DNA from: a virus
Lineage: Duplodnaviria; Caudoviricetes
DNA length: 64,000 bases
Direction: 5' to 3' (one strand)
IMG/VR virus record: IMGVR_UViG_3300023218_000062
Part shown: positions 1-64,000 of the stretch, in pieces
How the letters are laid out: each line of letters begins with the position of its first letter
Numbering within the stretch: position 1 is the stretch's first letter
Position numbers and translations under genes: made by a program
The notes under the pieces: generated by a model
Seen by the model: the letters and a program-made list of their open reading frames with translations, nothing else
What the model was told of the DNA's origin: nothing
Database searches by the model: none

Positions 1-146
1 TATGGTATAAAAGATATTAATCCTCAAAAAATTACTAAAGCTATTTATATAAAATGGAAACATATATTAGGTCCAATTTAATATTTTATTGACTTTTTTA
101 GGATAACAATTATACTTATCTTTCAATTTAACGGGGTATAACATTT

Positions 147-397
147 ATGGATAGCAAACAATTCAATAGAATAAGGTCTAATGCATTATCTGAAGCTTCT
201 TGGGAACATAGAAATCTAGTTCTAAAAATAAAATTACAAAAGAACTAGAAGAAGCTGGATATATTATTAATTCATTAATTGATAATTATGCATTACGACA
301 GGATGGTGTTTTATTCCCTTATTCGGAACAACCAATTGAAATTCAGTCTGCAATAGGTTTTGTAACTGAAGTTACTGGCGAAAACAAATATGTATAA
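147..397 (+). pseudogene. frameshifted small hypothetical ORF
   Basis: ATG at 147 (MDSKQFNRIRSNALSEASWEHRNLVLK) continues in another frame (KITKELEEAGYIINSLIDNY...KYV*, TAA 395-397) across an A-rich run; 251 nt, one base short of in-frame. Confidence 0.35.
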
Positions 398-454
398 TAT
401 AAAAATATTATCATTTTCGTATTAATTTGAATTGAACTTCTGTTTCGTCATCAT

Positions 455-736
455 TTAATATAAGGGTAAATTTTGTAGATTTCGTTTAATTAATCTATTA
501 TACACATTTGCTCTATTTTTACTAAAATCTTTTGGGTCAGTATTTGGATCGGAGATATAAAAGTCTATTTTCTCTGCAGAAAAATGTATTTCACCAATAT
601 ATTTGTGATTATTATCAATAAACGTTTTGAGTACATCTATAACGGTACTTAAACGCCAACTTCTTAGAGCAGAACAGGCATTTAAGATTACTAGACTCTG
701 AATATAAACCTGAAAGAAGCCGTATAGTGGATACAC
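455..736 (-). CDS. hypothetical protein, probably a truncated paralog of 4538..5032
   Basis: C-terminus RANVYNRLIKRNLQNLP resembles REKVYRRLLNRNLGQLP of 4538..5032. Confidence 0.45.
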   Translation of the reverse strand: MYPLYGFFQVYIQSLVILNACSALRSWRLSTVIDVLKTFIDNNHKYIGEIHFSAEKIDFYISDPNTDPKDFSKNRANVYNRLIKRNLQNLPLY

Positions 737-851
737 CTAGGGATTTTGCTAAAGCCATTAGTGATAATTTTTGAATCTGCCGTAAATCAAAAGCCCCCTA
801 AATGGCTCACACATAAATCAAAAGTCATCTAAATGACTCATACATGAATCA

Positions 852-1436
852 TCAATGATGGTCAGCTTTATTAATAGGTTGAGCATTTAAAAATTCTACA
901 ACATCATCTAATGATCGAGGGGAATGATCTGTAGGCATATCATTACTATCTACACCAACATCCATTGATCGTCCTATTTGTGGCAATGATCCATGTGAAT
1001 GTCCATACAAATGTATGGCACCATGATGATGTTTATTCCAAACTCTATGAGCATAATGGCACATGTATATTGGTGTTTTATTATAATTACATTCTATTAC
1101 ATCACAGAATAATTTAATTTTCTTAGTTCTCTTACAAAAATTTTGAACCGCATCAGATGCCATTTGTCTATCATGGTTCCCATATATAAAGTATTGAGTT
1201 CCTTTGAGTTTTTTAAGGATTTCTATGATTTTATTTTGATTGAGGAATGCGAAATCTCCTAGATTGAAAACAATATCATCGTGTCCAACCTTTGAGTTCC
1301 AATTTTCAATGAGGGTTTCATTCATTTCTTCAACAGAAGAAAATGGTCTATTACTATATTGGATAACATTTTTATGTCCAATATGCATATCTGATGTTAC
1401 CCAATATTTTATATTGTTTTGCAATTTTATTTTCAT
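852..1436 (-). CDS. calcineurin-like metallophosphoesterase
   Basis: motifs TSDMHIGH, LGDF, GNHD, CHY, GHSH. Confidence 0.9.
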   Translation of the reverse strand: MKIKLQNNIKYWVTSDMHIGHKNVIQYSNRPFSSVEEMNETLIENWNSKVGHDDIVFNLGDFAFLNQNKIIEILKKLKGTQYFIYGNHDRQMASDAVQNFCKRTKKIKLFCDVIECNYNKTPIYMCHYAHRVWNKHHHGAIHLYGHSHGSLPQIGRSMDVGVDSNDMPTDHSPRSLDDVVEFLNAQPINKADHH

Positions 1437-1568
1437 AATATCTATATTATACTATGTTAGAATTTAAAAATCAAGCAGTTAAATCTTTAAATGTATTGTT
1501 AATGAGGGAAAACTCTACTACATCTAATCCCCTCAAATTATTTTCTTTTACGCTCCAATTTCTCGGAA

Positions 1569-1796
1569 GTGATTTTAAATTTTTATATATCAATCTTCAA
1601 TCATATTATTAAAAATAAATTATGGGAGGATCCATATTTTCCTAGAATATATAAGCAGCGTAACGTGAAAGACTCTTCTGGTCATGGTGCCAAGCGTGCT
1701 CAAATGGAAAAGCTGGAAGCGGTATCCGTATTATCTGATGAAGAATTGAAAGCCTTATTTCAATTTCCTATAAATATATTATATACATTAAGGTAA
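1569..1796 (+). pseudogene. fragment of a kinase-like gene paralogous to 8156..8878
   Basis: IIKNKLWEDPYFPRIY...MEKLE aligns by eye with VIKYKLWENPHFPRVY...IEKLT; both termini missing. Confidence 0.6.
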
Positions 1797-1801
1797 TAGT
1801 A

Positions 1802-2710
1802 GATAATTTTATATATGTCTACGCAAATGAAATCGCCAAGCGACCGCAGAAGATAACATTAGTAAGTCCAAACCAATTAGAGATAACCGTATGAGAAAAC
1901 ACTGGCTCTCTTCCAAGCATTAAAAGTTCCATCGACGAACTTAAAAAGTTCAATTTAAATTCTTCAACGACCCCTATAAATATAAAAGTTTTACCGGGGC
2001 ATATTGAAAAGGAGCCAGTAATATTACAAGGTGGTAATTTCTCAAATATAAGTATTGCTTCAGAGGATTCAGAAGTTTTAGTGTCAAGAGAAAGCATGCT
2101 AAATTTTTATGGCCAAGGGGAGTCAGATAAACCATTTTTCCATTTTACTAATCGTTGTATTGGCCCAACAATTCGTACAATATTTTCTCTTGATAATAGT
2201 GGCACTGTAATAAATTTTGATGGAAAAGCAGACAGTTTAATAGGTTTATTAATAGATGGCTCATCTGATGCATTTATTTTATCAGAAAATGGAATCAAAA
2301 AAGCCGGATTTCATAATTTCCCCTTTAAAGCTATTGAATGTAATGAAGCATCTACACTAATAACAGATAACAAATTTGAATTAGACAATTTAAATTCTGG
2401 AGATGGGGACGAATTCACCACGGTGGCAACTGATGTAGGTGTGGGTCTAGATATTAACGCCTCAAGAGTAGTGATTCCCTTTGCAACAATTAGTAATTTT
2501 GCGGGCAACGGAATACGATTAAATAATGGTGTAGATGCATTTATTCGAGCCAATGTTGGAGAATCTGGTAAAAGTAATGCAGATGAATTATTGATAAATA
2601 ATGCATGTATTTTTAGAACTTCTTTTATAAACATAGACGGTGTTGGAACAATCACAGATTCCCTCACACAATTTATTGGGGCACCACCTGCAAATATTAC
2701 TATCAGTTAA
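1802..2710 (+). pseudogene. tail-fibre/beta-helix-like gene interrupted by an in-frame TGA (annotated ORF 2081..2710 is the 3' part)
   Basis: the 2081 frame stays open upstream to TGA 1892-1894 and again before it (KITLVSPNQLEITV*ENTGSLPSIKSSIDEL...INIKVLPG...ISIASEDSEV); Gly/Asn-rich beta-strand pattern. Confidence 0.5.
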
Positions 2711-2784
2711 TTAAAGAATATAATCTATATATAAATCTTTTTCTGCATGATATAAATATAGGTACATAAAATAAAATCATTATT

Positions 2785-4527
2785 ATGCATTTACGAGCAA
2801 TTTTACATTTAATATCAGATGATACATGGTGGGCAGAAAGCCAAAATGGAATATTTGAAATACAAATAGCTACTGAAAAAGAACCCCCAGTAGAAGTACC
2901 ACTGCTCATAGAAATAGAAAAAGAAACTAATACATTAATAGGATATAAAAGAGATTATTCTATTGCAAGTGAATCTAACGAAACTAATCGTATGCAAATG
3001 TTTCTTGCAAAAATTATTGTTGGCGAAGATAATGAAATAACAGAGGCAGATGTTGATATTATAGAAAAGGAAGCCAAATTTACACAAGATATTTTACGAG
3101 ATTCGTTTCCAAATTTGAATATTACAGTAATTGGGGGAGTACGTAAAGTCCCTGAAGGAACTAGAATTTCAATATTCGGAGATGTATGGGGATTTTTAGA
3201 TGCACCAGAGGGAACAACACATAGACATGCACGTGGAGGAGTTACCTCATCTGTATCTGGCCGTGCATTAATTGGAGGCACTAAAGCAGTTTCGTTTTTA
3301 AATGGGTCAATTGGAACTGTAATTCATGAAAGTGGGCACATGATAGGTATGGGCCATTCCGGCAAGGGGCAAAGAGTATATGGTGAAACTAAAGCATGGA
3401 TGGGAAATTCACCAAATAGATTATATTTTAATGCCCCACATTTATGGAAAGTAGGAGCAATCCCAAATGAATTAGTTACTACGGCCGCAGGATCCGATAA
3501 TATATCAATGAATCTCGTAGATGCAGATGCTCCATTATTATCTGTTCGAGAAGGTGAACAAAAATTAATTGAACTATCATATAATTCTGCTGCCCCTAGT
3601 AGAAAATTAGCTGTATCATTTCAAAATGAACAAATTTATATCCATAGCCCATGGAATACTGCAACCGATAATTGGATTCAAACCAGACAAATTGATAATT
3701 TAAGAAAAGGACAAACATGGGAAGATTCTGAATATGATACAAGAATAACGTTTCATGATCTGACTGATTTCTCAGCAGCAGTAACATGTAGCAAGCTCTC
3801 CGAAAATATATCTCCTCCTACCCCTATCATAAATACAACACCAGAAGGAATAAATTTTAATTCCCAAAGCGGATGGTACGGAAATAATGCATGGTCTGTC
3901 CAAGGTCTTTCAATATTTTATTTACAAGACCGTAATAAAATATTGGTAGAATGGTTAGGATGGCTTCCCAGCAAACAATCAAATGGTAGAATAATAGACT
4001 CCGAGCAAATGTGGGCGTTTGGAGTATGGGATATAACAAATAATTTTGCACAAGGTACATTAACCGCTGGCATTCCTAACCCCTTTACTGGTATAATAGA
4101 TGTCCGAGAGGTAGGAAGCGGAAGTATATACTTCCCCGAAGACGGAAAATGTTTATTTCAAGCAACACACGAACGACTAGGTAGGTTTACAATGCCCGCA
4201 GAAAGAATTGCCAAAGCATCTGATCATCCACTTACAGGAAGATGGGGATTGGGGAATAAAGAAGGATTTATCGCTGGCGTCGCAGATCACGGGAAAGTAG
4301 TTGGATATCATTTACATTATGGAAATAGATCTCAAAAATGGAATATGATAATAGGAGATGATTTGGATGATTTAGAAATTAAATCTATTTCAGGCGGATA
4401 TCCCGGAATAAAAGCAGATGCAGTTAATACAACAATTGGGGCTGCTTCCATTTCGTTAGATTCTAAGAAGATGTCTCTGAATATCGATAATTCTACTATT
4501 GTCAAAAATATGCATAAATTAGCTTAA
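2785..4527 (+). CDS. zinc metalloprotease (M11/gametolysin-like metzincin) with C-terminal beta domains
   Basis: HESGHMIGMGHS = HExxHxxGxxH; 580 aa; TATAAATA upstream at ~2751. Confidence 0.75.
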   Translation: MHLRAILHLISDDTWWAESQNGIFEIQIATEKEPPVEVPLLIEIEKETNTLIGYKRDYSIASESNETNRMQMFLAKIIVGEDNEITEADVDIIEKEAKFTQDILRDSFPNLNITVIGGVRKVPEGTRISIFGDVWGFLDAPEGTTHRHARGGVTSSVSGRALIGGTKAVSFLNGSIGTVIHESGHMIGMGHSGKGQRVYGETKAWMGNSPNRLYFNAPHLWKVGAIPNELVTTAAGSDNISMNLVDADAPLLSVREGEQKLIELSYNSAAPSRKLAVSFQNEQIYIHSPWNTATDNWIQTRQIDNLRKGQTWEDSEYDTRITFHDLTDFSAAVTCSKLSENISPPTPIINTTPEGINFNSQSGWYGNNAWSVQGLSIFYLQDRNKILVEWLGWLPSKQSNGRIIDSEQMWAFGVWDITNNFAQGTLTAGIPNPFTGIIDVREVGSGSIYFPEDGKCLFQATHERLGRFTMPAERIAKASDHPLTGRWGLGNKEGFIAGVADHGKVVGYHLHYGNRSQKWNMIIGDDLDDLEIKSISGGYPGIKADAVNTTIGAASISLDSKKMSLNIDNSTIVKNMHKLA

Positions 4528-4537
4528 AATATAAGCG

Positions 4538-5032
4538 TCATATCCTTTTAAAATTCTTATTGATAAGCGCAAATACTAGTAATTTATCATTACCAGATTC
4601 GTTTACATACCAATCCCCCGGCAATTGTCCTAAATTTCTATTTAATAATCGTCTATATACTTTTTCTCGTGCATAGTTATATGATGGTATGGGCTTTTGC
4701 ACTCCAAAAATAATTTCTTCTATTACGTTAACATGTTTATATATAAAAAAACGTAATATGTCTATTACGGTAGATAATACTTTATATTGTGAGCCCATAT
4801 TGGTTAATTGATCATCGCCATCCATAAAAAAATTTATTTCATATGTATAATCATCTTCTTCTTCACCCCGGATTATATTAACCTCATAATTCCTTCCATC
4901 AATTATAAATAATGCTTTATAAATTTCTGGTACGCCATTTTTATTTTTACTTTGTTTAATCCATCTCCAGTTTACCGGAGAAGAGTCAAACGATTCTAAT
5001 ATACTAATTATATCCATGTTCCTTTCTGTCAA
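4538..5032 (-). CDS. hypothetical protein, putative head-packaged protein
   Basis: ORF with (M)DIISILE leader; TATAAATA on the minus strand at ~5094-5101. Confidence 0.7.
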   Translation of the reverse strand: MTERNMDIISILESFDSSPVNWRWIKQSKNKNGVPEIYKALFIIDGRNYEVNIIRGEEEDDYTYEINFFMDGDDQLTNMGSQYKVLSTVIDILRFFIYKHVNVIEEIIFGVQKPIPSYNYAREKVYRRLLNRNLGQLPGDWYVNESGNDKLLVFALINKNFKRI

Positions 5033-5115
5033 TATTCGAACTTTGCCGTATAAAATTTTTATTCATAATATAATTGCATATAATTCTATCATATATTTAT
5101 ATAGTTAACATAAAT

Positions 5116-5766
5116 TTATAACCGTCGTTTATCCTGTTGCTCACTTTTCCACGCGTTTGCCGCATGATGATTTATTGGAGCGGACAAGAATTTATTAATA
5201 TAAGATTGATTTTTTGAAATACTATTCTGTAAATCGTTACTAGAATCGTTGTTAATGACAACAAAATTTCTAAATATTTTCCGTATCTGTGAAATATTGG
5301 ATTTAACCTCTTCATGCATCTTTTCAGACTCTCTAGGGTCAACTCTTCTACGCCTAGATTCACTACGATCTAATGCAATTTCCAATGAAGTTTTAACATA
5401 TATAGCTAATGTGTCATAACCCAAATCTTTTAACTTTTCATTAATTTTTCGCATTCTATTCAACTTTCTTCCAGTAGAATCAATCAATAAACCCATTCTA
5501 CCATCAACATGCATGTTCATTTTTCTTTGCGCAACCTGAGCACTATACTTTCGCAAATATTCATCATATCCCCTCCCCACAATTCCAATATTGGCAGTTA
5601 AGTGCTCATAAATATCATCTAAATTAACTGTCCGTAATCCGGTCCCCCTGAAAAGTTTTGATGCCACATATGTTTTTCCACTGCCGGGCCCACCAACCAT
5701 AAAAACTGCTTTAAAAATATGTTGATCATATAACCCTTCATTTATAATATCATTAATATCCATCAT
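5116..5766 (-). CDS. P-loop kinase (zeta-toxin/AAA_33-like)
   Basis: Walker A GGPGSGKT, Walker B LLIDST, lid ALDRSESRRR. Confidence 0.8.
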   Translation of the reverse strand: MMDINDIINEGLYDQHIFKAVFMVGGPGSGKTYVASKLFRGTGLRTVNLDDIYEHLTANIGIVGRGYDEYLRKYSAQVAQRKMNMHVDGRMGLLIDSTGRKLNRMRKINEKLKDLGYDTLAIYVKTSLEIALDRSESRRRRVDPRESEKMHEEVKSNISQIRKIFRNFVVINNDSSNDLQNSISKNQSYINKFLSAPINHHAANAWKSEQQDKRRL

Positions 5767-6575
5767 ATAGCCTCTATAGTTTTTTTAATGTGATAATAAA
5801 TATCATCTCCCAATATCATACAAGTGTCATTCGTCCAAAGTTCTTTAAATTTTATATCTGGTAAAGAAGTTCTTATATCAATAGTAGAGACCGTGGTGGG
5901 ATCAAAAAAATCATTTAAAAACATTATTACAGATTCTCTAGTAATTTTATCATCACCACCGGAATACTTAGATATTGCACTATGTAATTCCCTCAACGCC
6001 CCCGTCAAATTTATAGATACTTGTGCTTGCGTTAAATTACTATATTTTTCAATATAACGAGGTATTTTGTTATTAATAAAATCCTCCCAGCTTTTCGGTG
6101 TGTCAAATAGCCCTCTAATAGCAACATCAAATGAATAGAGACTACGCACATAAGTATTATCCATCTTTTTTCTGTATGCATACCAAAAATCTGTGTCTGA
6201 TACGATTGCTTTAAATTTATTTGGCAATACAACACTTGAAATTGCACCATACATTATAGCAGTTTTTCTATCAGCAGTACATATTAGCGCGCGATTTCTC
6301 TTAGGTAATCCCCTCCAACTATCAATATTGCTAATAATTTCCGTATATCCAAAACCAGTTTTTTCACTCCCCCCTCTAGTACCAACGGAGGGATCAACTA
6401 ATATCGGATGCATATTTTGAGAATAAGTTGCCGAGCCCCTATATAATACAGGATAATCAAATTGTTTGAAATAATTAGAATAGGTAGTCTTGGCTAGTTG
6501 TATAACCTCATCCATTTCTAACATACGTGTTCTATTAGATGAAGTTTCCAATAGTACTATGTCATGTAATTTCAT
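5763..6575 (-). CDS. hypothetical phage protein (LYRG family), paralog of 6572..7372
   Basis: shared LYRGS...PKR..ALIC..A..YG...P...E.WT motifs; ATGA overlap with the next gene. Confidence 0.75.
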   Translation of the reverse strand: MKLHDIVLLETSSNRTRMLEMDEVIQLAKTTYSNYFKQFDYPVLYRGSATYSQNMHPILVDPSVGTRGGSEKTGFGYTEIISNIDSWRGLPKRNRALICTADRKTAIMYGAISSVVLPNKFKAIVSDTDFWYAYRKKMDNTYVRSLYSFDVAIRGLFDTPKSWEDFINNKIPRYIEKYSNLTQAQVSINLTGALRELHSAISKYSGGDDKITRESVIMFLNDFFDPTTVSTIDIRTSLPDIKFKELWTNDTCMILGDDIYYHIKKTIEAI

Positions 6576-7372
6576 GATAATACCGCTTTCTGTAAATCAG
6601 TATATTCCACATTCTCATTTATAAGAATACATGTATTATCTGTCCAAACTTCATTTTTCAAATAAAGTTTAGATATCTCTGAATGAGAATTTATTATAGA
6701 AAACTTGTTTTTATCAGGATGAAGAATATTATTCATGATAATATCATATGCATTCATATTCATATTTGTTTTAAGTTCGTGTTTAATATATTCGTATAAC
6801 TTATTAGAACCTACAGGAACCGCTTTGACTGTTTCATATGTAATACTTTCTAACACCTCCCGTAATCCCTGATATGTTTTAATTTTGCTTAAAGGAAAGA
6901 ATTTATTCACCATGTTTCTAAGACTCATGTTAAAGTCATATAAGCCAGATATGTTTTTATCAGACAGCCCATGTTTAAAACCATCCCATAAATCTGGTGT
7001 AGGTACGACACCCATCCTAAATGAATCAGGTGGTATTACAGCATATACTGTCCCATATGCGGAGGCGAAATGTTTAGACATAGAACATATCAAAGATTCA
7101 GAACGTTTCGGATATGCAGACCATAAAGGATCATTACTCATTAACAACGTATATTCATTACTCGTATGCGCCGAAATTCTTCCCCTCGCCTTAGGATTAG
7201 CTATACTAGCTACCGCACGTCCAATAGAAGAACTACCCCTAAAAATATGATAATTATCCTGTGTATCAAAATATTGAGAATAACCATTCTTCAGTATCTC
7301 AACAAGTTTATTCTGATCATGTATTAAAGTCTTATATGATGACTCACTTTCATAAAGTTGATAAAGTAACAT
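6572..7372 (-). CDS. hypothetical phage protein (IFRG family), paralog of 5763..6575
   Basis: IFRGS...PKRSESLICS...AYG...PPD...EVWT; ATGA overlap. Confidence 0.75.
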   Translation of the reverse strand: MLLYQLYESESSYKTLIHDQNKLVEILKNGYSQYFDTQDNYHIFRGSSSIGRAVASIANPKARGRISAHTSNEYTLLMSNDPLWSAYPKRSESLICSMSKHFASAYGTVYAVIPPDSFRMGVVPTPDLWDGFKHGLSDKNISGLYDFNMSLRNMVNKFFPLSKIKTYQGLREVLESITYETVKAVPVGSNKLYEYIKHELKTNMNMNAYDIIMNNILHPDKNKFSIINSHSEISKLYLKNEVWTDNTCILINENVEYTDLQKAVLS

Positions 7373-7463
7373 ATATTATTTCATTATATATTCATATATT
7401 TATTTTGAAATGCTTTTGATCTTAAAAAAATAAGTATGTGCAGACTCTGAGACAGAGTATAAA

Positions 7464-7546
7464 AGAAATGTTAATGCAGCAAAGAATATGAATACTATCG
7501 TCACGCAAGAGGAATCCCCCCGTGCGTTAAAACGGCGAAGAGGGTC
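7464..7546 (+). mobile_element. IS200/IS605 tnpB 3'-end relic
   Basis: encodes RNVNAAKN (TnpB RDxNAAxN motif) followed by GGAATCCCCC...GAAGAGGGTC right-end-like sequence. Confidence 0.6.
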
Positions 7547-7550
7547 TTTT

Positions 7551-7793
7551 TTAATTTAAGCTAGGATACCATTTCTTGGCTAAAGATTCGGATTCAAAAG
7601 AATCTATGTGTTTTTTATTTTTAATTTTTCCATTGATTTCAGTATTTTTATATACCCAATACTCCCCGACAGCCTTTTTAGGCTCCAATGTGTAATATTC
7701 TTTCTTCTCTTCTGTGGTCGGTTTACTCTCTTCGTCAAGTATACCAGACCATTTTTTTAAAAACATAAAATCATTTTCAGATAAATTTTTCAT
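7551..7793 (-). CDS. hypothetical protein
   Basis: 80-aa ORF with GGAG SD upstream. Confidence 0.55.
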   Translation of the reverse strand: MKNLSENDFMFLKKWSGILDEESKPTTEEKKEYYTLEPKKAVGEYWVYKNTEINGKIKNKKHIDSFESESLAKKWYPSLN

Positions 7794-7835
7794 AATATGA
7801 TCACTCTCCTTTATCTCCTTTATCTATCTTACGCC

Positions 7836-8010
7836 TTGACTCTCTCCCCTCCCTAAAGTGAGGGGAATTCCTCCCGCGAGACAGTAGTGCCCTACCGCGA
7901 GAATGTTCTTAGCTGCATTAACATCTCTGTCATGCACTGCGCGCCACAGTCTGTACATGTCTATTCTCTTATTCCAAGTCCTGCCCTACCTTTCGGACTA
8001 TTGTGCTTAA
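7836..8010 (-). mobile_element. tnpB pseudogene fragment plus IS200/IS605 right end
   Basis: translates SPKGRAGLGIRE*TCTDCG(fs)VHDRDVNAAKNILAVGHYCLAGGIP and ends CCCCTCACTTTAGGGAGGGGAGAGAGTCAA. Confidence 0.85.
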
Positions 8011-8155
8011 TTGATCCACAACTCGAATTGGTTTAAAACACTCAATATGTTACTATATATAGTATATAGCAAAAAAAGAAATTAGAACGTACTATTATTA
8101 ATATGACCATCATCGAATTAACCATAAATAGTCTATATTATAATTTCGAATAATT

Positions 8156-8878
8156 ATGAAAATTGGGCAATTATTAGAAATAATATCAGCCTCTAGACAA
8201 GAGCGTACTGTGTCTGGAAATTTTAGAAATTCTGAAGAATGGGGTGCCGGTGATGACAAAAAGGAAAAAGAACGAGGTCGAGATATTGGAAGTTTTTCCA
8301 TAGTTAAACCTGGATCTGATCCTCATACTATAAAAAAATCTTCTAAGTCACCGGATCATCAAATAAGCGATGGTTACTGGCGTTATATAGAGTATGTGAT
8401 AAAATATAAATTATGGGAAAATCCGCATTTTCCTCGTGTATATAATATAAAAAAAATACAGGACGCTCAGGGCGATATAATGATGAGAGGGGAGATAGAA
8501 AAATTAACACCCTTAACAAATCTTAGAATAGATGAAATACAACAATTATATCAATATATATATGGAGTAGAAAATGTTCCTTATGAAATAAAGAAAAGTA
8601 GGGGGCTAGAACAATCTGAAGTAAAAAATTTATATCTCAAACGTTTAGCTACTGACATATTTCATTCTATAAAAGGGTTAGGTAATCAAAGGATTAAGCT
8701 AGATTCTTTCGAAGAGGCAATAAGAATACTCAAAATGATAAAGGAAAAAGAATTTACATCCAATTCTAAAAATAAGATTAGGCCATTTGGCTTTATATAT
8801 GATATTAAAGCTGAAAATATAATGGTTAGAAGAACGCCATATGGGCCACAACTTGTATTCAGTGATCCGTTTGTATAA
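8156..8878 (+). CDS. protein-kinase-like fold protein
   Basis: IGSFSIV (Gly-loop-like), FPRVY, YDIKAENIM (catalytic-loop-like), FSDP. Confidence 0.65.
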   Translation: MKIGQLLEIISASRQERTVSGNFRNSEEWGAGDDKKEKERGRDIGSFSIVKPGSDPHTIKKSSKSPDHQISDGYWRYIEYVIKYKLWENPHFPRVYNIKKIQDAQGDIMMRGEIEKLTPLTNLRIDEIQQLYQYIYGVENVPYEIKKSRGLEQSEVKNLYLKRLATDIFHSIKGLGNQRIKLDSFEEAIRILKMIKEKEFTSNSKNKIRPFGFIYDIKAENIMVRRTPYGPQLVFSDPFV

Positions 8879-8938
8879 GTGATATTATCATAACAGAAGA
8901 TTTTGTATAAATATTCGTGAAAAAATACACAAAATGGT

Positions 8939-9118
8939 ATGAAAAACTTAAATTTAAATGAATTAGCCGTTTATATAGCTGAAGCTGAAGCTGGTAAAGA
9001 AGAAATTAGTATTGCTCAAATTAAAGAAATAATTAACATACTTGGCAATAGATGGAAACTTATGGATGAAAAAGAAGCATTAAAAGAGTTTGAATTAATT
9101 AAAAGCAATGTACGATAA
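8939..9118 (+). CDS. small hypothetical protein (59 aa, below the ORF-track cut-off)
   Basis: MKNLNLNELAVYIAEAEAGKEEISIAQIKE...; overlaps the next start. Confidence 0.55.
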   Translation: MKNLNLNELAVYIAEAEAGKEEISIAQIKEIINILGNRWKLMDEKEALKEFELIKSNVR

Positions 9119-9368
9119 TCTTTCATTAGATATATATTGCTTTCATAATGGAAATTATGTCAAACAAGTATATAACAAAATCACAAATACTCTAGCTGAG
9201 CTTATAGTATATAATGGTGATTGTGAATATATATGGCTCGCAAAATTCCCAATAAAACAAAAAGATTTATCCGATTATCAAAGTAATGATAAGACTGTGA
9301 TGTATGAAGAAAGTCTTTTTAGAATGAACGAAATTTTAAGTGAAATGCGAATTAATTTACCTATTTAA
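9108..9368 (+). CDS. hypothetical protein
   Basis: ORF track, 86 aa. Confidence 0.5.
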   Translation: MYDNLSLDIYCFHNGNYVKQVYNKITNTLAELIVYNGDCEYIWLAKFPIKQKDLSDYQSNDKTVMYEESLFRMNEILSEMRINLPI

Positions 9369-9377
9369 TTCATAGCG

Positions 9378-10418
9378 TTATTCGTTTGCATGTTCTATAA
9401 TATTTTTAAAATTTTTTGTTATTTCTTCCCATGTTAGAAAGGAAATTGAATTAAAACACTTCTTTCGATTCATAGCTATACATTTTAGAACTGCAGCGGT
9501 TAAATTATCATCAATATGCCCGTTTATACCGGGCATTATAATATCCTTTGGTCCCATAACTCTATACCCTGCAACTGGAGTTCCACAAGCCATAGCTTCT
9601 AACATAACAATACCAAATGTATCAGTCTTAGATGGAAACACAAAAATATCCGCATTTTGATATTCTTGTTCTAACTCGTTACCCCTTTTACATCCCATAA
9701 AATTTATTGATTGGTCACTAGCATATTTCTTTTTCAATTTTTTAAGTGCTGGTCCATCACCTACAACGATCTTTTCAAGTTTAGGAACGAAAAATTTCTG
9801 ATCAATATCTAAAAAATCCTCTATATTCTTTTCTTCAGATACCCTTCCTACATACAGAAGTCTTATTTTATTATTATCTCTTATCTTATTTGAAAACTTA
9901 AAAGAAGAGGTATCAACCCCTCTACCCCATGCCCTTATAGTATGGTTTATATCATGGTTGCGTAGCTTCTTTCCCATGGAGTTTGTGGTCACCAATACAC
10001 AATTAGCATTATAGTGTATTTTTCTAAGATATTTGTATACTAATTCTTCTGATATAAATGGAAATTTTTGATTTATATATTCTGGAAAGTTTGTATGATA
10101 TGATGTTGTGTAAGAAACATTATTATTTTTACAAACCCTAGAAGCTTGAAATCCTATAGGCCCTTCAGTTGCTATATGTATATAAACAGGATCAATATTT
10201 TTGATAATTTCAAATATTTTTTGTTTTGGCGGAAACGCCAAACGTATTTGGCGGTAAAATGGTAGGGGTGCAGTAAATTGGAAATCATTTGGTGATATTA
10301 TTGTGACAGTATAATCCATACATTCTAGATGCTTTTTAGTTTGCTTTAATGTAGTGACCACGCCGTTGACTTGTGGCTCATACGCATCAGTAAATATTAA
10401 TAATTTTTTCCTACTCAT
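9378..10418 (-). CDS. GT4 glycosyltransferase, Agt-like glycolipid synthase
   Basis: TDAYEPQVNGVV, HIATEGPIG, YHTNFPEY, RGVD, YVGRVSEEKN, FVFPSKTDTFGIVMLEAMACG. Confidence 0.9.
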   Translation of the reverse strand: MSRKKLLIFTDAYEPQVNGVVTTLKQTKKHLECMDYTVTIISPNDFQFTAPLPFYRQIRLAFPPKQKIFEIIKNIDPVYIHIATEGPIGFQASRVCKNNNVSYTTSYHTNFPEYINQKFPFISEELVYKYLRKIHYNANCVLVTTNSMGKKLRNHDINHTIRAWGRGVDTSSFKFSNKIRDNNKIRLLYVGRVSEEKNIEDFLDIDQKFFVPKLEKIVVGDGPALKKLKKKYASDQSINFMGCKRGNELEQEYQNADIFVFPSKTDTFGIVMLEAMACGTPVAGYRVMGPKDIIMPGINGHIDDNLTAAVLKCIAMNRKKCFNSISFLTWEEITKNFKNIIEHANE

Positions 10419-10471
10419 AATCTATGTATTTTTATATAACATATATTAAATTTTTGTTATATTCATAATAT

Positions 10472-10493
10472 TTGACTACTCCCCCCACTAAAG
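10472..10493 (-). mobile_element. isolated IS200/IS605 right-end-like relic
   Basis: CTTTAGTGGGGGGAGTAGTCAA, matching the end of the 7836 relic. Confidence 0.45.
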
Positions 10494-10501
10494 TGTTTTG
10501 A

Positions 10502-10732
10502 TCAAAAATTGTCAATATATTCATCGTCCTCGGGTTTAAGATTTTTGATTGTTTCTATTACATCTTCTGGTAACTCATATTGCCATGCAATAGTTGCAAC
10601 CTTGTCAAATTCAGCTGGTGTAGAAATATTTGATTTCACCCAATTGATCAGCCATTCTTTTTGGGAACGAGTCATCCCCCCTCCGAGATTAAAGGATAAC
10701 GCCATATTTCTAAATAAGGTAAAATTCGCCAT
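10502..10732 (-). CDS. hypothetical protein
   Basis: ORF track, co-oriented in the operon. Confidence 0.55.
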   Translation of the reverse strand: MANFTLFRNMALSFNLGGGMTRSQKEWLINWVKSNISTPAEFDKVATIAWQYELPEDVIETIKNLKPEDDEYIDNF

Positions 10733-10768
10733 GATATTAAGTTTAAAGTTTAAACGGCATACTTTTAT

Positions 10769-11350
10769 TTATATAATTTCTAAGATGTTCTTCCATCCAT
10801 CGGCTTCTATTATGTGTTTTTCAGGTTCTTCTTCTTGTATGAATGATGTATATATTTTTATTGGATGTATGCCAAATTCATAACATTTATTCAAAAAACT
10901 ATGTCTATCATCTATAAGGTAATCCAATTTTATCAAATATTTTTCTTTTGTCACGATATAACCAAAGTTTCCTTTTCCAAACAGCCTAGCCAAATTATTA
11001 AATTTTGATCTACCCCCGTTTCCTTTATTATGCGTTACAAAAACTATATTGTAAGTTTTCATTAGCGTTTTAATAGACTCTACCGCATTTTCGACCGGCG
11101 GTATAGTATCATATACACCTTCCTGTCTCCAAAAATCCATAGGATGTACATTAGAGTTTTTCATTGGCGGAAAATGACTAGAAAGATTGTACCTAACTTT
11201 GTTTCCGGCATCGATATAATCCTGAATATTATAGGGCAAATCATTGTTTTCTGACATATTTTTAAGCCAATGCCACCAATTTATATCAGACCTTAACGTA
11301 GTTAAATCTACGTCAACTCCTATGGTTTTTCTGTCACTTAAAATATTCAT
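10769..11350 (-). CDS. 5'(3')-deoxyribonucleotidase (NT5C, HAD family)
   Basis: IGVDVDLT HAD motif I, FVT, KEK, LIDD. Confidence 0.85.
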   Translation of the reverse strand: MNILSDRKTIGVDVDLTTLRSDINWWHWLKNMSENNDLPYNIQDYIDAGNKVRYNLSSHFPPMKNSNVHPMDFWRQEGVYDTIPPVENAVESIKTLMKTYNIVFVTHNKGNGGRSKFNNLARLFGKGNFGYIVTKEKYLIKLDYLIDDRHSFLNKCYEFGIHPIKIYTSFIQEEEPEKHIIEADGWKNILEII

Positions 11351-11900
11351 CTATTACCCCTTTTACGGCTATATAATGATCTTCGATTGTAGTGTCATTA
11401 TCTCTATCAACCCTTCTTGTTATTTCTGGAAAGGCGGTAATCCAATCTCGACTGTCGTTATCAAAACTACAATTCTTTCTACCCCATTGTAATATAAGTA
11501 AAGATGTTGGTCCGAATGCCTCATATAATGGTTTTATCTCTTCTATAAACCCACCATCCGGTAAAATAAACTTATCATGATTGGAGAGCCTTGTTATATC
11601 TGTTCTTACACATTCACCAAAATAAGTTTTACCGTGGACAGGTTTGACCCATTCTTCACCTATCTTTATAAGATAATTTCGCTGAGATAATCCGCCTAGT
11701 TTATCCCATGGCAAATTTTTATCCACTGCATATCTTTCATCCCATTCTTCCTTGGGTATTTTTGATATTACTAATGCTATATTGATAAGGGTAAATTTAA
11801 AGGACATCATCGTATATCCATTTCGGTTAATGAACTCTTCCGCAATAGTATCCTTTCCACTTTGAGGGGGGCAATTAAGTACTACTATTTTTCTATTCAT
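11334..11900 (-). CDS. deoxynucleoside monophosphate kinase
   Basis: LNCPPQSGKDT P-loop, RNYLIKIGEEW, DGGFIEE. Confidence 0.8.
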   Translation of the reverse strand: MNRKIVVLNCPPQSGKDTIAEEFINRNGYTMMSFKFTLINIALVISKIPKEEWDERYAVDKNLPWDKLGGLSQRNYLIKIGEEWVKPVHGKTYFGECVRTDITRLSNHDKFILPDGGFIEEIKPLYEAFGPTSLLILQWGRKNCSFDNDSRDWITAFPEITRRVDRDNDTTIEDHYIAVKGVIDEYFK

Positions 11901-12027
11901 ACATCATCTTAAAACGTGCCGTATATCTTACAACCTAGATAGCTCTATGTCAAAGTATTTCAAGTACTTCATTAAATCACACTTTTTTGGCTTATATAAA
12001 TAAAATCGCGTATACATTGGAGAAAAA

Positions 12028-12741
12028 ATGAGTATAATACGACGTTCACTGGGGCTCTGTAAAAAAATAAATGCATCAACGTGTATAGAACAGGCAAGAA
12101 CGCTTAATACAAACCCATGGGAAGCTTACGCCACTGTAACAATATTTGATAGAAAAAAAACCACAGGTTTATTTAAGGATGGAGTATTAATAAATCAAAT
12201 AGATTTTAAGAAATTTACATCTAAATTAAATCATTTGAAGCAAATTAAGGATTTAGGGGGTGTGCCTCGTTATTATAGGGATCTTATCAGAAAACCGGGG
12301 TTACCGGAAGGATTTCAAGCTAGGGTAATTTTAATAAATGACAGGAATTATATTGATAATATTAATATACACAATAATGTTTTGTATACTATTAATAAAA
12401 AGATTATCACCATACCCTGTCCATATATAGATGAAAATAATGCAATAATTCTAGATTTTTTCACTGTATTTAATTCATTAAAGCTTAATAAGGATGATAT
12501 AAAATGCTATAATGCAAGAATAAAATTCGAAGATGAGAAAGAAGATGAAATAGAGATGGCAGTGGGAAGAAAAAAACAAAAAGATGGAAGCACTGGGGCT
12601 CGTATTATTAAAATGTCAGGAAAATATTCTTCTGAGTTCGGTGGCATACAAAATAAAATTAAGGCCGAGAATTCTAATAGTTCTTCACATATAACTCACG
12701 GTCTTAATAGTTCTTCACATATAGTTAACATTCTATTATAA
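12028..12741 (+). CDS. hypothetical protein
   Basis: 237-aa ORF with GGAG SD. Confidence 0.65.
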   Translation: MSIIRRSLGLCKKINASTCIEQARTLNTNPWEAYATVTIFDRKKTTGLFKDGVLINQIDFKKFTSKLNHLKQIKDLGGVPRYYRDLIRKPGLPEGFQARVILINDRNYIDNINIHNNVLYTINKKIITIPCPYIDENNAIILDFFTVFNSLKLNKDDIKCYNARIKFEDEKEDEIEMAVGRKKQKDGSTGARIIKMSGKYSSEFGGIQNKIKAENSNSSSHITHGLNSSSHIVNILL

Positions 12742-12771
12742 TATAGTTATTATAAAGAATATGGAAAACTT

Positions 12772-13401
12772 ATGACTTGTATAGTAGCATATAAAGATTT
12801 ATATGGGAAGATTTATATGGGTGGAGACGATATTGCCGCGTATCCTGATTCAGAGAGTTATGCAAAAAGATCATACGCACATTCAAAGATTTTTACTAAA
12901 ACGTTAAAAAATGATGTCTCAATTAAACACCCTGATTCTAATCCTAGACCCTTATTAATTGGATACACTACATCATTTAGAATGGGACAAATTCTAGAAT
13001 ATCATTTTGATGTCCCTAAATTAAATCCAGAGACAATAAGCAATAATATGGAATATATGGTTAAATCATTTGTTCCAGCCTTATATGAGTTATTTGACGA
13101 TAATTTATATATAAGAAAATCTGATGCTTCTGAAATTTCAGGCGGAGAGTTCATTGTGGCGTTCGAAAATAATATTTTTACTATATCATATGATTTCTCT
13201 GTCATGGAATTTAAGGGGCCCTTTGCATGTGTTGGTTGTGGTCAGTCATACGCTCTTGGTGCATTATATGTTGCATCTGAACATATGTCAACTAAGTCTA
13301 TTAACGTTTCAAATGGAGAGAATATAGTTAGGGCTGCTGTAAAAGCTGCCGCAAAATTTAGTGGATTTGTGGGGGATAATATTACTATACTATCTACCTA
13401 A
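12772..13401 (+). CDS. HslV/proteasome-like Ntn-hydrolase
   Basis: N-terminal MTCIVA (Thr nucleophile), GGD, KIF, VGCGQSYALGAL. Confidence 0.8.
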   Translation: MTCIVAYKDLYGKIYMGGDDIAAYPDSESYAKRSYAHSKIFTKTLKNDVSIKHPDSNPRPLLIGYTTSFRMGQILEYHFDVPKLNPETISNNMEYMVKSFVPALYELFDDNLYIRKSDASEISGGEFIVAFENNIFTISYDFSVMEFKGPFACVGCGQSYALGALYVASEHMSTKSINVSNGENIVRAAVKAAAKFSGFVGDNITILST

Positions 13402-13487
13402 ACAAAGTTGACATATTATATTTAAGCATATAAGATACTCCGAATAGATCAATAGGTGATCTATAATTAAATTATACAATTAAATTA

Positions 13488-13847
13488 ATGAAGTTAAACC
13501 ATATGAGAAAATTTAATACTAATCAGATATGTGATATACGTCACACCGTAAACATTGAAAATACTAGCCCCACAGCGGTCGCCAAGAAATATAAATCCTC
13601 ACCATCCACCGTTCGTAGAGTAGCATCTGGAGATAGTTATTCAGATATTCCTATGCCAAAGGCGATTCCGGGGTATTCCAATTATATTGCATATCCTAAT
13701 AACAAAATTTGGTCTATTAACCGAAATAAGTTTTTAACGCCTACAGTTAAAAAAGAAGACTACAAGACCAAGTATTTCAATCTTCGCTCTGGTAACGGAG
13801 TTAGACGATCAATACGCTCAAATGAGGTCTCTTCACAATTGTTTTAA
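13488..13847 (+). CDS. HTH plus NUMOD4-like DNA-binding protein (homing-endonuclease-derived)
   Basis: VAKKYKSSPSTVRRV HTH; KAIPGYSNYIAYPNNKIWS NUMOD4-like; no HNH motif. Confidence 0.6.
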   Translation: MKLNHMRKFNTNQICDIRHTVNIENTSPTAVAKKYKSSPSTVRRVASGDSYSDIPMPKAIPGYSNYIAYPNNKIWSINRNKFLTPTVKKEDYKTKYFNLRSGNGVRRSIRSNEVSSQLF

Positions 13848-13866
13848 TGCGTGAAAAGAGGGAAAT

Positions 13867-13891
13867 AAAAAGGGGGCAATGCCCCCTTTTT
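13867..13891. terminator. bidirectional rho-independent terminator
   Basis: AAAAAGGGGGC-AAT-GCCCCCTTTTT between convergent genes. Confidence 0.85.
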
Positions 13892-13911
13892 ATTCTCATT
13901 GTATTTTTAAA

Positions 13912-14316
13912 TTATATATTTTTTCTTTTTGACTCCAGACTTTCCGCGATAGTTACAACTGAATGAAAAGATTCTGTATTTTTTTCAGACAGCTTCTTAG
14001 TAGATTTCAAGTGTTTATGAGCCTTTTTTATAAGATCATTAGCAACTTTTAAATTACCCTTTTTCTTATTGGTTTCAGCTTCCTTAATTAACGCTTTCGC
14101 TTCTTTTAAGAATTTTGCTGCCTTATTATATCCCTTCTCGATATCAGATGTGTCAATGTTGTGATCTTCGTTTATCACAGAAAATTGACTCTCAAAAAGT
14201 TGTTCCTTTTCTTCTTTTATATCTTTAAGTATAGTGTTGAACTGCTTTTTGGTTGCATTGATATTATCATTAACCTTGGCTTCAATTAATAGACTGTAAA
14301 CATTAATATTTTTCAT
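13912..14316 (-). CDS. coiled-coil hypothetical protein, possibly prohead core
   Basis: helical K/E-rich; leader ends SLLIE. Confidence 0.6.
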   Translation of the reverse strand: MKNINVYSLLIEAKVNDNINATKKQFNTILKDIKEEKEQLFESQFSVINEDHNIDTSDIEKGYNKAAKFLKEAKALIKEAETNKKKGNLKVANDLIKKAHKHLKSTKKLSEKNTESFHSVVTIAESLESKRKNI

Positions 14317-14340
14317 AGTATTTTTTGCTCTTTTGTGTGT

Positions 14341-14895
14341 TTATTTATCGAAGTTAAATTCTTTATCTTCTTTATCAGATTTGGGATCTGAGTCTCTAGC
14401 ATCTGAAAATACACTATAGTCAAAATCTGGGTCTTCATCATCTTCCTCATAGTCGCTATCGGTACTCAAATCAAAGTCAAGATCATCTAAATCGGGAAGT
14501 TCTTCATTACCTTCTTCATCTTCACCACTTTTAAAATCCATACCACGATTTTGAAGTATCTGCTTGAGTTTGTGCGTTATATCAGTTCTTTTTTCTCCCG
14601 CAAAGATATCATCTTCTTCACTATCATAATCCGCGCCGCTGTCAGAGTCTTCAGGGTCTTCACTATCATAATTCATTCCAAAATCATTGTCTCCATCGAA
14701 GGACATTTCACCATTCTCCGATGATTCTATGCCCTCGATATCATCTTGCCCATTAACATAGGCCCCTTTCATACTCTTACCATGACGGGCAGGGCCAAAT
14801 TCTTTTTCAAAATCTAGTCCAGTATTCTCTGTATCTTCTTCATTATCCGTCATTCTGATATCAAATTCATTTATGATATTATAAAGTTCGCTCAT
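14341..14895 (-). CDS. highly acidic protein, possibly scaffold/core
   Basis: D/E-rich tracts; leader MSELYNIINE; tandem TATAAATA upstream at ~14910-14935. Confidence 0.65.
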   Translation of the reverse strand: MSELYNIINEFDIRMTDNEEDTENTGLDFEKEFGPARHGKSMKGAYVNGQDDIEGIESSENGEMSFDGDNDFGMNYDSEDPEDSDSGADYDSEEDDIFAGEKRTDITHKLKQILQNRGMDFKSGEDEEGNEELPDLDDLDFDLSTDSDYEEDDEDPDFDYSVFSDARDSDPKSDKEDKEFNFDK

Positions 14896-15005
14896 TTTTA
14901 ACTTACCTTTGCAGTTTATTTATACTTTATTTATAAGATACATGTATAATTGTTGACAATGTGAGCTTAAGCCAGTAATATTCCACTATTAATAGAGGAA
15001 TAAAA

Positions 15006-16082
15006 ATGAGAATAGAGGAAGATATGAAACTAGATTTTTCAGATGTTTTAATACGTCCTAAAAGAAGCAATTTGGCATCTAGAAAAGATGTTACGTTACA
15101 GAGAGATATAGTATGTAAATATTCTGGTAAAACTCTTTCGGGTGTGCCCATAATGAATTCTAATATGGGAACATCAGGTACTTTCAAGGTAAGCTCGGAA
15201 TTAACTAAGCAGAAGTGTTTTTCTACCGCTCATAAATTCTATAATTTGGAAAGCTGGGAAAATAAATTGAGTGCTGAATATGATGCCGAGAATTCAAGTT
15301 TTTTTGATAAATTCTTTTTTCCTATGGGACTAAATGATGCAGATCTTAGCGATCTTGAACATTTAATACTAGAAAAGGATTACCCTTTACAGAATATAAT
15401 GATTGATGTTGCCAACGGTTATTCTGAAAAGTTTGTTAATTTTATTTCTAGAGTTAGAAATATGTTTCCGGATCTTATTATAGCAGCGGGAAACGTAGCA
15501 ACTCCTGATATGACAGAAGCCTTAATTTTATCAGGAGCAGATATAATAAAAGTAAACATAGGAGCAGGATCGTGCTGCACCACTCGTTTAAAGGCTGGTG
15601 TAGGATATCCTCAACTGAGTGCAGTAATAGAATGTGCAGACGCTGCACATGGGCTAGGAGGTCATATTATATCTGATGGGGGTTGTGTTGATGTTGCGGA
15701 TTTTTGCAAGGCGTTTGGAGCGGGGGCAGATATTGTAATGTCTGGATCTTTTTTCGCCGCAACAGATGAATCAGATTGTGATGAGTATATAGATCCTGAT
15801 ACAGGTAAAATATATAAAGTAAATTATGGAATGTCATCAAAAACTGCACAAGATAAATATGGTGACGGAATGAAAGACTATAGAAGTAGCGAAGGTCGTA
15901 CTGTAATTCTCCCCCCGTCTGGACCAACTAAAGACGTAATAAACGATATATTAGGTGGTATACGTAGCTGTTGCACATATGTAGGGGCAAATAAGATAAA
16001 GGAACTACCCAAACGCACAACTTTTATTAAAGTAAATAACACGCACAACACGATAAATGAATCAAATACAATAGGAAACTAA
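15006..16082 (+). CDS. guaC: GMP reductase
   Basis: KLDFSDVLIRPKRS, IDVANGYS, AGNVAT, KVNIGAGSCCTTR, GVGYPQLSA, YRSSEG. Confidence 0.95.
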   Translation: MRIEEDMKLDFSDVLIRPKRSNLASRKDVTLQRDIVCKYSGKTLSGVPIMNSNMGTSGTFKVSSELTKQKCFSTAHKFYNLESWENKLSAEYDAENSSFFDKFFFPMGLNDADLSDLEHLILEKDYPLQNIMIDVANGYSEKFVNFISRVRNMFPDLIIAAGNVATPDMTEALILSGADIIKVNIGAGSCCTTRLKAGVGYPQLSAVIECADAAHGLGGHIISDGGCVDVADFCKAFGAGADIVMSGSFFAATDESDCDEYIDPDTGKIYKVNYGMSSKTAQDKYGDGMKDYRSSEGRTVILPPSGPTKDVINDILGGIRSCCTYVGANKIKELPKRTTFIKVNNTHNTINESNTIGN

Positions 16083-16096
16083 AGGAGATTTATATT

Positions 16097-16423
16097 ATGA
16101 AAGATGAAGTAGTATTATTAAAATTAAGTGCCAGTTTTGCAGAAATTATCTGTAAAGTTAGTGATAGTGTCGCAGAAAAACTTATAGAAAAATCACCTAT
16201 TGATGCCTTTACTGTTATTTCACCATTTTTGATTCAAATGCAAAGAGATGAAAATGGAGATTTGGCCACCGGTTTACATGCTTTAAGCCTGATGATGAAA
16301 GGAGATCCGAAAAATGTAAAATTAAGATTAAATGACAGAGATATATTATTTGCGGCAAGACCCACAGATGATATAGAAAAACAATATAGACAAATGGTTA
16401 GTGGGATACAATTAGTGAAATAA
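16097..16423 (+). CDS. hypothetical phage protein
   Basis: 108-aa ORF with AGGAG SD. Confidence 0.65.
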   Translation: MKDEVVLLKLSASFAEIICKVSDSVAEKLIEKSPIDAFTVISPFLIQMQRDENGDLATGLHALSLMMKGDPKNVKLRLNDRDILFAARPTDDIEKQYRQMVSGIQLVK

Positions 16424-16465
16424 TCATGACATGTATATGTTTATAAATATTATAGTAAACTGAAG

Positions 16466-16657
16466 ATGTGGGCAATCATGGATTTACAATTAATTATAAC
16501 AATATTATTAATAATATCGGCAATATATGTTGTTGGGGGTATTATATCTTGTAGTATCGTATTATATCAAACCAAGGATTTTGAAGAAGCACTACAAGCA
16601 GGGATAATGTGGCCAATAGGATTATATTGGGTAATTTTAACTATATTACGACATTAA
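16466..16657 (+). CDS. small membrane protein
   Basis: two hydrophobic segments. Confidence 0.55.
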   Translation: MWAIMDLQLIITILLIISAIYVVGGIISCSIVLYQTKDFEEALQAGIMWPIGLYWVILTILRH

Positions 16658-16666
16658 GTTACAAAC

Positions 16667-16999
16667 TCAATATCCGATTAATGCACGTCTTCTTGCAATA
16701 TAATACTCTTGTTCATAGATGTCATGCATAATGGCTTTTTCATCCCATTCTTTACTGTGTTTATCCCATACGATATAAGAACCATCTTCGCCATGGACAA
16801 GAAAGAAATTGACCCCGCCATAGTTTGCAGGGTTATTTTTATCACATGGAATCATCTCATTCATTTGTTTTTTCGCTATTGCGTCATAAATTTTCAGTTT
16901 TATTGCAGAAGCTACTTTTGATTCTTTTTCTGTGATCGTTTTAAATGTAATCATAGTAATATAAATACTTTTCAGATAAAAATTATTTATATATTCCAT
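16667..16999 (-). CDS. hypothetical protein
   Basis: ORF track. Confidence 0.55.
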   Translation of the reverse strand: MEYINNFYLKSIYITMITFKTITEKESKVASAIKLKIYDAIAKKQMNEMIPCDKNNPANYGGVNFFLVHGEDGSYIVWDKHSKEWDEKAIMHDIYEQEYYIARRRALIGY

Positions 17000-17005
17000 A
17001 TTAAC

Positions 17006-17635
17006 ATGAATCTATTTAAAGAATTTAACCTTATGGAGGCGGAGAAGGCCGCTAATAAGGAAATCAAATATTCTATAGACATTATAAACCAAATGTATAA
17101 TGAATGGAAAAAGATCAAACGGCGCGTGAATGCCGTAGACATAGTTGTCACCACGGCCAACAAGCTATCTGTAATATCTCCCGCTGCTATAGATAGAATA
17201 CATGAAGCTTCAAGGGTAAAATTAACCTCTTTATTGATGCGCTGTATGGAACTGGGCTATTGGAAACCTTTAATCGAAAAGGCTCCCATATACAAAAAAC
17301 TATATCCATTAATTGCAAAACTCCACTCATATGATGCTAGAACAGGGACGGGGGGAACCCTAAAAGAGGTTATTCTCACCCGTTTGAGTGCCGCTCAGAG
17401 TTATCAAAACAAATTAGCAGACGGGACCATAGTATTCGTAGCATATGAACCTAAAATCACACCATCATATCAGAAATATTTATTTGGATCTGAATCTGAT
17501 AGAATTGTTGCTACTTTCAAAATGCAGACTTTAGAACTTCCACAAGATTATGCTTCATTATTAGAAACTTTAAGAATAAATCATGAAAAATCTATTAAAA
17601 AATTTAAAAATTCAATCAATAAAGGAAAGAAATAA
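17006..17635 (+). CDS. hypothetical protein, putative head-packaged protein
   Basis: leader MNLFKEFNLME. Confidence 0.65.
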   Translation: MNLFKEFNLMEAEKAANKEIKYSIDIINQMYNEWKKIKRRVNAVDIVVTTANKLSVISPAAIDRIHEASRVKLTSLLMRCMELGYWKPLIEKAPIYKKLYPLIAKLHSYDARTGTGGTLKEVILTRLSAAQSYQNKLADGTIVFVAYEPKITPSYQKYLFGSESDRIVATFKMQTLELPQDYASLLETLRINHEKSIKKFKNSINKGKK

Positions 17636-17669
17636 ATATAATAAATAAAATAACAATAAAGGAACAATC

Positions 17670-18371
17670 ATGAGTCAACAATGGTTTGGCAGAGTATATA
17701 AAGAAGATAAAAGAGATTTAGATTTCAAAATTGATGAAATTTTAACAACTATAGACATGCCTGACATATCAGAAAAGTTTTGGTGGGCTGATGGATGGAC
17801 TGGAAATCAAGGTGCTACATCCCACTGCGTGTCTTATAGTTGGAGTCATTGGTTTGAAGATGGTCCCGTAATTCAAGATGCTATAATAGGTAGGCAAAAG
17901 CCTGTATATGATACTACTATATTATATAATACATTCAGAAAATATGACGGCATAGAGGGTAATTACGATGGTACAACTGTTAGAGCAGGTGCTAAAACCT
18001 TTCAAAAATTGGGTATTATTAATGAATATAGATGGGCTCAAACTATAGAAGATGTCATCAACACTCTACTATACTTGGGTCCCATGGTTGTAGGTACTAA
18101 ATGGACAGAAGGAATGAATAATCCGAGTTCTGCACAACATATAATTCGGCCTTCTGGACGAGCATCTGGTGGCCATGCATATTTACTCAATGGTATTAAC
18201 ATGGAGAAGGAATTATTCAGGATAAAAAATTCTTGGGGTTCCACTTGGGGATATCGTGGCGCGGCATACATACGTTTTTCGGATTTTGAAAAACTATTAA
18301 AAGATCGCGGTGAGGCGTGTGTAGCATTTGAAAATAAAATAAATTCAATCGACGACCTCTCTGAAATATGA
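17670..18371 (+). CDS. papain-like cysteine protease (C1 family)
   Basis: NQGATSHCVSYS (Gln/Cys), GGHAY (His), IKNSWG (Asn). Confidence 0.9.
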   Translation: MSQQWFGRVYKEDKRDLDFKIDEILTTIDMPDISEKFWWADGWTGNQGATSHCVSYSWSHWFEDGPVIQDAIIGRQKPVYDTTILYNTFRKYDGIEGNYDGTTVRAGAKTFQKLGIINEYRWAQTIEDVINTLLYLGPMVVGTKWTEGMNNPSSAQHIIRPSGRASGGHAYLLNGINMEKELFRIKNSWGSTWGYRGAAYIRFSDFEKLLKDRGEACVAFENKINSIDDLSEI

Positions 18372-18401
18372 AAAAAGGGGGGCTAAGCCCCCCCCTTTTT
18401 T
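18371..18401 (+). terminator. rho-independent terminator
   Basis: AAAAAAGGGGGGC-TAA-GCCCCCCCC-TTTTTT. Confidence 0.8.
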
Positions 18402-18421
18402 AAGTCATCGTATCATCTATC

Positions 18422-18560
18422 TTGACAATTTCGAGAGGATTCTTGTTTCACAGTCCTGTGCATTGCTCCATACAGGAGATTCAGTCTTGCTAATTCCGTG
18501 TGCCCCACGGTTAAAATGTTTTTAGCTGCATTCACATCTCTGACATGATACGCTGAATTC
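18422..18560 (-). mobile_element. third tnpB 3'-end relic
   Basis: YHVRDVNAAKNILTVGHTELA followed by ...AAGAATCC...TGTCAA. Confidence 0.75.
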
Positions 18561-18666
18561 GTTCCACTTTCAATTTTTGTTTTTCAAAATTATCACTTTA
18601 TTTTTCTTTCTTTGCCTGAATAAATACGTATTTTATAAATAGTTGAAATGAATATATCCAACGAAT

Positions 18667-18879
18667 ATGAAAGTACAACAGCTTATGGAAATTGCAGAGA
18701 AATATATAAACGCATACCAATATTACAAACAGATGTACAATACTAATAAAAATATGACTAGAGATTTCATTATAACGACAGTTGCTAGGATGTTTTTAAT
18801 TCCAAATATCAAAGACTTTCACACTTATGTGTTGAAAAGGGATAAAAATGAAAAACATGGAATGCTTTATCCTAAATAA
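18667..18879 (+). CDS. small hypothetical protein with head-targeting-like leader
   Basis: MKVQQLME; TATAAATA at ~18635. Confidence 0.6.
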   Translation: MKVQQLMEIAEKYINAYQYYKQMYNTNKNMTRDFIITTVARMFLIPNIKDFHTYVLKRDKNEKHGMLYPK

Positions 18880-18916
18880 TTAATGGGAGTTACACTAAAA
18901 AGACAGCGTGTGAGGT

Positions 18917-19498
18917 TTGGTTTCGATGATTAGAATATTACAAATAACAATTGTTAGTTTATTTCTATTTGCGCCGCGAGCGCTTGCAGAAACTACAATA
19001 GCCGGGGTTTTTATAGTGACCAATGGGCTAGGTTATGATTCTCCCGGATATGGTATACAAATAGGACATAATGATAGATATGGAAACTGGGGTTGGGATG
19101 TCGAAGGTATGGCAGTAAATCATGGGAAAATCGGATCGAATAAAGGTTTTCGCTTACAGACTATTGGAATGGGAAGAAGATTTTTTGGAAACTATTTTAT
19201 AGAAGCAGGCATTGAATGGGGTGGCTATAAATCTGAGTTTCCAGATCGGCCAGCATGGGTAAAGTATGGGCGAGCGCCGGGAGTTGGAATCGGGGCATTA
19301 CAAGATGGTGTTGAATGGAAAATCCGCTATTTTGCGAAAGACACTACACCAAACAACACATCTGTGGCGGCTGCTGCAGTTGATATTCCGTTTGGTGAAT
19401 GGTCTATTGGAGCCACTTTAGAGCGATGGAAATTTGATCAAAATGATGATCGTTTATCAGGTATGCAAGTAGCATTGACATATGGAAGAAAATTTTAA
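18917..19498 (+). CDS. exported outer-membrane beta-barrel-like protein
   Basis: signal peptide ending ALA, alternating hydrophobic/Gly strands, C-terminal YGRKF. Confidence 0.7.
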   Translation: MVSMIRILQITIVSLFLFAPRALAETTIAGVFIVTNGLGYDSPGYGIQIGHNDRYGNWGWDVEGMAVNHGKIGSNKGFRLQTIGMGRRFFGNYFIEAGIEWGGYKSEFPDRPAWVKYGRAPGVGIGALQDGVEWKIRYFAKDTTPNNTSVAAAAVDIPFGEWSIGATLERWKFDQNDDRLSGMQVALTYGRKF

Positions 19499-20262
19499 TT
19501 ATAATATGCCATACTAATAATGCCATTTTCATCTTCATATAGATAAGAACAAAATTCTACCCAACAACCACAATTCAAATACCTGACATTATTAATAATT
19601 TTATCTTCTGCATTGTGAATATGGCCACATATAACACCATTTGCATCATGCTCTTTCGCACATTCTACAACTAATTTTTCGTAATTATTAATATATTGTA
19701 TGGAACGTTTAACACTATGTTTTATCCATTGTGCCAAACTCCATTCTTTCATTTTAAAAAATCTTCTTAATTTATTTTGGAAATTATTTGCCCATATAAT
19801 CAATTTATAACTATAATTCCCTAAAGCATATATAAATGGATACATTCTAATAAGACCATCAAATTCATCACCATGCAGAATAAAAAATTCATCACCATTT
19901 TTTGTCGTATATGTGTCATTGTACTTTATGGTTATTCCATTAAAATTAACACCATCAGGTGATTCTTCTAAAAACTCTTCAGAAAGGAAATGATCATGAT
20001 TCCCTCTTATGTATGTAATTTTCACACCTTTATCTGCCATTCTAAATAATTTTTTTATTATCTTTCTATGTCTAGACCAAAATACTTTGTGGCTAAAATT
20101 TGTCATATCAATAATATCCCCTACAAGAAATAGCTGTTGGATTATATATTTCCCATTCTTGTCTTCTAAGGACTTTAAGAAATCATATAGTTTATTATAT
20201 TGGCAGTTAGGGTTTCCTAGATGTACATCGGATATCCAAATAGTAACGGGTTTTATTTTCAC
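19495..20262 (-). CDS. plcP: PlcP/LpxH-family metallophosphoesterase (phospholipase C-like)
   Basis: WISDVHLG, LVGDIID, GNHD, LHGDEFD, WSLAQWIK, CGHIH, NCGCWVE. Confidence 0.8.
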   Translation of the reverse strand: MKIKPVTIWISDVHLGNPNCQYNKLYDFLKSLEDKNGKYIIQQLFLVGDIIDMTNFSHKVFWSRHRKIIKKLFRMADKGVKITYIRGNHDHFLSEEFLEESPDGVNFNGITIKYNDTYTTKNGDEFFILHGDEFDGLIRMYPFIYALGNYSYKLIIWANNFQNKLRRFFKMKEWSLAQWIKHSVKRSIQYINNYEKLVVECAKEHDANGVICGHIHNAEDKIINNVRYLNCGCWVEFCSYLYEDENGIISMAYYN

Positions 20263-20290
20263 ATAAGCTCCTTTTCAGAAAATGTTAAAT

Positions 20291-20366
20291 TGGTGCCAAT
20301 AGAGGGATTTGAACCCCCGACCTTTTCCATACCAAGAAATTGCTCTTCCGGCTGAGCTATATTGGC
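20291..20366 (-). tRNA. tRNA-Thr(GGT)
   Basis: cloverleaf GCCAATA...TT-GGT-AT...GGTTCAAATCC...TATTGGC-ACCA. Confidence 0.9.
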
Positions 20367-20950
20367 TTATTTATACTATTTATCATCCGGGCCCAATTGC
20401 GCAGGCGGTAATCTTCATACTTTGGCTCAAGCCGATGTATCACTACACTATACATATAAACTTCTGGATTGTCAATCCACTTTTGGCCTTCTTTACAGCT
20501 TGAATTCCATTCATGAGCAAATCTCCATATCTCAAGAGATTTCTTTTTAAAATCATCGGGCATTTTACTATCAATTTTTTGTGGAATAGATTCATTAAAT
20601 ATCCCAGTGTTAATGGCTTCTTTCTTGCCAATAGTTTTTAATTTTTTGGTATTTATTGCCACACATTCAAAAGCATATCGAGCATAAGCCTTTTTCATTT
20701 TTGAGGCTTCAATCCATTTTGGATCTCTAGCTTTATAAAAATCTGTGTAATATTGTATTGTCTTTGTGTTATCATTTTGAACTATTCTATATTTTTCAGG
20801 AACCCAATAGCTTACATCTTTTTCCAGCGAGGGTTTCTTTTTCTTTCCTACAGGTTCTAATATAATTCTAGGTGTGTTCCCAAATCTATATCGGATAAAT
20901 TTAAAGAATCTATATGGGACTTCTACCGTAAGTTTATTATTTGAATCCAT
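20357..20950 (-). CDS. hypothetical protein
   Basis: 197-aa ORF; 3' end abuts tRNA-Thr. Confidence 0.6.
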   Translation of the reverse strand: MDSNNKLTVEVPYRFFKFIRYRFGNTPRIILEPVGKKKKPSLEKDVSYWVPEKYRIVQNDNTKTIQYYTDFYKARDPKWIEASKMKKAYARYAFECVAINTKKLKTIGKKEAINTGIFNESIPQKIDSKMPDDFKKKSLEIWRFAHEWNSSCKEGQKWIDNPEVYMYSVVIHRLEPKYEDYRLRNWARMINSINKPI

Positions 20951-21158
20951 TAATATGCTTGTATTCTACTTTTACTATTCTCTGTGGAGGATACCATACA
21001 GCACTGCTAGGTTCTTGTTTTTCAAAAACCCCTGTATTTTTTATTTCATTTAATCTAGTTTCTAAAGTATATCTACCTTGAATAATTTGTTCTTCAATTA
21101 TTGGCATCTTTTTTCCATTAATATAAATCTTGTATTCAATATATTCTCTATTTTCCAT
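20937..21158 (-). CDS. hypothetical protein
   Basis: ORF track. Confidence 0.55.
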   Translation of the reverse strand: MENREYIEYKIYINGKKMPIIEEQIIQGRYTLETRLNEIKNTGVFEKQEPSSAVWYPPQRIVKVEYKHINGFK

Positions 21159-21179
21159 ATATAATTATCCTGTTAAATT

Positions 21180-21274
21180 TGGTGGAAGGAGAGGGATTCG
21201 AACCCTCGGAACATGGGGCTACCATATTCAAGACATTAGCAGTGTCCCGCCTTCGTCCACTCGGCCACCCTTCC
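21180..21274 (-). tRNA. tRNA-Ser(GCT)
   Basis: GGAAGGG acceptor, CT-GCT-AA loop, long variable arm, GGTTCGAATCC, CCA. Confidence 0.9.
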
Positions 21275-21352
21275 AATTTAATAATATTATAATAGTTTCA
21301 GTGTTTATTGTCAATTGGTAAATACTATTTATATTATAATATTTTTGCATAA

Positions 21353-21673
21353 ATGTATATAACTTCAAAAGAATTCAAACATTTATTAAATAATCTTAGA
21401 GCCAATGCAAAAAAGCGTGGAATATCATTTGACTTGACTACTGCCGATATTGATTATATTGGAATTCCTCTGACATGCCCAGTATTAGGAATTCCTTTAA
21501 CATTTAATAAAGGCTCTCCAAAAGACAATTCCATATCATTCGACCGTATTGATTCAAAAAAAGGTTATACTAGAGATAATATAATTATTGTATCTCATAG
21601 AGTTAATAAACTAAAATCTGATTCAACTTTTGAAGAAATGAAAAAAATATTTGAATTTTATAATGACCTATAA
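21353..21673 (+). CDS. small HNH-like endonuclease-related protein
   Basis: CPVLG...SISFDRIDSKKGYTRDNIIIVSHRVNKLK. Confidence 0.7.
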   Translation: MYITSKEFKHLLNNLRANAKKRGISFDLTTADIDYIGIPLTCPVLGIPLTFNKGSPKDNSISFDRIDSKKGYTRDNIIIVSHRVNKLKSDSTFEEMKKIFEFYNDL

Positions 21674-21700
21674 AAAATCCCCTCAGAAGAGGGGATTTTT
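21672..21700. terminator. bidirectional terminator
   Basis: AAAAAATCCCCTC-AGAA-GAGGGGATTTTT between convergent genes. Confidence 0.85.
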
Positions 21701-21722
21701 ATCGGTCTCGCAGAGCTAAGAA

Positions 21723-22016
21723 TTAACTAGCCCCACACGTCCCCTCACCACATGCGCCTTCTTTGTCTTCTGATTCTTCACCACACGAACCTTCACCGCA
21801 CGCGCCTTCAGAATCTTCACTATCGCTTTCTTCACCACAAGAGCCTTCCCCGCAAGAGCCTTCTTTGTCATCTGCTATAGCATTTAATGGCATGCCAGTA
21901 TTCTCTGCCATGAATAGGTTAGCCTCATTTTCTAAATTTATTTCCGTGGCCGATGCTACTCCTGCCATAGTGGTTAGTCCTGCTATCGTTGCGATTGTTA
22001 GTTTGTTAGACTTCAT
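21723..22016 (-). CDS. HvfA-like low-complexity Cys-repeat peptide (RiPP/metallophore precursor-like)
   Basis: AAGGAG SD before ATG 22016, Sec signal peptide (AGVASA), three EG(S/A)CGEG(S/T)CG repeats. Confidence 0.75.
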   Translation of the reverse strand: MKSNKLTIATIAGLTTMAGVASATEINLENEANLFMAENTGMPLNAIADDKEGSCGEGSCGEESDSEDSEGACGEGSCGEESEDKEGACGEGTCGAS

Positions 22017-22137
22017 ATTACTTCTCCTTTGTGTTGTATATATTATTGTACCTCTCGTTCTATTATTTATCACGTTAAAGCTTAGAGGTCTTATATCCAT
22101 TGAAGTTTATCATTTTTCACACATAATTATGCGTATT

Positions 22138-22614
22138 TTAGTGGGCTAAGGCGCATGATTTTATAATATGGTGAATTTCCATATCCTTTTTTTCAAGAGG
22201 AGGGGGGTTACCATCAAATATAGAGCCTATTGAATCATAACTGTAAATGCGTTCAGGTATAACTATTCCCACTGAAGTTGTTGCGTTATTTAACGCGGAT
22301 TCTTCTTCTTCAAAGCACTTAACAGGATAAACCGTACCGTTACGTGTAAGAAGATTTAGCTTCCTAGCTAAATCCTGCAAATCTCTTTGGCTGCCACCGT
22401 TCAACAATATTATTGTTTTATCATTTTTGCTCCATTCATAGAATATTTTAGACGCAATATTACTATACATCATATATTGAACGCTCATTTTTTGAATAAC
22501 ATGAGCAGCTTGTAATCCTTGTTGCAGAGAAGACAGGTACATATTACCAAAGAAATATCCTCTATACTTTTGGTCATTTTCTGATTTCTCAGTACTTAAA
22601 CTTTCTTTGGACAT
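22138..22614 (-). CDS. peptidyl-tRNA hydrolase, PTH2-like
   Basis: QGLQAAHV, W...KTIILL, F.EEE.ALN...TSVGI. Confidence 0.65.
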   Translation of the reverse strand: MSKESLSTEKSENDQKYRGYFFGNMYLSSLQQGLQAAHVIQKMSVQYMMYSNIASKIFYEWSKNDKTIILLNGGSQRDLQDLARKLNLLTRNGTVYPVKCFEEEESALNNATTSVGIVIPERIYSYDSIGSIFDGNPPPLEKKDMEIHHIIKSCALAH

Positions 22615-22876
22615 TTTTACCCACCCAATTTATGAATGTAGCTAGTTTATCATGGGATTTTAATTTTGTCAAGTCATTATATTCTTTAGCTAAATCCTTA
22701 TTCGATAAAAATTTATGAATTGCTCCATGGCAATCATGACAAATAAAAATTTTGTTATTCTTCATTTCATCAATAGTAAACATCTTTTTACACCATTTTT
22801 TATTATGCATTTCTTTTGGTATTAAATGGTGTTGAGTGAGTTCTAAGTTACGCTCACATAATTCACAATTTTTCAT
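22589..22876 (-). CDS. HNH-like zinc-binding protein
   Basis: CELC...HHLIP...CHDCHGAIH. Confidence 0.75.
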   Translation of the reverse strand: MKNCELCERNLELTQHHLIPKEMHNKKWCKKMFTIDEMKNNKIFICHDCHGAIHKFLSNKDLAKEYNDLTKLKSHDKLATFINWVGKNVQRKFKY

Positions 22877-22953
22877 TAATGATAATTATCCTTTTTCTTT
22901 TTAGCTGATATACTTCCTATTGAAAAACGGGGGAAGGCCCCCGCTCAGTATTT

Positions 22954-25029
22954 TTATACAATATATTCGCTACTAATTTCCGTTATATTCATCGGTGTAA
23001 TATCACCTTCGAACAGTCCAAATACGATATCTGCATGATTTGGATCATCTACTACGGTAGCATTACGACCTATTGCATGCATCATGAAAAGATCGTATAA
23101 GCTTACTTTATTATTGATAGAAAGCATTGCTTCAGCCACATCGCGTACCGATGCTGCATTACTATTAACATTGTTAGGCAATCTGCCAAATGCATCTGCG
23201 TGTGACATGTCTGTCCATATAATTTCTCTTGTTGTAAGATCAAAAATTACAGGCATAGCACTTGTGCTGTCAAAGTTCATGTCTAGCTTACATTCAACTG
23301 TCTTGGGATCGTAAATTTCGTTGCTCTCCGGAGCAGATCTAGCCATCCAACCGATGAAGCAAGTGTCATGCTCTGCGAAGGTTTTCCCACGGAATACCAT
23401 CACATTCATCGCAACATATCTTGCACCAGCATTAAGAGCCTTTTCAATATCGATATCGATAAATTCACTAGCGCCGTGTGGCGCTCTAGTTATATCACCT
23501 GAATGATATAATCCAGACCTCGGTACTCTGATATTGCAATAGAAAATCTTATCCATGACATGGAAGTTTTCGTTAAATAGTGTAGCACTCAAATCAATAT
23601 CTAGTCCAACCCAATACAAGAATAAACGTACAGTGTTTGTTTCTTCATCTCCAAAAGGAAAACGAGTTCCTCTCGCCGCCGAAAATGTACCATCACTTGC
23701 ACTTCTCTGTTGAAAAGGGATAGGGCATCTTTGTAATGCTGGATCAATATACACCTTACCCAAATCTTCCAGATTAGAAAACCTGTTGGTTAGTATCTTA
23801 GATATTCCAGTTACGAGACTATTAACGACTTTTTCCGGAAGAGCACTCTGTCCACTGATCAATTTCGCCTTTTGAATATTTCCTTTGGGAAACACTACTC
23901 TCTTCTCGGTACTGTTATTTCTAGTTGCAAAATGACCTTTCAACTGTAGAAGAACTTTGGTTGACACATTATCAGCCACAGATATAAACTTGTTTGCAAC
24001 AATTATCTGATTTCGTTCGGTACCTGCCATTCTTAACAAATGATCCAATCTACGCGCAAAGTCGCCGGGACGAGTCACTAATAGCTTAGTAGCCTTAACT
24101 GGATGGCCAGCCCCCAAATGACGCTCAACTTTAGTGTTAAAGGTTTCAACACTTTCATTTTCACGTAATGGTTTGATGGCATCATATACTTTCTTGGAGT
24201 AGTCTCCAACATGCAAAGAGTGTGCCAACTTAACCCACTTTCCGCTATGTCGTACAAGATCTTCTCTGTTAATGACAGATTCTAATCCTTTAACAAGGAT
24301 TCGTCTTTCTGGTCTTTTGAAATTCCTGAATTTAGTGTTGTCTGCTAATGAAACATCACCACCGGACATGTGTGTGGCAATACGCAACACATCGTTGGGG
24401 TTCTTAACCAGTTCATTGATTGGAATTCCATTTTCTACCATGTATGCACCAATAATGCACAGATTTTCCTTGAACGGAATTGTTTCCGGAAATACGAGAT
24501 TTCCGTAATGTTGCAAGAACCATTCAATGATTTCCTTATCTATACTAGATACAGAATCGTTTGATGCCAATATCTTTGTAAATATTGATGCAAACTCGTC
24601 TTCTGTCGCAATTCCCAAAGTTCTAAACTTCACATTCTCAAATGCGAATTCTCTAGGAAGTTTTTCATAATCAGGCTTCCAGTAACCGTAACTCCAATAA
24701 TGCACGATAGCGTTCAAAAACAATTCCAAATCACTGGCTTCGATAACCTGACGAGGAAAATTCGGATACATTGGTTTATGAACTACATTATCGCCTTTCA
24801 ACTCTTTCAATGTTTTAACTAATACTGCTGAAAGGTCTCCTAGCATACGATCTGGAAGCTCTGAGATCACTTTTAAGAGATCTTCATCCATTATATAACC
24901 TAGGTCCATGATATTGGCTTGAAGGGTCATGGCCTTTGCTGTAATCTGTCCCGTTGGACTCTCACTGCGCAGGTGCGCAGGTATAACTACTTTTTCTAGC
25001 TTCTTGATAGCTATTTCTGTCTTATTCAT
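22954..25029 (-). CDS. TROVE/Ro60-like helical protein fused to a C-terminal TerD domain
   Basis: 691 aa; helical N-terminal ~450 aa (YPNFP, RPGDFARRLDHLLR); TerD motifs DIDLSA, HSGDIT, GASEFIDI. Confidence 0.7.
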   Translation of the reverse strand: MNKTEIAIKKLEKVVIPAHLRSESPTGQITAKAMTLQANIMDLGYIMDEDLLKVISELPDRMLGDLSAVLVKTLKELKGDNVVHKPMYPNFPRQVIEASDLELFLNAIVHYWSYGYWKPDYEKLPREFAFENVKFRTLGIATEDEFASIFTKILASNDSVSSIDKEIIEWFLQHYGNLVFPETIPFKENLCIIGAYMVENGIPINELVKNPNDVLRIATHMSGGDVSLADNTKFRNFKRPERRILVKGLESVINREDLVRHSGKWVKLAHSLHVGDYSKKVYDAIKPLRENESVETFNTKVERHLGAGHPVKATKLLVTRPGDFARRLDHLLRMAGTERNQIIVANKFISVADNVSTKVLLQLKGHFATRNNSTEKRVVFPKGNIQKAKLISGQSALPEKVVNSLVTGISKILTNRFSNLEDLGKVYIDPALQRCPIPFQQRSASDGTFSAARGTRFPFGDEETNTVRLFLYWVGLDIDLSATLFNENFHVMDKIFYCNIRVPRSGLYHSGDITRAPHGASEFIDIDIEKALNAGARYVAMNVMVFRGKTFAEHDTCFIGWMARSAPESNEIYDPKTVECKLDMNFDSTSAMPVIFDLTTREIIWTDMSHADAFGRLPNNVNSNAASVRDVAEAMLSINNKVSLYDLFMMHAIGRNATVVDDPNHADIVFGLFEGDITPMNITEISSEYIV

Positions 25030-25042
25030 CTTCGTTCTCCTT

Positions 25043-25079
25043 GAAGTAAAGTGGAAGAACCATTTTCTTCCGTAGCCTC
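25043..25079 (-). promoter_or_regulatory. mini copy of the bulged-stem motif immediately 5' of the SD
   Basis: GAGG-CT-AC-GGAAGAA-AATGG-TTCTTCC-ACTTTA-CTTC, then AAGGAG. Confidence 0.45.
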
Positions 25080-25118
25080 AAAGCACCAGCAGCCCATCCG
25101 GTCTTTTAGAGTCAAATT

Positions 25119-25190
25119 GTCGGTAAGTTAAAGAGCTAAGTCTAGTTTTCGAAAGTAAAATTATTAGAAGGATGCTCTTTTATAGCCGAC
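25119..25190 (-). ncRNA. Y-RNA-like stem-loop, copy A
   Basis: GTCGG-CT-ATA-AAAGAGC-ATCCTTCTA...GCTCTTT-AACTTA-CCGAC; begins at the predicted TSS. Confidence 0.65.
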
Positions 25191-25199
25191 CAGATGTGT

Positions 25200-25228
25200 A
25201 TCCTAGCACCATCGTTGACCGTTGTCAA
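25200..25228 (-). promoter_or_regulatory. sigma70-type promoter for copy A and the TROVE-TerD gene
   Basis: TTGACA-17 nt-TAGGAT. Confidence 0.75.
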
Positions 25229-25865
25229 CTCTTTTTAGAGTTTTTGTTCCATTATTATTTTATTTTCATCATATAAGTCGTACCATATATCATCGTGTAG
25301 TACTACACATAACTCATCTGGTTGATACATAAAAGTAACATTTCATGCATCTTGTATATCTGTGAATTTACGAATTAAATCTGCACATTCAGATTCTTCG
25401 AATAAATGTGTACTTTCATCATCTTGCATAGTGGGTTTGACATTTTCATTTTTTTTTGATTATCGGAAGCATTCAAACCCGTTATATATAAAGGAACCAT
25501 GGTAAGAATCAATATTATTAATATATATTTTATATTCATTTTTAAATATTACATTTATTTTATATTTATAGACGCCTAAAAGTGATATGTAAAACCTATC
25601 CCACTCCATATAAATTTATAGTTTGAGTTTATTCTAGACTCTATACGTGCTCTCATGTTAAAATTCATGAATATAGTATATATGCCTTACAACATACTCC
25701 CCTTCTATTTCAACGGCATGTGCTTTTATTGTTTCTTTAAGTGTGGCTGTTTCCATGTTAAATCCTAAACTTTTATATTGTTTATAACCCCGATGTTTTC
25801 AAAGACCATTAATAAATCCGATTACGTAAATTTTCTACTCTCCACTGTATTGTATTCTGTTTTTT

Positions 25866-26657
25866 CTATGTCCATAGCGAATCCCGTATTTCTATTAATG
25901 TTCCTAACATTCTATCATCTTCTTCGCGCCACACAGTTTCTAGTCTAGAAGTTTTGTCACACCATTCTTTGAATCTGATGTAATCTTCTGAATTATTTTC
26001 TTCCCATTCCGTAGAGAAAGCCGAGCTTAGCTTAGGTAGTACGACTGGGCATTCAGGCACTATCCTATTTGGTCTGATCTTCGTGTACCAAAGATATAAC
26101 TTCAATATTTTTTTGGCGTTCTCAGCCTGATAAGGGCTTTCATCTCCTAAGCTTATTTCCCATTTGAGATAGTCTAATCCGAATTCTTTATGTCTGTTCG
26201 GTTTAAACCGTAAAAAATACGGCAAAAACCTTTTCCATCCCATTAATTCTTTCTGTTTCTCCTTTTCCCCGAATACGCAATTCATATAAGCACATTCTTT
26301 CTCCACATAATCTACAAGTAGGGAAAAGCAAGCGTGAAACATTAACTCTGGCTTATCATGATAAGAACGAGATAGATCGGTTCTAACAATATCAGGCTTG
26401 GTGATAGAATATTTTATGGCATACAGTGCATCTATTATTTTCCATCTAATGTAGTTTATTATATGTATGTGGAATCCATCTTTAACCAAGAAATACCTGA
26501 TTGGCGCATTCTTTTTAAAACTTTTTTCAAAATTATTCCACCCTTCGAAGGTGTCAGACACAGGTGGGTTATATTTCATCCATTTTTTAAAATTATCAAA
26601 CATTTTTAGTTTCCTATATGTAAAATCTAGTATAACATATATATAAAGCACTGTCAA
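25866..26657 (-). CDS. conserved hypothetical phage protein
   Basis: 263-aa ORF; likely start MFDNF. Confidence 0.7.
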   Translation of the reverse strand: MTVLYIYVILDFTYRKLKMFDNFKKWMKYNPPVSDTFEGWNNFEKSFKKNAPIRYFLVKDGFHIHIINYIRWKIIDALYAIKYSITKPDIVRTDLSRSYHDKPELMFHACFSLLVDYVEKECAYMNCVFGEKEKQKELMGWKRFLPYFLRFKPNRHKEFGLDYLKWEISLGDESPYQAENAKKILKLYLWYTKIRPNRIVPECPVVLPKLSSAFSTEWEENNSEDYIRFKEWCDKTSRLETVWREEDDRMLGTLIEIRDSLWT

Positions 26658-26677
26658 AATCGTTGTTTTTAATAATT

Positions 26678-26753
26678 TGGTCGGAGTGACAGGATTTGGG
26701 CCTCCACACGGCCTCCCCCGACCGTGGACTCTGCCAAACTGATCTACAGTCCG
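26678..26753 (-). pseudogene. degenerate tRNA-Pro-like gene
   Basis: CGGACTG/CACTCCG-ACCA acceptor with one mismatch, T-loop CCCAAAT, anticodon arm CACGG-(10 nt with GGG)-CCGTG. Confidence 0.65.
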
Positions 26754-27491
26754 TTAACGATGTTCCGGGTTTTCAGCTTTTTTATTTCTTCCCTCAAACT
26801 CTTCTAAATTATTTCCTTTGTTAGGTATTCCGCCTTTTAACATTCTGGCAAAGTGTATAAGATTCCATGCCATAAATTGAGAAGTCTTTTTAGTGTATTC
26901 ATTATCCAATCCTGCACCATCATCGCCATACGATTTACCCGGTCCAATTTCGCCTATCCATCCGGTATCCACCTGTGGTGGAATTGTATATCCAATATGG
27001 TTCAAAGAATATAATATACTTTTGGCGCAGTTTTTTACACCATCTTCGTTTCCTGTTATAACACATCCAGCAACTTTACCATAATAAATATATTGTCCCT
27101 TATCGTTTGTTTGACCACTCATAGAATATAATCTTTCCATGACTCTTCCCCATATGGAGCTAGGCTCTCCTAACCAGATAGGTGAACCTATGACTAATAT
27201 ATCTGCTTTATTCACTTTTTCCTCAAAAAAATTGGGCCAATCATCTTTCTTAGCTCCATGTTTTGTCATATCTGGAAAAGTTCCCGGAGCAAGGTCATAA
27301 TCTACGGCTCTAACTTTTTCAACCTCAATACCCTCGGATTTATATATTTTCTCTTGTTCGTTGAAAAGTCTTTCAGTATGTGATCTTTTATTGTCCGATT
27401 TTAATGAGCAGTTTATGAATAATACCTTCATCTTTTCTTTTGATTTGGCTTCAGTTAAATTCTTTATGCCTGTTACATTAGACAAATCCAT
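26754..27491 (-). CDS. flavodoxin / NADPH-dependent FMN reductase family protein
   Basis: KVLFINCSLK, ADILVIGSPIWLGE, ITGNEDG, MAWNLIHFARML. Confidence 0.9.
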   Translation of the reverse strand: MDLSNVTGIKNLTEAKSKEKMKVLFINCSLKSDNKRSHTERLFNEQEKIYKSEGIEVEKVRAVDYDLAPGTFPDMTKHGAKKDDWPNFFEEKVNKADILVIGSPIWLGEPSSIWGRVMERLYSMSGQTNDKGQYIYYGKVAGCVITGNEDGVKNCAKSILYSLNHIGYTIPPQVDTGWIGEIGPGKSYGDDGAGLDNEYTKKTSQFMAWNLIHFARMLKGGIPNKGNNLEEFEGRNKKAENPEHR

Positions 27492-27616
27492 TACGGTGCA
27501 TCCTTATTTTAATTTATTTATTTTAATATTCGTCACATGTTAAGTTTTCAACAATCTAATCAAGATATTTTCGGTTTTGTAGTTGTTTTTCATGATCCGT
27601 TATATTAAACATAATT

Positions 27617-27973
27617 AGTTCCCTAAGCCCGTTTTGCTCTATCTAATGCCTTTTTACATTTATTACAGGTATAATCGATATCAGCTTTATTATCACAAAA
27701 GTCACACAGCGTAATGTTATTGTTATTAGCTCTGTTGAATCTATGTGCGGCCTTATATAGACGTTTAGCCGTTACCTCTGTAAAGGGAACTGGAGTACGT
27801 CCTCATACTATATGGTTGACTACTTCATCTGAAGGAGTTTCTTTCATTGCTTTTCCTACTCGTTCATAATTTAAATACCTCTTTAATAAGTCTCCTGAAA
27901 TCGTGTTACAAATGCAAGAGATTAATCTTGCTGACTCCACTGGTCGAAAGTGCGAAAACCCCAGTTTCATTGT
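27617..27973 (-). pseudogene. zinc-finger-type ORF interrupted by an in-frame TGA at 27803-27805
   Basis: ...DEVVNHIV*GRTPVPFTEVTAKRLYKAAHRF...LCDFCDN...TCNKCKKALDRAKRA* stays in frame after the TGA; outer ends approximate. Confidence 0.55.
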
Positions 27974-28032
27974 CTTTACATACCCTCGATTTCCCTGACA
28001 CACTTCATCTTCGGTTGGAGAATTTGAAAAAG

Positions 28033-28251
28033 CTAAATATCTATTCTTTGCAATAACTTAAGTAGACTATTATTTATAGAATATATCTCATTTTGCACAT
28101 ATTTAAGTTTTGCAGAAACATTAGAGTCATTATGTATTTCATTAATTTTGGTCTCTTTTTGTTCTTCCTCATCCATGTCAGGAATTAGTATATCATTCAG
28201 GGCGTCATATAATTTATCTCTAATATCAGCTAGGTGTTCCACTTGCTCCAT
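28033..28251 (-). CDS. hypothetical protein
   Basis: ORF track. Confidence 0.5.
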   Translation of the reverse strand: MEQVEHLADIRDKLYDALNDILIPDMDEEEQKETKINEIHNDSNVSAKLKYVQNEIYSINNSLLKLLQRIDI

Positions 28252-28426
28252 CAGATGTGTGATGTTCGCCGTGATAGAACCTACGTCTTTATCTTCTGGA
28301 GTGGTTCCATCGAATGCTTCCTCTGGTGTTGGATTTAGTTTGCGGTTTCTTTTTGCTCATATAAAAAGATCTTTTTTAAAGTGTATGGGGATAATATATT
28401 AATCGTGGGGGGAATGTCAGGGGGGA

Positions 28427-28502
28427 TGGGGGCGATAGTAGGACTTAAACCTACGACCTCTTCCGTATGAAGGAATTGCTCTATCAACTGAGCTATATCG
28501 CC
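28427..28502 (-). tRNA. tRNA-Met or Ile2 (CAT)
   Basis: GGCGATA/TATCGCC acceptor, TT-CAT-AC loop, CCA. Confidence 0.85.
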
Positions 28503-28513
28503 ATTTTTAAGGT

Positions 28514-28591
28514 TGGTGCGCATCCCAAGATTTGAACTTGGAACCTTTCGATTATCACAGTCGAATGCCCTATCAATTGAGCTAGTCGCGC
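28514..28591 (-). tRNA. atypical tRNA with a 9-nt anticodon loop (Ile/Asn-like)
   Basis: TTCGA-CTGTGATAA-TCGAA anticodon arm; normal D and T arms; ACCA. Confidence 0.7.
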
Positions 28592-28635
28592 AGGTTTCGT
28601 ATATTTGTTTATTTATCAAAAAACAAAGACCCCCC

Positions 28636-28685
28636 TGACTTCAACTTTGCCAAAGTTGCGCTCTACCTACTGAGCTTATAGCCGC
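28636..28685 (-). pseudogene. 5' tRNA fragment (Gly-like body, GGC loop), no T arm
   Basis: GCGGCTATAAGCTCAGTAGGTAGAGCG-CAACT-TTGGCAA-AGTTG. Confidence 0.6.
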
Positions 28686-28690
28686 ATATA

Positions 28691-28885
28691 TTAAATAGAC
28701 ATTCTATCGCTTTGTTCTTCGTTTAAAATATCATAAACGGATAAAGATGAACCCGCATTTTTAAGATTCTGTTCCATTACACTAATAAAATCAGGTATAT
28801 CATCATTAGGTATATAATGGACAAGTTTTCTGACTCTATCCTCTGCTTCTATACTTTTTTTTGTTCTAGTATCATTCAAATGCAT
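28691..28885 (-). CDS. hypothetical protein
   Basis: ORF track. Confidence 0.5.
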   Translation of the reverse strand: MHLNDTRTKKSIEAEDRVRKLVHYIPNDDIPDFISVMEQNLKNAGSSLSVYDILNEEQSDRMSI

Positions 28886-28967
28886 AATTGTAAATCCTGT
28901 GGATCCATTGCTTTTTGTTTTTTCCTATATCATATTTATGTAATTATGTGATGAAGTATAAAAAAAT

Positions 28968-29042
28968 TGGAAGGAATGTAGGGAATCGAACCCTATTCAA
29001 CAGGATCAAAGTCTATTGGCTCACCATATGCTCTTCATTCTT
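28968..29042 (-). tRNA. tRNA-Gln(TTG), degenerate
   Basis: CT-TTG-AT loop, GGTTCGATTCC, CCA; mismatches in the acceptor and anticodon stems. Confidence 0.7.
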
Positions 29043-29063
29043 ACAATTTGATATTGAGTAATA

Positions 29064-29324
29064 TCAAAGTTCTCCGTTCACTATCAATTTAAACATAAAT
29101 TCACTTACATTTACATGGATATTTAATTTTGGCTGCATTAAAGAAAAATCTAAAAGTTCACAAAATTCTTTAATAGATCGTTCAGCGTATTCTGAGAATG
29201 TACCTTCAGTCCCGTCCATTTTTATATAAGTATCTTCTATCTCATGTAACTTTCCTAGACGTTCAATAGCTCTTTTTTTAAATTGTAAAATGCTTGATTG
29301 TGATGTTAATATTATACTATTCAT
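29064..29324 (-). CDS. hypothetical protein
   Basis: ORF track. Confidence 0.55.
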   Translation of the reverse strand: MNSIILTSQSSILQFKKRAIERLGKLHEIEDTYIKMDGTEGTFSEYAERSIKEFCELLDFSLMQPKLNIHVNVSEFMFKLIVNGEL

Positions 29325-29389
29325 TGTATATCCTATTTTTGGGGATATTATAGCATAAGATCAATCTATTTGCAACATATTTCGGCACA

Positions 29390-30070
29390 TTATTTTACCC
29401 ACCAGTTAATCGAATTATACACTTCTGTTTGGGTTTTATGGTTTTTATGATATTGTTTGTATAATGTATTTCCTGAAGTTTTAATTGGTGTAAGATAATT
29501 TTCTTGATGCGCTACCACTATTCTTTTTTTATTTTGCTCTGCCGCCTGACTTGAAACTAATATATCATCCATATAATAATATTTAAACTTATTCACATCT
29601 ATTATTATGTTATTGGTGTTCCAGCAACTAACGCCGTTGCCTATTACTTCCACTTCCCTGTCTCTAATATTTTCGTCTTTAAAATGATAATATTTTTTAT
29701 AATCCTTGAAATAATTTTTTATTTTCTTGTGTTTTTCAAATTTTCTTCCATGATATGATATTATCACATCATCATTGTATTCATTTAGTTTTTGTATACT
29801 ATATTTTATATAATCTGAGGGGTATAATATATCATCATCTATACAAAAATAATATTCGTCTGGATTAGTTGCCCAAAAAACTTTACCGCTTGATTTAAGG
29901 TCGACCCCTTGGTGTATAGATATTTTTTCTTCCTTGAATTTTTCTGGTATGGTTTCAAAATTATTTAGATATAATCTAATATACGATACTTGATCATATA
30001 TTGATTCTATTACTTTTATGGCGCTATCTGTTCTTTCAGGCATAGTTGCCATGTTGGCAGATATTTTCAT
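29390..30070 (-). CDS. GT-A fold glycosyltransferase (GT2-like)
   Basis: ATMPER, YYFCIDDDILYP, MDDILVS. Confidence 0.8.
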   Translation of the reverse strand: MKISANMATMPERTDSAIKVIESIYDQVSYIRLYLNNFETIPEKFKEEKISIHQGVDLKSSGKVFWATNPDEYYFCIDDDILYPSDYIKYSIQKLNEYNDDVIISYHGRKFEKHKKIKNYFKDYKKYYHFKDENIRDREVEVIGNGVSCWNTNNIIIDVNKFKYYYMDDILVSSQAAEQNKKRIVVAHQENYLTPIKTSGNTLYKQYHKNHKTQTEVYNSINWWVK

Positions 30071-38220: not shown

Positions 38221-38262
38221 CTTAGTTTGTAACCAAGCTCTTTTTTATTGAGCTATGGGGGT
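38221..38262 (-). pseudogene. 5' tRNA fragment resembling tRNA-Arg(ACG)
   Basis: ACCCCCATAGCTCAATAAAAAAGAGC-CTTGG/CTAAG arm; no T arm. Confidence 0.45.
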
Positions 38263-38463
38263 ATGATTTTTATCCTAAAATTCTTCGTGGAATTCCATAG
38301 GCTTTCGCTATAGCTTTATTAAACTTTTCGATTAAATCGGTATAGTCTTTAGAACCTCTAGTATCATTTATTGTTCTAATATATTTATATTTCATTATCA
38401 TATCTTTATTTGATTCAGAACGATAGCGTCAACGCCATTTGCTCTTCGCCCCTGTCGTTAAAT

Positions 38464-38538
38464 TAGTGGGAACTTCAGGTTTCGCGCCTGCCCCCTGAGG
38501 CTTCAACTCAGCGCTTCCACTAGGTTAGCGTAGTTCCC
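38464..38538 (-). tRNA. tRNA-Phe(GAA), atypical T loop, ends CTA
   Basis: GGGAACT/AGTTCCC, CTGAG-TTGAAGC-CTCAG, T loop CGCGAAA. Confidence 0.7.
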
Positions 38539-38602
38539 CCATTATTTATTATTTATTATTTTTCATAATAGGCGTTTTTCCACAAGTTTGTATCTAGTTT
38601 TT

Positions 38603-39073
38603 TCATTTTGAAGATTTCAGTAGTTCTTCCACATCATTTATTAGTCTTTTATAATCTTTAAGTTCTACCATAAGAGAATAGATGATGAGTCGTGCAATAT
38701 CATTATCTAATTCTTCACTTAATCTTTCACCTTCATTTAGAAGGAAAGAATGGTCAAAGAAATTATATCCTTTAGCTACATATTCATCAAATAACTCTCC
38801 TATACTTTTTTCAGTTTTTATATTTTCTCCATCCTGTATTTTAGTTAAAGGTATAGAAATTAATTGGGTTGGAACGAATTCTTGTGGGAACATGGTGTTC
38901 TCGTTTTTAGGCCATCCTGTCAACAAAATACTTTCAATTGTGCCATTATTACTTCTAATTATTCGAAGGCTCAAATTATCAAAATTTTTTGAATTATATT
39001 CATTATTAAATAATTTTACTAAATCTTCTATGAATTCTGTCGTAGCTGTAATTTTATATTTCATGAGTGTCAA
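38603..39073 (-). CDS. hypothetical protein
   Basis: ORF track. Confidence 0.55.
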   Translation of the reverse strand: MTLMKYKITATTEFIEDLVKLFNNEYNSKNFDNLSLRIIRSNNGTIESILLTGWPKNENTMFPQEFVPTQLISIPLTKIQDGENIKTEKSIGELFDEYVAKGYNFFDHSFLLNEGERLSEELDNDIARLIIYSLMVELKDYKRLINDVEELLKSSK

Positions 39074-39142
39074 TCCTTATTTTTATGTTTTGCGGACAAA
39101 TATATCATGTTAGGTATATAATGTCAAACTTCATAATATTCT

Positions 39143-39343
39143 TTATTTGTATAATAATATATAAACAAAAAATGGCAAAAACATTATTGCTCCAATCACC
39201 TGAAAAATTGTTGCAATTGTATATACATTTGTATCGTTGACTCTTAGAATGTATTTTAATAATTGAAAATCTATACCCGGAATCCATACCATGATATATC
39301 CAATTAACATTACGAAAAGCATTATTCCGTCTATCGTATTCAT
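39143..39343 (-). CDS. small membrane protein
   Basis: two hydrophobic segments. Confidence 0.5.
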   Translation of the reverse strand: MNTIDGIMLFVMLIGYIMVWIPGIDFQLLKYILRVNDTNVYTIATIFQVIGAIMFLPFFVYILLYK

Positions 39344-39463
39344 TTTTATATCAAATCCTATATATTCAATTCTATAGGTTTGGATTTAGATATTTGTCTT
39401 CCTGTATATCTCCATTTGTAGTGTATAGTTAAAAACTCTATTATATCATTTTCTTTAATTTAT

Positions 39464-39539
39464 TGGCGGTACAGACCGGGTACGATCCGGCATCATCTTC
39501 CGTGACAGGGAAGTATTTTACCAATTAAACTACTGCACC
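39464..39539 (-). tRNA. tRNA-Asp(GTC)
   Basis: GGTGCAG/CTGTACC, CT-GTC-AC, G73, CCA. Confidence 0.9.
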
Positions 39540-39620
39540 GTACTTATTCCTTCTCTTGTCACACCAACTTCATATATTATTAGTATAATATTCATTTAAA
39601 TGTTCTTTAGCCCATTTTAA

Positions 39621-39692
39621 TTGTGGAGCTACGGGGTAACGATCCCCGCCATCGTGATTGCAAATCACAAGTCTGTCCCATACAGCAGCCCC
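39621..39692 (-). tRNA. atypical tRNA-Ala(TGC)
   Basis: G3:U70 and A73, TT-TGC-AA loop, short D arm, ends CAA. Confidence 0.55.
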
Positions 39693-39749
39693 ATTACTAT
39701 ATGACAATAATACCTCAACAGTTCAATATTGCCAAGGTGTTTTTAAAAA

Positions 39750-40327
39750 TGGTGTCACTGACACGATTCGAACGCGCATCCCGAATATCGTCACCATCCC
39801 ATCTTACATCGTATTTTTCATTCTACAAGAAGAATTCCATCCACGATTCCGCCCATTTATTTTTTATAGTGCTGATGGGGTCTCGTTCCCTCTTGCACTG
39901 TTCTTAAGCATAAAAAAGGCAGCTAAAAAAGCTGTCTTTTTGTCTTTTTATTTTGTAGAATATCTTTTACATTCTACTCCAACCTTCAGACAAAAAGGCA
40001 CTATTAGGCGCTTTCGCATCAAAAAAGCGTTAATTAATATCTCTATAACCTTCGGACGTAATTTCTCTTACGCCTTCACTAATTTTAGTTTTTCATTAAA
40101 TAAAGTCATTTTTATTTCTTTTTTATCCTTGTTATATTTATTTATGTTCATTTTCATTAAATCTGTGTGGGTTTACTTATTTATGATAACACCCGGTTTT
40201 ATAATAGAACCAATTGGTCCATCACCTGTTGGATCTATACTAATCATCCTAACCAGCCCTCTCGGGAGATACCGCCCCATCCTTCATTAGTGGCTCCAAG
40301 ACCTGATCCGTGTTCAATTCCAGCCAC
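39750..40327 (-). ncRNA. large tmRNA-like RNA (~580 nt)
   Basis: 3' ATATTCGGGATGCGCGTTCGAATCGTGTCAGTGACACCA; 5' GTGGCTG pairs with CAGTGAC (one mismatch); pk1-like GGGGCGGT; internal short ORF ending in a hairpin. Confidence 0.5.
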
Positions 40328-40458
40328 GCCGGTGTCATCATTAATGAACTTATGCCCGTCAATAATTATATCTGTACTCATAATTTATCTCCTTTAGTTT
40401 CTTATATCCTATCACGTTTATTTATGGTTGTCAATACTTTTTTACAACTTTTTGAATT

Positions 40459-40534
40459 TGGAGCGGCCAATCGGGCACGATCCGATAACCTGATGCTTGG
40501 AAGGCATCTGCTCTACCAATTGAGCTATAGCCGC
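40459..40534 (-). tRNA. tRNA-Gly(TCC)
   Basis: GCGGCTA/TGGCCGC, CT-TCC-AA, U73, CCA. Confidence 0.92.
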
Positions 40535-40560
40535 ATTTAAATTTAAATCTATTTATATAC

Positions 40561-40590
40561 TCTACAATGTTTAAATTGTTTTGTCAAGTT
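40561..40590 (-). promoter_or_regulatory. sigma70 promoter, near-duplicate of 41201..41230
   Basis: TTGACA-17 nt (ending TG)-TAGAGT. Confidence 0.7.
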
Positions 40591-40595
40591 AATAT

Positions 40596-41192
40596 TCAAT
40601 CGTTAAAGAAAATTGGCCAAGAATTGCCGTCTTCATTTAAACTAGGAAGTGTTCTATCAAACATTTCTAATGTATTATTTGGAGAACCTTCTATTAGTAC
40701 TCTCCAATCGGTTTGTTGAATATTGCTAATTTTATCATTTTTATTTTCATATTCTACCTTTTCACCTGTTTTAATATTTAACCATTGTAACTTAAACCGC
40801 TCTGATTTATTTAACTCATCATACAATGTTTTACCATCTTGAGTTAATGCACCATAATCAATAATGGATGATCCTAGTTTAGTCTTTACAAAAAATAATA
40901 ACCTTTTAACTAGAGATTTTTTTCTATGCTCTGGCAATGTATATGCTACCAATAATATATGGTTGTTATTTTTAACAGTTGTTTGTATAAAAGATAGTAC
41001 TTTAGGTTCCTTGTCCGCAGATAAAAAATAAAATGTAGTGTTTTTGTAAATCGATTTAAACACATAATAACTATCTAAATCTGCTATATATTCATTATTA
41101 TTTTCTAAATGTTTGATGGTATGTGTTATATCTGGAAAATGATTTAACATTAAAGTCATTTCCTTTAAGGATACAAGATCGTTTAGTTTCAT
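40596..41192 (-). CDS. GNAT-like fold hypothetical protein with head-targeting-like leader
   Basis: AYTLPEHRKKSLV, LTQDGKTLY; leader MKLNDLVSLKE. Confidence 0.55.
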   Translation of the reverse strand: MKLNDLVSLKEMTLMLNHFPDITHTIKHLENNNEYIADLDSYYVFKSIYKNTTFYFLSADKEPKVLSFIQTTVKNNNHILLVAYTLPEHRKKSLVKRLLFFVKTKLGSSIIDYGALTQDGKTLYDELNKSERFKLQWLNIKTGEKVEYENKNDKISNIQQTDWRVLIEGSPNNTLEMFDRTLPSLNEDGNSWPIFFND

Positions 41193-41200
41193 TATTATAT

Positions 41201-41230
41201 CCTACAATGTTTAACTTGTTTTGTCAAGTT
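41201..41230 (-). promoter_or_regulatory. sigma70 promoter (extended -10)
   Basis: TTGACA-17 nt (ending TG)-TAGGAT. Confidence 0.7.
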
Positions 41231-41841
41231 TTATTCATATGGGGAAAATTAGAATAATTAAGTTCAGGAAAGCTAGAATGTAAAAAGTTTAATAATTTAG
41301 ATGGTTTATCATCGTTTATATGATAGCATAAAAAATTATTTTTATCATTAAAAAATTTAAGTATATTATAATGGTGAGAAAACCATTCCATCTTCCAATA
41401 ATGTTTAACTTCATCATATGTTTCAAAATTTAATACTTTTCGATATCTTTCCATTAAATCGGAATGATTGACTCTGCTGGGTATCCAATCCTCTACATGT
41501 CTGGTATTTAATATATAATAAGAATCTGGATACCATTTATAAATGTAATCAAAATGTTTATACGGTTCAATAATTTCTTTTTCTGAAACAAATATCATGT
41601 CAGAAAATGCTATGATATTACTATAATTCTTGAATGGTTTTTCATTTAATTTTTTATTTTCAATGAAGAATTTGGCTATATTTCCACAATCCCAATGTAC
41701 CGACGATATGTCATTCTTTAGAAAGAATTCGTGAAAACTTGTGGTTCCACATTTGTTAAATCCGACTAAAAATATTTTACGATTTTTGGAATCTTTAACC
41801 AACATATTCTGCAAATTTTTCTGCAGACGACTTTGCATCAT
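41224..41841 (-). CDS. sulfotransferase-family protein
   Basis: KIFLVGFNKCGTTSF (5'-PSB loop), YILNTR..EDWIPSR; true start probably downstream of the annotated one. Confidence 0.85.
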   Translation of the reverse strand: MMQSRLQKNLQNMLVKDSKNRKIFLVGFNKCGTTSFHEFFLKNDISSVHWDCGNIAKFFIENKKLNEKPFKNYSNIIAFSDMIFVSEKEIIEPYKHFDYIYKWYPDSYYILNTRHVEDWIPSRVNHSDLMERYRKVLNFETYDEVKHYWKMEWFSHHYNILKFFNDKNNFLCYHINDDKPSKLLNFLHSSFPELNYSNFPHMNKT

Positions 41842-42070
41842 CTAAATTTTTAATGGTTTTTGTACCATGTTTATTATATGGTGTACTATCGCTACCGTAT
41901 TCAGGATCAAATATTTTATCACCTATTTTAAAACCTGCGACTGCACGATGACTCCATCCATACCATATTCCCTTATCTTCGTCAAGACCAGTAGGTCCTT
42001 TTCCTCTTTTAGTAATATTATATTTTTTTACAATGTCTTTAGTAGACTCAAATAGTTGTTGTAATTTCAT
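41795..42070 (-). CDS. hypothetical phage protein
   Basis: start MKLQQLFE; WYGWSHRAVAGF. Confidence 0.65.
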   Translation of the reverse strand: MKLQQLFESTKDIVKKYNITKRGKGPTGLDEDKGIWYGWSHRAVAGFKIGDKIFDPEYGSDSTPYNKHGTKTIKNLDDAKSSAEKFAEYVG

Positions 42071-42099
42071 ATTAATCTGCTTCCCATTCACCAAATGAA

Positions 42100-43053
42100 T
42101 TAAACGTTGCCAATCAATGGTGCTTTTCCATCATCGATAATGGTCCATCCTAAATCATTAATTAAATAATTTCTAGCATCTTCAACATTGTCGAATTGCC
42201 CGGATATATTAGAAAATGTTTCTGTGGAATATAAAATACCTTCCGCATTTAACGTTTTACCTGTTACAACACCACCACGATCATATATATTATTTGCCCA
42301 TCCAAGTAGTGTTCTCGCGTAATTTTCGGGCGACATTGCCGACTGAAAGAACATAGTATTAAGAATAGCATTTGGGTTTAATTCCCAATTTTCTAAAGAA
42401 AAATTAAAATCTGACGATTCAAACATTCCTGAAAGAATTATTACTGTTGAAACATCCCATTCAGAGACTGATTTCATGGCCGACTCTTGCCAATTAGTTG
42501 TATTTGAAAACATTTCCTCTGCCGATATGGGCATATTTGGGGGGAGCGCCTCAAAATCCTCAATGTTTAAAAGGCTTCTTCCCTTGAATACATCAGTTGC
42601 AAATACAAACTCAGAATACATTAATTCCCCAAATTTAAACGAAGTAATACGTTCAGAAAGACTATCTGATAATATTTTAACAAAAGATAGTATATTATCC
42701 GACGAAATTTTTATTATGTATTGGCCGGATTCATTATAACTATGGTTTCTAGATACGGCATTACCTGACAAAATTTCAACGTTCCCATCCCCCCAGTCAA
42801 TCTCAAATTCAGTATTACCACCAAATCCCATAATAAGACCGCCGATTTCCAAATCATTAGTTAGTGTTGTATCAATATGTATGGACATTGGAATTAGTTC
42901 TTCATGAAACTCACTTTCATTCCCTCGTATTCTGGAAGGTCTTAAATTATCATGAAAGTAGATAAAATTTTCAGAATCACCGACTGCATCTATAAAAGTT
43001 ATAACAGGTCTATTAGAGTCATTAGGATTATTGGGGCTATATACAATAGTCAC
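42100..43053 (-). CDS. PKD-like plus DUF285/BspA-type repeat protein
   Basis: IDWGDG, HSYNESGQY, WDVSTV..LSGMF. Confidence 0.8.
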   Translation of the reverse strand: MTIVYSPNNPNDSNRPVITFIDAVGDSENFIYFHDNLRPSRIRGNESEFHEELIPMSIHIDTTLTNDLEIGGLIMGFGGNTEFEIDWGDGNVEILSGNAVSRNHSYNESGQYIIKISSDNILSFVKILSDSLSERITSFKFGELMYSEFVFATDVFKGRSLLNIEDFEALPPNMPISAEEMFSNTTNWQESAMKSVSEWDVSTVIILSGMFESSDFNFSLENWELNPNAILNTMFFQSAMSPENYARTLLGWANNIYDRGGVVTGKTLNAEGILYSTETFSNISGQFDNVEDARNYLINDLGWTIIDDGKAPLIGNV

Positions 43054-43661
43054 ATTTATATACGCAATATTTTACATATATTTATATAAACCTAAACTTA
43101 TTTAAAAATGTTTTGACATAAGGAGGGGATATTCTTAAATAGTCATATATCGAAAATATTAATATAATCTCTTGTGGGCAAATATGTATCATTTTTTAAC
43201 CTCTTCGTTATTTGTTTTGTATAAAGATCTTATGGCGCTTACTGCAGAAATTGTTATTTTTTCCAGATTTCATTTTCTTTATAATTTTCATATGTCCATG
43301 GATGAAACTTAAACATCGGAACTATTTGGTCAATTTTTCTATCAACCATGCTTCTAATAAGATACATAAACAATTCAGGACACCGCACGAATACTCGCAA
43401 AAATTTACAATATCTCGGCCATACATTTTTATATTGTCAATTGCAGTCAATAGTCTAATACCTCTAAGATCTACGTCGTCAACCAATTGAGTAGGATTAA
43501 TTTTATCATTTTCAACATCTATCTATTAAACATGTTAGTGTGTGTACTGCCTCTGGATTATTATCTGATAATTTCACTATAGCGGATGTTTCTGTATCTT
43601 TTGCCATTAATCTATGCATTTTTTTAATTTCCTTATACTTAAAAATTCAATTCTGGTTATT

Positions 43662-43910
43662 CTATTTGACTTCATAATAATAAGGATGAACTCTATCATC
43701 ACACATCATACATTCAATTTCATTTATGGGAATTGCTTGTACATTTAAAACGTTATCGGTATTATTACCTAAAAATAACTTGTATCCTTCCAATGTTATA
43801 TTGGTTACTTCAAATTTTTGTTTATTACTCTTAAGAGAAAATCCACCAGTTTCATTTGGAAATGGTTTTACAGAAAATGATTGTGGTCGAAATTGTATTT
43901 TGTTATTCAT
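43662..43910 (-). CDS. hypothetical protein
   Basis: ORF track; coupled start. Confidence 0.55.
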   Translation of the reverse strand: MNNKIQFRPQSFSVKPFPNETGGFSLKSNKQKFEVTNITLEGYKLFLGNNTDNVLNVQAIPINEIECMMCDDRVHPYYYEVK

Positions 43911-44214
43911 GGCTGGGTTCCTTTTGTTTGTAATCTTTTAAAACTGCTACGTTTGAGTCCAAACCCTTTCGTTCTTTTTTGAATTCATGGGTGGTATTTT
44001 TTTTAGTTCTCTCATTATTTATTTCTTTTTTACTCGTTATCATTTTTCCGATTTCTTTTTTGTGTTCTGCTACAAAATCTGGCAGATCATCTTCAGATAT
44101 TGCCAACATTATAGCAATGGCATATGGTTCTAAAGCTTGAGTTAAGGAAATAATTTGTTTCTTATCTAATGCAAGTTTACTCCCATTGTCAAATTCTATC
44201 AAATGTTTAATCAT
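43903..44214 (-). CDS. hypothetical protein
   Basis: ORF track; ATGA overlap. Confidence 0.55.
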   Translation of the reverse strand: MIKHLIEFDNGSKLALDKKQIISLTQALEPYAIAIMLAISEDDLPDFVAEHKKEIGKMITSKKEINNERTKKNTTHEFKKERKGLDSNVAVLKDYKQKEPSHE

Positions 44215-45038
44215 AATAATTGACTTTCCTTTTTAAAATTTTCTAAAACAATACTGTTTACGTTTTTTATGACTTGATGTACATCCATTCCATACCACCC
44301 AGCACATGAAAATGAATTCAATTCAATTATTTTAGGGCCATTATCTGTCATTGCAATATCCATCGTATATAAATCATCTGGAGTCCAAGTAGTATGATTT
44401 ATTATATCTTTTGCAAACATGATGGCAGATGTGTCGGTGTTTTTATCTTGGACCATATTGTCATCAACCATATATCTTGAATAGTCTATTATTTCATTAT
44501 TTCCTATAAGAAATCTTGATTCTTCATATATTTTTTTGGGTGTAGATATGAGTATCATAGATTCAGGTGCTAAATTATATAAATTATTCATAACATTTAT
44601 GTCTGTATCAATGGACCTTTTTGGAATCACATTTCCGGTAAAAGATTTTATACCATCTAACGGTCTAAAGAATAAACTATCTTTTTGAAATAAATCGTAA
44701 TAATATATGGGGTCTGAAATAATATTTGAAAAGGTAGAGTATACATGATCATCATTCAAATACATACTGGAATCTCCAAAGAGAGACATATATACGTTTG
44801 TCTTAAAATTAAATTCATTAAAGTAGCAACCATAAAAACTTCTTAAGTTCCTAACAGCATTGACCGTCCCATACACTACTACTGGTTCAGTTGGTGAAAA
44901 TGGAATATCTTCTGAGCCACCTTGCATAAATGGTATATATTCAAATTCGAACAAATCTGTTTCTAATTTTTCAAATTCTTTTCTAGGTATTTTATTATTT
45001 TTGAATATGTGTTTATCGACTATCCACTTGACTTCCAT
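44211..45038 (-). CDS. ATP-grasp domain protein (DUF4343/R2K-like)
   Basis: FFRPLDGIKSFTG, EESRFLI, YTMDIA, IIELNSFSCAGWY. Confidence 0.85.
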   Translation of the reverse strand: MEVKWIVDKHIFKNNKIPRKEFEKLETDLFEFEYIPFMQGGSEDIPFSPTEPVVVYGTVNAVRNLRSFYGCYFNEFNFKTNVYMSLFGDSSMYLNDDHVYSTFSNIISDPIYYYDLFQKDSLFFRPLDGIKSFTGNVIPKRSIDTDINVMNNLYNLAPESMILISTPKKIYEESRFLIGNNEIIDYSRYMVDDNMVQDKNTDTSAIMFAKDIINHTTWTPDDLYTMDIAMTDNGPKIIELNSFSCAGWYGMDVHQVIKNVNSIVLENFKKESQLL

Positions 45039-45098
45039 TATAATATTCCTTTAATAATATTGACTCATTCTAATCTCATATTAGTTGAATGTCAACTA

Positions 45099-45596
45099 TC
45101 ATGTAGAAGCTTGGGCTAAATATTTCCAAAAATTATCGGGTTCATGATCTAAGTATATATATTTTTTTCTAACTCGTACCCAAAATGAGCGGTGTCCGTC
45201 CCTGAAATCAATATCTAAGTGCATCATGGGGCCGGGCTGGTTTCTATTTCTGATAGTGTCTAAATATACACCTATTCCTCCCCAATTGGGATTTTCGACA
45301 GCTTTTAACCAACAATCTCTAACATCCCCCCGTGGAAATACATCGGTAGCTTGGCCTAGTTCACCAGTATTAAAATTTATAAAATGTCTACTAGTTATAG
45401 AACCATCGGTACGTACCAGTCCTCTTGGGTGTTGTGAAGGAATAATAGGTTTACCATATGTTTCTCTTAAATCATCCAAATTTGATATGACTCTATAATC
45501 TACATATTTAAGTTCTTCTGGATTGGGCCATTCATTTATTGAAAAGTATTCAGCATAGCCTTTTTCAATAAATTCATATGCATTATTGTAATTCAT
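45099..45596 (-). CDS. peptidase M15-like endolysin
   Basis: R...S.TSRH, ATDVF, GGIGVY, MHLD. Confidence 0.75.
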   Translation of the reverse strand: MNYNNAYEFIEKGYAEYFSINEWPNPEELKYVDYRVISNLDDLRETYGKPIIPSQHPRGLVRTDGSITSRHFINFNTGELGQATDVFPRGDVRDCWLKAVENPNWGGIGVYLDTIRNRNQPGPMMHLDIDFRDGHRSFWVRVRKKYIYLDHEPDNFWKYLAQAST

Positions 45597-45792
45597 TTAT
45601 TACCTGCGTGTCGTTGTTAATTCTTAGCTTTACTTCACTCATCTTCTCTTTTCTATCATCGTCACTATAACTAGACCATTTAATTATTTCTTCTTTGGTT
45701 CTTTTGCATTCTGAACAAATGCCATCTACTAGATGGCATTCTGAACAAATGCCATCTACTAGATGGCATTTTCTTATACACGGAGATATCAT
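45583..45792 (-). CDS. DUF1289-like small Cys-rich protein
   Basis: SPCIRKC...C..C.RT.EEI.KW. Confidence 0.75.
   Translation of the reverse strand: MISPCIRKCHLVDGICSECHLVDGICSECKRTKEEIIKWSSYSDDDRKEKMSEVKLRINNDTQVINELQ
45706..45770. repeat. exact 30-bp in-frame tandem duplication
   Basis: gcattctgaacaaatgccatctactagatg x2 = CHLVDGICSE x2. Confidence 0.95.
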
Positions 45793-48092
45793 TAGATATC
45801 ACAACCTTTTGTTCCGACGCATGCTTGTGATGCAAGGGTATCGGCATCTGTATAAACCTGATGTTCTTCGACTACATTTTCCCAATCTATCTCTTCATAT
45901 TCTCTAGTTAAATCACACCATGTTTTCCACAATGATACATGTTTCAAACAATGAGTCATTTTTCTTATATTACCGTCGAAATATCGTTGAGCAAATTGTT
46001 TAGCTCTTCTCACCCAATCTCGTTTGGCGAACCACTCATCATATTCTTCTTTTTTAGTATAAAATTCGGCTACACTCTTACTTGTGGCTTTATTGGGAAA
46101 TGTGGGAACTTCATGTATCTCTTTTAAATCTTCACCAAAACCTAATGTAGTATCGCATGCCTTCCAGAGATTATTTCCAAACGCTGCCAGCCCATCTACA
46201 ATTAACCCGGATGCAAACACCGAAGCATTTCCATATTCTTTGAATAATTCATTTGGATTTAATACTGTGGCGAAAGGTGCTTGTGGATAGTCAAGATCTC
46301 CCGCTGCTGCGAGCAATGATATTCCTGTAAAATATGCACGGTTTTTGTATATATAATCACACACTTCATCCCATTCATCATCCTGCACCGTTATCGTGTT
46401 TGATACATTATGAGTAACGGTTTCATTTAAAGCTCTTTCAGGCATATTACCGGCAAGAACCCAATGCTTTTGAGCAGTCTTAACACTATCTAGAAGGCTT
46501 GTTGCGCTGATCTGGTTTTTAACAATGGACCCAGCCGGAACCTCGCATAAGAACGATATTACCTCATCAGTTTGATTGGCACTCCATACTGATTCTTCAA
46601 CTGCAATAGGATTGACTTCTTTAAATTTCTGTATAGGAAACTCTTGTTTGTTACCTTGAACTCTACGGATATATCTTTTTGCGTGGTGTGGGTGAATTCC
46701 TGATGCAGTTTTTAGAACACAACTGGTGCTTCCCGCTGGCTTACTGCAAGTTAGCCTAGCTGCAGGGTTTATTCCTATCATTTTGGCAATTTCTTCGTTC
46801 TTTTTCTTTATCTCTTTGGCACCCTTCTCTAATATTTTTTTATCAAACAATATATCCGGGTTATCCATCCAGCCTGTTATACTGCACCCTAATAATGCCT
46901 CATGCTTAACTATTTCTTCAGTCGTTTTCCCTAAATATGGGAAATCATTATAACCTGCTTGCAACGTGCCAATTATAGCGGAAGCTCGGCATGCCTCTAG
47001 AAATTTTTCTTCATCCGTACACCATTTACCATTTATTTCTGTAAGATTGCAGAAATTTACTCCACTATCTCCGTTTGGAAGTACTGGCCAGAATCCTATT
47101 TCGCAACATGGGTTGGTCGTTGTAGCGTAGTCATCGTCAACAAAGAAAAATCCGGGTTCACCGCATTGTTTTATGCTTTCAAATATTTCTTTGAATTCTG
47201 TTTTAGTAACATCCGACCTTTTAAGCACTACGGAGTTATTGCTCCTGCCTCGCTGCGGATTTGTTATGAACCAATCGCCAGTCTTAGCGTTCATCATTTG
47301 TTTGTCATCCTTGGAAAACAAACATATAGTCGCACTTCTTCTAAGACCGCCTGATATAACAAAATCGGATGCATGCATTAAAATGTCGTAACAATCTATG
47401 GGATTGAGTGGTATAGGGCCATCGGCATCTGCTAATCTAGACTCTATTAATTTTTTAATTTTTTCTAATCCTCTCTGTAATGGTTCAGGACCGGGGGCCT
47501 TGAATTGTCCTGCAATTAGGGATCCCTTTGGACGGATTTCGTCAAAATTAAATTGTACTGTTTTTCCGCTATATTCTGAGAATTCGCCACCATCTACAAA
47601 GTATGATGACAATAATACTCCAACAGCATCAGCCCACCCCTCACAAGAGTCTGGTACTGTAAAAGTTTTTATTGATTTTGCTTTATTATTTTTGAATATT
47701 TTTGGGAGTTTACGTATGTGATGTTTCTGAACAGAAAACCCTACTCCACATCCTGCCAAGAGCAACCACACAACTTGCTGGAAAGATCTAGGTTTATCAA
47801 CTAATAGAGAGCTACAGTTATATATTCTTTCATTGCGCTTGAGTATGTGTTCCCCACCGTATTGAAGGGCTCGTTGAGCCCCCAAAACCCGTTTCTTTTT
47901 AACTTGACCTTCTGCAAACTCTAATTCTTTTTGTAATTCTGGACTTTTTATTAATATGTCAGAATATTTTTCCCTATGCATTTCGAAAACTCTATCTACT
48001 GCTTCTGTCCATGTTTCTCGTCTTTGTTTCTCTGGAAGGTAATTGGCGTATTTGGCATAAAAAGTGTAATCTGATAGGGCTTTAACTGACAT
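45792..48092 (-). CDS. ribonucleotide reductase large/catalytic subunit (RTPR-like; class not settled)
   Basis: RRETW, YNCS, GCGVGFSV, NPCCEI, CNLTEIN, KPAGS, C-terminal CxxxxC; no beta-subunit gene in the window. Confidence 0.9.
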   Translation of the reverse strand: MSVKALSDYTFYAKYANYLPEKQRRETWTEAVDRVFEMHREKYSDILIKSPELQKELEFAEGQVKKKRVLGAQRALQYGGEHILKRNERIYNCSSLLVDKPRSFQQVVWLLLAGCGVGFSVQKHHIRKLPKIFKNNKAKSIKTFTVPDSCEGWADAVGVLLSSYFVDGGEFSEYSGKTVQFNFDEIRPKGSLIAGQFKAPGPEPLQRGLEKIKKLIESRLADADGPIPLNPIDCYDILMHASDFVISGGLRRSATICLFSKDDKQMMNAKTGDWFITNPQRGRSNNSVVLKRSDVTKTEFKEIFESIKQCGEPGFFFVDDDYATTTNPCCEIGFWPVLPNGDSGVNFCNLTEINGKWCTDEEKFLEACRASAIIGTLQAGYNDFPYLGKTTEEIVKHEALLGCSITGWMDNPDILFDKKILEKGAKEIKKKNEEIAKMIGINPAARLTCSKPAGSTSCVLKTASGIHPHHAKRYIRRVQGNKQEFPIQKFKEVNPIAVEESVWSANQTDEVISFLCEVPAGSIVKNQISATSLLDSVKTAQKHWVLAGNMPERALNETVTHNVSNTITVQDDEWDEVCDYIYKNRAYFTGISLLAAAGDLDYPQAPFATVLNPNELFKEYGNASVFASGLIVDGLAAFGNNLWKACDTTLGFGEDLKEIHEVPTFPNKATSKSVAEFYTKKEEYDEWFAKRDWVRRAKQFAQRYFDGNIRKMTHCLKHVSLWKTWCDLTREYEEIDWENVVEEHQVYTDADTLASQACVGTKGCDI

Positions 48093-48198
48093 GAAAAATC
48101 TCCTTATTTTTGTCTATATATTTGCTGGGTAAGGTTTATTTATTTTCTATAAAACGTAAAGCTAAAATACTTTAATAAACATACCTTTAGTTTTGCAA

Positions 48199-48744
48199 TT
48201 AACTTGACGCGATTATTTTTAACAATTCTGTATAGTCTGGATGTTTACTTTTTTTAACGGCATAATAGTACGGTATATTATAAAATATAATTTCATTTCC
48301 AGAAAACAGAGCGTCCTCTAACTTATGCTCGTTTTGTTTATATGAGTACTCGATCATATCTTTGAATGTAATTTTTGCACTAGTGCCATCCATCGTCGTC
48401 TGTAAATTATCGTATATTTTAGAATATTCTCGATAGTAATCTATATCCGGATTATACAAAAATTTATATCCGGTTATCGGAAATACATAAAAAGCCTCTT
48501 TATCTGGATTTTCTTCAGCATGTGGTCCGTTACAGAAAATCGACCTGCCATGAATTTCTTTATATTCATTTTCAAACGCTTCATCAAAGAGTTGTGAAAA
48601 GTTGTCTTTAGTTTTCTTCTTTCGAACTTTTACCTTTTTTATAAAACGACCGTCAAAGAATAGATTTTTTTGGGCGTAGTTTCCCTTTGATTCCGAAATG
48701 AAATCGTTACATTCGGTTTTTATTTTATATAAAATATTGCTCAT
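48199..48744 (-). CDS. hypothetical phage protein, distant relative of the 5763/6572 family
   Basis: HGRSIFCNG...FYVFP...FLYNP. Confidence 0.65.
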   Translation of the reverse strand: MSNILYKIKTECNDFISESKGNYAQKNLFFDGRFIKKVKVRKKKTKDNFSQLFDEAFENEYKEIHGRSIFCNGPHAEENPDKEAFYVFPITGYKFLYNPDIDYYREYSKIYDNLQTTMDGTSAKITFKDMIEYSYKQNEHKLEDALFSGNEIIFYNIPYYYAVKKSKHPDYTELLKIIASS

Positions 48745-48794
48745 ATATTAACTATAAATAACCTTACTCATCATATTGTGAATATTATACCAGC

Positions 48795-49430
48795 ATGACA
48801 CAGACAATTAAAGACTTTGAACAAGATGTTTCTGGAAAAGATATTTATCTTATTGGTGGTGGAACATCATTTAAACCAGAAAAGTATATCCCCTTGCTCC
48901 CTAAATCACAAGTCATTTGCATAAATTCAGCGCTAGAAGATTTTGATAATTGTCTTGCTGCTACATGGTTTGACGATACATGGATGAAAAGTAACATTAA
49001 ATTATTAAAAGAAAAAAGGCATAAACATGGAATTAAATTTACTAAAGGTGAAAAACGACTAGAAACTAATAAGGGTCGAGATTATTTGTCTATTCACAAT
49101 GCTAGTACCAAGGATTTTAGCGTAAACAAAGAAAAATATGATGTATGTGGAAACAATACAGGATCCTGTACTATTCATCTTCTTGATCAATTAGGTGTAA
49201 ATACAATTTATCTGCTGGGATTTGACTGTCGTGAAGAAAATGGTAGATCTCATTATCACAATAGATATAACAAATATGTCAAACAACAATCATACAATAG
49301 AAGTTTTTTACCTAATTTCGAACAATTATCTAAGCATATAAAAAATTCTACAGTTGTGAATTTATCTGAAAATACAAAAATTAAAAGTTTCAAAAGAGCT
49401 AGAATAGAAAGTATTTTAACATATAAATAG
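48795..49430 (+). CDS. DUF115/MptE-like nucleotide-sugar-related protein
   Basis: IYLIGGGTS, VICINSA, LGVNTIYLLGFDC, SHYH. Confidence 0.7.
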   Translation: MTQTIKDFEQDVSGKDIYLIGGGTSFKPEKYIPLLPKSQVICINSALEDFDNCLAATWFDDTWMKSNIKLLKEKRHKHGIKFTKGEKRLETNKGRDYLSIHNASTKDFSVNKEKYDVCGNNTGSCTIHLLDQLGVNTIYLLGFDCREENGRSHYHNRYNKYVKQQSYNRSFLPNFEQLSKHIKNSTVVNLSENTKIKSFKRARIESILTYK

Positions 49431-49449
49431 TTAAATTAGAGATTTTAAA

Positions 49450-51426
49450 TTGATGGCAACTATAAGATATAAATGCGATGCCTGTTTGCGAGAAGTAGAG
49501 CTTTTAGAGAACAAAACAGGGTTAACTACTCTATCAAATTGTATTATTACAGAGAATTGTAGGGGGTCATTATTCAAAATAAGAAGAAATAATCGTTCTC
49601 GTGTCAGCTTTGGTGAGGAAGATATTGATTTGAATAACAACCTTATGAATCGTAAGGAACGAAAAGTATTTTTTCCCTTTTCCAAAGATATTCCATCAAA
49701 ACGCTGGGTTGTTCGACATAACTTAGGTTCCTTTCCGGCTATTTCTGTCTTTATTGAAACTGATGATGGGATTAATATACGAGAAGCAAATAAGTCAGAA
49801 TATACTAGAAGAGATATCGACAAAAATACTTTAGAAGTTGTATTCAATGCAAACCAGACTGGTAAAGTTCATGCAATATCTAGAAGTATATCTGATCAGG
49901 ATATACCTCAATCTACGCTCGTAGAAAATACAATAAACATATCTCCTAATGGCACTCTTTCTATTGCAGTATTATCCAAAGCATTCGGGGAATCTTCTAT
50001 TGATCCTCAAAACCCTATAGATGTTAGATTTGATGTATCATTAAAAGAACCTAATGAAGAAGAAATTTTCTGCGTAGAAGAATTTAAGAATGGGCTTCGT
50101 TCCCCGTGGAGCGATTATCAGGCTATGTCTTTTAGAAAACGTAGAAATTATATTGTCAAAACAGTAAATTTATTGGATCTTAAAGTCATACAAGAAAGAT
50201 ACAATTCTTTAACTGAAATACCCGAATTGACTGAATTTAAGTTTAACAGTATTAGTTATAATGGATCTGTTTTTAAACCCATCCGATCAAAAAATGCTTT
50301 AATTTTGTTATCTTCTCCACCCTATACTAAATCAGATAAAATTATGGATAAAATTATAGATTTAGGTGAGCGAAATGAAGAAACAAGCGGACGAAAATAT
50401 ATTTTTTCTAATGGAAAGTTATTTGCAGTTGAAGATGATATAGAAAGAGTATATCCCCCTATAGAAAAAGATGATATTCTTTTTAAGGTCGATGATTCTT
50501 TTGGAATTGCACCTACACCTACTCCTACACCATCAGTATCTGAGAGTGCTACACCTACACCTACACCTACTCCTACACCATCAGTATCTGAGAGTGCTAC
50601 ACCTACTCCTACACCATCAGTATCTGAGAGTGCTACACCTACACCTACACCTACTCCTACACCATCAGTATCTGAGAGTGCTACACCTACTCCTACTCCT
50701 ACACCATCAGTATCATCAAATCTTTGGAGTCCAGCAGATACAACAACCTCTCTTTGGTTAGAAGGCTCAAATAGTAGTTCTTTTATATTAGATGGGAGTC
50801 TAATTGATTTATGGAAAGACTTATCCACTAACAATAGAGATGCATCACCTCCTTCTGGTAGACCTGCATATGATGCCCAAAATGGCGCTGTTGTATATGA
50901 TGCAAGTGAGCAATTACTAGCTCCACAATTTAATTTCTCGGAAGGTGTTGTTGCAATAGTAGCAGAACAAACGAACCCGTCGTCGACGCAACAAAATACT
51001 ATAATACGAGATGATAGTTCAGGAAATTGGAGACATCTTTTAAGATGGGTAAATCCTTCATCAGCGAGCGACTTTAATGCATTTATACAAACTGATTTAG
51101 CAGAGGGTATTGCTACCGTGACCTTGCCAAATGATCGAATTTTACTTATTGTTCGATGGATGGCAAGTGATGAATTACATATAGTACGAGAATCAGGCAA
51201 TATTATATATAATGAAACCCTAATTGGAAATAACTTATTACCAGCAAATGATATCAGCATTGGATCACACCCTACTGGTATAAATGGATTAAGAGGTAAT
51301 TTACACGAACTTATATATTTCCCAATGGATTCAGATATAGAAAAAGTCGAAGGTTATCTAGCGCACAAGTGGCAACTCACTAATAGATTGCCCACAAGCC
51401 ATCCGTATAAAAACAGTCCGCCTTGA
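49450..51426 (+). CDS. virion structural protein with a Pro/Thr/Ser linker and a C-terminal LamG-like domain
   Basis: HNLG..P.ISV, (TP)n-SVSESA repeats, LWLE...WKDLS...[13 protein letters not shown]. Confidence 0.7.
50511..50713 (+). repeat. coding tandem repeat ([12 protein letters not shown])n
   Basis: unit acacctactcctacaccatcagtatctgagagtgct with variable acacct copy number. Confidence 0.95.
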
Positions 51427-51447
51427 CTTTAATTATCAAAAAGTAAA

Positions 51448-51477
51448 AATCCTTCCTTCAAGGAGAAGAGTTGTCAA
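51448..51477 (+). mobile_element. IS200/IS605 right-end-like relic
   Basis: AATCCTTCCTTCAAGGAGAAGAGTTGTCAA. Confidence 0.4.
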
Positions 51478-51488
51478 AAGTGTAGAAC

Positions 51489-52451
51489 TTAAACACTAAA
51501 AGGATATTTTATGGCTGGATCAGGAGTATAATTTTCCAACTTAAAATCATTTATGGTAATATTGTTTTCCACCTCTTCAAGTGAATTAACGTTTGGGACC
51601 TTTAATATAGGAGAGTTTTTTGGGGCTCTATTCATTTGTTCTTCGAAAAGATTTACTTGATTTTCATATATATGAATATCCGACATAAAATGTGTAAACG
51701 TACCTGCCTTCAGACCTGTAATAGATGCAACGATTTTTAACAGTAAGCAATAACTAACAATATTGAACGGTATTCCAATAGGAAAATCACATGACCTTTG
51801 GGTCATTGTTATGTTCAAATAGTCGCCTAATATACTAAACATATAAATCATGTGACAGGGAGGTAGGGCCATTTTATCAAGTTCCCCGGGATTCCAATGA
51901 TTAACAATTAATCTTCTATTATCATTTCTTTTTTTTAATTCTTCAATACAATTTTTAAGTTGGTCAATAGATTTTTCATTTGAGCTTTGCCATTTTCTCG
52001 CTTGAACTCCATAAATTCTGCCTAAATCATCTTTCCCCCTTCTATTAGGATTATTTAACCAGTAATCATTTTCATTAGCATTAGAATCCCAAATTTTGCA
52101 TCCTTCTTTGCGAAAATCTGCTGCATTGTCATAGCCTTTTATGAACCCTAAAAGCTCTGCTATTGCCGGTGTAATATTCATTTTTTTAGTAGTTAATAGA
52201 GGAAACTGGTCGGTGTTACTAAGATTAAATTGCATCATATCCCCGATAATGGTAAGACATTTACTATTTGTTCTATTATTAAATTTCCATTGGCCTTCGT
52301 TTAGTATTTTTTTTCCAACCCGTAGATATTCTTTGTCATATTTTTTCATGCATTTTTCTATATCTGCTTTATAGCCGGTACTGCAATCATAGCATTCTCT
52401 TCCTACTAAGTAATAATCCATCTGTGTAAGACATTTACTTTCTTCTTTCAT
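51489..52451 (-). CDS. thyA: thymidylate synthase
   Basis: FPLLTTKK, AELLGFIKG, DLGRIYG.Q.R, ALPPCH, QRSCD, GIPFNI, HIYENQ; likely start MKEESK at 52451. Confidence 0.95.
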   Translation of the reverse strand: MKEESKCLTQMDYYLVGRECYDCSTGYKADIEKCMKKYDKEYLRVGKKILNEGQWKFNNRTNSKCLTIIGDMMQFNLSNTDQFPLLTTKKMNITPAIAELLGFIKGYDNAADFRKEGCKIWDSNANENDYWLNNPNRRGKDDLGRIYGVQARKWQSSNEKSIDQLKNCIEELKKRNDNRRLIVNHWNPGELDKMALPPCHMIYMFSILGDYLNITMTQRSCDFPIGIPFNIVSYCLLLKIVASITGLKAGTFTHFMSDIHIYENQVNLFEEQMNRAPKNSPILKVPNVNSLEEVENNITINDFKLENYTPDPAIKYPFSV

Positions 52452-52559
52452 AATAAATTTCCTTTTATTTTTAAAATATATATTGATATTATATATGGAT
52501 TTAAAGAACAGCACAAGAGCAATAATATAAATATCATACATATAAAATAACATATCCCC

Positions 52560-54977
52560 ATGAAAGAAGGTTTGAACATAGATTTTAATACTAGAGTTTT
52601 AATAACAGAACACAACATTGACGAAATACATAGTGAAGGAGATGTTCTGCTAGATAAATCAAATGCCATTCATTCACAAAATATGGCTCGGGCTATTTCA
52701 AGAGCATTGTCTAGAGAACCTAATTCTTTTATTCATAGAATAGCTTTCGGAAACGGTGGTAGTTTCACTGATGCAGGAGAAACTACTATAATAAATCTAC
52801 CTAATGATGGTACTAGGGGAGATGGATGGGAATCTAGGCTATACAATGAAACATATTCAGAAATAATAGATGAAAATAATATTTTGGTGGGTACAGATCC
52901 GGGGTCATCTGGACCAAATTCTACTAGAATCGGTGGTGGATCAGTACCCAGTGAAGACCCTGAAGGGACCGGGGTTATATCTCTCGAAGTAGGTAGGAAA
53001 TCTAATATAATCGCTACTATGTTTTTAAATAAAAGTGAGCCTATTAGTCAATTGAGCCAAGGAACGATTGACACGGAGATAATTGCGGAAGAAAAATCTT
53101 TTGAATTTGATGAATTAGGTTTTTATACGACAGGCCAGCCTGCATCGCCTGCTCCAGCATCTTCTGTTATTGATGTTGGGAATAAAACATCGGAAGACCC
53201 TATCCCAACATCCATGTTGGGGAGCCAACTAAGTTTAAGTTATGAGATAAATGGTAATGAAAAGCAAACTGTATTTATAATCCCAAACATAGGTTCCGGG
53301 CCGCAGGGAGAAGTAACTTTCGGAGATTTGGCAGAAGGTATCAACACTGGTTCATGGTTTTCTAATAGTCCCGGCGATGATAGTACCACATTGATTAAAG
53401 TAACAATAACAGATCGTACTCCGGGTGCAGTATATCCAACTATTGCCGGTTCAGAAACGTTTGGGTTTTTGGTTTTTGAAAGTCTAACTGCCGGTGCAGG
53501 TAATACATTAAAACTTAATTGTAATTCAATTGGATCAGATATTTTATTTAATCTTACTGGAAATTGTGCGAAAATTGATGCCTCTATAAATACAGGGGTG
53601 GACGCTGGGGTTGCCAATGATGCGGAAAATCCTCAAAATGAAAGAGAGCGATTACTGACTCATCTTACATTTTCGCCCATTTTGAAAAAAGAAAATAGGG
53701 TATTAAAAATAGTATATACTCTCACCGTTTCAGTTTCACAAACCGGTGATTGTGTTCCAAACATAGAAAATAATATTCCCCCTATATCTCCAACCCCTAC
53801 ACCATCGGTATCTGATAGTGCTACACCTACCCCTACACCATCGGTATCTGAGAGTGCTACACCTACTCCTACACCATCAGTATCTGAGAGTGCTACACCT
53901 ACACCTACACCATCAGTATCTGAGAGTGCTACACCTACACCTACTCCTACACCATCAATGGGAGTAATATCTGAGAGTGCTACACCGACTCCTACACCAT
54001 CAATGGTGGGAGTAATATCTGAGAGTGCTACACCGACTCCTACACCATCAGTATCTGAGAGTGCTACACCTACACCTACACCTACACCTACTCCTACACC
54101 ATCAGTATCTGAGAGTGCTACACCTACACCTACTCCTACACCTAGCCCTAGTGCTGCAGTTCCAATGATATTAACTATGGACACCACCCTAAATCCAACT
54201 GGCACCGATGTAACATTGCCAATGAAAGGGCCGGGGGATGTTAGTGTTGACTGGGGTGATGGTACTGTAGATAGTTTCCAAAATAATACTGTAGACAGCC
54301 TGTTACAGTCCAGTCCACATAGTTATCCAGTTGATGGCGTATATACTATTACAATTACTGGAACATTAACCAAATTTGGTGATTTCGCTATAGATATGAA
54401 TGGAATTACCGGTGTTAATTCTTTCGGAGAATTAGGGATTACTAGCTTAAATGGGGCTCTATATAATTCAATAGAATTAACTACTTTACCAGATAACATT
54501 CCATCCTCTGTTACCGACATGTCATTCATGTTTTTGGTTGATCCAGATAAGCCCAAGAGTTTTAATATTAATATAAATTCATGGGATGTTAGTAATATTG
54601 TCAATATGGCTGGTTTATTCATGGGATGTATTTCGTTTAATCAACCATTAAATAATTGGGTCACCTCAAATGTTACTGATATGTCATTTATGTTTAATGG
54701 CGCAAGTTCCTTTAATGGTGATATTACAACATGGGATACATCATCTGCGAATAACATGACTACTATGTTCCAAAATGCTGAAGTCTTTAATCAAGATATT
54801 TCAAATTGGAATGTTTCTAATGTTACTAACATGGATTTTATGTTCTGGACTGCTTCAGCATTTAATCAAAATTTAAGCGGATGGTGTGTTACTAATATAA
54901 CATCGGAGCCAACTGGATTTAGTGATAATTCCCCCTTATCAACAGGAAATAAACCTGTTTGGGGAACGTGTCCTTAA
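52560..54977 (+). CDS. virion (baseplate/fibre) protein with PT repeats, PKD-like and DUF285 domains
   Basis: HSQNMARAISRAL, IAFGNGG, FDELGF, THLTFSPILK, PT repeats, VDWGDG, WDVSNIVNM repeats. Confidence 0.75.
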   Translation: MKEGLNIDFNTRVLITEHNIDEIHSEGDVLLDKSNAIHSQNMARAISRALSREPNSFIHRIAFGNGGSFTDAGETTIINLPNDGTRGDGWESRLYNETYSEIIDENNILVGTDPGSSGPNSTRIGGGSVPSEDPEGTGVISLEVGRKSNIIATMFLNKSEPISQLSQGTIDTEIIAEEKSFEFDELGFYTTGQPASPAPASSVIDVGNKTSEDPIPTSMLGSQLSLSYEINGNEKQTVFIIPNIGSGPQGEVTFGDLAEGINTGSWFSNSPGDDSTTLIKVTITDRTPGAVYPTIAGSETFGFLVFESLTAGAGNTLKLNCNSIGSDILFNLTGNCAKIDASINTGVDAGVANDAENPQNERERLLTHLTFSPILKKENRVLKIVYTLTVSVSQTGDCVPNIENNIPPISPTPTPSVSDSATPTPTPSVSESATPTPTPSVSESATPTPTPSVSESATPTPTPTPSMGVISESATPTPTPSMVGVISESATPTPTPSVSESATPTPTPTPTPTPSVSESATPTPTPTPSPSAAVPMILTMDTTLNPTGTDVTLPMKGPGDVSVDWGDGTVDSFQNNTVDSLLQSSPHSYPVDGVYTITITGTLTKFGDFAIDMNGITGVNSFGELGITSLNGALYNSIELTTLPDNIPSSVTDMSFMFLVDPDKPKSFNININSWDVSNIVNMAGLFMGCISFNQPLNNWVTSNVTDMSFMFNGASSFNGDITTWDTSSANNMTTMFQNAEVFNQDISNWNVSNVTNMDFMFWTASAFNQNLSGWCVTNITSEPTGFSDNSPLSTGNKPVWGTCP
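53791..54150 (+). repeat. coding tandem repeat ([10 protein letters not shown])n
   Basis: same nucleotide unit as 50511..50713, plus two SMGVISESA variants. Confidence 0.95.
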
Positions 54978-56602
54978 TCGTTATATTTATTTTCTACTCG
55001 TTCATCTTTGCCATAATGTGATATTCTATGGTGGGTGATAGGTGACGCTAATATACATCCAACAGTAAGCTTATTTTCTCTTATTGCAATTTGTGCTTCG
55101 GCCATTAAAGCGCTTTCTGACATTTTTTTATGTGTGTAACAATATTTAATGAATTTATCATTTCCATTTTTACTAAAAAGTATAGGCCAATTACAGTAAT
55201 AATATTCTCCTATATTATATGCTAATCCCCGATAACAATTACTGTAATATAGTTTGGTTCTCATTTCTGGAATATTTTTAAGATATAGAAATTTTTCTTT
55301 TCTGGCGGGGTCTAAATTGTACCATGCCCAATTAGTATGATTGTCACCAAAAAATTCTGAAAAGGTTAATTTTAAGTAATCTAATTCATTTTCTTCTAAT
55401 ATAGAAATTGCTTTGTTAAATAACTGTTTATCATATTTTTTAAAACCTGCATTGCATGTTTCTCCTTCTTTTTCCCTTCCATTAACTAACATATCATCTT
55501 CAAAAAAAATCATATACGAATGTATAGATTTTGCAAAATGTTCGGCTGCATATTGTCTCCCCCCAGTAATTCCTATGTTATTAAATTTATACTCTGTTAA
55601 ATCATATTCTCTTATTATTTTATCATATTCTTTATTAAGTTCTTTATTAGTTGAATTATTTAATAGGTATTTCGGAGATTTTTTGAAAATTTCGGGGAAA
55701 TTTGTTTTAAAAGCAGATAAGCATTTTAATAACTGTTTTGGTGCATTAAAAGTCAAAAAGTATAATGCTAGTTTATTATCATTTTCTTGTTTTCTATTTT
55801 TTACTCTTTCAAAATATGAATTAATTAGTCCATTAGATTCTATCATTTGAACATTAAACAAGTGCTTATGAGTATAACTTATAATAGTGAACACAGACTC
55901 CTCAGTTCCCATGTAGCCCTGTTTTAAACTATCTTCAAGGGTTCGGTAGTATACATCATTAACCTTGTTTACAGCTTCTTTGGTGCCTCCAAAGAATCCT
56001 CCACGACATACATATTTGGTATCTTCACCAGCAAGTTTATTCATTCCTTCTTTTTTAAATCCATGGACTTCATTTTGCCCATTATATGGGAATGCTAGAT
56101 ATAACATTTTGTTCTTTTTAACGTCTTCTATGAGTTTTTTGTCAAATTGATCAACACTAAAATATGATTGTATATTGACGGTATTACTTATTCCTGCATC
56201 TATCCAAAAGAAGTATCTAGAATTAAAAAAGTTGTTTAATACACTATCATTAAGCTTAAATTGCTTTGACATTACTAGTGGGTTATAATATTCTAGTTTT
56301 GCTTGGGGGCTTTGTTCTAGCCACCCTGCCTGTGAATACCAGTTTTTATCATTTCGTATTTTATCTACCTGTTCTTTAAACGGAAAGTGTATATTTCTTA
56401 CAATAACTTTAGTGTTATCTGGCTTTCGATGTTTCCATATAAAATCTGAAACCTCTTTATCACAATAAACCACTAAATTAATATCCTGATCCAGCAATTT
56501 TTTAAACGCTTCGAGGTACTGATTCATAGACCGTTTAAAATTATCTTTTAGATTATCTCGGTTCAAATTATATAATGCAGTAACAAAGGTTATATCATTC
56601 AT
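54974..56602 (-). CDS. HtrL/WlaTC-like glycosyltransferase fused to a GT-A domain
   Basis: TFVTALY, SKQF.L, FWIDAG, GGFFGG, GTEE; second domain NIGITGGRQ, FFEDD. Confidence 0.75.
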   Translation of the reverse strand: MNDITFVTALYNLNRDNLKDNFKRSMNQYLEAFKKLLDQDINLVVYCDKEVSDFIWKHRKPDNTKVIVRNIHFPFKEQVDKIRNDKNWYSQAGWLEQSPQAKLEYYNPLVMSKQFKLNDSVLNNFFNSRYFFWIDAGISNTVNIQSYFSVDQFDKKLIEDVKKNKMLYLAFPYNGQNEVHGFKKEGMNKLAGEDTKYVCRGGFFGGTKEAVNKVNDVYYRTLEDSLKQGYMGTEESVFTIISYTHKHLFNVQMIESNGLINSYFERVKNRKQENDNKLALYFLTFNAPKQLLKCLSAFKTNFPEIFKKSPKYLLNNSTNKELNKEYDKIIREYDLTEYKFNNIGITGGRQYAAEHFAKSIHSYMIFFEDDMLVNGREKEGETCNAGFKKYDKQLFNKAISILEENELDYLKLTFSEFFGDNHTNWAWYNLDPARKEKFLYLKNIPEMRTKLYYSNCYRGLAYNIGEYYYCNWPILFSKNGNDKFIKYCYTHKKMSESALMAEAQIAIRENKLTVGCILASPITHHRISHYGKDERVENKYND

Positions 56603-57393
56603 ATATCAAGTTCCTTGATGATTTTGTTGTACGGTAAATTATAATAATTGTAATAAACACCTATGGCCTCGCCGTTCACAATGTTTTTAGGGTTATTATA
56701 TCCGGCTTTAGCTAATGAAATTCCCAGTTCGTAGCTTTCTCCCCACGGTACACAATCACTTTTTTGTAATATATAATTCAATCTTCTTAGTTCACTTGCA
56801 AACAACTCTATTTTATTATTTTCGTTTTTTAATATAAAAAAATGTTCACTGGGTAACCCTACATTATAGGAATCTGGAGGATTTTCTTTTTTTTCATACA
56901 CTCGTTTTTTATGATTATATATTGAATTTTCTCTATCCCATTCTTGACCTAATGTATCTCCCATTCTTGCACCAACCATATCGTATTCGCCTTTTATAAG
57001 TGTTTCATATATGAAATTTTCGTTTTCGTCTGTTAATTCTAATGCAGAATCGCAATCTATAAAAAAGACGATATCATACTGTTCTATGTTGGGGATATTT
57101 TCAAAACATAGAATTTTTAAAGTGCAATTGAATTTTTTAGGACCATTAATTGCTCTTAAACGTTCTTCATGTTCTGGGATATCAGTAAAAATCTTTAAAT
57201 CTTCTGTGATATTATTACGCGATTTTACTCTGTTTGATTTAATAATATCACCGGGTTTGTTGGTTGATACTAATATATCATGCTTGGTTTTCTGCAATAA
57301 AGATTCTATTAATTGGTTACAATAACTAATATATCTGCCATCAGATTGGTCCACACATAATAGAGTGAACAGTAGTTTACCGTTGGTGTTCAC
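56599..57393 (-). CDS. putative GT-A glycosyltransferase
   Basis: FNCTLK, VFFIDCD, WGES. Confidence 0.6.
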   Translation of the reverse strand: MNTNGKLLFTLLCVDQSDGRYISYCNQLIESLLQKTKHDILVSTNKPGDIIKSNRVKSRNNITEDLKIFTDIPEHEERLRAINGPKKFNCTLKILCFENIPNIEQYDIVFFIDCDSALELTDENENFIYETLIKGEYDMVGARMGDTLGQEWDRENSIYNHKKRVYEKKENPPDSYNVGLPSEHFFILKNENNKIELFASELRRLNYILQKSDCVPWGESYELGISLAKAGYNNPKNIVNGEAIGVYYNYYNLPYNKIIKELDI

Positions 57394-57414
57394 ATTATAA
57401 TCCTGTAAATCAAT

Positions 57415-58062
57415 TTAAAAATCATAATCGAATATATCAATTTCTTTCTGGCAATTTTCTTTAATCATATTATATGTCTCTTCTTCATAATGTTCTCTAT
57501 AGTCTTTTTTGTGTGATAAATCTACTATAGTTTTAATTTCAGTTCGTGTGTGTATTTTTTTGTGTGTCCCGTCTATTCCAAATGTTTTAAGAAAATCTTT
57601 CATTTTATTATAATTATTATAGTTAATATAGTAGTTTATAAGATCTTCTTGTGGATCAAAAATTTTCAATTTTTTATTTTGCGCTCTATACGGTATATAG
57701 GATTTTAATAAAAATCTTTTTAGGCTTACATCTTTTTTTAGCAATTCTTCGCGCGATAATTTTTTAAAGTTTTTAAAATAAAAAAAATTTTCTTTAAAAA
57801 ATCTTTTTTCATCTAATGCATGATAATAATAAGAAATCGCATGTTCCCATGGATTTCTTATTATACAACTTACTAACCAATTATTTATTGAAGGTGCTAT
57901 TAGCTTTTTGTAAATTATTGGGTTGTTTTTTTTCAGAAACTCTATACCAGTATGCATCGGAAAAGTATGATAGTTCATCGTTCCACAATTTACATGGATG
58001 CTACCAGACGCGGTTTTAGGCATTTCAAAATGTAAATGTTTTCGTTGTTCGTTAATAACCAT
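57415..58062 (-). CDS. sulfotransferase family 2 protein
   Basis: HFEMPKTASGS (5'-PSB), IIRNPWEHAISYY (3'-PB). Confidence 0.85.
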   Translation of the reverse strand: MVINEQRKHLHFEMPKTASGSIHVNCGTMNYHTFPMHTGIEFLKKNNPIIYKKLIAPSINNWLVSCIIRNPWEHAISYYYHALDEKRFFKENFFYFKNFKKLSREELLKKDVSLKRFLLKSYIPYRAQNKKLKIFDPQEDLINYYINYNNYNKMKDFLKTFGIDGTHKKIHTRTEIKTIVDLSHKKDYREHYEEETYNMIKENCQKEIDIFDYDF

Positions 58063-58873
58063 CTATTATATCTTTCAATGCATCTTTTAACGATACTTTT
58101 TGTTTATCATTCTTCTTATGTATTCCCATATAATCAAAATAACATTTTTTTATTTTATAATTTTTTAATATATGAGTGAATATAGATTCTTCAGTTACTA
58201 ATACATTGTTATCTAATAAGAAATCTAATTCATTATAAAAATGGTTATGGATATTCATGTTGTCTACTTTGAACAATCCCCCTATGGCTGAAGGTTCTTC
58301 AATATAACTAAATTTTGTATCATATATTTTATAATTTTTATTATTTGGACGATTGTGATAGAAAAAAATTGATGAATATTTCGTGTCTAATTTAAGTAAT
58401 TTTTCACCATTGAGAATATCTAAATCTATAAAGTTATTTCTTTCTTTAGTATTTTTAACATTATTCAGGGGAAATACGTCCCCATGTAGCAAACCCGAAT
58501 CGATCCAAAAAGTACATCCATACTCCCTCATCCATATCAACTTTTGATAAATAAGTTCAAAACACCGATTAGATAATCTTACAGGGTTATAGTTTTGTAT
58601 TAATTCTATATTATTTCTAAGATGTTGTATTTTTCTGTGATAATCACTTTTACACAAATCTCTAAATACAAATTCTATATTAAAATTTTTTAAAAGATAT
58701 TCGTGCCCCGACCGTATTAATTCATATGTATGGTGATCTGTGAAACAGTATATGTTTATGTCTGGGCAATACTTGGCGATAATGTTCAACGAACCACAAT
58801 ATCGCGGCAGCCTCCCCAATCTCCCACCTAATTTACTTTTATCGGTGTCATATATACAAGTTGCTATTTTCAT
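58052..58873 (-). CDS. HtrL-like putative glycosyltransferase
   Basis: KLIWM, FWIDSGL.HG, IGGLF, TEE.I (parallels 54974..56602). Confidence 0.6.
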   Translation of the reverse strand: MKIATCIYDTDKSKLGGRLGRLPRYCGSLNIIAKYCPDINIYCFTDHHTYELIRSGHEYLLKNFNIEFVFRDLCKSDYHRKIQHLRNNIELIQNYNPVRLSNRCFELIYQKLIWMREYGCTFWIDSGLLHGDVFPLNNVKNTKERNNFIDLDILNGEKLLKLDTKYSSIFFYHNRPNNKNYKIYDTKFSYIEEPSAIGGLFKVDNMNIHNHFYNELDFLLDNNVLVTEESIFTHILKNYKIKKCYFDYMGIHKKNDKQKVSLKDALKDIIDGY

Positions 58874-58948
58874 TTCTTATACTCATATATTTTTTACTAG
58901 TCTACGTCCTTTCATTAGGAAATTTTATTTTTATGGGAGTGATATCGT

Positions 58949-59230
58949 TTAATAAGTAATACTTATTAGCAGTACATTATTTCTTTTTAATGTCTTTCTT
59001 ATTTTGTCTAAACAATTTTGCCTTTGTTTATCTGAAAGACTTTTTATTTGTTCTGATTTGGGTTTTAATGTTTTGGTTTTTCGTATGTTTATCAGGTTTC
59101 TGGTTTCAACGCTATTTCCGATTTTTATCAACAAGTCTTGGTGAACACTATTATATTCAGTTGACAAAAGCTTCCCGCCTTTTGATTTTATTATTTTATC
59201 TACTTCATCAATCGTCAACTTTTGGGGCAT
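58949..59230 (-). CDS. basic hypothetical protein (endonuclease N-terminus-like)
   Basis: KLTIDEV..II.SKGGKLLSTEY. Confidence 0.45.
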   Translation of the reverse strand: MPQKLTIDEVDKIIKSKGGKLLSTEYNSVHQDLLIKIGNSVETRNLINIRKTKTLKPKSEQIKSLSDKQRQNCLDKIRKTLKRNNVLLISITY

Positions 59231-59236
59231 AATTAA

Positions 59237-60667
59237 TCATCCGTCTACGTTTTTAGTAACCTTATCTAACCACCCGCCAGATTTGCTGTGGGGCCATACA
59301 GTATACGTGCTTGGGGCTACACTTGACAAGAAAATGAACCGATAATCAATAAACTCGTTACCGCTGGTCACATATTTCTTGAATTGTGGTCCTGATAAGT
59401 CTTTTCTATGTATTTCATTTCCATCTACATCATGTGCGCCCACAAAACAGAAATCTATGTCATCTAATACTTTACCATTATCAAATGCCGAAGGAAATTC
59501 ATTTTTATGTACACATACTCTTACGTCATTTGATCGCGCAAACGATTCTTTCCATTCTTGTTCATTTGAATATGGTATGTTAACCGGAGGTTCTTTTTGA
59601 TCCAGTGTTGGTTGCTGTACACCCCTATGCTCGAAACTAATTCCTGCATACTCTTCATATTGTCGTAATGTCCTTTCATTACCAAATCCATATTTACCAA
59701 AATCAATCTGATTGGGGTCTTCACCATTCATTCCAAATAAAACCCTATTTCTTTTGTGGGCCATGTTATTTCTTTCCACCCAATCCTTTTCAACTTTTCC
59801 TTTCTTTTTATTTATAGTTGTATGATCATCCCACACTTTAGTTCTACCTTTTCTGGTATATTCATGCCATATCAGTAACTTATGTGGTGTAAACAGATCG
59901 TATCCATGAGTATATGCTCTAGCAGATATTGAGATTTCTTCTCCATGAAAGAAACAGAATTTATCATGTTGTACATCTTCTGCAAACGATCCGTCAGCGA
60001 AACAAAAATGGCCAGAATAAAATCTAGCACGTTGAGGTCTATCACGCTCTTTCCAATTTTTCATTTCAGATGGTATAAAGAACACTGCACCTTCTGGTAT
60101 AAACCTATCAAAGTTTGTTTGCCATGGTATTTGTACTCTTCCATTAGGATCATTTTCAGGATTATACGAAGGTATATAGCCCGTTAAAATAGGTTTTGGA
60201 GTATCCGAAGTTCTAATACTTTCTAACATTTCTATTAATTCTTTATCCCAATATTCTATAAATCTATGATGGGAATCCAACTGTAACGTATATTTTTCTC
60301 CATTATATTGTTGCTGAATTAAATTTCTAGCCCAGCAGGTTCCTTTAGTTTCTGTATAGTTTAGGTCTATTAAATCAACGGATGCTTCATTTTTATTAAG
60401 TTCTATGATATTAACTTCTTTTTTTATATCATCAATATCGATAAATTTATATGTTCTATAACTCCTTACATCAAAATCTGCATCCAAAAAATCATCTATA
60501 CTTTGCTCGTCACCATGCTGCCAATTTACCATTATATGTAAATTTTCTGGATATACACTATTACATATCATATTTTCAAGCGTGGGTATTAACTCGGGGT
60601 CTCTATAGCTTGCTATTTGAACAAATATTGTATCTTCCATCGTATTAAACGCACCATCTGTATACAC
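59237..60667 (-). CDS. GT60-like polypeptide GlcNAc-transferase
   Basis: IFVQIASYRDPEL, GTCWAR, LQLDSHHRF, FYSGHF.F, FHGEEISISAR.YTHGYD. Confidence 0.85.
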   Translation of the reverse strand: MYTDGAFNTMEDTIFVQIASYRDPELIPTLENMICNSVYPENLHIMVNWQHGDEQSIDDFLDADFDVRSYRTYKFIDIDDIKKEVNIIELNKNEASVDLIDLNYTETKGTCWARNLIQQQYNGEKYTLQLDSHHRFIEYWDKELIEMLESIRTSDTPKPILTGYIPSYNPENDPNGRVQIPWQTNFDRFIPEGAVFFIPSEMKNWKERDRPQRARFYSGHFCFADGSFAEDVQHDKFCFFHGEEISISARAYTHGYDLFTPHKLLIWHEYTRKGRTKVWDDHTTINKKKGKVEKDWVERNNMAHKRNRVLFGMNGEDPNQIDFGKYGFGNERTLRQYEEYAGISFEHRGVQQPTLDQKEPPVNIPYSNEQEWKESFARSNDVRVCVHKNEFPSAFDNGKVLDDIDFCFVGAHDVDGNEIHRKDLSGPQFKKYVTSGNEFIDYRFIFLSSVAPSTYTVWPHSKSGGWLDKVTKNVDG

Positions 60668-60684
60668 CGCTATATTTATATAAG

Positions 60685-60711
60685 AAAAAGGGAGGCGATG
60701 CCTCCCTTTTT
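60685..60711. terminator. rho-independent terminator
   Basis: AAAAAGGGAGGC-GAT-GCCTCCCTTTTT. Confidence 0.85.
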
Positions 60712-60732
60712 GCGTGTTGACTAAAGTGATCT

Positions 60733-61200
60733 TTAGTCATTTTTTGGTGGCCGTCCCGGTCCACGTTTTGGTTTTTTTGGTGCATTGCCACCTTCAGGTC
60801 TTTTAGCTTCGGGTCTTTTAGCTTCGGGGGCCTGCTGCTGCCTAGGACGTTTCTGTGGTGTCATTGGGTTTGCAGTTTGGCGTAGTCCGCTTCGCGTATC
60901 CGACGGGGAAATAAGCTGACCAGATTTAGTTCTTACTTGGACTAACTGATGAAAATATTGCAATGCGTTCATACCGTTTTTAAGGGTAACTTGGCTCATG
61001 ACATCCCATAGTGGAGTTTTGTTTGCATCCCGTCTATTAAGTATTCTATTCATTCTTTTAATATCTATCTCATCTAGACTTTCTTCTTTTATAAAATAAA
61101 CATCCCCATTTGAGTCTTCTTTTAGTATAACAACGTTATACCCGATTCCGTTTCCATAGATATCCATTGCTCTGTAATGATGATAATTTTGGTCTTTCAT
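60733..61200 (-). CDS. conserved jumbo-phage hypothetical protein with an AT-hook-like tail
   Basis: LWDVMSQVTLKNGMNALQYFHQ; C-terminal KPKRGPGRPPK. Confidence 0.7.
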   Translation of the reverse strand: MKDQNYHHYRAMDIYGNGIGYNVVILKEDSNGDVYFIKEESLDEIDIKRMNRILNRRDANKTPLWDVMSQVTLKNGMNALQYFHQLVQVRTKSGQLISPSDTRSGLRQTANPMTPQKRPRQQQAPEAKRPEAKRPEGGNAPKKPKRGPGRPPKND

Positions 61201-61349
61201 TAAAAATCTCCTTTAAATTTGTATTTTTATAGATAATGTTGTATAATATTATCTTTTCTAACATATATTTAGCACTTTCAAAAAAGTGTGATTTATGATA
61301 TACTAGAAGTATTAACATTTATAGAGATATTACAACACAAGGAGAAAAT

Positions 61350-61799
61350 ATGAAAGAAAAAATATATAGAGCAGGAATGATTCCATTTTTTGTGGATGAA
61401 AATAATAATATTGAAATGAAATTCATGGTTCCATCAGACCAAAAGTTTGGTACCAGTGATCCACAATTTGCAAAGGGGAGAATTGAAAAAAATGAAATAC
61501 ACGAAGAGGCGGCCATCCGAGAAGCCAAAGAAGAACTAGGCTTAAGAGAAGATAATGTTAAATGGTTTAACTATCTAGGAGTTTTTTTGGGTAGGACACA
61601 CATATATATTTGTGAGGTTAAGAATAAAGAAGATTTTGACGAACCTCATTATGAGACAGAATCTATACATTGGATGACTTTAGAGGATTTTGAAAAACAT
61701 GGGCGTGAGCTTCATAGGCCCGTAATACGAGAGGCTTATCTAACCTTTAATTTAATTAAAGAAGAAGGGGTCTATGGGGAAGACGGCAAAGAAGAATAA
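61350..61799 (+). CDS. NUDIX hydrolase
   Basis: KGRIEKNEIHEEAAIREAKEELG Nudix box. Confidence 0.9.
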   Translation: MKEKIYRAGMIPFFVDENNNIEMKFMVPSDQKFGTSDPQFAKGRIEKNEIHEEAAIREAKEELGLREDNVKWFNYLGVFLGRTHIYICEVKNKEDFDEPHYETESIHWMTLEDFEKHGRELHRPVIREAYLTFNLIKEEGVYGEDGKEE

Positions 61800-61803
61800 T
61801 AAT

Positions 61804-62562
61804 CTATATTTTTACTTCATTTAATTCCAACGATATTTCATAAAATATATTTCCGGGATTTTTTATGAAATATTCGTTGGATCTTCCATTTCCAAAAAAT
61901 TGCTCCCCATTTCTTTCTATAATTGAGAGCCAATCAAAATCAGGTTCATGTTTATATAATTTAATTATTTTAAATTCTGAATCCTTTATGATATTATTCG
62001 GTGAAGTATCTACACCAAATATATATATATTTGGGTATTGTGCATCTTGATATCTTCCAATAAAAAAATACTTTTCTGTACTCTGTGCATATTCTATTTT
62101 ATGATGAATTCGTGTGCCTAAAAATTCACTCCATGTAAACCATTCTCCAGTTCGCTGGTAATATACATCAGGTCTTGCTGGTATATCGACGGGTTTATCT
62201 CCTGTTCTACAATATTTATGCCATTGGTTTACTGAAGTAAATCCCAGTTTTCTCGCAAACGCTTTTGCATCTTCATAGGCCCTAAAGTTGGGCCCTTTAC
62301 CCGGCATTTCATTATATGTGCCTAGGAAATATCCCCAACCCCTCCAATCATTCTTATATGCCCTATCCGGGCGCTTAGGAAGCTTTGCAGGGGTATTTAA
62401 AGCATACCATTGGGCATATTCTCTAACAGATCGCAAATTTTCCATGCGGACCTTTTCGACAGCTTCGTCAAATTCATAATTTCGCCTAGGTCTTCCGGGT
62501 GGATTTTTAGGTATATTTTTTTTAGGTTTTTTTGGTCTACCCCTCTTTTTTATATTTCCCAT
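61804..62562 (-). CDS. DNA-binding protein with AT-hook-like motifs and integrase-repeat units
   Basis: KKRGRPKK, PGRPRR; two units ending Y...W..W..FLG. Confidence 0.7.
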   Translation of the reverse strand: MGNIKKRGRPKKPKKNIPKNPPGRPRRNYEFDEAVEKVRMENLRSVREYAQWYALNTPAKLPKRPDRAYKNDWRGWGYFLGTYNEMPGKGPNFRAYEDAKAFARKLGFTSVNQWHKYCRTGDKPVDIPARPDVYYQRTGEWFTWSEFLGTRIHHKIEYAQSTEKYFFIGRYQDAQYPNIYIFGVDTSPNNIIKDSEFKIIKLYKHEPDFDWLSIIERNGEQFFGNGRSNEYFIKNPGNIFYEISLELNEVKI

Positions 62563-62602
62563 TTTAATAAATAATAATTAGTTTATTGCTGTTTATATTT
62601 AT

Positions 62603-63052
62603 ATGCAAAAAATTAGTGATGTCTTATTAGAAGGGGCTCATATTGTTGATGCATGGAGACTCATACCAAGAGCTATCGTTGCAATGTATGGGTTCATGAT
62701 ATACAAATTATTTGTTTGGTACACTAGCATTCCCACACATGAAGAAACATCTTGCAACAATGCATTAGTACAAACTTTATTGGAAAATAATATTGATATT
62801 GATAAAGCTATGGAATTAGCTTGTACAGTAGTTGATACTGTTGGGGGGCCAACTGGCTCTCAAACTTCTTTTGTAACTGTTATCGTAGGTCTATCTTCTG
62901 CTATGTTTGGATTTTATGTGAATAGTGGAGGTAATTGGAGAAGTGCCGGTGTTGAATCCCACAACTCTACAAAGAAAGGAAGTATTCCGTGGAGAAGAGG
63001 TAGGGGTAATGGAAGAGATGAATCAGTTGAAAGAGACCCCCGTCCAGAATAA
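62603..63052 (+). CDS. two-TM membrane protein (holin-like)
   Basis: DAWRLIPRA-TM...TM-YVNSG, basic C-terminus. Confidence 0.55.
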   Translation: MQKISDVLLEGAHIVDAWRLIPRAIVAMYGFMIYKLFVWYTSIPTHEETSCNNALVQTLLENNIDIDKAMELACTVVDTVGGPTGSQTSFVTVIVGLSSAMFGFYVNSGGNWRSAGVESHNSTKKGSIPWRRGRGNGRDESVERDPRPE

Positions 63053-64000
63053 TTAACTCTGTGGCTTATTATTTAAAAAATCCGTTAATTCGGTTACTCT
63101 AGAACTAATATTCCCCAATGAATTTTTTCCAGCAAATCGAATGAATTTTAATAGATCTAGTTCTTTTTCTTTCCCCATTTCTTTTATTATAGCTTTTTTA
63201 ATTTGTTTTTTTATATATTTTGGTTGTTTATCTAAGCATAAGAGTAATTCATTCTCTTTGAAAATATCCCTAACTCTATACTTTTTTTCTATATATTTTT
63301 TTTCTATATCACAATAAATTGTTTCCTCAAATTCATGGTTCATTATGTTACTTTTTTTCACATCATCATAATATGCTTCTACAAGTTTATTTTTCCTAAG
63401 TCTGGGGTAGCTTGAACGGACATTATCTTTTGAATCTCCGCGAATACATTTTTCAAAAATCATCAGCCCCGCGTCATTATTCCACTCTTCTAAGTTTCTA
63501 TCTAATCCGTATTTAAGGGGGTTAATAATCTTTACATTATCATATTTTAATAGTTGTAAGTAATCTTTATCACTTGAACACAAAACTACTTCAACTCCGG
63601 GCTCATTACTATACATATCACAGATAGCACCAGCAAAATCATCAGCCTCTATTAACGGCTCTTGTAAAACATACAATTTGGTATGTTTGAAAAGATTAAC
63701 CATTTCATCTATTTTTTGGTTTAAATACTTTTTAGCTTCTAATTCTTTTTTAGTTTTCTTTTCTTTCCTATTAGCTTTATATACTTTATTGGTTAAAGAT
63801 TCGGGTGACTTAGTGTATTTTTCTCTCCATGTAATACCAGAATCGAACCCTATTATAGTTGTATGTGGTTTAATTTTATCATACATATATTTGAATTCTA
63901 ATATAGTTTTGGATATTGAATAATCAATAGAGCTAATATAATCCCCACCATTTTTCTTTTCGGTGTGATAATTTTTATGTGCTATATTATTTCCATCTAT
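63053..64000 (-). CDS. rnh: T4 RNase H / FEN1-like 5'-3' exonuclease, 5'-partial
   Basis: frame open to the window edge (IDGNNIAHK), FDS...WR, Y.ANR, EADD, SSDKDYLQL, GDSKDNV. Confidence 0.9.
   Translation of the reverse strand: MDGNNIAHKNYHTEKKNGGDYISSIDYSISKTILEFKYMYDKIKPHTTIIGFDSGITWREKYTKSPESLTNKVYKANRKEKKTKKELEAKKYLNQKIDEMVNLFKHTKLYVLQEPLIEADDFAGAICDMYSNEPGVEVVLCSSDKDYLQLLKYDNVKIINPLKYGLDRNLEEWNNDAGLMIFEKCIRGDSKDNVRSSYPRLRKNKLVEAYYDDVKKSNIMNHEFEETIYCDIEKKYIEKKYRVRDIFKENELLLCLDKQPKYIKKQIKKAIIKEMGKEKELDLLKFIRFAGKNSLGNISSRVTELTDFLNNKPQS

What the first reader, a model, noticed from the sequence alone, without database searches (positions are those of the whole stretch)
9378..20262. Phage-encoded PlcP + Agt-like pair: possible membrane-lipid remodelling to free phosphate
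19495..20262 carries the motif set of the PlcP phospholipase C family and 9378..10418 that of the Agt-type GT4 glycolipid synthase. In marine proteobacteria, PlcP releases diacylglycerol from phospholipids under P starvation and Agt converts it to glycolipids. Both are here, unlinked, in a phage rich in nucleotide-synthesis genes. Inference: the phage mines host phospholipid phosphate for DNA synthesis, or alters the membrane for superinfection exclusion.
Basis: partly seen in the sequence, partly recalled or inferred. Interest (0 to 1): 0.78.

Follow-up and report, generated by a model that had tools for sequence, protein, structure and literature searches.

The report
Phage PlcP–Agt membrane-lipid remodelling genes
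An uncultured giant phage carries its own copies of the two bacterial enzymes (PlcP and Agt) that strip the phosphate head from membrane phospholipids and rebuild them as sugar lipids, so it can probably convert its host's membrane into a phosphorus source during infection; databases label the first gene wrongly as the lipid A gene lpxH.

Summary
Both genes are real and sit at the stated coordinates. 19495-20262(-) is a PlcP-family ("LpxH2") metallophosphoesterase and not LpxH. It scores 50 bits against a cut-off of 134, it has GNHD where every LpxH has GNRD, and a 99%-supported long branch separates it from true LpxH. 9378-10418(-) belongs to the Agt/GTcp clade of GT4 diacylglycerol glycosyltransferases. 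It is 44% identical to the Pelagibacter Agt, it has the GRVxxEKN and FPSxTDTFG motifs, and 13 of 14 experimentally critical GTcp residues are conserved.

In 58 of the 80 best bacterial loci, the homologues of the two proteins lie together, mostly as a plcP→agt operon. In at least six related phage contigs the two genes are adjacent and overlapping. The 9-kb separation in this window is therefore a derived rearrangement of a cassette that was acquired as a unit.

The purpose is still inference. Phosphorus salvage is the most likely reading and membrane or surface change is the rival. This window has no Pho box, pstS or phoH; plcP sits behind sigma70-type promoters.

I found no paper describing phage PlcP-Agt; virus surveys list the gene as "lpxH". 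This scan has already noted the same cassette in at least 13 other phage genomes, so this is another instance, with a split layout.

The parts
19495..20262 (-). plcP-like gene. It encodes a PlcP/LpxH2-family metallophosphoesterase (a predicted phospholipase C) of 255 aa, with a GTG start behind an AAGGAG site.
   Evidence: Pfam Metallophos. The LpxH models score 49.9 and 36.8 bits, far under their cut-offs of 134 and 190. The motif is GNHD, not GNRD. It lies inside the PlcP family and apart from LpxH in the ML tree. It is 39% identical, E 3e-60, to the Pelagibacter PlcP homologue. The AF2 model is an LpxH-like fold with a helical insertion domain.
9378..10418 (-). agt-like gene. It encodes a GT4 diacylglycerol glycosyltransferase of the Agt/GTcp clade, 346 aa.
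   Evidence: GT4 domains. Motifs GRVSEEKN and FPSKTDTFG are present, and H108, D266, R166, R192, K197, T267, F268, G269, E274 and W330 are conserved (against PMC8231724). It is 44% identical, E 2e-87, to the Pelagibacter Agt. The AF2 model has pLDDT 90, and its nearest reviewed structures are MGlcDAG synthases, SQD2 and PimA/B. dN/dS is 0.13 against the L164 copy.
20291..20366 (-). tRNA-Thr(GGU), 28 nt upstream of plcP on the same strand. It is probably co-transcribed with plcP.
   Evidence: ARAGORN; sequence.
21286..21314 (-). A perfect sigma70-type promoter (TTGACA-17-TATAAT). It heads the minus-strand run tRNA-Ser, two ORFs, tRNA-Thr, plcP.
   Evidence: Consensus matches with at most one mismatch are enriched in the window: 9 found against 2.0 expected, reached in 0 of 100 shuffles.
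20447..20475 (-). A second sigma70-type promoter-like site (11 of 12 positions), about 185 nt upstream of the plcP start.
10502..11953 (-). The minus-strand cassette that now ends in agt. It holds a weak promoter-like site at 11953-11925, then ORFs 11900-11334, 11350-10769 (weak NT5C/HAD-like match) and 10732-10502.
   Evidence: The same flanks surround the 83%-identical agt of contig L164.
15006..16082 (+). GMP reductase (guaC). It is a conserved neighbour of the plcP-agt cassette in related phages and lies between the two genes here.
   Evidence: NCBIfam NF003470, 451 bits against a cut-off of 397. Homologues lie within a few kb of plcP-agt in L002, L003, L098 and L165.
18667..19498 (+). Two ORFs of unknown function (70 and 193 aa). 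They occupy the position where agt sits in the relative L003, just past the 3' end of plcP.
   Evidence: Synteny comparison with L003; no Pfam or NCBIfam match.

Best explanation
The phage encodes a working two-enzyme lipid-renovation pathway copied from bacteria.

PlcP (19495-20262) is a Mn-dependent, LpxH-like metallophosphoesterase with a helical lipid-binding insertion domain. It cleaves host glycerophospholipids (PE, PG, PC) into diacylglycerol and a phospho-head group. Agt (9378-10418) then transfers glucose or glucuronate from a UDP-sugar onto that diacylglycerol and makes phosphorus-free glycolipids (MGDG, GADG).

The net effect in the infected cell would be this: membrane phosphorus is released into the cytoplasm, where it can feed nucleotide synthesis for a genome of more than 300 kb, while the bilayer stays intact because the diacylglycerol is re-capped instead of accumulating.

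The pair entered this jumbo-phage lineage as one plcP→agt cassette. In this phage agt has since been moved 9 kb away.

What is shown: family membership, the catalytic residues, the ancestral linkage, purifying selection on agt (plcP synonymous sites are saturated; its catalytic motifs are invariant), and the fact that these are phage genes. What is inferred: the substrates, expression from host-type promoters, and the phosphorus-salvage benefit.
For: (1) P0002 is not LpxH but its paralogue.
- The NCBIfam LpxH models score 49.9 and 36.8 bits against cut-offs of 134 and 190.
- Five bacterial genomes that carry a P0002 homologue also carry a separate true LpxH at 278-320 bits. Their P0002-like copy scores 33-45 bits.
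- In the ML tree, LpxH is split off by a 99%-supported long branch.
- All 5 LpxH have GNRD. All 42 phage and 79 of 80 bacterial PlcP-like proteins have GNH[DE]. PMC5016852 states that this Arg is specific to LpxH and binds the substrate's beta-phosphate.

(2) The bacterial relatives are the plcP-agt operon. In 58 of 80 loci a P0001 homologue (E 1e-43 to 1e-84 in 54) lies within 4 kb, mostly 40-150 nt downstream on the same strand. These include Pelagibacteraceae cells.

(3) P0001 carries the published GTcp/Agt signatures and 13 of 14 residues whose mutation abolished activity. It is 44% identical to the Pelagibacter Agt. Its structural neighbours are enzymes that glycosylate DAG or phosphatidylinositol.

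(4) In phage relatives the genes are adjacent and overlapping in the order plcP→agt: L001, L002, L003, L004, L098, L165. L165 also carries T4 gp15, a lysozyme, Acb1 and phoH.

(5) Selection. agt has dN/dS 0.13. The catalytic motifs are invariant across 42 phage PlcPs.

(6) Links to phosphate in other phages. Mosig plcP lies beside pstS, and phoH lies 1 kb from the cassette in L165.

(7) The AF2 model of P0002 has a metallophosphoesterase core plus a helical insertion, and its top 25 PDB matches are all LpxH.
Against: - No enzyme activity, expression data or host is known for this phage.
- The window has no E. coli-type Pho box near either gene. Matches are at chance level: 10 found against 5.5 expected.
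- pstS and phoH homologues were not found by tblastn with the Mosig PstS and L165 PhoH as queries.
- plcP sits behind constitutive-looking sigma70-type promoters, so a phosphate-starvation response is not shown here.
- The two genes are no longer co-transcribed.
- PlcP releases phospho-head groups and not free phosphate. A further phosphatase step is assumed.
- Most IMG/VR phage contigs with a PlcP-like gene have no Agt within 10 kb (63 of 66), so the pair is not obligatory.
- I could not obtain the characterised reference proteins (MED193_17359, SMc00171, PA3219, Atu2297). Membership rests on operon-linked homologues and published residue lists.
- The phage PlcP clade has an insertion of about 9 residues and lacks the bacterial C-terminal tail. 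The effect of these differences is unknown.
Confidence: 0.62

Rival explanations
1. The enzymes are the same, but the purpose differs. The phage swaps phospholipid for glycolipid to change membrane or surface properties and not to gain phosphorus. Possible aims are blocking superinfection by other phages, changing susceptibility to grazers or antimicrobial peptides, or tuning membrane stability and lysis timing.
For: - There is no Pho box, pstS or phoH in this window, and the promoters are of the sigma70 type. This fits a programme that runs whatever the phosphate status.
- The window is unusually rich in other envelope- and glycan-modifying genes: GT2, a TOD1-like protein, HtrL/YibB, a PF11397 GlcNAc-transferase and a sulfotransferase-like protein.
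- Paper titles and abstracts listed (not read in full) link membrane lipid composition to phage attachment and to predation (PMC9938194, PMC9457565, PMC9804370).
Against: - PlcP and Agt act on inner-membrane lipids from the cytoplasmic side, which is far from phage receptors.
- In other phages the gene travels with phosphate-acquisition genes: pstS in Mosig and phoH in L165.
- Viral 'lpxH' is reported as commoner in surface oligotrophic waters (PMC10653327).
Confidence: 0.2
2. P0002 is a true LpxH, or another hydrolase of lipid A precursors, and P0001 is an LPS, capsule or DNA/virion glycosyltransferase. On this reading the two genes are unrelated parts of the phage's cell-envelope toolkit. 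This is how databases and virus surveys annotate the gene.
For: - JGI and GenBank call the homologues 'UDP-2,3-diacylglucosamine pyrophosphatase LpxH'.
- Virus surveys list lpxH under LPS biosynthesis.
- The closest solved fold is LpxH.
- The genes are 9 kb apart here, and the window holds several other glycosyltransferases.
Against: - The LpxH models score far below their cut-offs.
- The LpxH-defining Arg is His in P0002.
- LpxH-containing bacteria carry this protein as a second, separate paralogue, and the tree separates the two groups.
- Alphaproteobacteria such as Bradyrhizobium, Methylobacterium and Pelagibacteraceae carry the homologue next to agt.
- P0001 has the Asp-type FPSxTDTFG signature of the DAG-glycosylating clade.
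- The two genes overlap in six related phage contigs.
Confidence: 0.05
3. The genes are passenger DNA picked up from a host. They are drifting and have no role in infection.
For: - The cassette has been broken up in this phage.
- Many related phages have PlcP without Agt, or neither.
Against: - agt has dN/dS 0.13.
- For plcP, synonymous sites are saturated while amino-acid divergence stays at 15-24%.
- All catalytic residues are invariant across 42 diverged phage copies.
- The phage clade is monophyletic and deep, with identities of 41-82%, which indicates long retention in phages.
Confidence: 0.05

Closest known systems
Bacterial PlcP-Agt lipid-renovation pathway. References: PlcP of Sinorhizobium meliloti SMc00171 and Phaeobacter sp. 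MED193 MED193_17359; SAR11 HTCC7211 PB7211_983 with Agt/GTcp PB7211_960; Agrobacterium Agt Atu2297 (PMC4796936, PMC8231724).
   Same: - The two protein families are the same.
- The gene order plcP→agt is the same in related phages.
- The same catalytic and substrate-binding residues are present.
- Identity to the Pelagibacter operon proteins is 39% for PlcP and 44% for Agt.
   Different: - The genes are encoded by a jumbo phage.
- They are split 9 kb apart in this genome.
- No Pho box was detected, and the promoters are sigma70-type.
- The phage PlcP clade has an insertion of about 9 residues after helix 1 and lacks the bacterial C-terminal tail.
- Thr162 of GTcp is Gly here, as it is in most bacterial homologues.
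LpxH, the UDP-2,3-diacylglucosamine pyrophosphatase of lipid A synthesis.
   Same: Both have a calcineurin-like metallophosphoesterase core plus a helical insertion domain that holds acyl chains. LpxH is the best structural match, with TM about 0.56.
   Different: - Sequence identity is 16-20%.
- The model scores are far under the cut-offs.
- The motif is GNHD instead of the LpxH-specific GNRD.
- It forms a separate clade.
- The partner gene is agt and not a lipid A gene.
'LpxH' genes of Pelagibacter phage Mosig EXVC030M (Mosig_00120) and Synechococcus phage S-SRM01, and about 60 IMG/VR myophage-sized contigs.
   Same: They are PlcP-family genes carried by phages. The Mosig copy lies beside pstS.
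   Different: - They are only 31-41% identical to P0002.
- They fall outside the jumbo-phage clade in the tree, which suggests independent acquisitions.
- They have no Agt within 10 kb.
Known phosphate-stress auxiliary genes of marine phages: pstS, phoA and phoH of cyanophages and pelagiphages (from my general knowledge).
   Same: The logic is the same: a phage carries host-derived genes that raise the phosphorus supply for replication.
   Different: Those genes act on external phosphate uptake. This pair would mobilise an internal pool, the membrane phospholipid, and replace it.

Membership tests
PlcP (LpxH2-type phospholipase C) | Calcineurin-like metallophosphoesterase core with all metal-binding motifs intact. 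| tested here: met
   D12xH14, GD49, GN88H89D, H130GD and GH214xH216 are all present. They are invariant across 14 and 16 aligned homologues.
PlcP (LpxH2-type phospholipase C) | Groups with bacterial PlcP homologues (the paralogue that sits next to agt) and apart from LpxH. | tested here: met
   In an ML tree of 129 sequences the LpxH branch has 99% support. The query lies in a 42-member phage clade inside the PlcP group.
PlcP (LpxH2-type phospholipase C) | Published operational criterion: BLASTP E below 1e-40 to a characterised PlcP, MED193_17359 (PMC4796936). | tested here: inconclusive
   I could not obtain the MED193 sequence. As a proxy, P0002 scores E 3e-60 (39% identity) against a Pelagibacter sp. 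protein from a plcP-agt operon, and E about 1e-52 to 1e-60 by tblastn against 80 bacterial loci.
PlcP (LpxH2-type phospholipase C) | Helical insertion (lipid-binding) domain within the catalytic core. | tested here: met
   The AF2 model (pLDDT 83) has helices at residues 136-204 inserted between the core strands. Its top 25 PDB matches are LpxH.
PlcP (LpxH2-type phospholipase C) | Linked to a gene for a phosphorus-free lipid, such as agt or btaAB. | tested here: met
   The genes are adjacent and overlapping in the phage relatives L001-L004, L098 and L165. In this window agt is 9.1 kb away on the same strand.
PlcP (LpxH2-type phospholipase C) | Pho-regulon control (Pho box upstream). | tested here: not met
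   E. coli-type Pho box matches are at chance level and none lies upstream of either gene. The host, and therefore its Pho box consensus, is unknown, so the test is weak.
PlcP (LpxH2-type phospholipase C) | Phospholipase C activity on PE, PG or PC. | not testable with these tools
   This needs an enzyme assay or complementation.
LpxH | Scores above the curated LpxH model cut-off. | tested here: not met
   NF003743 scores 49.9 bits against a cut-off of 134. TIGR01854 scores 36.8 against 190. True LpxH proteins score 278-320 bits.
LpxH | Arg replaces the catalytic His of the GNH[DE] motif, giving GNRD. PMC5016852 describes this as present in LpxH of all species with known sequence. | tested here: not met
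   P0002 has GNHD. All 5 true LpxH examined have GNRD.
Agt/GTcp clade of GT4 (DAG glucosyl/glucuronosyl transferase) | GT-B fold with GT4 N- and C-terminal domains. | tested here: met
   Pfam Glyco_transf_4 plus Glycos_transf_1. The AF2 model has pLDDT 90 and TM 0.80-0.88 to MGlcDAG synthases, SQD2 and PimA/B.
Agt/GTcp clade of GT4 (DAG glucosyl/glucuronosyl transferase) | UDP-sugar motifs GRVAxEKN and FPSxTDTFG, with the clade-specific catalytic Asp in place of the Glu found in other GT4s, and the His104-Asp256 dyad. | tested here: met
   P0001 has GRVSEEKN at 191-198 and FPSKTDTFG at 261-269. H108 and D266 are invariant in the alignment (residue list from PMC8231724).
Agt/GTcp clade of GT4 (DAG glucosyl/glucuronosyl transferase) | Residues shown by mutagenesis to be needed for donor binding (G16, G82, G85, R190, K195, T257, F258, G259, E264) and for DAG binding (H104, T162, R163, W320). 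| tested here: met
   All are conserved: G19, G86, G89, R192, K197, T267, F268, G269, E274, H108, R166 and W330. The one exception is T162, which is G165 here. It is also Gly in most bacterial operon-linked homologues.
Agt/GTcp clade of GT4 (DAG glucosyl/glucuronosyl transferase) | High identity within the clade (46-58% in PMC8231724) against less than 25% to other GT4 enzymes. | tested here: met
   P0001 is 44% identical to the Pelagibacter Agt (E 2e-87) and 38-45% to 54 operon-linked bacterial Agt homologues. Identity to structurally matched reviewed (Swiss-Prot) GT4 enzymes is 14-24%.
Agt/GTcp clade of GT4 (DAG glucosyl/glucuronosyl transferase) | [quoted passage not shown] | not testable with these tools
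   This needs heterologous expression with lipidomics, or an in vitro assay.

The most novel reading that the evidence does not exclude
The phage runs phospholipid-to-glycolipid conversion as a constitutive, early, host-RNA-polymerase-driven part of infection, uncoupled from the host Pho regulon. Viral infection, and not only phosphate starvation, would then generate the glycolipid-to-phospholipid signal that oceanographers and limnologists use as a marker of phosphorus stress. Membrane phosphorus would be a routine feedstock for replicating giant phage genomes.
Probability: 0.2. Interest if true: 0.8.

Novelty: new member of a known kind. Interest (0 to 1): 0.6.

Why it matters
Where phages obtain phosphorus for DNA synthesis in phosphate-poor waters is a long-standing question. 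The known viral answers (pstS, phoA, phoH) all concern uptake from outside the cell. A phage-borne PlcP-Agt pair points to a second, internal source, the host's own membrane. It makes that idea directly testable by expression, complementation and lipidomics.

It also corrects a systematic annotation error. Viral 'lpxH' is counted as an LPS-biosynthesis auxiliary gene in virome surveys (PMC10653327, PMC9611531).

Finally, it warns that glycolipid enrichment in natural samples could partly reflect viral infection. I found no paper describing this. The scan has met the same cassette in at least 13 other phage genomes, so it is a recurring and probably ecologically relevant trait rather than a one-off.

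Tried and rejected
- No whole genome is held for this window, so I could not search the rest of the phage for pstS, phoH or a second copy.
- Megablast of 24 kb of the window against GenBank phages found no match.
- A first IMG/VR scan with the single protein found nothing. The profile scan worked.
- An exact look-up of P0005, from the 270-kb contig, failed.
- A sequence search of the PDB gave only marginal LpxH hits, E 0.006.
- A Pho box search (CTGTCAT-N4-CTGTCAT, up to 3 mismatches) was at chance level, with no site upstream of either gene.
- tblastn with PhoH, PstS, a second metallophosphoesterase, DUF4326, NT5C and Acb1 from related phages found nothing in the window.
- Sequencing-run look-up: four DNA metagenome runs from one study hold the stretch. 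No RNA holder is listed, and the habitat names are coded.
- The GT4 tree could not be rooted properly. One intended outgroup fell inside the tree and the other sat on a very long branch. I therefore use it only to show that the query groups with phage-linked Agt homologues.
- I could not retrieve the characterised reference proteins (MED193_17359, SMc00171, PA3219, Atu2297, WP_008545403). A cluster look-up of the Pelagibacter proteins returned only 'Candidatus Pelagibacter sp.' names.
- I ran no complex prediction, because I do not claim that the two proteins bind each other.
- Literature searches for phage PlcP returned nothing relevant.

Full report
**What is in the sequence**

9378-10418 encodes a 346-aa protein, P0001. 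19495-20262 encodes a 255-aa protein, P0002. It starts at a GTG five bases after an AAGGAG ribosome-binding site and lies 28 nt downstream of tRNA-Thr.

The window is phage DNA.
- GC content is about 32%.
- Eleven tRNA genes are scattered through it.
- It has PHROG matches, including a virion structural protein and an exonuclease.
- By tblastn its best relatives are XacN1-type jumbo phages.
- It encodes a class II-like ribonucleotide reductase, thymidylate synthase and GMP reductase.

Earlier notes of this scan on the same genome describe a T4-like jumbo phage whose terminase lies outside this window. I did not re-test that.

**P0002 is PlcP-type, not LpxH**

Pfam sees only the general metallophosphoesterase domain. 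The NCBIfam LpxH equivalog models score 49.9 and 36.8 bits, against cut-offs of 134 and 190.

About 7,900 homologues were recovered. A group at 41-82% identity comes from metagenome contigs, some of 180-290 kb. A second tier at 36-40% identity (E about 1e-50) is bacterial and annotated as 'LpxH'. It includes Alphaproteobacteria such as Hoeflea.

In five gamma- and betaproteobacterial genomes that carry such a homologue, a separate true LpxH scores 278-320 bits. The P0002-like copy in those genomes scores 33-45 bits, the same range as P0002 itself.

I built an ML tree from 42 phage-clade proteins, 80 bacterial homologues, the Mosig and S-SRM01 phage proteins and 5 true LpxH. LpxH sits on a long branch with 99% support. 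P0002 sits in a monophyletic phage clade (99%) within the bacterial PlcP-like group.

At residue level, every true LpxH has GNRD. P0002, all 42 phage proteins and 79 of 80 bacterial homologues have GNH[DE]. Okada et al. (PMC5016852) state that this His-to-Arg change occurs only in LpxH, in all species of known sequence, and that the Arg binds the substrate's beta-phosphate. They also note that the P. aeruginosa paralogue 'LpxH2' must have a different substrate.

The AF2 model (pLDDT 83) has the metallophosphoesterase core plus a helical insertion at residues 136-204. Its 25 best PDB matches are LpxH, at TM about 0.56 and 16-20% identity. The fold is that of a lipid-handling enzyme, but the family is the paralogue.

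**P0001 is Agt-type**

P0001 has the two GT4 domains. Its best NCBIfam matches are lipid glycosyltransferases, all far below their cut-offs.

Wei et al. (PMC8231724) define the Agt/GTcp clade as follows:
- 46-58% identity within the clade and less than 25% identity to other GT4 enzymes;
- the motifs GRVAxEKN and FPSxTDTFG;
- a His104-Asp256 dyad, with Asp replacing the usual GT4 Glu;
- a list of residues whose mutation abolishes activity.

P0001 has GRVSEEKN and FPSKTDTFG. All listed residues are conserved except T162, which is Gly here and in most bacterial homologues. P0001 is 44% identical (E 2e-87) to the Agt of a Pelagibacter plcP-agt operon.

The AF2 model (pLDDT 90) is closest to alpha-monoglucosyl-DAG synthases, SQD2 and the phosphatidylinositol mannosyltransferases. 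All of these glycosylate membrane lipids.

**The two genes belong together**

I took the 80 bacterial loci with the best P0002 homologues. Of these, 58 carry a P0001 homologue within 4 kb. In most it lies 40-150 nt downstream on the same strand, with full-length matches at E 1e-64 to 1e-84. This is the 'type 2' plcP-agt arrangement of Sebastián et al. (PMC4796936).

In phage-clade contigs the two genes are adjacent and overlap by a few bases, in the order plcP→agt. This holds for L001, L002, L003, L004, L098 and L165. L165 also carries T4 gp15, a phage lysozyme, Acb1, DHFR, GMP reductase and phoH, so the clade is phage-borne.

Gene-by-gene comparison with L003 shows a shared block: GMP reductase and the four ORFs corresponding to window 16097-18371. 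In L003 this block abuts agt-plcP. In the window the same block abuts two unknown ORFs (18667-19498) and then plcP. agt now ends a different minus-strand cassette 9 kb away. The 83%-identical agt of L164 shares those new flanks.

The unlinked state is therefore derived. Both genes stay under constraint. agt has dN/dS 0.13. For plcP, synonymous sites are saturated while pN is 0.15-0.24.

**Distribution in phages**

IMG/VR holds 66 viral contigs with a PlcP-like gene. The three closest are 315-350 kb. Most of the rest have 28-31% GC, are up to about 190 kb (many are shorter fragments), and carry PlcP without an Agt within 10 kb.

Among isolates, Pelagibacter phage Mosig and Synechococcus phage S-SRM01 carry homologues annotated as LpxH. 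In Mosig the gene lies back-to-back with pstS. In the tree these two fall outside the jumbo-phage clade, which suggests separate acquisitions.

**Regulation**

No E. coli-type Pho box stands upstream of either gene, and matches across the window are at chance level. No pstS or phoH was found in the window.

Sigma70-consensus promoters are enriched: 9 found against 2.0 expected, reached in 0 of 100 shuffles. A perfect one at 21314-21286 and a near-perfect one at 20475-20447 lie upstream of plcP on its strand. I infer transcription by host RNA polymerase, probably early in infection. This is not shown.

**Mechanism and purpose**

By homology, PlcP would cleave PE, PG or PC into diacylglycerol plus a phospho-head group. 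Agt would convert the diacylglycerol into MGDG or GADG.

The most likely benefit is release of membrane phosphorus for nucleotide synthesis in a phage with a very large genome. Re-capping the diacylglycerol would keep the membrane intact until lysis. I put this at about 0.45-0.5 within an overall 0.62 that the pair works as a lipid-renovation pathway.

The main rival is that the aim is a change in membrane or surface properties, at about 0.2. Points in its favour are the lack of Pho signals and the many other glycan-modifying genes in the window. The LpxH/LPS reading (0.05) and a passenger-gene reading (0.05) are largely excluded.

**Novelty**

Searches of the held literature found no description of phage-encoded PlcP or PlcP-Agt. 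Virome surveys list the viral gene as 'lpxH' under LPS biosynthesis.

This scan has already reported the same cassette in at least 13 other phage genomes, several of them with pstS and Pho boxes. The present window adds a member with a split layout and no detectable Pho control. The proteins are members of known families doing their known job in a new carrier, so I class it as a new member of a known kind, with solid interest for marine and freshwater virology.

Noticed in passing
window 30067-30693, 32172-32891, 41224-41841, 54974-56602, 59237-60667: The window holds an unusual number of glycan-modifying genes: a GT2, a TOD1/MUCI70-like glycosyltransferase, a sulfotransferase-like protein, an HtrL/YibB-family protein and a PF11397 'GlcNAc' glycosyltransferase (E 8e-75). 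In my recollection (not checked here), PF11397 occurs mostly in eukaryotes and giant viruses.
   Followed up: no
window 15006-16082; L002 3207-5459: A phage GMP reductase (guaC, above the NCBIfam cut-off) is a conserved neighbour of plcP-agt in related phages. In contig L002 the homologous gene is interrupted by an intein (Hom_end_hint domain).
   Followed up: partly
L096 (Pelagibacter phage Mosig, MT647606) 2888-4723: In the cultured pelagimyophage Mosig, the PlcP-family gene annotated 'UDP-2,3-diacylglucosamine hydrolase' lies back-to-back with the phage pstS. The genome announcement does not comment on it.
   Followed up: partly
L101-L162 (IMG/VR contigs): About 60 viral contigs, mostly 28-31% GC and up to about 190 kb (many shorter fragments), carry a PlcP-family gene without an Agt within 10 kb. 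A phage that supplies only the phospholipase step would depend on a host Agt or would accumulate diacylglycerol.
   Followed up: partly
window 52560-54977 and 42100-43053: Two proteins carry DUF285 (BspA-like) repeats. The N-terminal 400 aa of the larger one are 46-48% identical to proteins of the jumbo phages XacN1, Xoo-sp13 and Stenotrophomonas CM1/RAS14.
   Followed up: no
window 22954-25029: A 691-aa protein of unknown function (phrog_33734, E 3e-83) is conserved in very different phages, including Rhodococcus, Xanthomonas, Rhodobacter and Lactobacillus phages. Other notes of this scan treat it as Ro60-like.
   Followed up: no
window 852-1436 and 5116-5766: There is a second, small metallophosphoesterase (Metallophos_2, 194 aa) and a Zeta-toxin/AAA_33-type kinase-like protein. 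Their roles are unknown.
   Followed up: no
window, nine sites including 13263-13291, 21286-21314, 26629-26657, 33897-33925, 45067-45095: TTGACA-17-TATAAT promoter consensus matches are enriched (9 found against 2.0 expected). Eight of the nine lie on the minus strand, which suggests many host-RNA-polymerase-driven cassettes.
   Followed up: partly
P0002 residues about 33-41 (window about 20140-20166): All phage-clade PlcPs share an insertion of about 9 residues after the first helix (E-D-x-N/D-G-x-Y...). They also lack the 20-40-residue C-terminal tail of the bacterial PlcPs.
   Followed up: no
window 51489-52553: The thymidylate synthase has about 73 extra N-terminal residues before the Pfam domain begins.
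   Followed up: no

Follow-up and report, generated by a model that had tools for sequence, protein, structure and literature searches.

A conserved GT60 gene cassette linked to Pro/Thr-rich tracts suggests that phages carrying it probably sugar-coat their own fibres

In Gram-positive bacteria the serine-rich-repeat adhesins, which are fibrous proteins with long Ser/Thr-rich repeats, undergo O-GlcNAc glycosylation of these repeats in the cytoplasm; GtfA/GtfB start it, and a variable set of co-encoded GT-A-type enzymes elongates the glycans. Tailored glycans also occur in viruses, e.g., the pyruvylated fibril glycans of Mimivirus. Mycobacteriophages, chloroviruses and mimiviruses, as is proposed here, decorate their own structural proteins with virus-encoded cytoplasmic glycosyltransferases. 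However, those enzymes belong to other families, with neither a GT60 initiator nor Thr/Pro-rich (PT) tracts, and their acceptors differ: in mycobacteriophages the capsid and tail-tube proteins are modified on C-terminal extensions (Freeman et al. 2023, cited in PMC12619734), and the other acceptors are N-linked capsid sites. Those GT60 enzymes that have been characterised transfer alpha-GlcNAc to polypeptides, either to Thr-rich mucin domains or to the hydroxyproline of Skp1; the protist set includes the mucin pp-alpha-GlcNAcT of Trypanosoma cruzi and, in Dictyostelium, pp-alpha-GlcNAcT2 and Skp1 Gnt1 (PMC8724618, PMC3769586). Thr-rich tracts are the substrate of the T. cruzi enzymes (PMC3769586). 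In the cultured relative XacN1, at least two Schiff-positive glycoprotein bands were reported from virions, without ORF assignment (PMC5852040, Supp. Fig. S4), and the glycosyltransferases ORF334/ORF328 were suggested as the makers of virion glycoproteins (Yoshikawa et al. 2018; PMC5852040). Phage glycosyltransferases are credited here in the same way, ORF334 being the ortholog of our P0008 (58% identity), but that proposal did not recognise the GT60 family, its partners ORF330/ORF332 or the PT tracts, nor how widely such genes are distributed; these points are added here.

The 64,000-nt stretch of viral DNA analysed (IMG/VR record IMGVR_UViG_3300023218_000062; hereafter the window) carries two PT-tract proteins and a block of enzyme genes (Table 1). 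Long Thr/Pro/Ser repeats had been noticed in two structural-type proteins in the first-pass annotation, and TRF recovered them as arrays in P0001 (50510-50702) and P0002 (53796-54144), with periods of 36, 48 and 84 nt (83-100% identity for the main periods) that translate into [12 protein letters not shown] units; a 68-nt stretch is identical between the two arrays. No other ORF of at least 150 aa in the whole window passed the PT-rich filter. A PT tract was present in every P0001 homolog with a distal domain, starting at aa ~337-349 (mostly 346-349), and the distal tips vary among these homologs (PQQ_2, SGL propeller and others); the N-domain of P0001 gave a poor predicted model (pLDDT 58). 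The P0002 N-domain corresponds to XacN1 ORF329 (48% identity), and the convergent orientation of its gene relative to the cassette is maintained in every XacN1-like locus. Tail sheath genes adjoin P0001 homologs in XacN1 and Xoo-sp13; in XacN1, the proteins ORF369, ORF370 and ORF372, encoded next to these sheath genes, carry PT tracts of 50-200 aa. Residues 1-200 of P0002 match a RaK2 gene sited among virion structural genes and also a Turkey5 'baseplate protein'. Based on PHROG and annotation matches together with synteny, both proteins would be located in the virion.

Table 1. Features of the glycosylation locus and its flanks (window positions)
Feature	Position	Strand	Description
w211	48795-49430	+	Putative MptE-like (Maf/WaaZ-type) glycosyltransferase; outside 49450-60667
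P0001	49450-51426	+	Fibre-type protein; likely start ATG 49453 (from homologs)
P0001 N-domain	aa 1-~345		Conserved; opens with CxxC...C...C motif
P0001 PT(S) tract	aa ~350-434 (nt ~50500-50750)		
P0001 distal domain	aa ~440-658		Matches phrog_10356 'virion structural protein' (E=8e-14)
Thymidylate synthase	51489-52553	-	PF00303 (E=3.8e-88); between P0001 and P0002
P0002	52560-54977	+	N-domain, PT(S) tract, DUF285/PARCEL repeat C-terminal domain
P0002 N-domain	aa 1-~404		Conserved; phrog_11259
P0002 PT(S) tract	aa ~405-562 (nt ~53770-54250)		
P0002 C-terminal domain	aa ~640-805		DUF285/PARCEL repeat
P0004	54974-56602	-	Tandem two-GT-A glycosyltransferase; conserved partner of GT60
P0005	56599-57393	-	Probable GT-A-type transferase; lead only
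P0006	57415-58062	-	PAPS-type sulfotransferase (Sulfotransfer_2-like); strain-specific tailoring enzyme
P0007	58052-58873	-	Stand-alone HtrL-type glycosyltransferase
P0009	58949-59230	-	93-aa 5' remnant of 550-aa endonuclease-like (REase_MTES_1575) gene
P0008	59237-60667	-	GT60-family polypeptide GlcNAc-transferase homolog, presumed initiating enzyme; likely start ATG 60640 (from homologs)

The enzyme block at 54974-60667 had been placed immediately downstream of the repeat proteins; it does adjoin P0002 but lies on the opposite strand, convergent with it. The enzyme first called GT60-like, P0008, proved to be a true member of PF11397 'GlcNAc', which represents CAZy GT60 in Pfam (E=8e-75; 253 bits, cut-off 21), and matched phrog_24687 (E=2e-161). 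Its homologs exceed 7000, with at least 578 on IMG/VR contigs, and D131-S132-H133 was invariant among 20 of them. Both of the HtrL-like glycosyltransferases that had been suggested were recovered: P0004 matches HtrL_YibB (PF09612, E=5e-14), and P0007 aligns with the P0004 family over 236 columns (hhalign 99.4%, E=1.3e-21), with the WIDAG and GGxFGG motifs in common. The AlphaFold model of P0004 (pLDDT 89.9) contains two GT-A domains, the first HtrL-type (TM 0.71 by hit against E. coli HtrL) and the second with an E368-D369-D370 motif. As a whole it resembles LH3, K4CP, Mimivirus R699, LARGE1, COLGALT1 and Dictyostelium PgtA in structure, and this tandem layout is like that of known bifunctional elongating enzymes, PgtA included. 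The naming of P0006 as a sulfotransferase agrees with the atlas comparison to PF03567 clusters (feature score 0.96, TM 0.69) and with its PKTASGS and RNPWEHAISYY motifs, while Pfam gave no match. For P0005, named a GT-A protein, the invariant D113-x-D115 of its family (11 surveyed loci, XacN1 ORF331 among them) and atlas neighbours with GT8/GT6/Nucleotid_trans on a minority of members point in that direction, but the PDB profile search and hhalign were both negative and the assignment is a lead only. None of the window enzymes has a membrane-like segment.

Of 55 dereplicated phage loci among the matches listed, 49 have both GT60 and a P0004 homolog, and XacN1 carries the same type of cassette. 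The slot between the two genes is a fast-swapping one filled with glycan-tailoring enzymes: glycosyltransferases (GT2, GT7C, GT10, GT11, GT25 and PLOD-type), methyltransferases (CmcI-like and FkbM-type), carbamoyl- and pyruvyl-transferases, and sugar-precursor enzymes (UDP-Galp mutase and a sugar nucleotidyltransferase). The P0007 family was the commonest occupant (21 loci); P0006 was a singleton among 133 slot proteins, and among the 46 slots surveyed the sulfotransferase is confined to this window. P0009, whose sequence is 97% identical to the N-terminal 93 aa of a 550-aa ORF in L006 and L007, marks the junction of a cassette swap; the REase_MTES_1575-like gene is intact after GT60 in close relatives, and the swapped segment (57380-58912) holds P0006. 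Such frequent exchange of tailoring enzymes suggests selection for glycan diversity.

These phage genes likely encode a mucin-type O-glycosylation system that works in the cytoplasm and modifies the phage's own fibrous proteins. The first-pass annotation had reached a similar reading, which is supported by the identity of the GT60 enzyme, the two-way link to PT tracts described below, the tailoring slot, the enzymes without membrane segments, and the glycoproteins and PT tracts of XacN1. Late in infection, soluble P0008 would put the first sugar, most likely GlcNAc from host UDP-GlcNAc, on Thr (perhaps Ser) in the PT tracts of P0001 and P0002 and of further proteins with PT linkers. P0004 would then add the next one or two sugars, and the slot enzymes (HtrL-type P0007, probable GT-A P0005 and sulfotransferase P0006, the last drawing on host PAPS) would extend and decorate the chain into a sulfated glycan. 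Once glycosylated, the tract could act as a stiff, hydrated spacer that separates the conserved domain anchoring the protein in the virion from the distal binding domain, which is exchangeable. As in the protist enzymes, P0008 has the PF11397 domain with the invariant D-S-H motif, no ricin-type lectin domain and a pairing with Thr/Pro-rich mucin-like tracts; the order GT60 then P0004 recalls Dictyostelium Skp1, in which the GT60 step is followed by the bifunctional two-domain PgtA. However, the mucin-type enzymes of protists reside in the Golgi membrane, whereas the phage enzyme is predicted to be soluble in the bacterial cytoplasm, with predicted acceptor and sugar, and has an extra conserved C-terminal domain of ~130 aa. 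The serine-rich-repeat adhesins share with the proposed system the cytoplasmic initiation on repeats of a fibrous protein and the variable co-encoded elongating enzymes, but their initiator is a GT4 enzyme (GT-B fold) instead of GT60 and they rely on accessory Sec export, genes for which are absent here.

Co-occurrence of GT60 and PT repeats across phages, put forward earlier as a check, was found in both directions and in different genomic contexts, the loci surveyed being the matches listed and phylogenetically related. Of the 55 GT60 locus clusters, 32 contain a PT-rich ORF. It is no more than two genes from the cassette in 26 clusters and directly beside it in 18, where permutation within loci would lead one to expect 9.2 (p~0.001). 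Outside XacN1-like synteny there are 40 clusters; a PT ORF occurs in 25 of these and is never more than three genes away from the cassette, usually directly upstream of GT60 on the same strand and with tracts up to ~1380 aa. PT ORF density was 75 per Mb in GT60 loci and 21 per Mb in collagen-repeat controls (3.6x, p=7e-10), under an arbitrary PT-rich filter and with control loci shorter than GT60 loci. Conversely, a GT60 homolog was found in 8/120 loci picked solely by (ACNCCN)x5 and in 0/119 controls (Fisher p=0.007). At least seven unrelated protein families carry PT tracts beside the GT60/P0004 pair, and the common element beside the cassette is the PT tract rather than one protein family; a hydrophobic N-terminus was seen in only 4 of 51 PT proteins. 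In Burkholderiales T6SS clusters, GT60 genes lie beside VgrG spikes, all of which end in Pro/Thr/Ser repeats. We found no published description of the GT60/PT pairing. It recurs in many phages and, therefore, these phages probably sugar-coat their own fibres.

The link could also be read differently: proteins are glycosylated, but the PT tracts serve only as flexible linkers and the acceptor is, e.g., a capsid or tail-tube protein or a host protein. This would account for the 23 of 55 clusters without a PT ORF within +/-10 kb and for the PT linkers in 13% of control loci without GT60, and it would agree with the C-terminal extensions of capsid and tail tube proteins on which phage virion glycosylation is known (Freeman et al. 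2023, cited in PMC12619734). It is nevertheless unlikely, given the excess of adjacent PT genes over within-locus chance, the clustering of 4 of 5 PT genes within 12 kb around the cassette in a complete 297-kb phage (G003), the repeat tails of the VgrG proteins beside GT60, and the Thr-rich substrates of the T. cruzi enzymes.

Another explanation is that the enzymes of the cassette alter a glycan on the host surface during infection (LPS core, O-antigen or capsule), for instance as a block to superinfection, and that the PT proteins are mere neighbours in a hypervariable accessory region. The HtrL/YibB and WaaZ-like families stem from LPS-core contexts, polysaccharides are also decorated by sulfo-, carbamoyl-, pyruvyl- and methyl-transferases, and in a review the glycosyltransferase clusters of jumbo cyanophages were read as surface-polysaccharide modifiers (PMC7824862). 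We consider it quite unlikely, however: the characterised relatives of the conserved first enzyme act on polypeptides, the window enzymes lack membrane segments, and representatives of the 20 largest slot clusters included no flippase, polymerase or polyprenyl-phosphate transferase. Moreover, it leaves the two-way PT link, across unrelated families and T6SS loci, unexplained.

In a further reading, the acceptor would be PT-tract hydroxyproline instead of threonine, similar to plant extensins and to the Skp1 route of Gnt1, which is indeed a cytoplasmic GT60 enzyme that modifies hydroxyproline (PMC8724618). This is very unlikely, as the tracts are dominated by Thr (0.3-0.49 of residues) and a 2OG-FeII_Oxy_3 (PF13640) gene was not found in the four complete cassette-bearing genomes scanned, a set separate from the genome of this window.

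The thymidylate synthase gene is not part of the proposed glycosylation system. It encodes a canonical ThyA, with best PDB matches that are all true thymidylate synthases and the Asn of the PFNIVSY motif kept, and therefore no hydroxymethylase is seen at the locus, which argues against a hydroxymethyl-base route. Members of the GT60, HtrL, GT10/11 and sulfotransferase families are not known to glycosylate DNA. It is extremely unlikely that the cassette glycosylates phage DNA (base hypermodification) against restriction: some phages do have glycosyltransferases that hypermodify DNA (Pyle et al. 2024, cited in PMC12619734), and in XacN1-like phages, where many PT genes are far from the cassette, DNA-replication genes adjoin it instead (DNA polymerase/RNase H/NUDIX on one side, ThyA/RNR on the other), but in the 40 other clusters, 25 of them with a PT ORF, it lies among PT-protein genes and not replication genes.

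A further gene, w211, precedes P0001 by 20 nt on the same strand and is kept beside P0001 homologs in four loci (L003, L004, L010 and L019). Its match to Pfam MptE-like was below the cut-off (E=6.7e-4), while an atlas structure search gave TM 0.81-0.82 to MptE-like/WaaZ_KDO_III clusters; its product may add a further sugar to the glycan.

The window is AT-rich (GC ~32%), carries 11 tRNA genes and is derived from a jumbo phage. The window's own P0001 protein is recorded from a contig of 246,638 bp, and its nearest cultured relatives are the Xanthomonas phages XacN1 and Xoo-sp13 and the Stenotrophomonas phages CM1 and RAS14. The first-pass annotation had placed a block of glycan-active enzymes immediately downstream of two repeat proteins; the two groups of genes do adjoin, but the enzyme block lies on the minus strand and is convergent with P0002. 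The cassette with the GT60 gene (P0008) and the tandem GT-A gene (P0004) gave no megablast match in the phage collection.

Genes of the window (w211 to P0008) and PT-tract proteins with hydrophobic N-termini from surveyed loci (PT, Thr/Pro-rich repeat)
Feature	Sequence	Coordinates	Strand	Description
w211	window	48795-49430	+	putative Maf/WaaZ-like transferase
P0001	window	49450-51426	+	fibre-type protein, PT tract
ThyA	window	51489-52553	-	canonical thymidylate synthase
P0002	window	52560-54977	+	fibre-type protein, PT tract
P0004	window	54974-56602	-	tandem GT-A enzyme
P0005	window	56599-57393	-	probable GT-A; lead only
P0006	window	57415-58062	-	putative sulfotransferase
P0007	window	58052-58873	-	HtrL-type enzyme, stand-alone
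P0009	window	58949-59230	-	endonuclease-like gene remnant
P0008	window	59237-60667	-	GT60 enzyme
Hydrophobic-N-terminus PT protein	L030	16786-18351		
Hydrophobic-N-terminus PT protein	L026	15435-16994		
Hydrophobic-N-terminus PT protein	L048	14000-15193		
Hydrophobic-N-terminus PT protein	L049	14721-15734		

P0008, described at first reading as GT60-like, proved to belong to PF11397, the Pfam counterpart of CAZy GT60, which it matches over the full length (252.9 bits, the curated cut-off being 21; E=8e-75; positions 1-351/352 of the profile). The residues D131-S132-H133 (QLDSHHRF) were invariant in 20/20 aligned homologs with 57-95% identity, and they correspond to the metal-binding motif of DxH type in the catalytic domain of GT27/GT60. 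PF11397 was the sole Pfam match and no ricin-type lectin domain was found in P0008, the absence of this domain from the C-terminus being the feature that separates GT60 from GT27 (PMC8724618); beyond residue ~347 there is a conserved region specific to the clade. More than 7000 homologous proteins were found in phages and bacteria at E<=1e-10, many of them on contigs of 240-345 kb. An alignment-based scan located homologs on at least 578 IMG/VR contigs, where a viral-contig scan with the single protein had returned no close relative. PDB searches by sequence and by profile gave nothing meaningful for P0008, P0004, the P0005 family or the N-terminal domain of P0002.

The N-terminal domain of P0004 matched HtrL_YibB (PF09612; 52.9 bits with a cut-off of 24.1) and aligned with E. 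coli HtrL (P25666) at a TM of 0.71 by hit. The model of the whole protein, based on a 32-sequence alignment (pLDDT 89.9), contains two GT-A domains and resembles LH3, COLGALT1, Mimivirus R699, K4CP, LARGE1 and Dictyostelium PgtA, which are bifunctional transferases extending glycans on proteins or polymers. P0007 alone had no Pfam match, and its family matched the N-terminal domain of P0004 in hhalign (99.4%, E=1.3e-21), which marks P0007 as a stand-alone HtrL-type domain. P0006 had no Pfam match even at E<=10. In the atlas, a protein cluster collection compared by features and structure, it falls near clusters with PF03567 (Sulfotransfer_2) on 75-99% of their members (features 0.96, TM 0.69). 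Its PKTASGS and RNPWEHAISYY stretches fit the two PAPS motifs, which bind 5'-phosphosulfate and 3'-phosphate. The DxD motif is invariant in the P0005 family and its atlas neighbours are GT-A-like; no profile method supported this family as GT-A and hhalign against P0004 was negative, and P0005 is regarded as a probable GT-A transferase, as a lead only. Just beyond the interval 49450-60667, w211 shows the MptE-like fold of Maf and WaaZ-type transferases (TM 0.81-0.82). The ThyA reading frame is extended at its N-terminus and is hydrophobic at residues 2-20; since the alignment with homologs begins only at residue ~40-72, an internal Met (MKEESK...) is probably the true start.

The Thr/Pro/Ser repeats reported for two proteins were recovered by Tandem Repeats Finder as 36/48/84-nt arrays in both P0001 (50510-50702) and P0002 (53796-54144), coding for units of 12 residues. 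The arrays have the same 36-nt unit and a 68-nt identical stretch in common, the latter suggesting recent homogenisation or gene conversion between the two linkers. Thr is mostly encoded by ACA/ACT and Pro by CCT/CCA. With an arbitrary PT-rich filter applied to ORFs of at least 150 aa, none beyond P0001 and P0002 was found in the whole 64-kb window.

A virion location of P0001 and P0002 is likely, as judged from domain matches and synteny. The distal domain of P0001 matches PHROG 10356 ('virion structural protein'), and its homologs ORF370 and ORF372 of XacN1 and Xoosp13_332 of Xoo-sp13, the last annotated as a host-specificity protein, directly adjoin tail-sheath genes. In the family of the P0001 N-terminal domain, a PT tract always comes next, starting from residue ~337-349 (346-349 in most), and is followed by differing tips that include PQQ and SGL propellers; 'anchor-only' forms stop exactly at the position where the tract would have started. 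By sequence, this succession of anchor, PT tract and varying tip corresponds to the pattern of exchangeable receptor-binding fibres. The model of the P0001 N-terminal domain was poor (pLDDT 58), and its Ig-like fold matches, some of them to phage tail proteins, were weak (Z<=6.2) and are not counted as evidence; Foldseek pointed to sequence homologs of the domain, which were confirmed by tblastn. The N-terminal domain of P0002 corresponds to XacN1 ORF329, which closes a block of baseplate genes, and with residues 1-200 matches were obtained in 90 jumbo phages, among them a Turkey5 'baseplate protein' and a RaK2 gene amid virion structural genes. In RaK2 (L375, 38.6-47.0 kb) the order is thymidylate synthase, tail protein, homolog of the P0002 N-terminal domain, NUDIX and tail sheath, with no GT60 cassette; this related order suggests that the cassette was inserted into an older block of structural and nucleotide-metabolism genes.

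The co-occurrence of GT60 and PT repeats, proposed at first reading as a check, was found in both directions. The survey covered 87 loci among the matches listed, which are mutually related and formed 55 clusters at 85% GT60 identity. Among these matches, 32/55 clusters contained a PT-rich ORF, lying no more than two genes from the cassette in 26, and a PT ORF adjacent to the cassette was observed in 18 cases compared with 9.2 expected. In the 40 clusters without XacN1-type synteny, the PT ORF was usually on the same strand and directly upstream of GT60. The tracts are spread over at least seven unrelated N-terminal families and reach ~1380 residues (in a protein of 1618 aa, L081). PT ORF density was 75 per Mb in GT60 loci vs 21 per Mb in 119 control loci selected through a Gly-X-Y DNA pattern of collagen type, and neither a GT60 nor a P0004 homolog was found in these control loci. 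Conversely, 8/120 loci fetched only by (ACNCCN)x5 carried a GT60 homolog (Fisher p=0.007), including distant ones with 23-37% identity. Many GT60 loci had no PT gene within 10 kb, and for ten PT-tract proteins taken from other loci, PHROG and Pfam searches mostly gave no match. In one complete phage genome (G003, 297 kb) the cassette is flanked by 4/5 PT genes. In another, XacN1-like one (G001, 316.8 kb), 17/431 called genes have PT tracts, which indicates that such linkers are a general building element of its phage group, and joining the contig ends places 7/17 around the cassette. Giant proteins of 3257 and 3404 aa are among the PT-gene products of G001, and four paralogous PT genes follow one another at 172-179 kb.

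Among the matches listed, a P0004 homolog was found together with GT60 in 49/55 clusters, and the slot between the two held 0-7 genes belonging to 41 sequence clusters. Representatives of these include enzymes for group transfer (carbamoyltransferase, CmcI-like sugar O-methyltransferase, FkbM methyltransferase, polysaccharide pyruvyl transferase), glycosyltransferases (GT2, GT7C, GT10, GT11, GT25 and PLOD-type, plus a Nucleotid_trans protein) and enzymes for precursors (UDP-galactopyranose mutase, HAD phosphatase fused to a sugar nucleotidyltransferase). Within the slots surveyed among these matches, the putative sulfotransferase P0006 occurred only in this window. The closest relative among them, L006, is 94-95% identical in GT60 and 95-97% identical to the window in both flanks. 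Window positions 57380-58912 (P0006 and P0007) stand where L006 has 2.3 kb (5498-7767) with a 550-aa endonuclease-like gene (REase_MTES_1575) and a pyruvyl-transferase fragment, and P0009 is a 93-aa stump of this endonuclease-like gene. Tailoring enzymes have been exchanged here cleanly and recently. The 550-aa gene is intact after GT60 in L013 and L017.

Phage XacN1 offers a link to virion data. Purified XacN1 virions showed at least two Schiff-stained glycoprotein bands, and the authors suggested two phage glycosyltransferases, ORF328 and ORF334, as their makers (PMC5852040). The ortholog of P0008 is ORF334, and ORF369, ORF370 and ORF372, adjoining the tail sheath genes, have PT tracts of 50-200 residues. 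A scan of genome collections for GT60 gave 46 loci in bacterial genomes and MAGs, and in Burkholderia, Paraburkholderia, Cupriavidus, Ralstonia, Trinickia, Achromobacter and Dyella the gene lies within a type VI secretion (T6SS) cluster, with TssE, TssF, TssA, PAAR, Rhs and VgrG recognized by Pfam. The VgrG spikes beside GT60 end in Pro-rich Thr/Ser repeats in 11/11 cases (eleven Burkholderiales loci within L329-L363, among them L334 and L336, with GT60 43-46% identical to P0008); the tails are (TP)n, reaching 116 aa, or else (TEPPP)n, (SEEPPP)n or (PEPST)n. This suggests the same chemistry on bacterial spikes; no paper on GT60 beside T6SS VgrG was found in the literature.

The most economical reading of these gene contents is that a Thr-initiating GT60 acts together with enzymes for extension and tailoring of a glycan on the PT tracts. 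GT60 would start the chain on Thr of the tracts in the cytoplasm, the tandem GT-A enzyme would extend it, and the slot enzymes would tailor it, here including sulfation; the glycosylated spacer would then connect the conserved anchor domain with a tip that can be exchanged. Mucin-type initiation by GT60 is known in protists (PMC8724618, PMC3769586), and mycobacteriophages are a known case of virions glycosylated by phage enzymes. The 'moraphage' paper (PMC12619734) was considered and set aside; it concerns a different lineage. No paper tying a GT60-based cassette to phage PT tracts was found. Hydroxyproline could serve as the acceptor instead, as in the Skp1-type route (PhyA, Gnt1, PgtA). However, this is less likely, because the prolyl hydroxylase PF13640 had no match in four complete cassette-bearing phage genomes and the tracts are dominated by Thr. 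The cassette also differs from lipid-carrier O-antigen or capsule clusters, in that no polyprenyl-phosphate transferase, flippase/ABC exporter or polymerase occurs in the 20 largest slot clusters and, unlike the membrane-bound enzymes of such clusters, the window enzymes have no membrane-like segment (maximum KD19 <=1.07). DNA hypermodification by the cassette is given low weight, since ThyA is canonical and the window therefore gives no sign of DNA glycosylation by way of hydroxymethyl bases.

Beyond this Thr-initiated glycosylation of PT tracts, GT60 and the tandem GT-A enzyme might constitute a general module that coats the fibrous or spike parts of phage-derived machines, contractile ones among them, common to hundreds of large phages and to Burkholderiales T6SS (on the Pro/Thr/Ser tails at the VgrG C-termini), the glycan being varied as tailoring enzymes of sulfo-, pyruvyl-, carbamoyl-, methyl-, fucosyl- and Galf-type are rapidly exchanged as cassettes. 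We propose this tentatively and consider it somewhat more likely to be wrong than right. If true, it would be a widespread bacterial-cytoplasmic counterpart of eukaryotic mucin-type O-glycosylation, under arms-race selection. To our knowledge, few cases of phage particle glycosylation are known, and such glycosylation bears on immune recognition, stability and adsorption. In the present data, a mucin-initiating enzyme family of protist type is common in large phages, tied to Thr/Pro tracts and located beside fast-exchanged tailoring genes. Glycosylation of the tracts would mean diverse, strain-specific glycans on the fibres of many uncultured jumbo phages, sulfated in the present case. Models of host range and stability would then have to include fibre glycans, and phages would supply a compact, soluble set of enzymes with which to O-glycosylate designed Thr/Pro linkers in bacteria. 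XacN1 is in culture, and the idea is therefore directly testable.

Strongly hydrophobic, membrane-anchor-like N-termini were observed in 4/51 PT proteins, all in one PT family downstream of the cassette, and these may be membrane proteins rather than virion parts. A 949-aa PT-tract protein of L081 (1619-4465), encoded three genes upstream of GT60, has a C-terminal papain-like (Peptidase_C1) domain, and a C1 peptidase is also present in XacN1 (ORF382).
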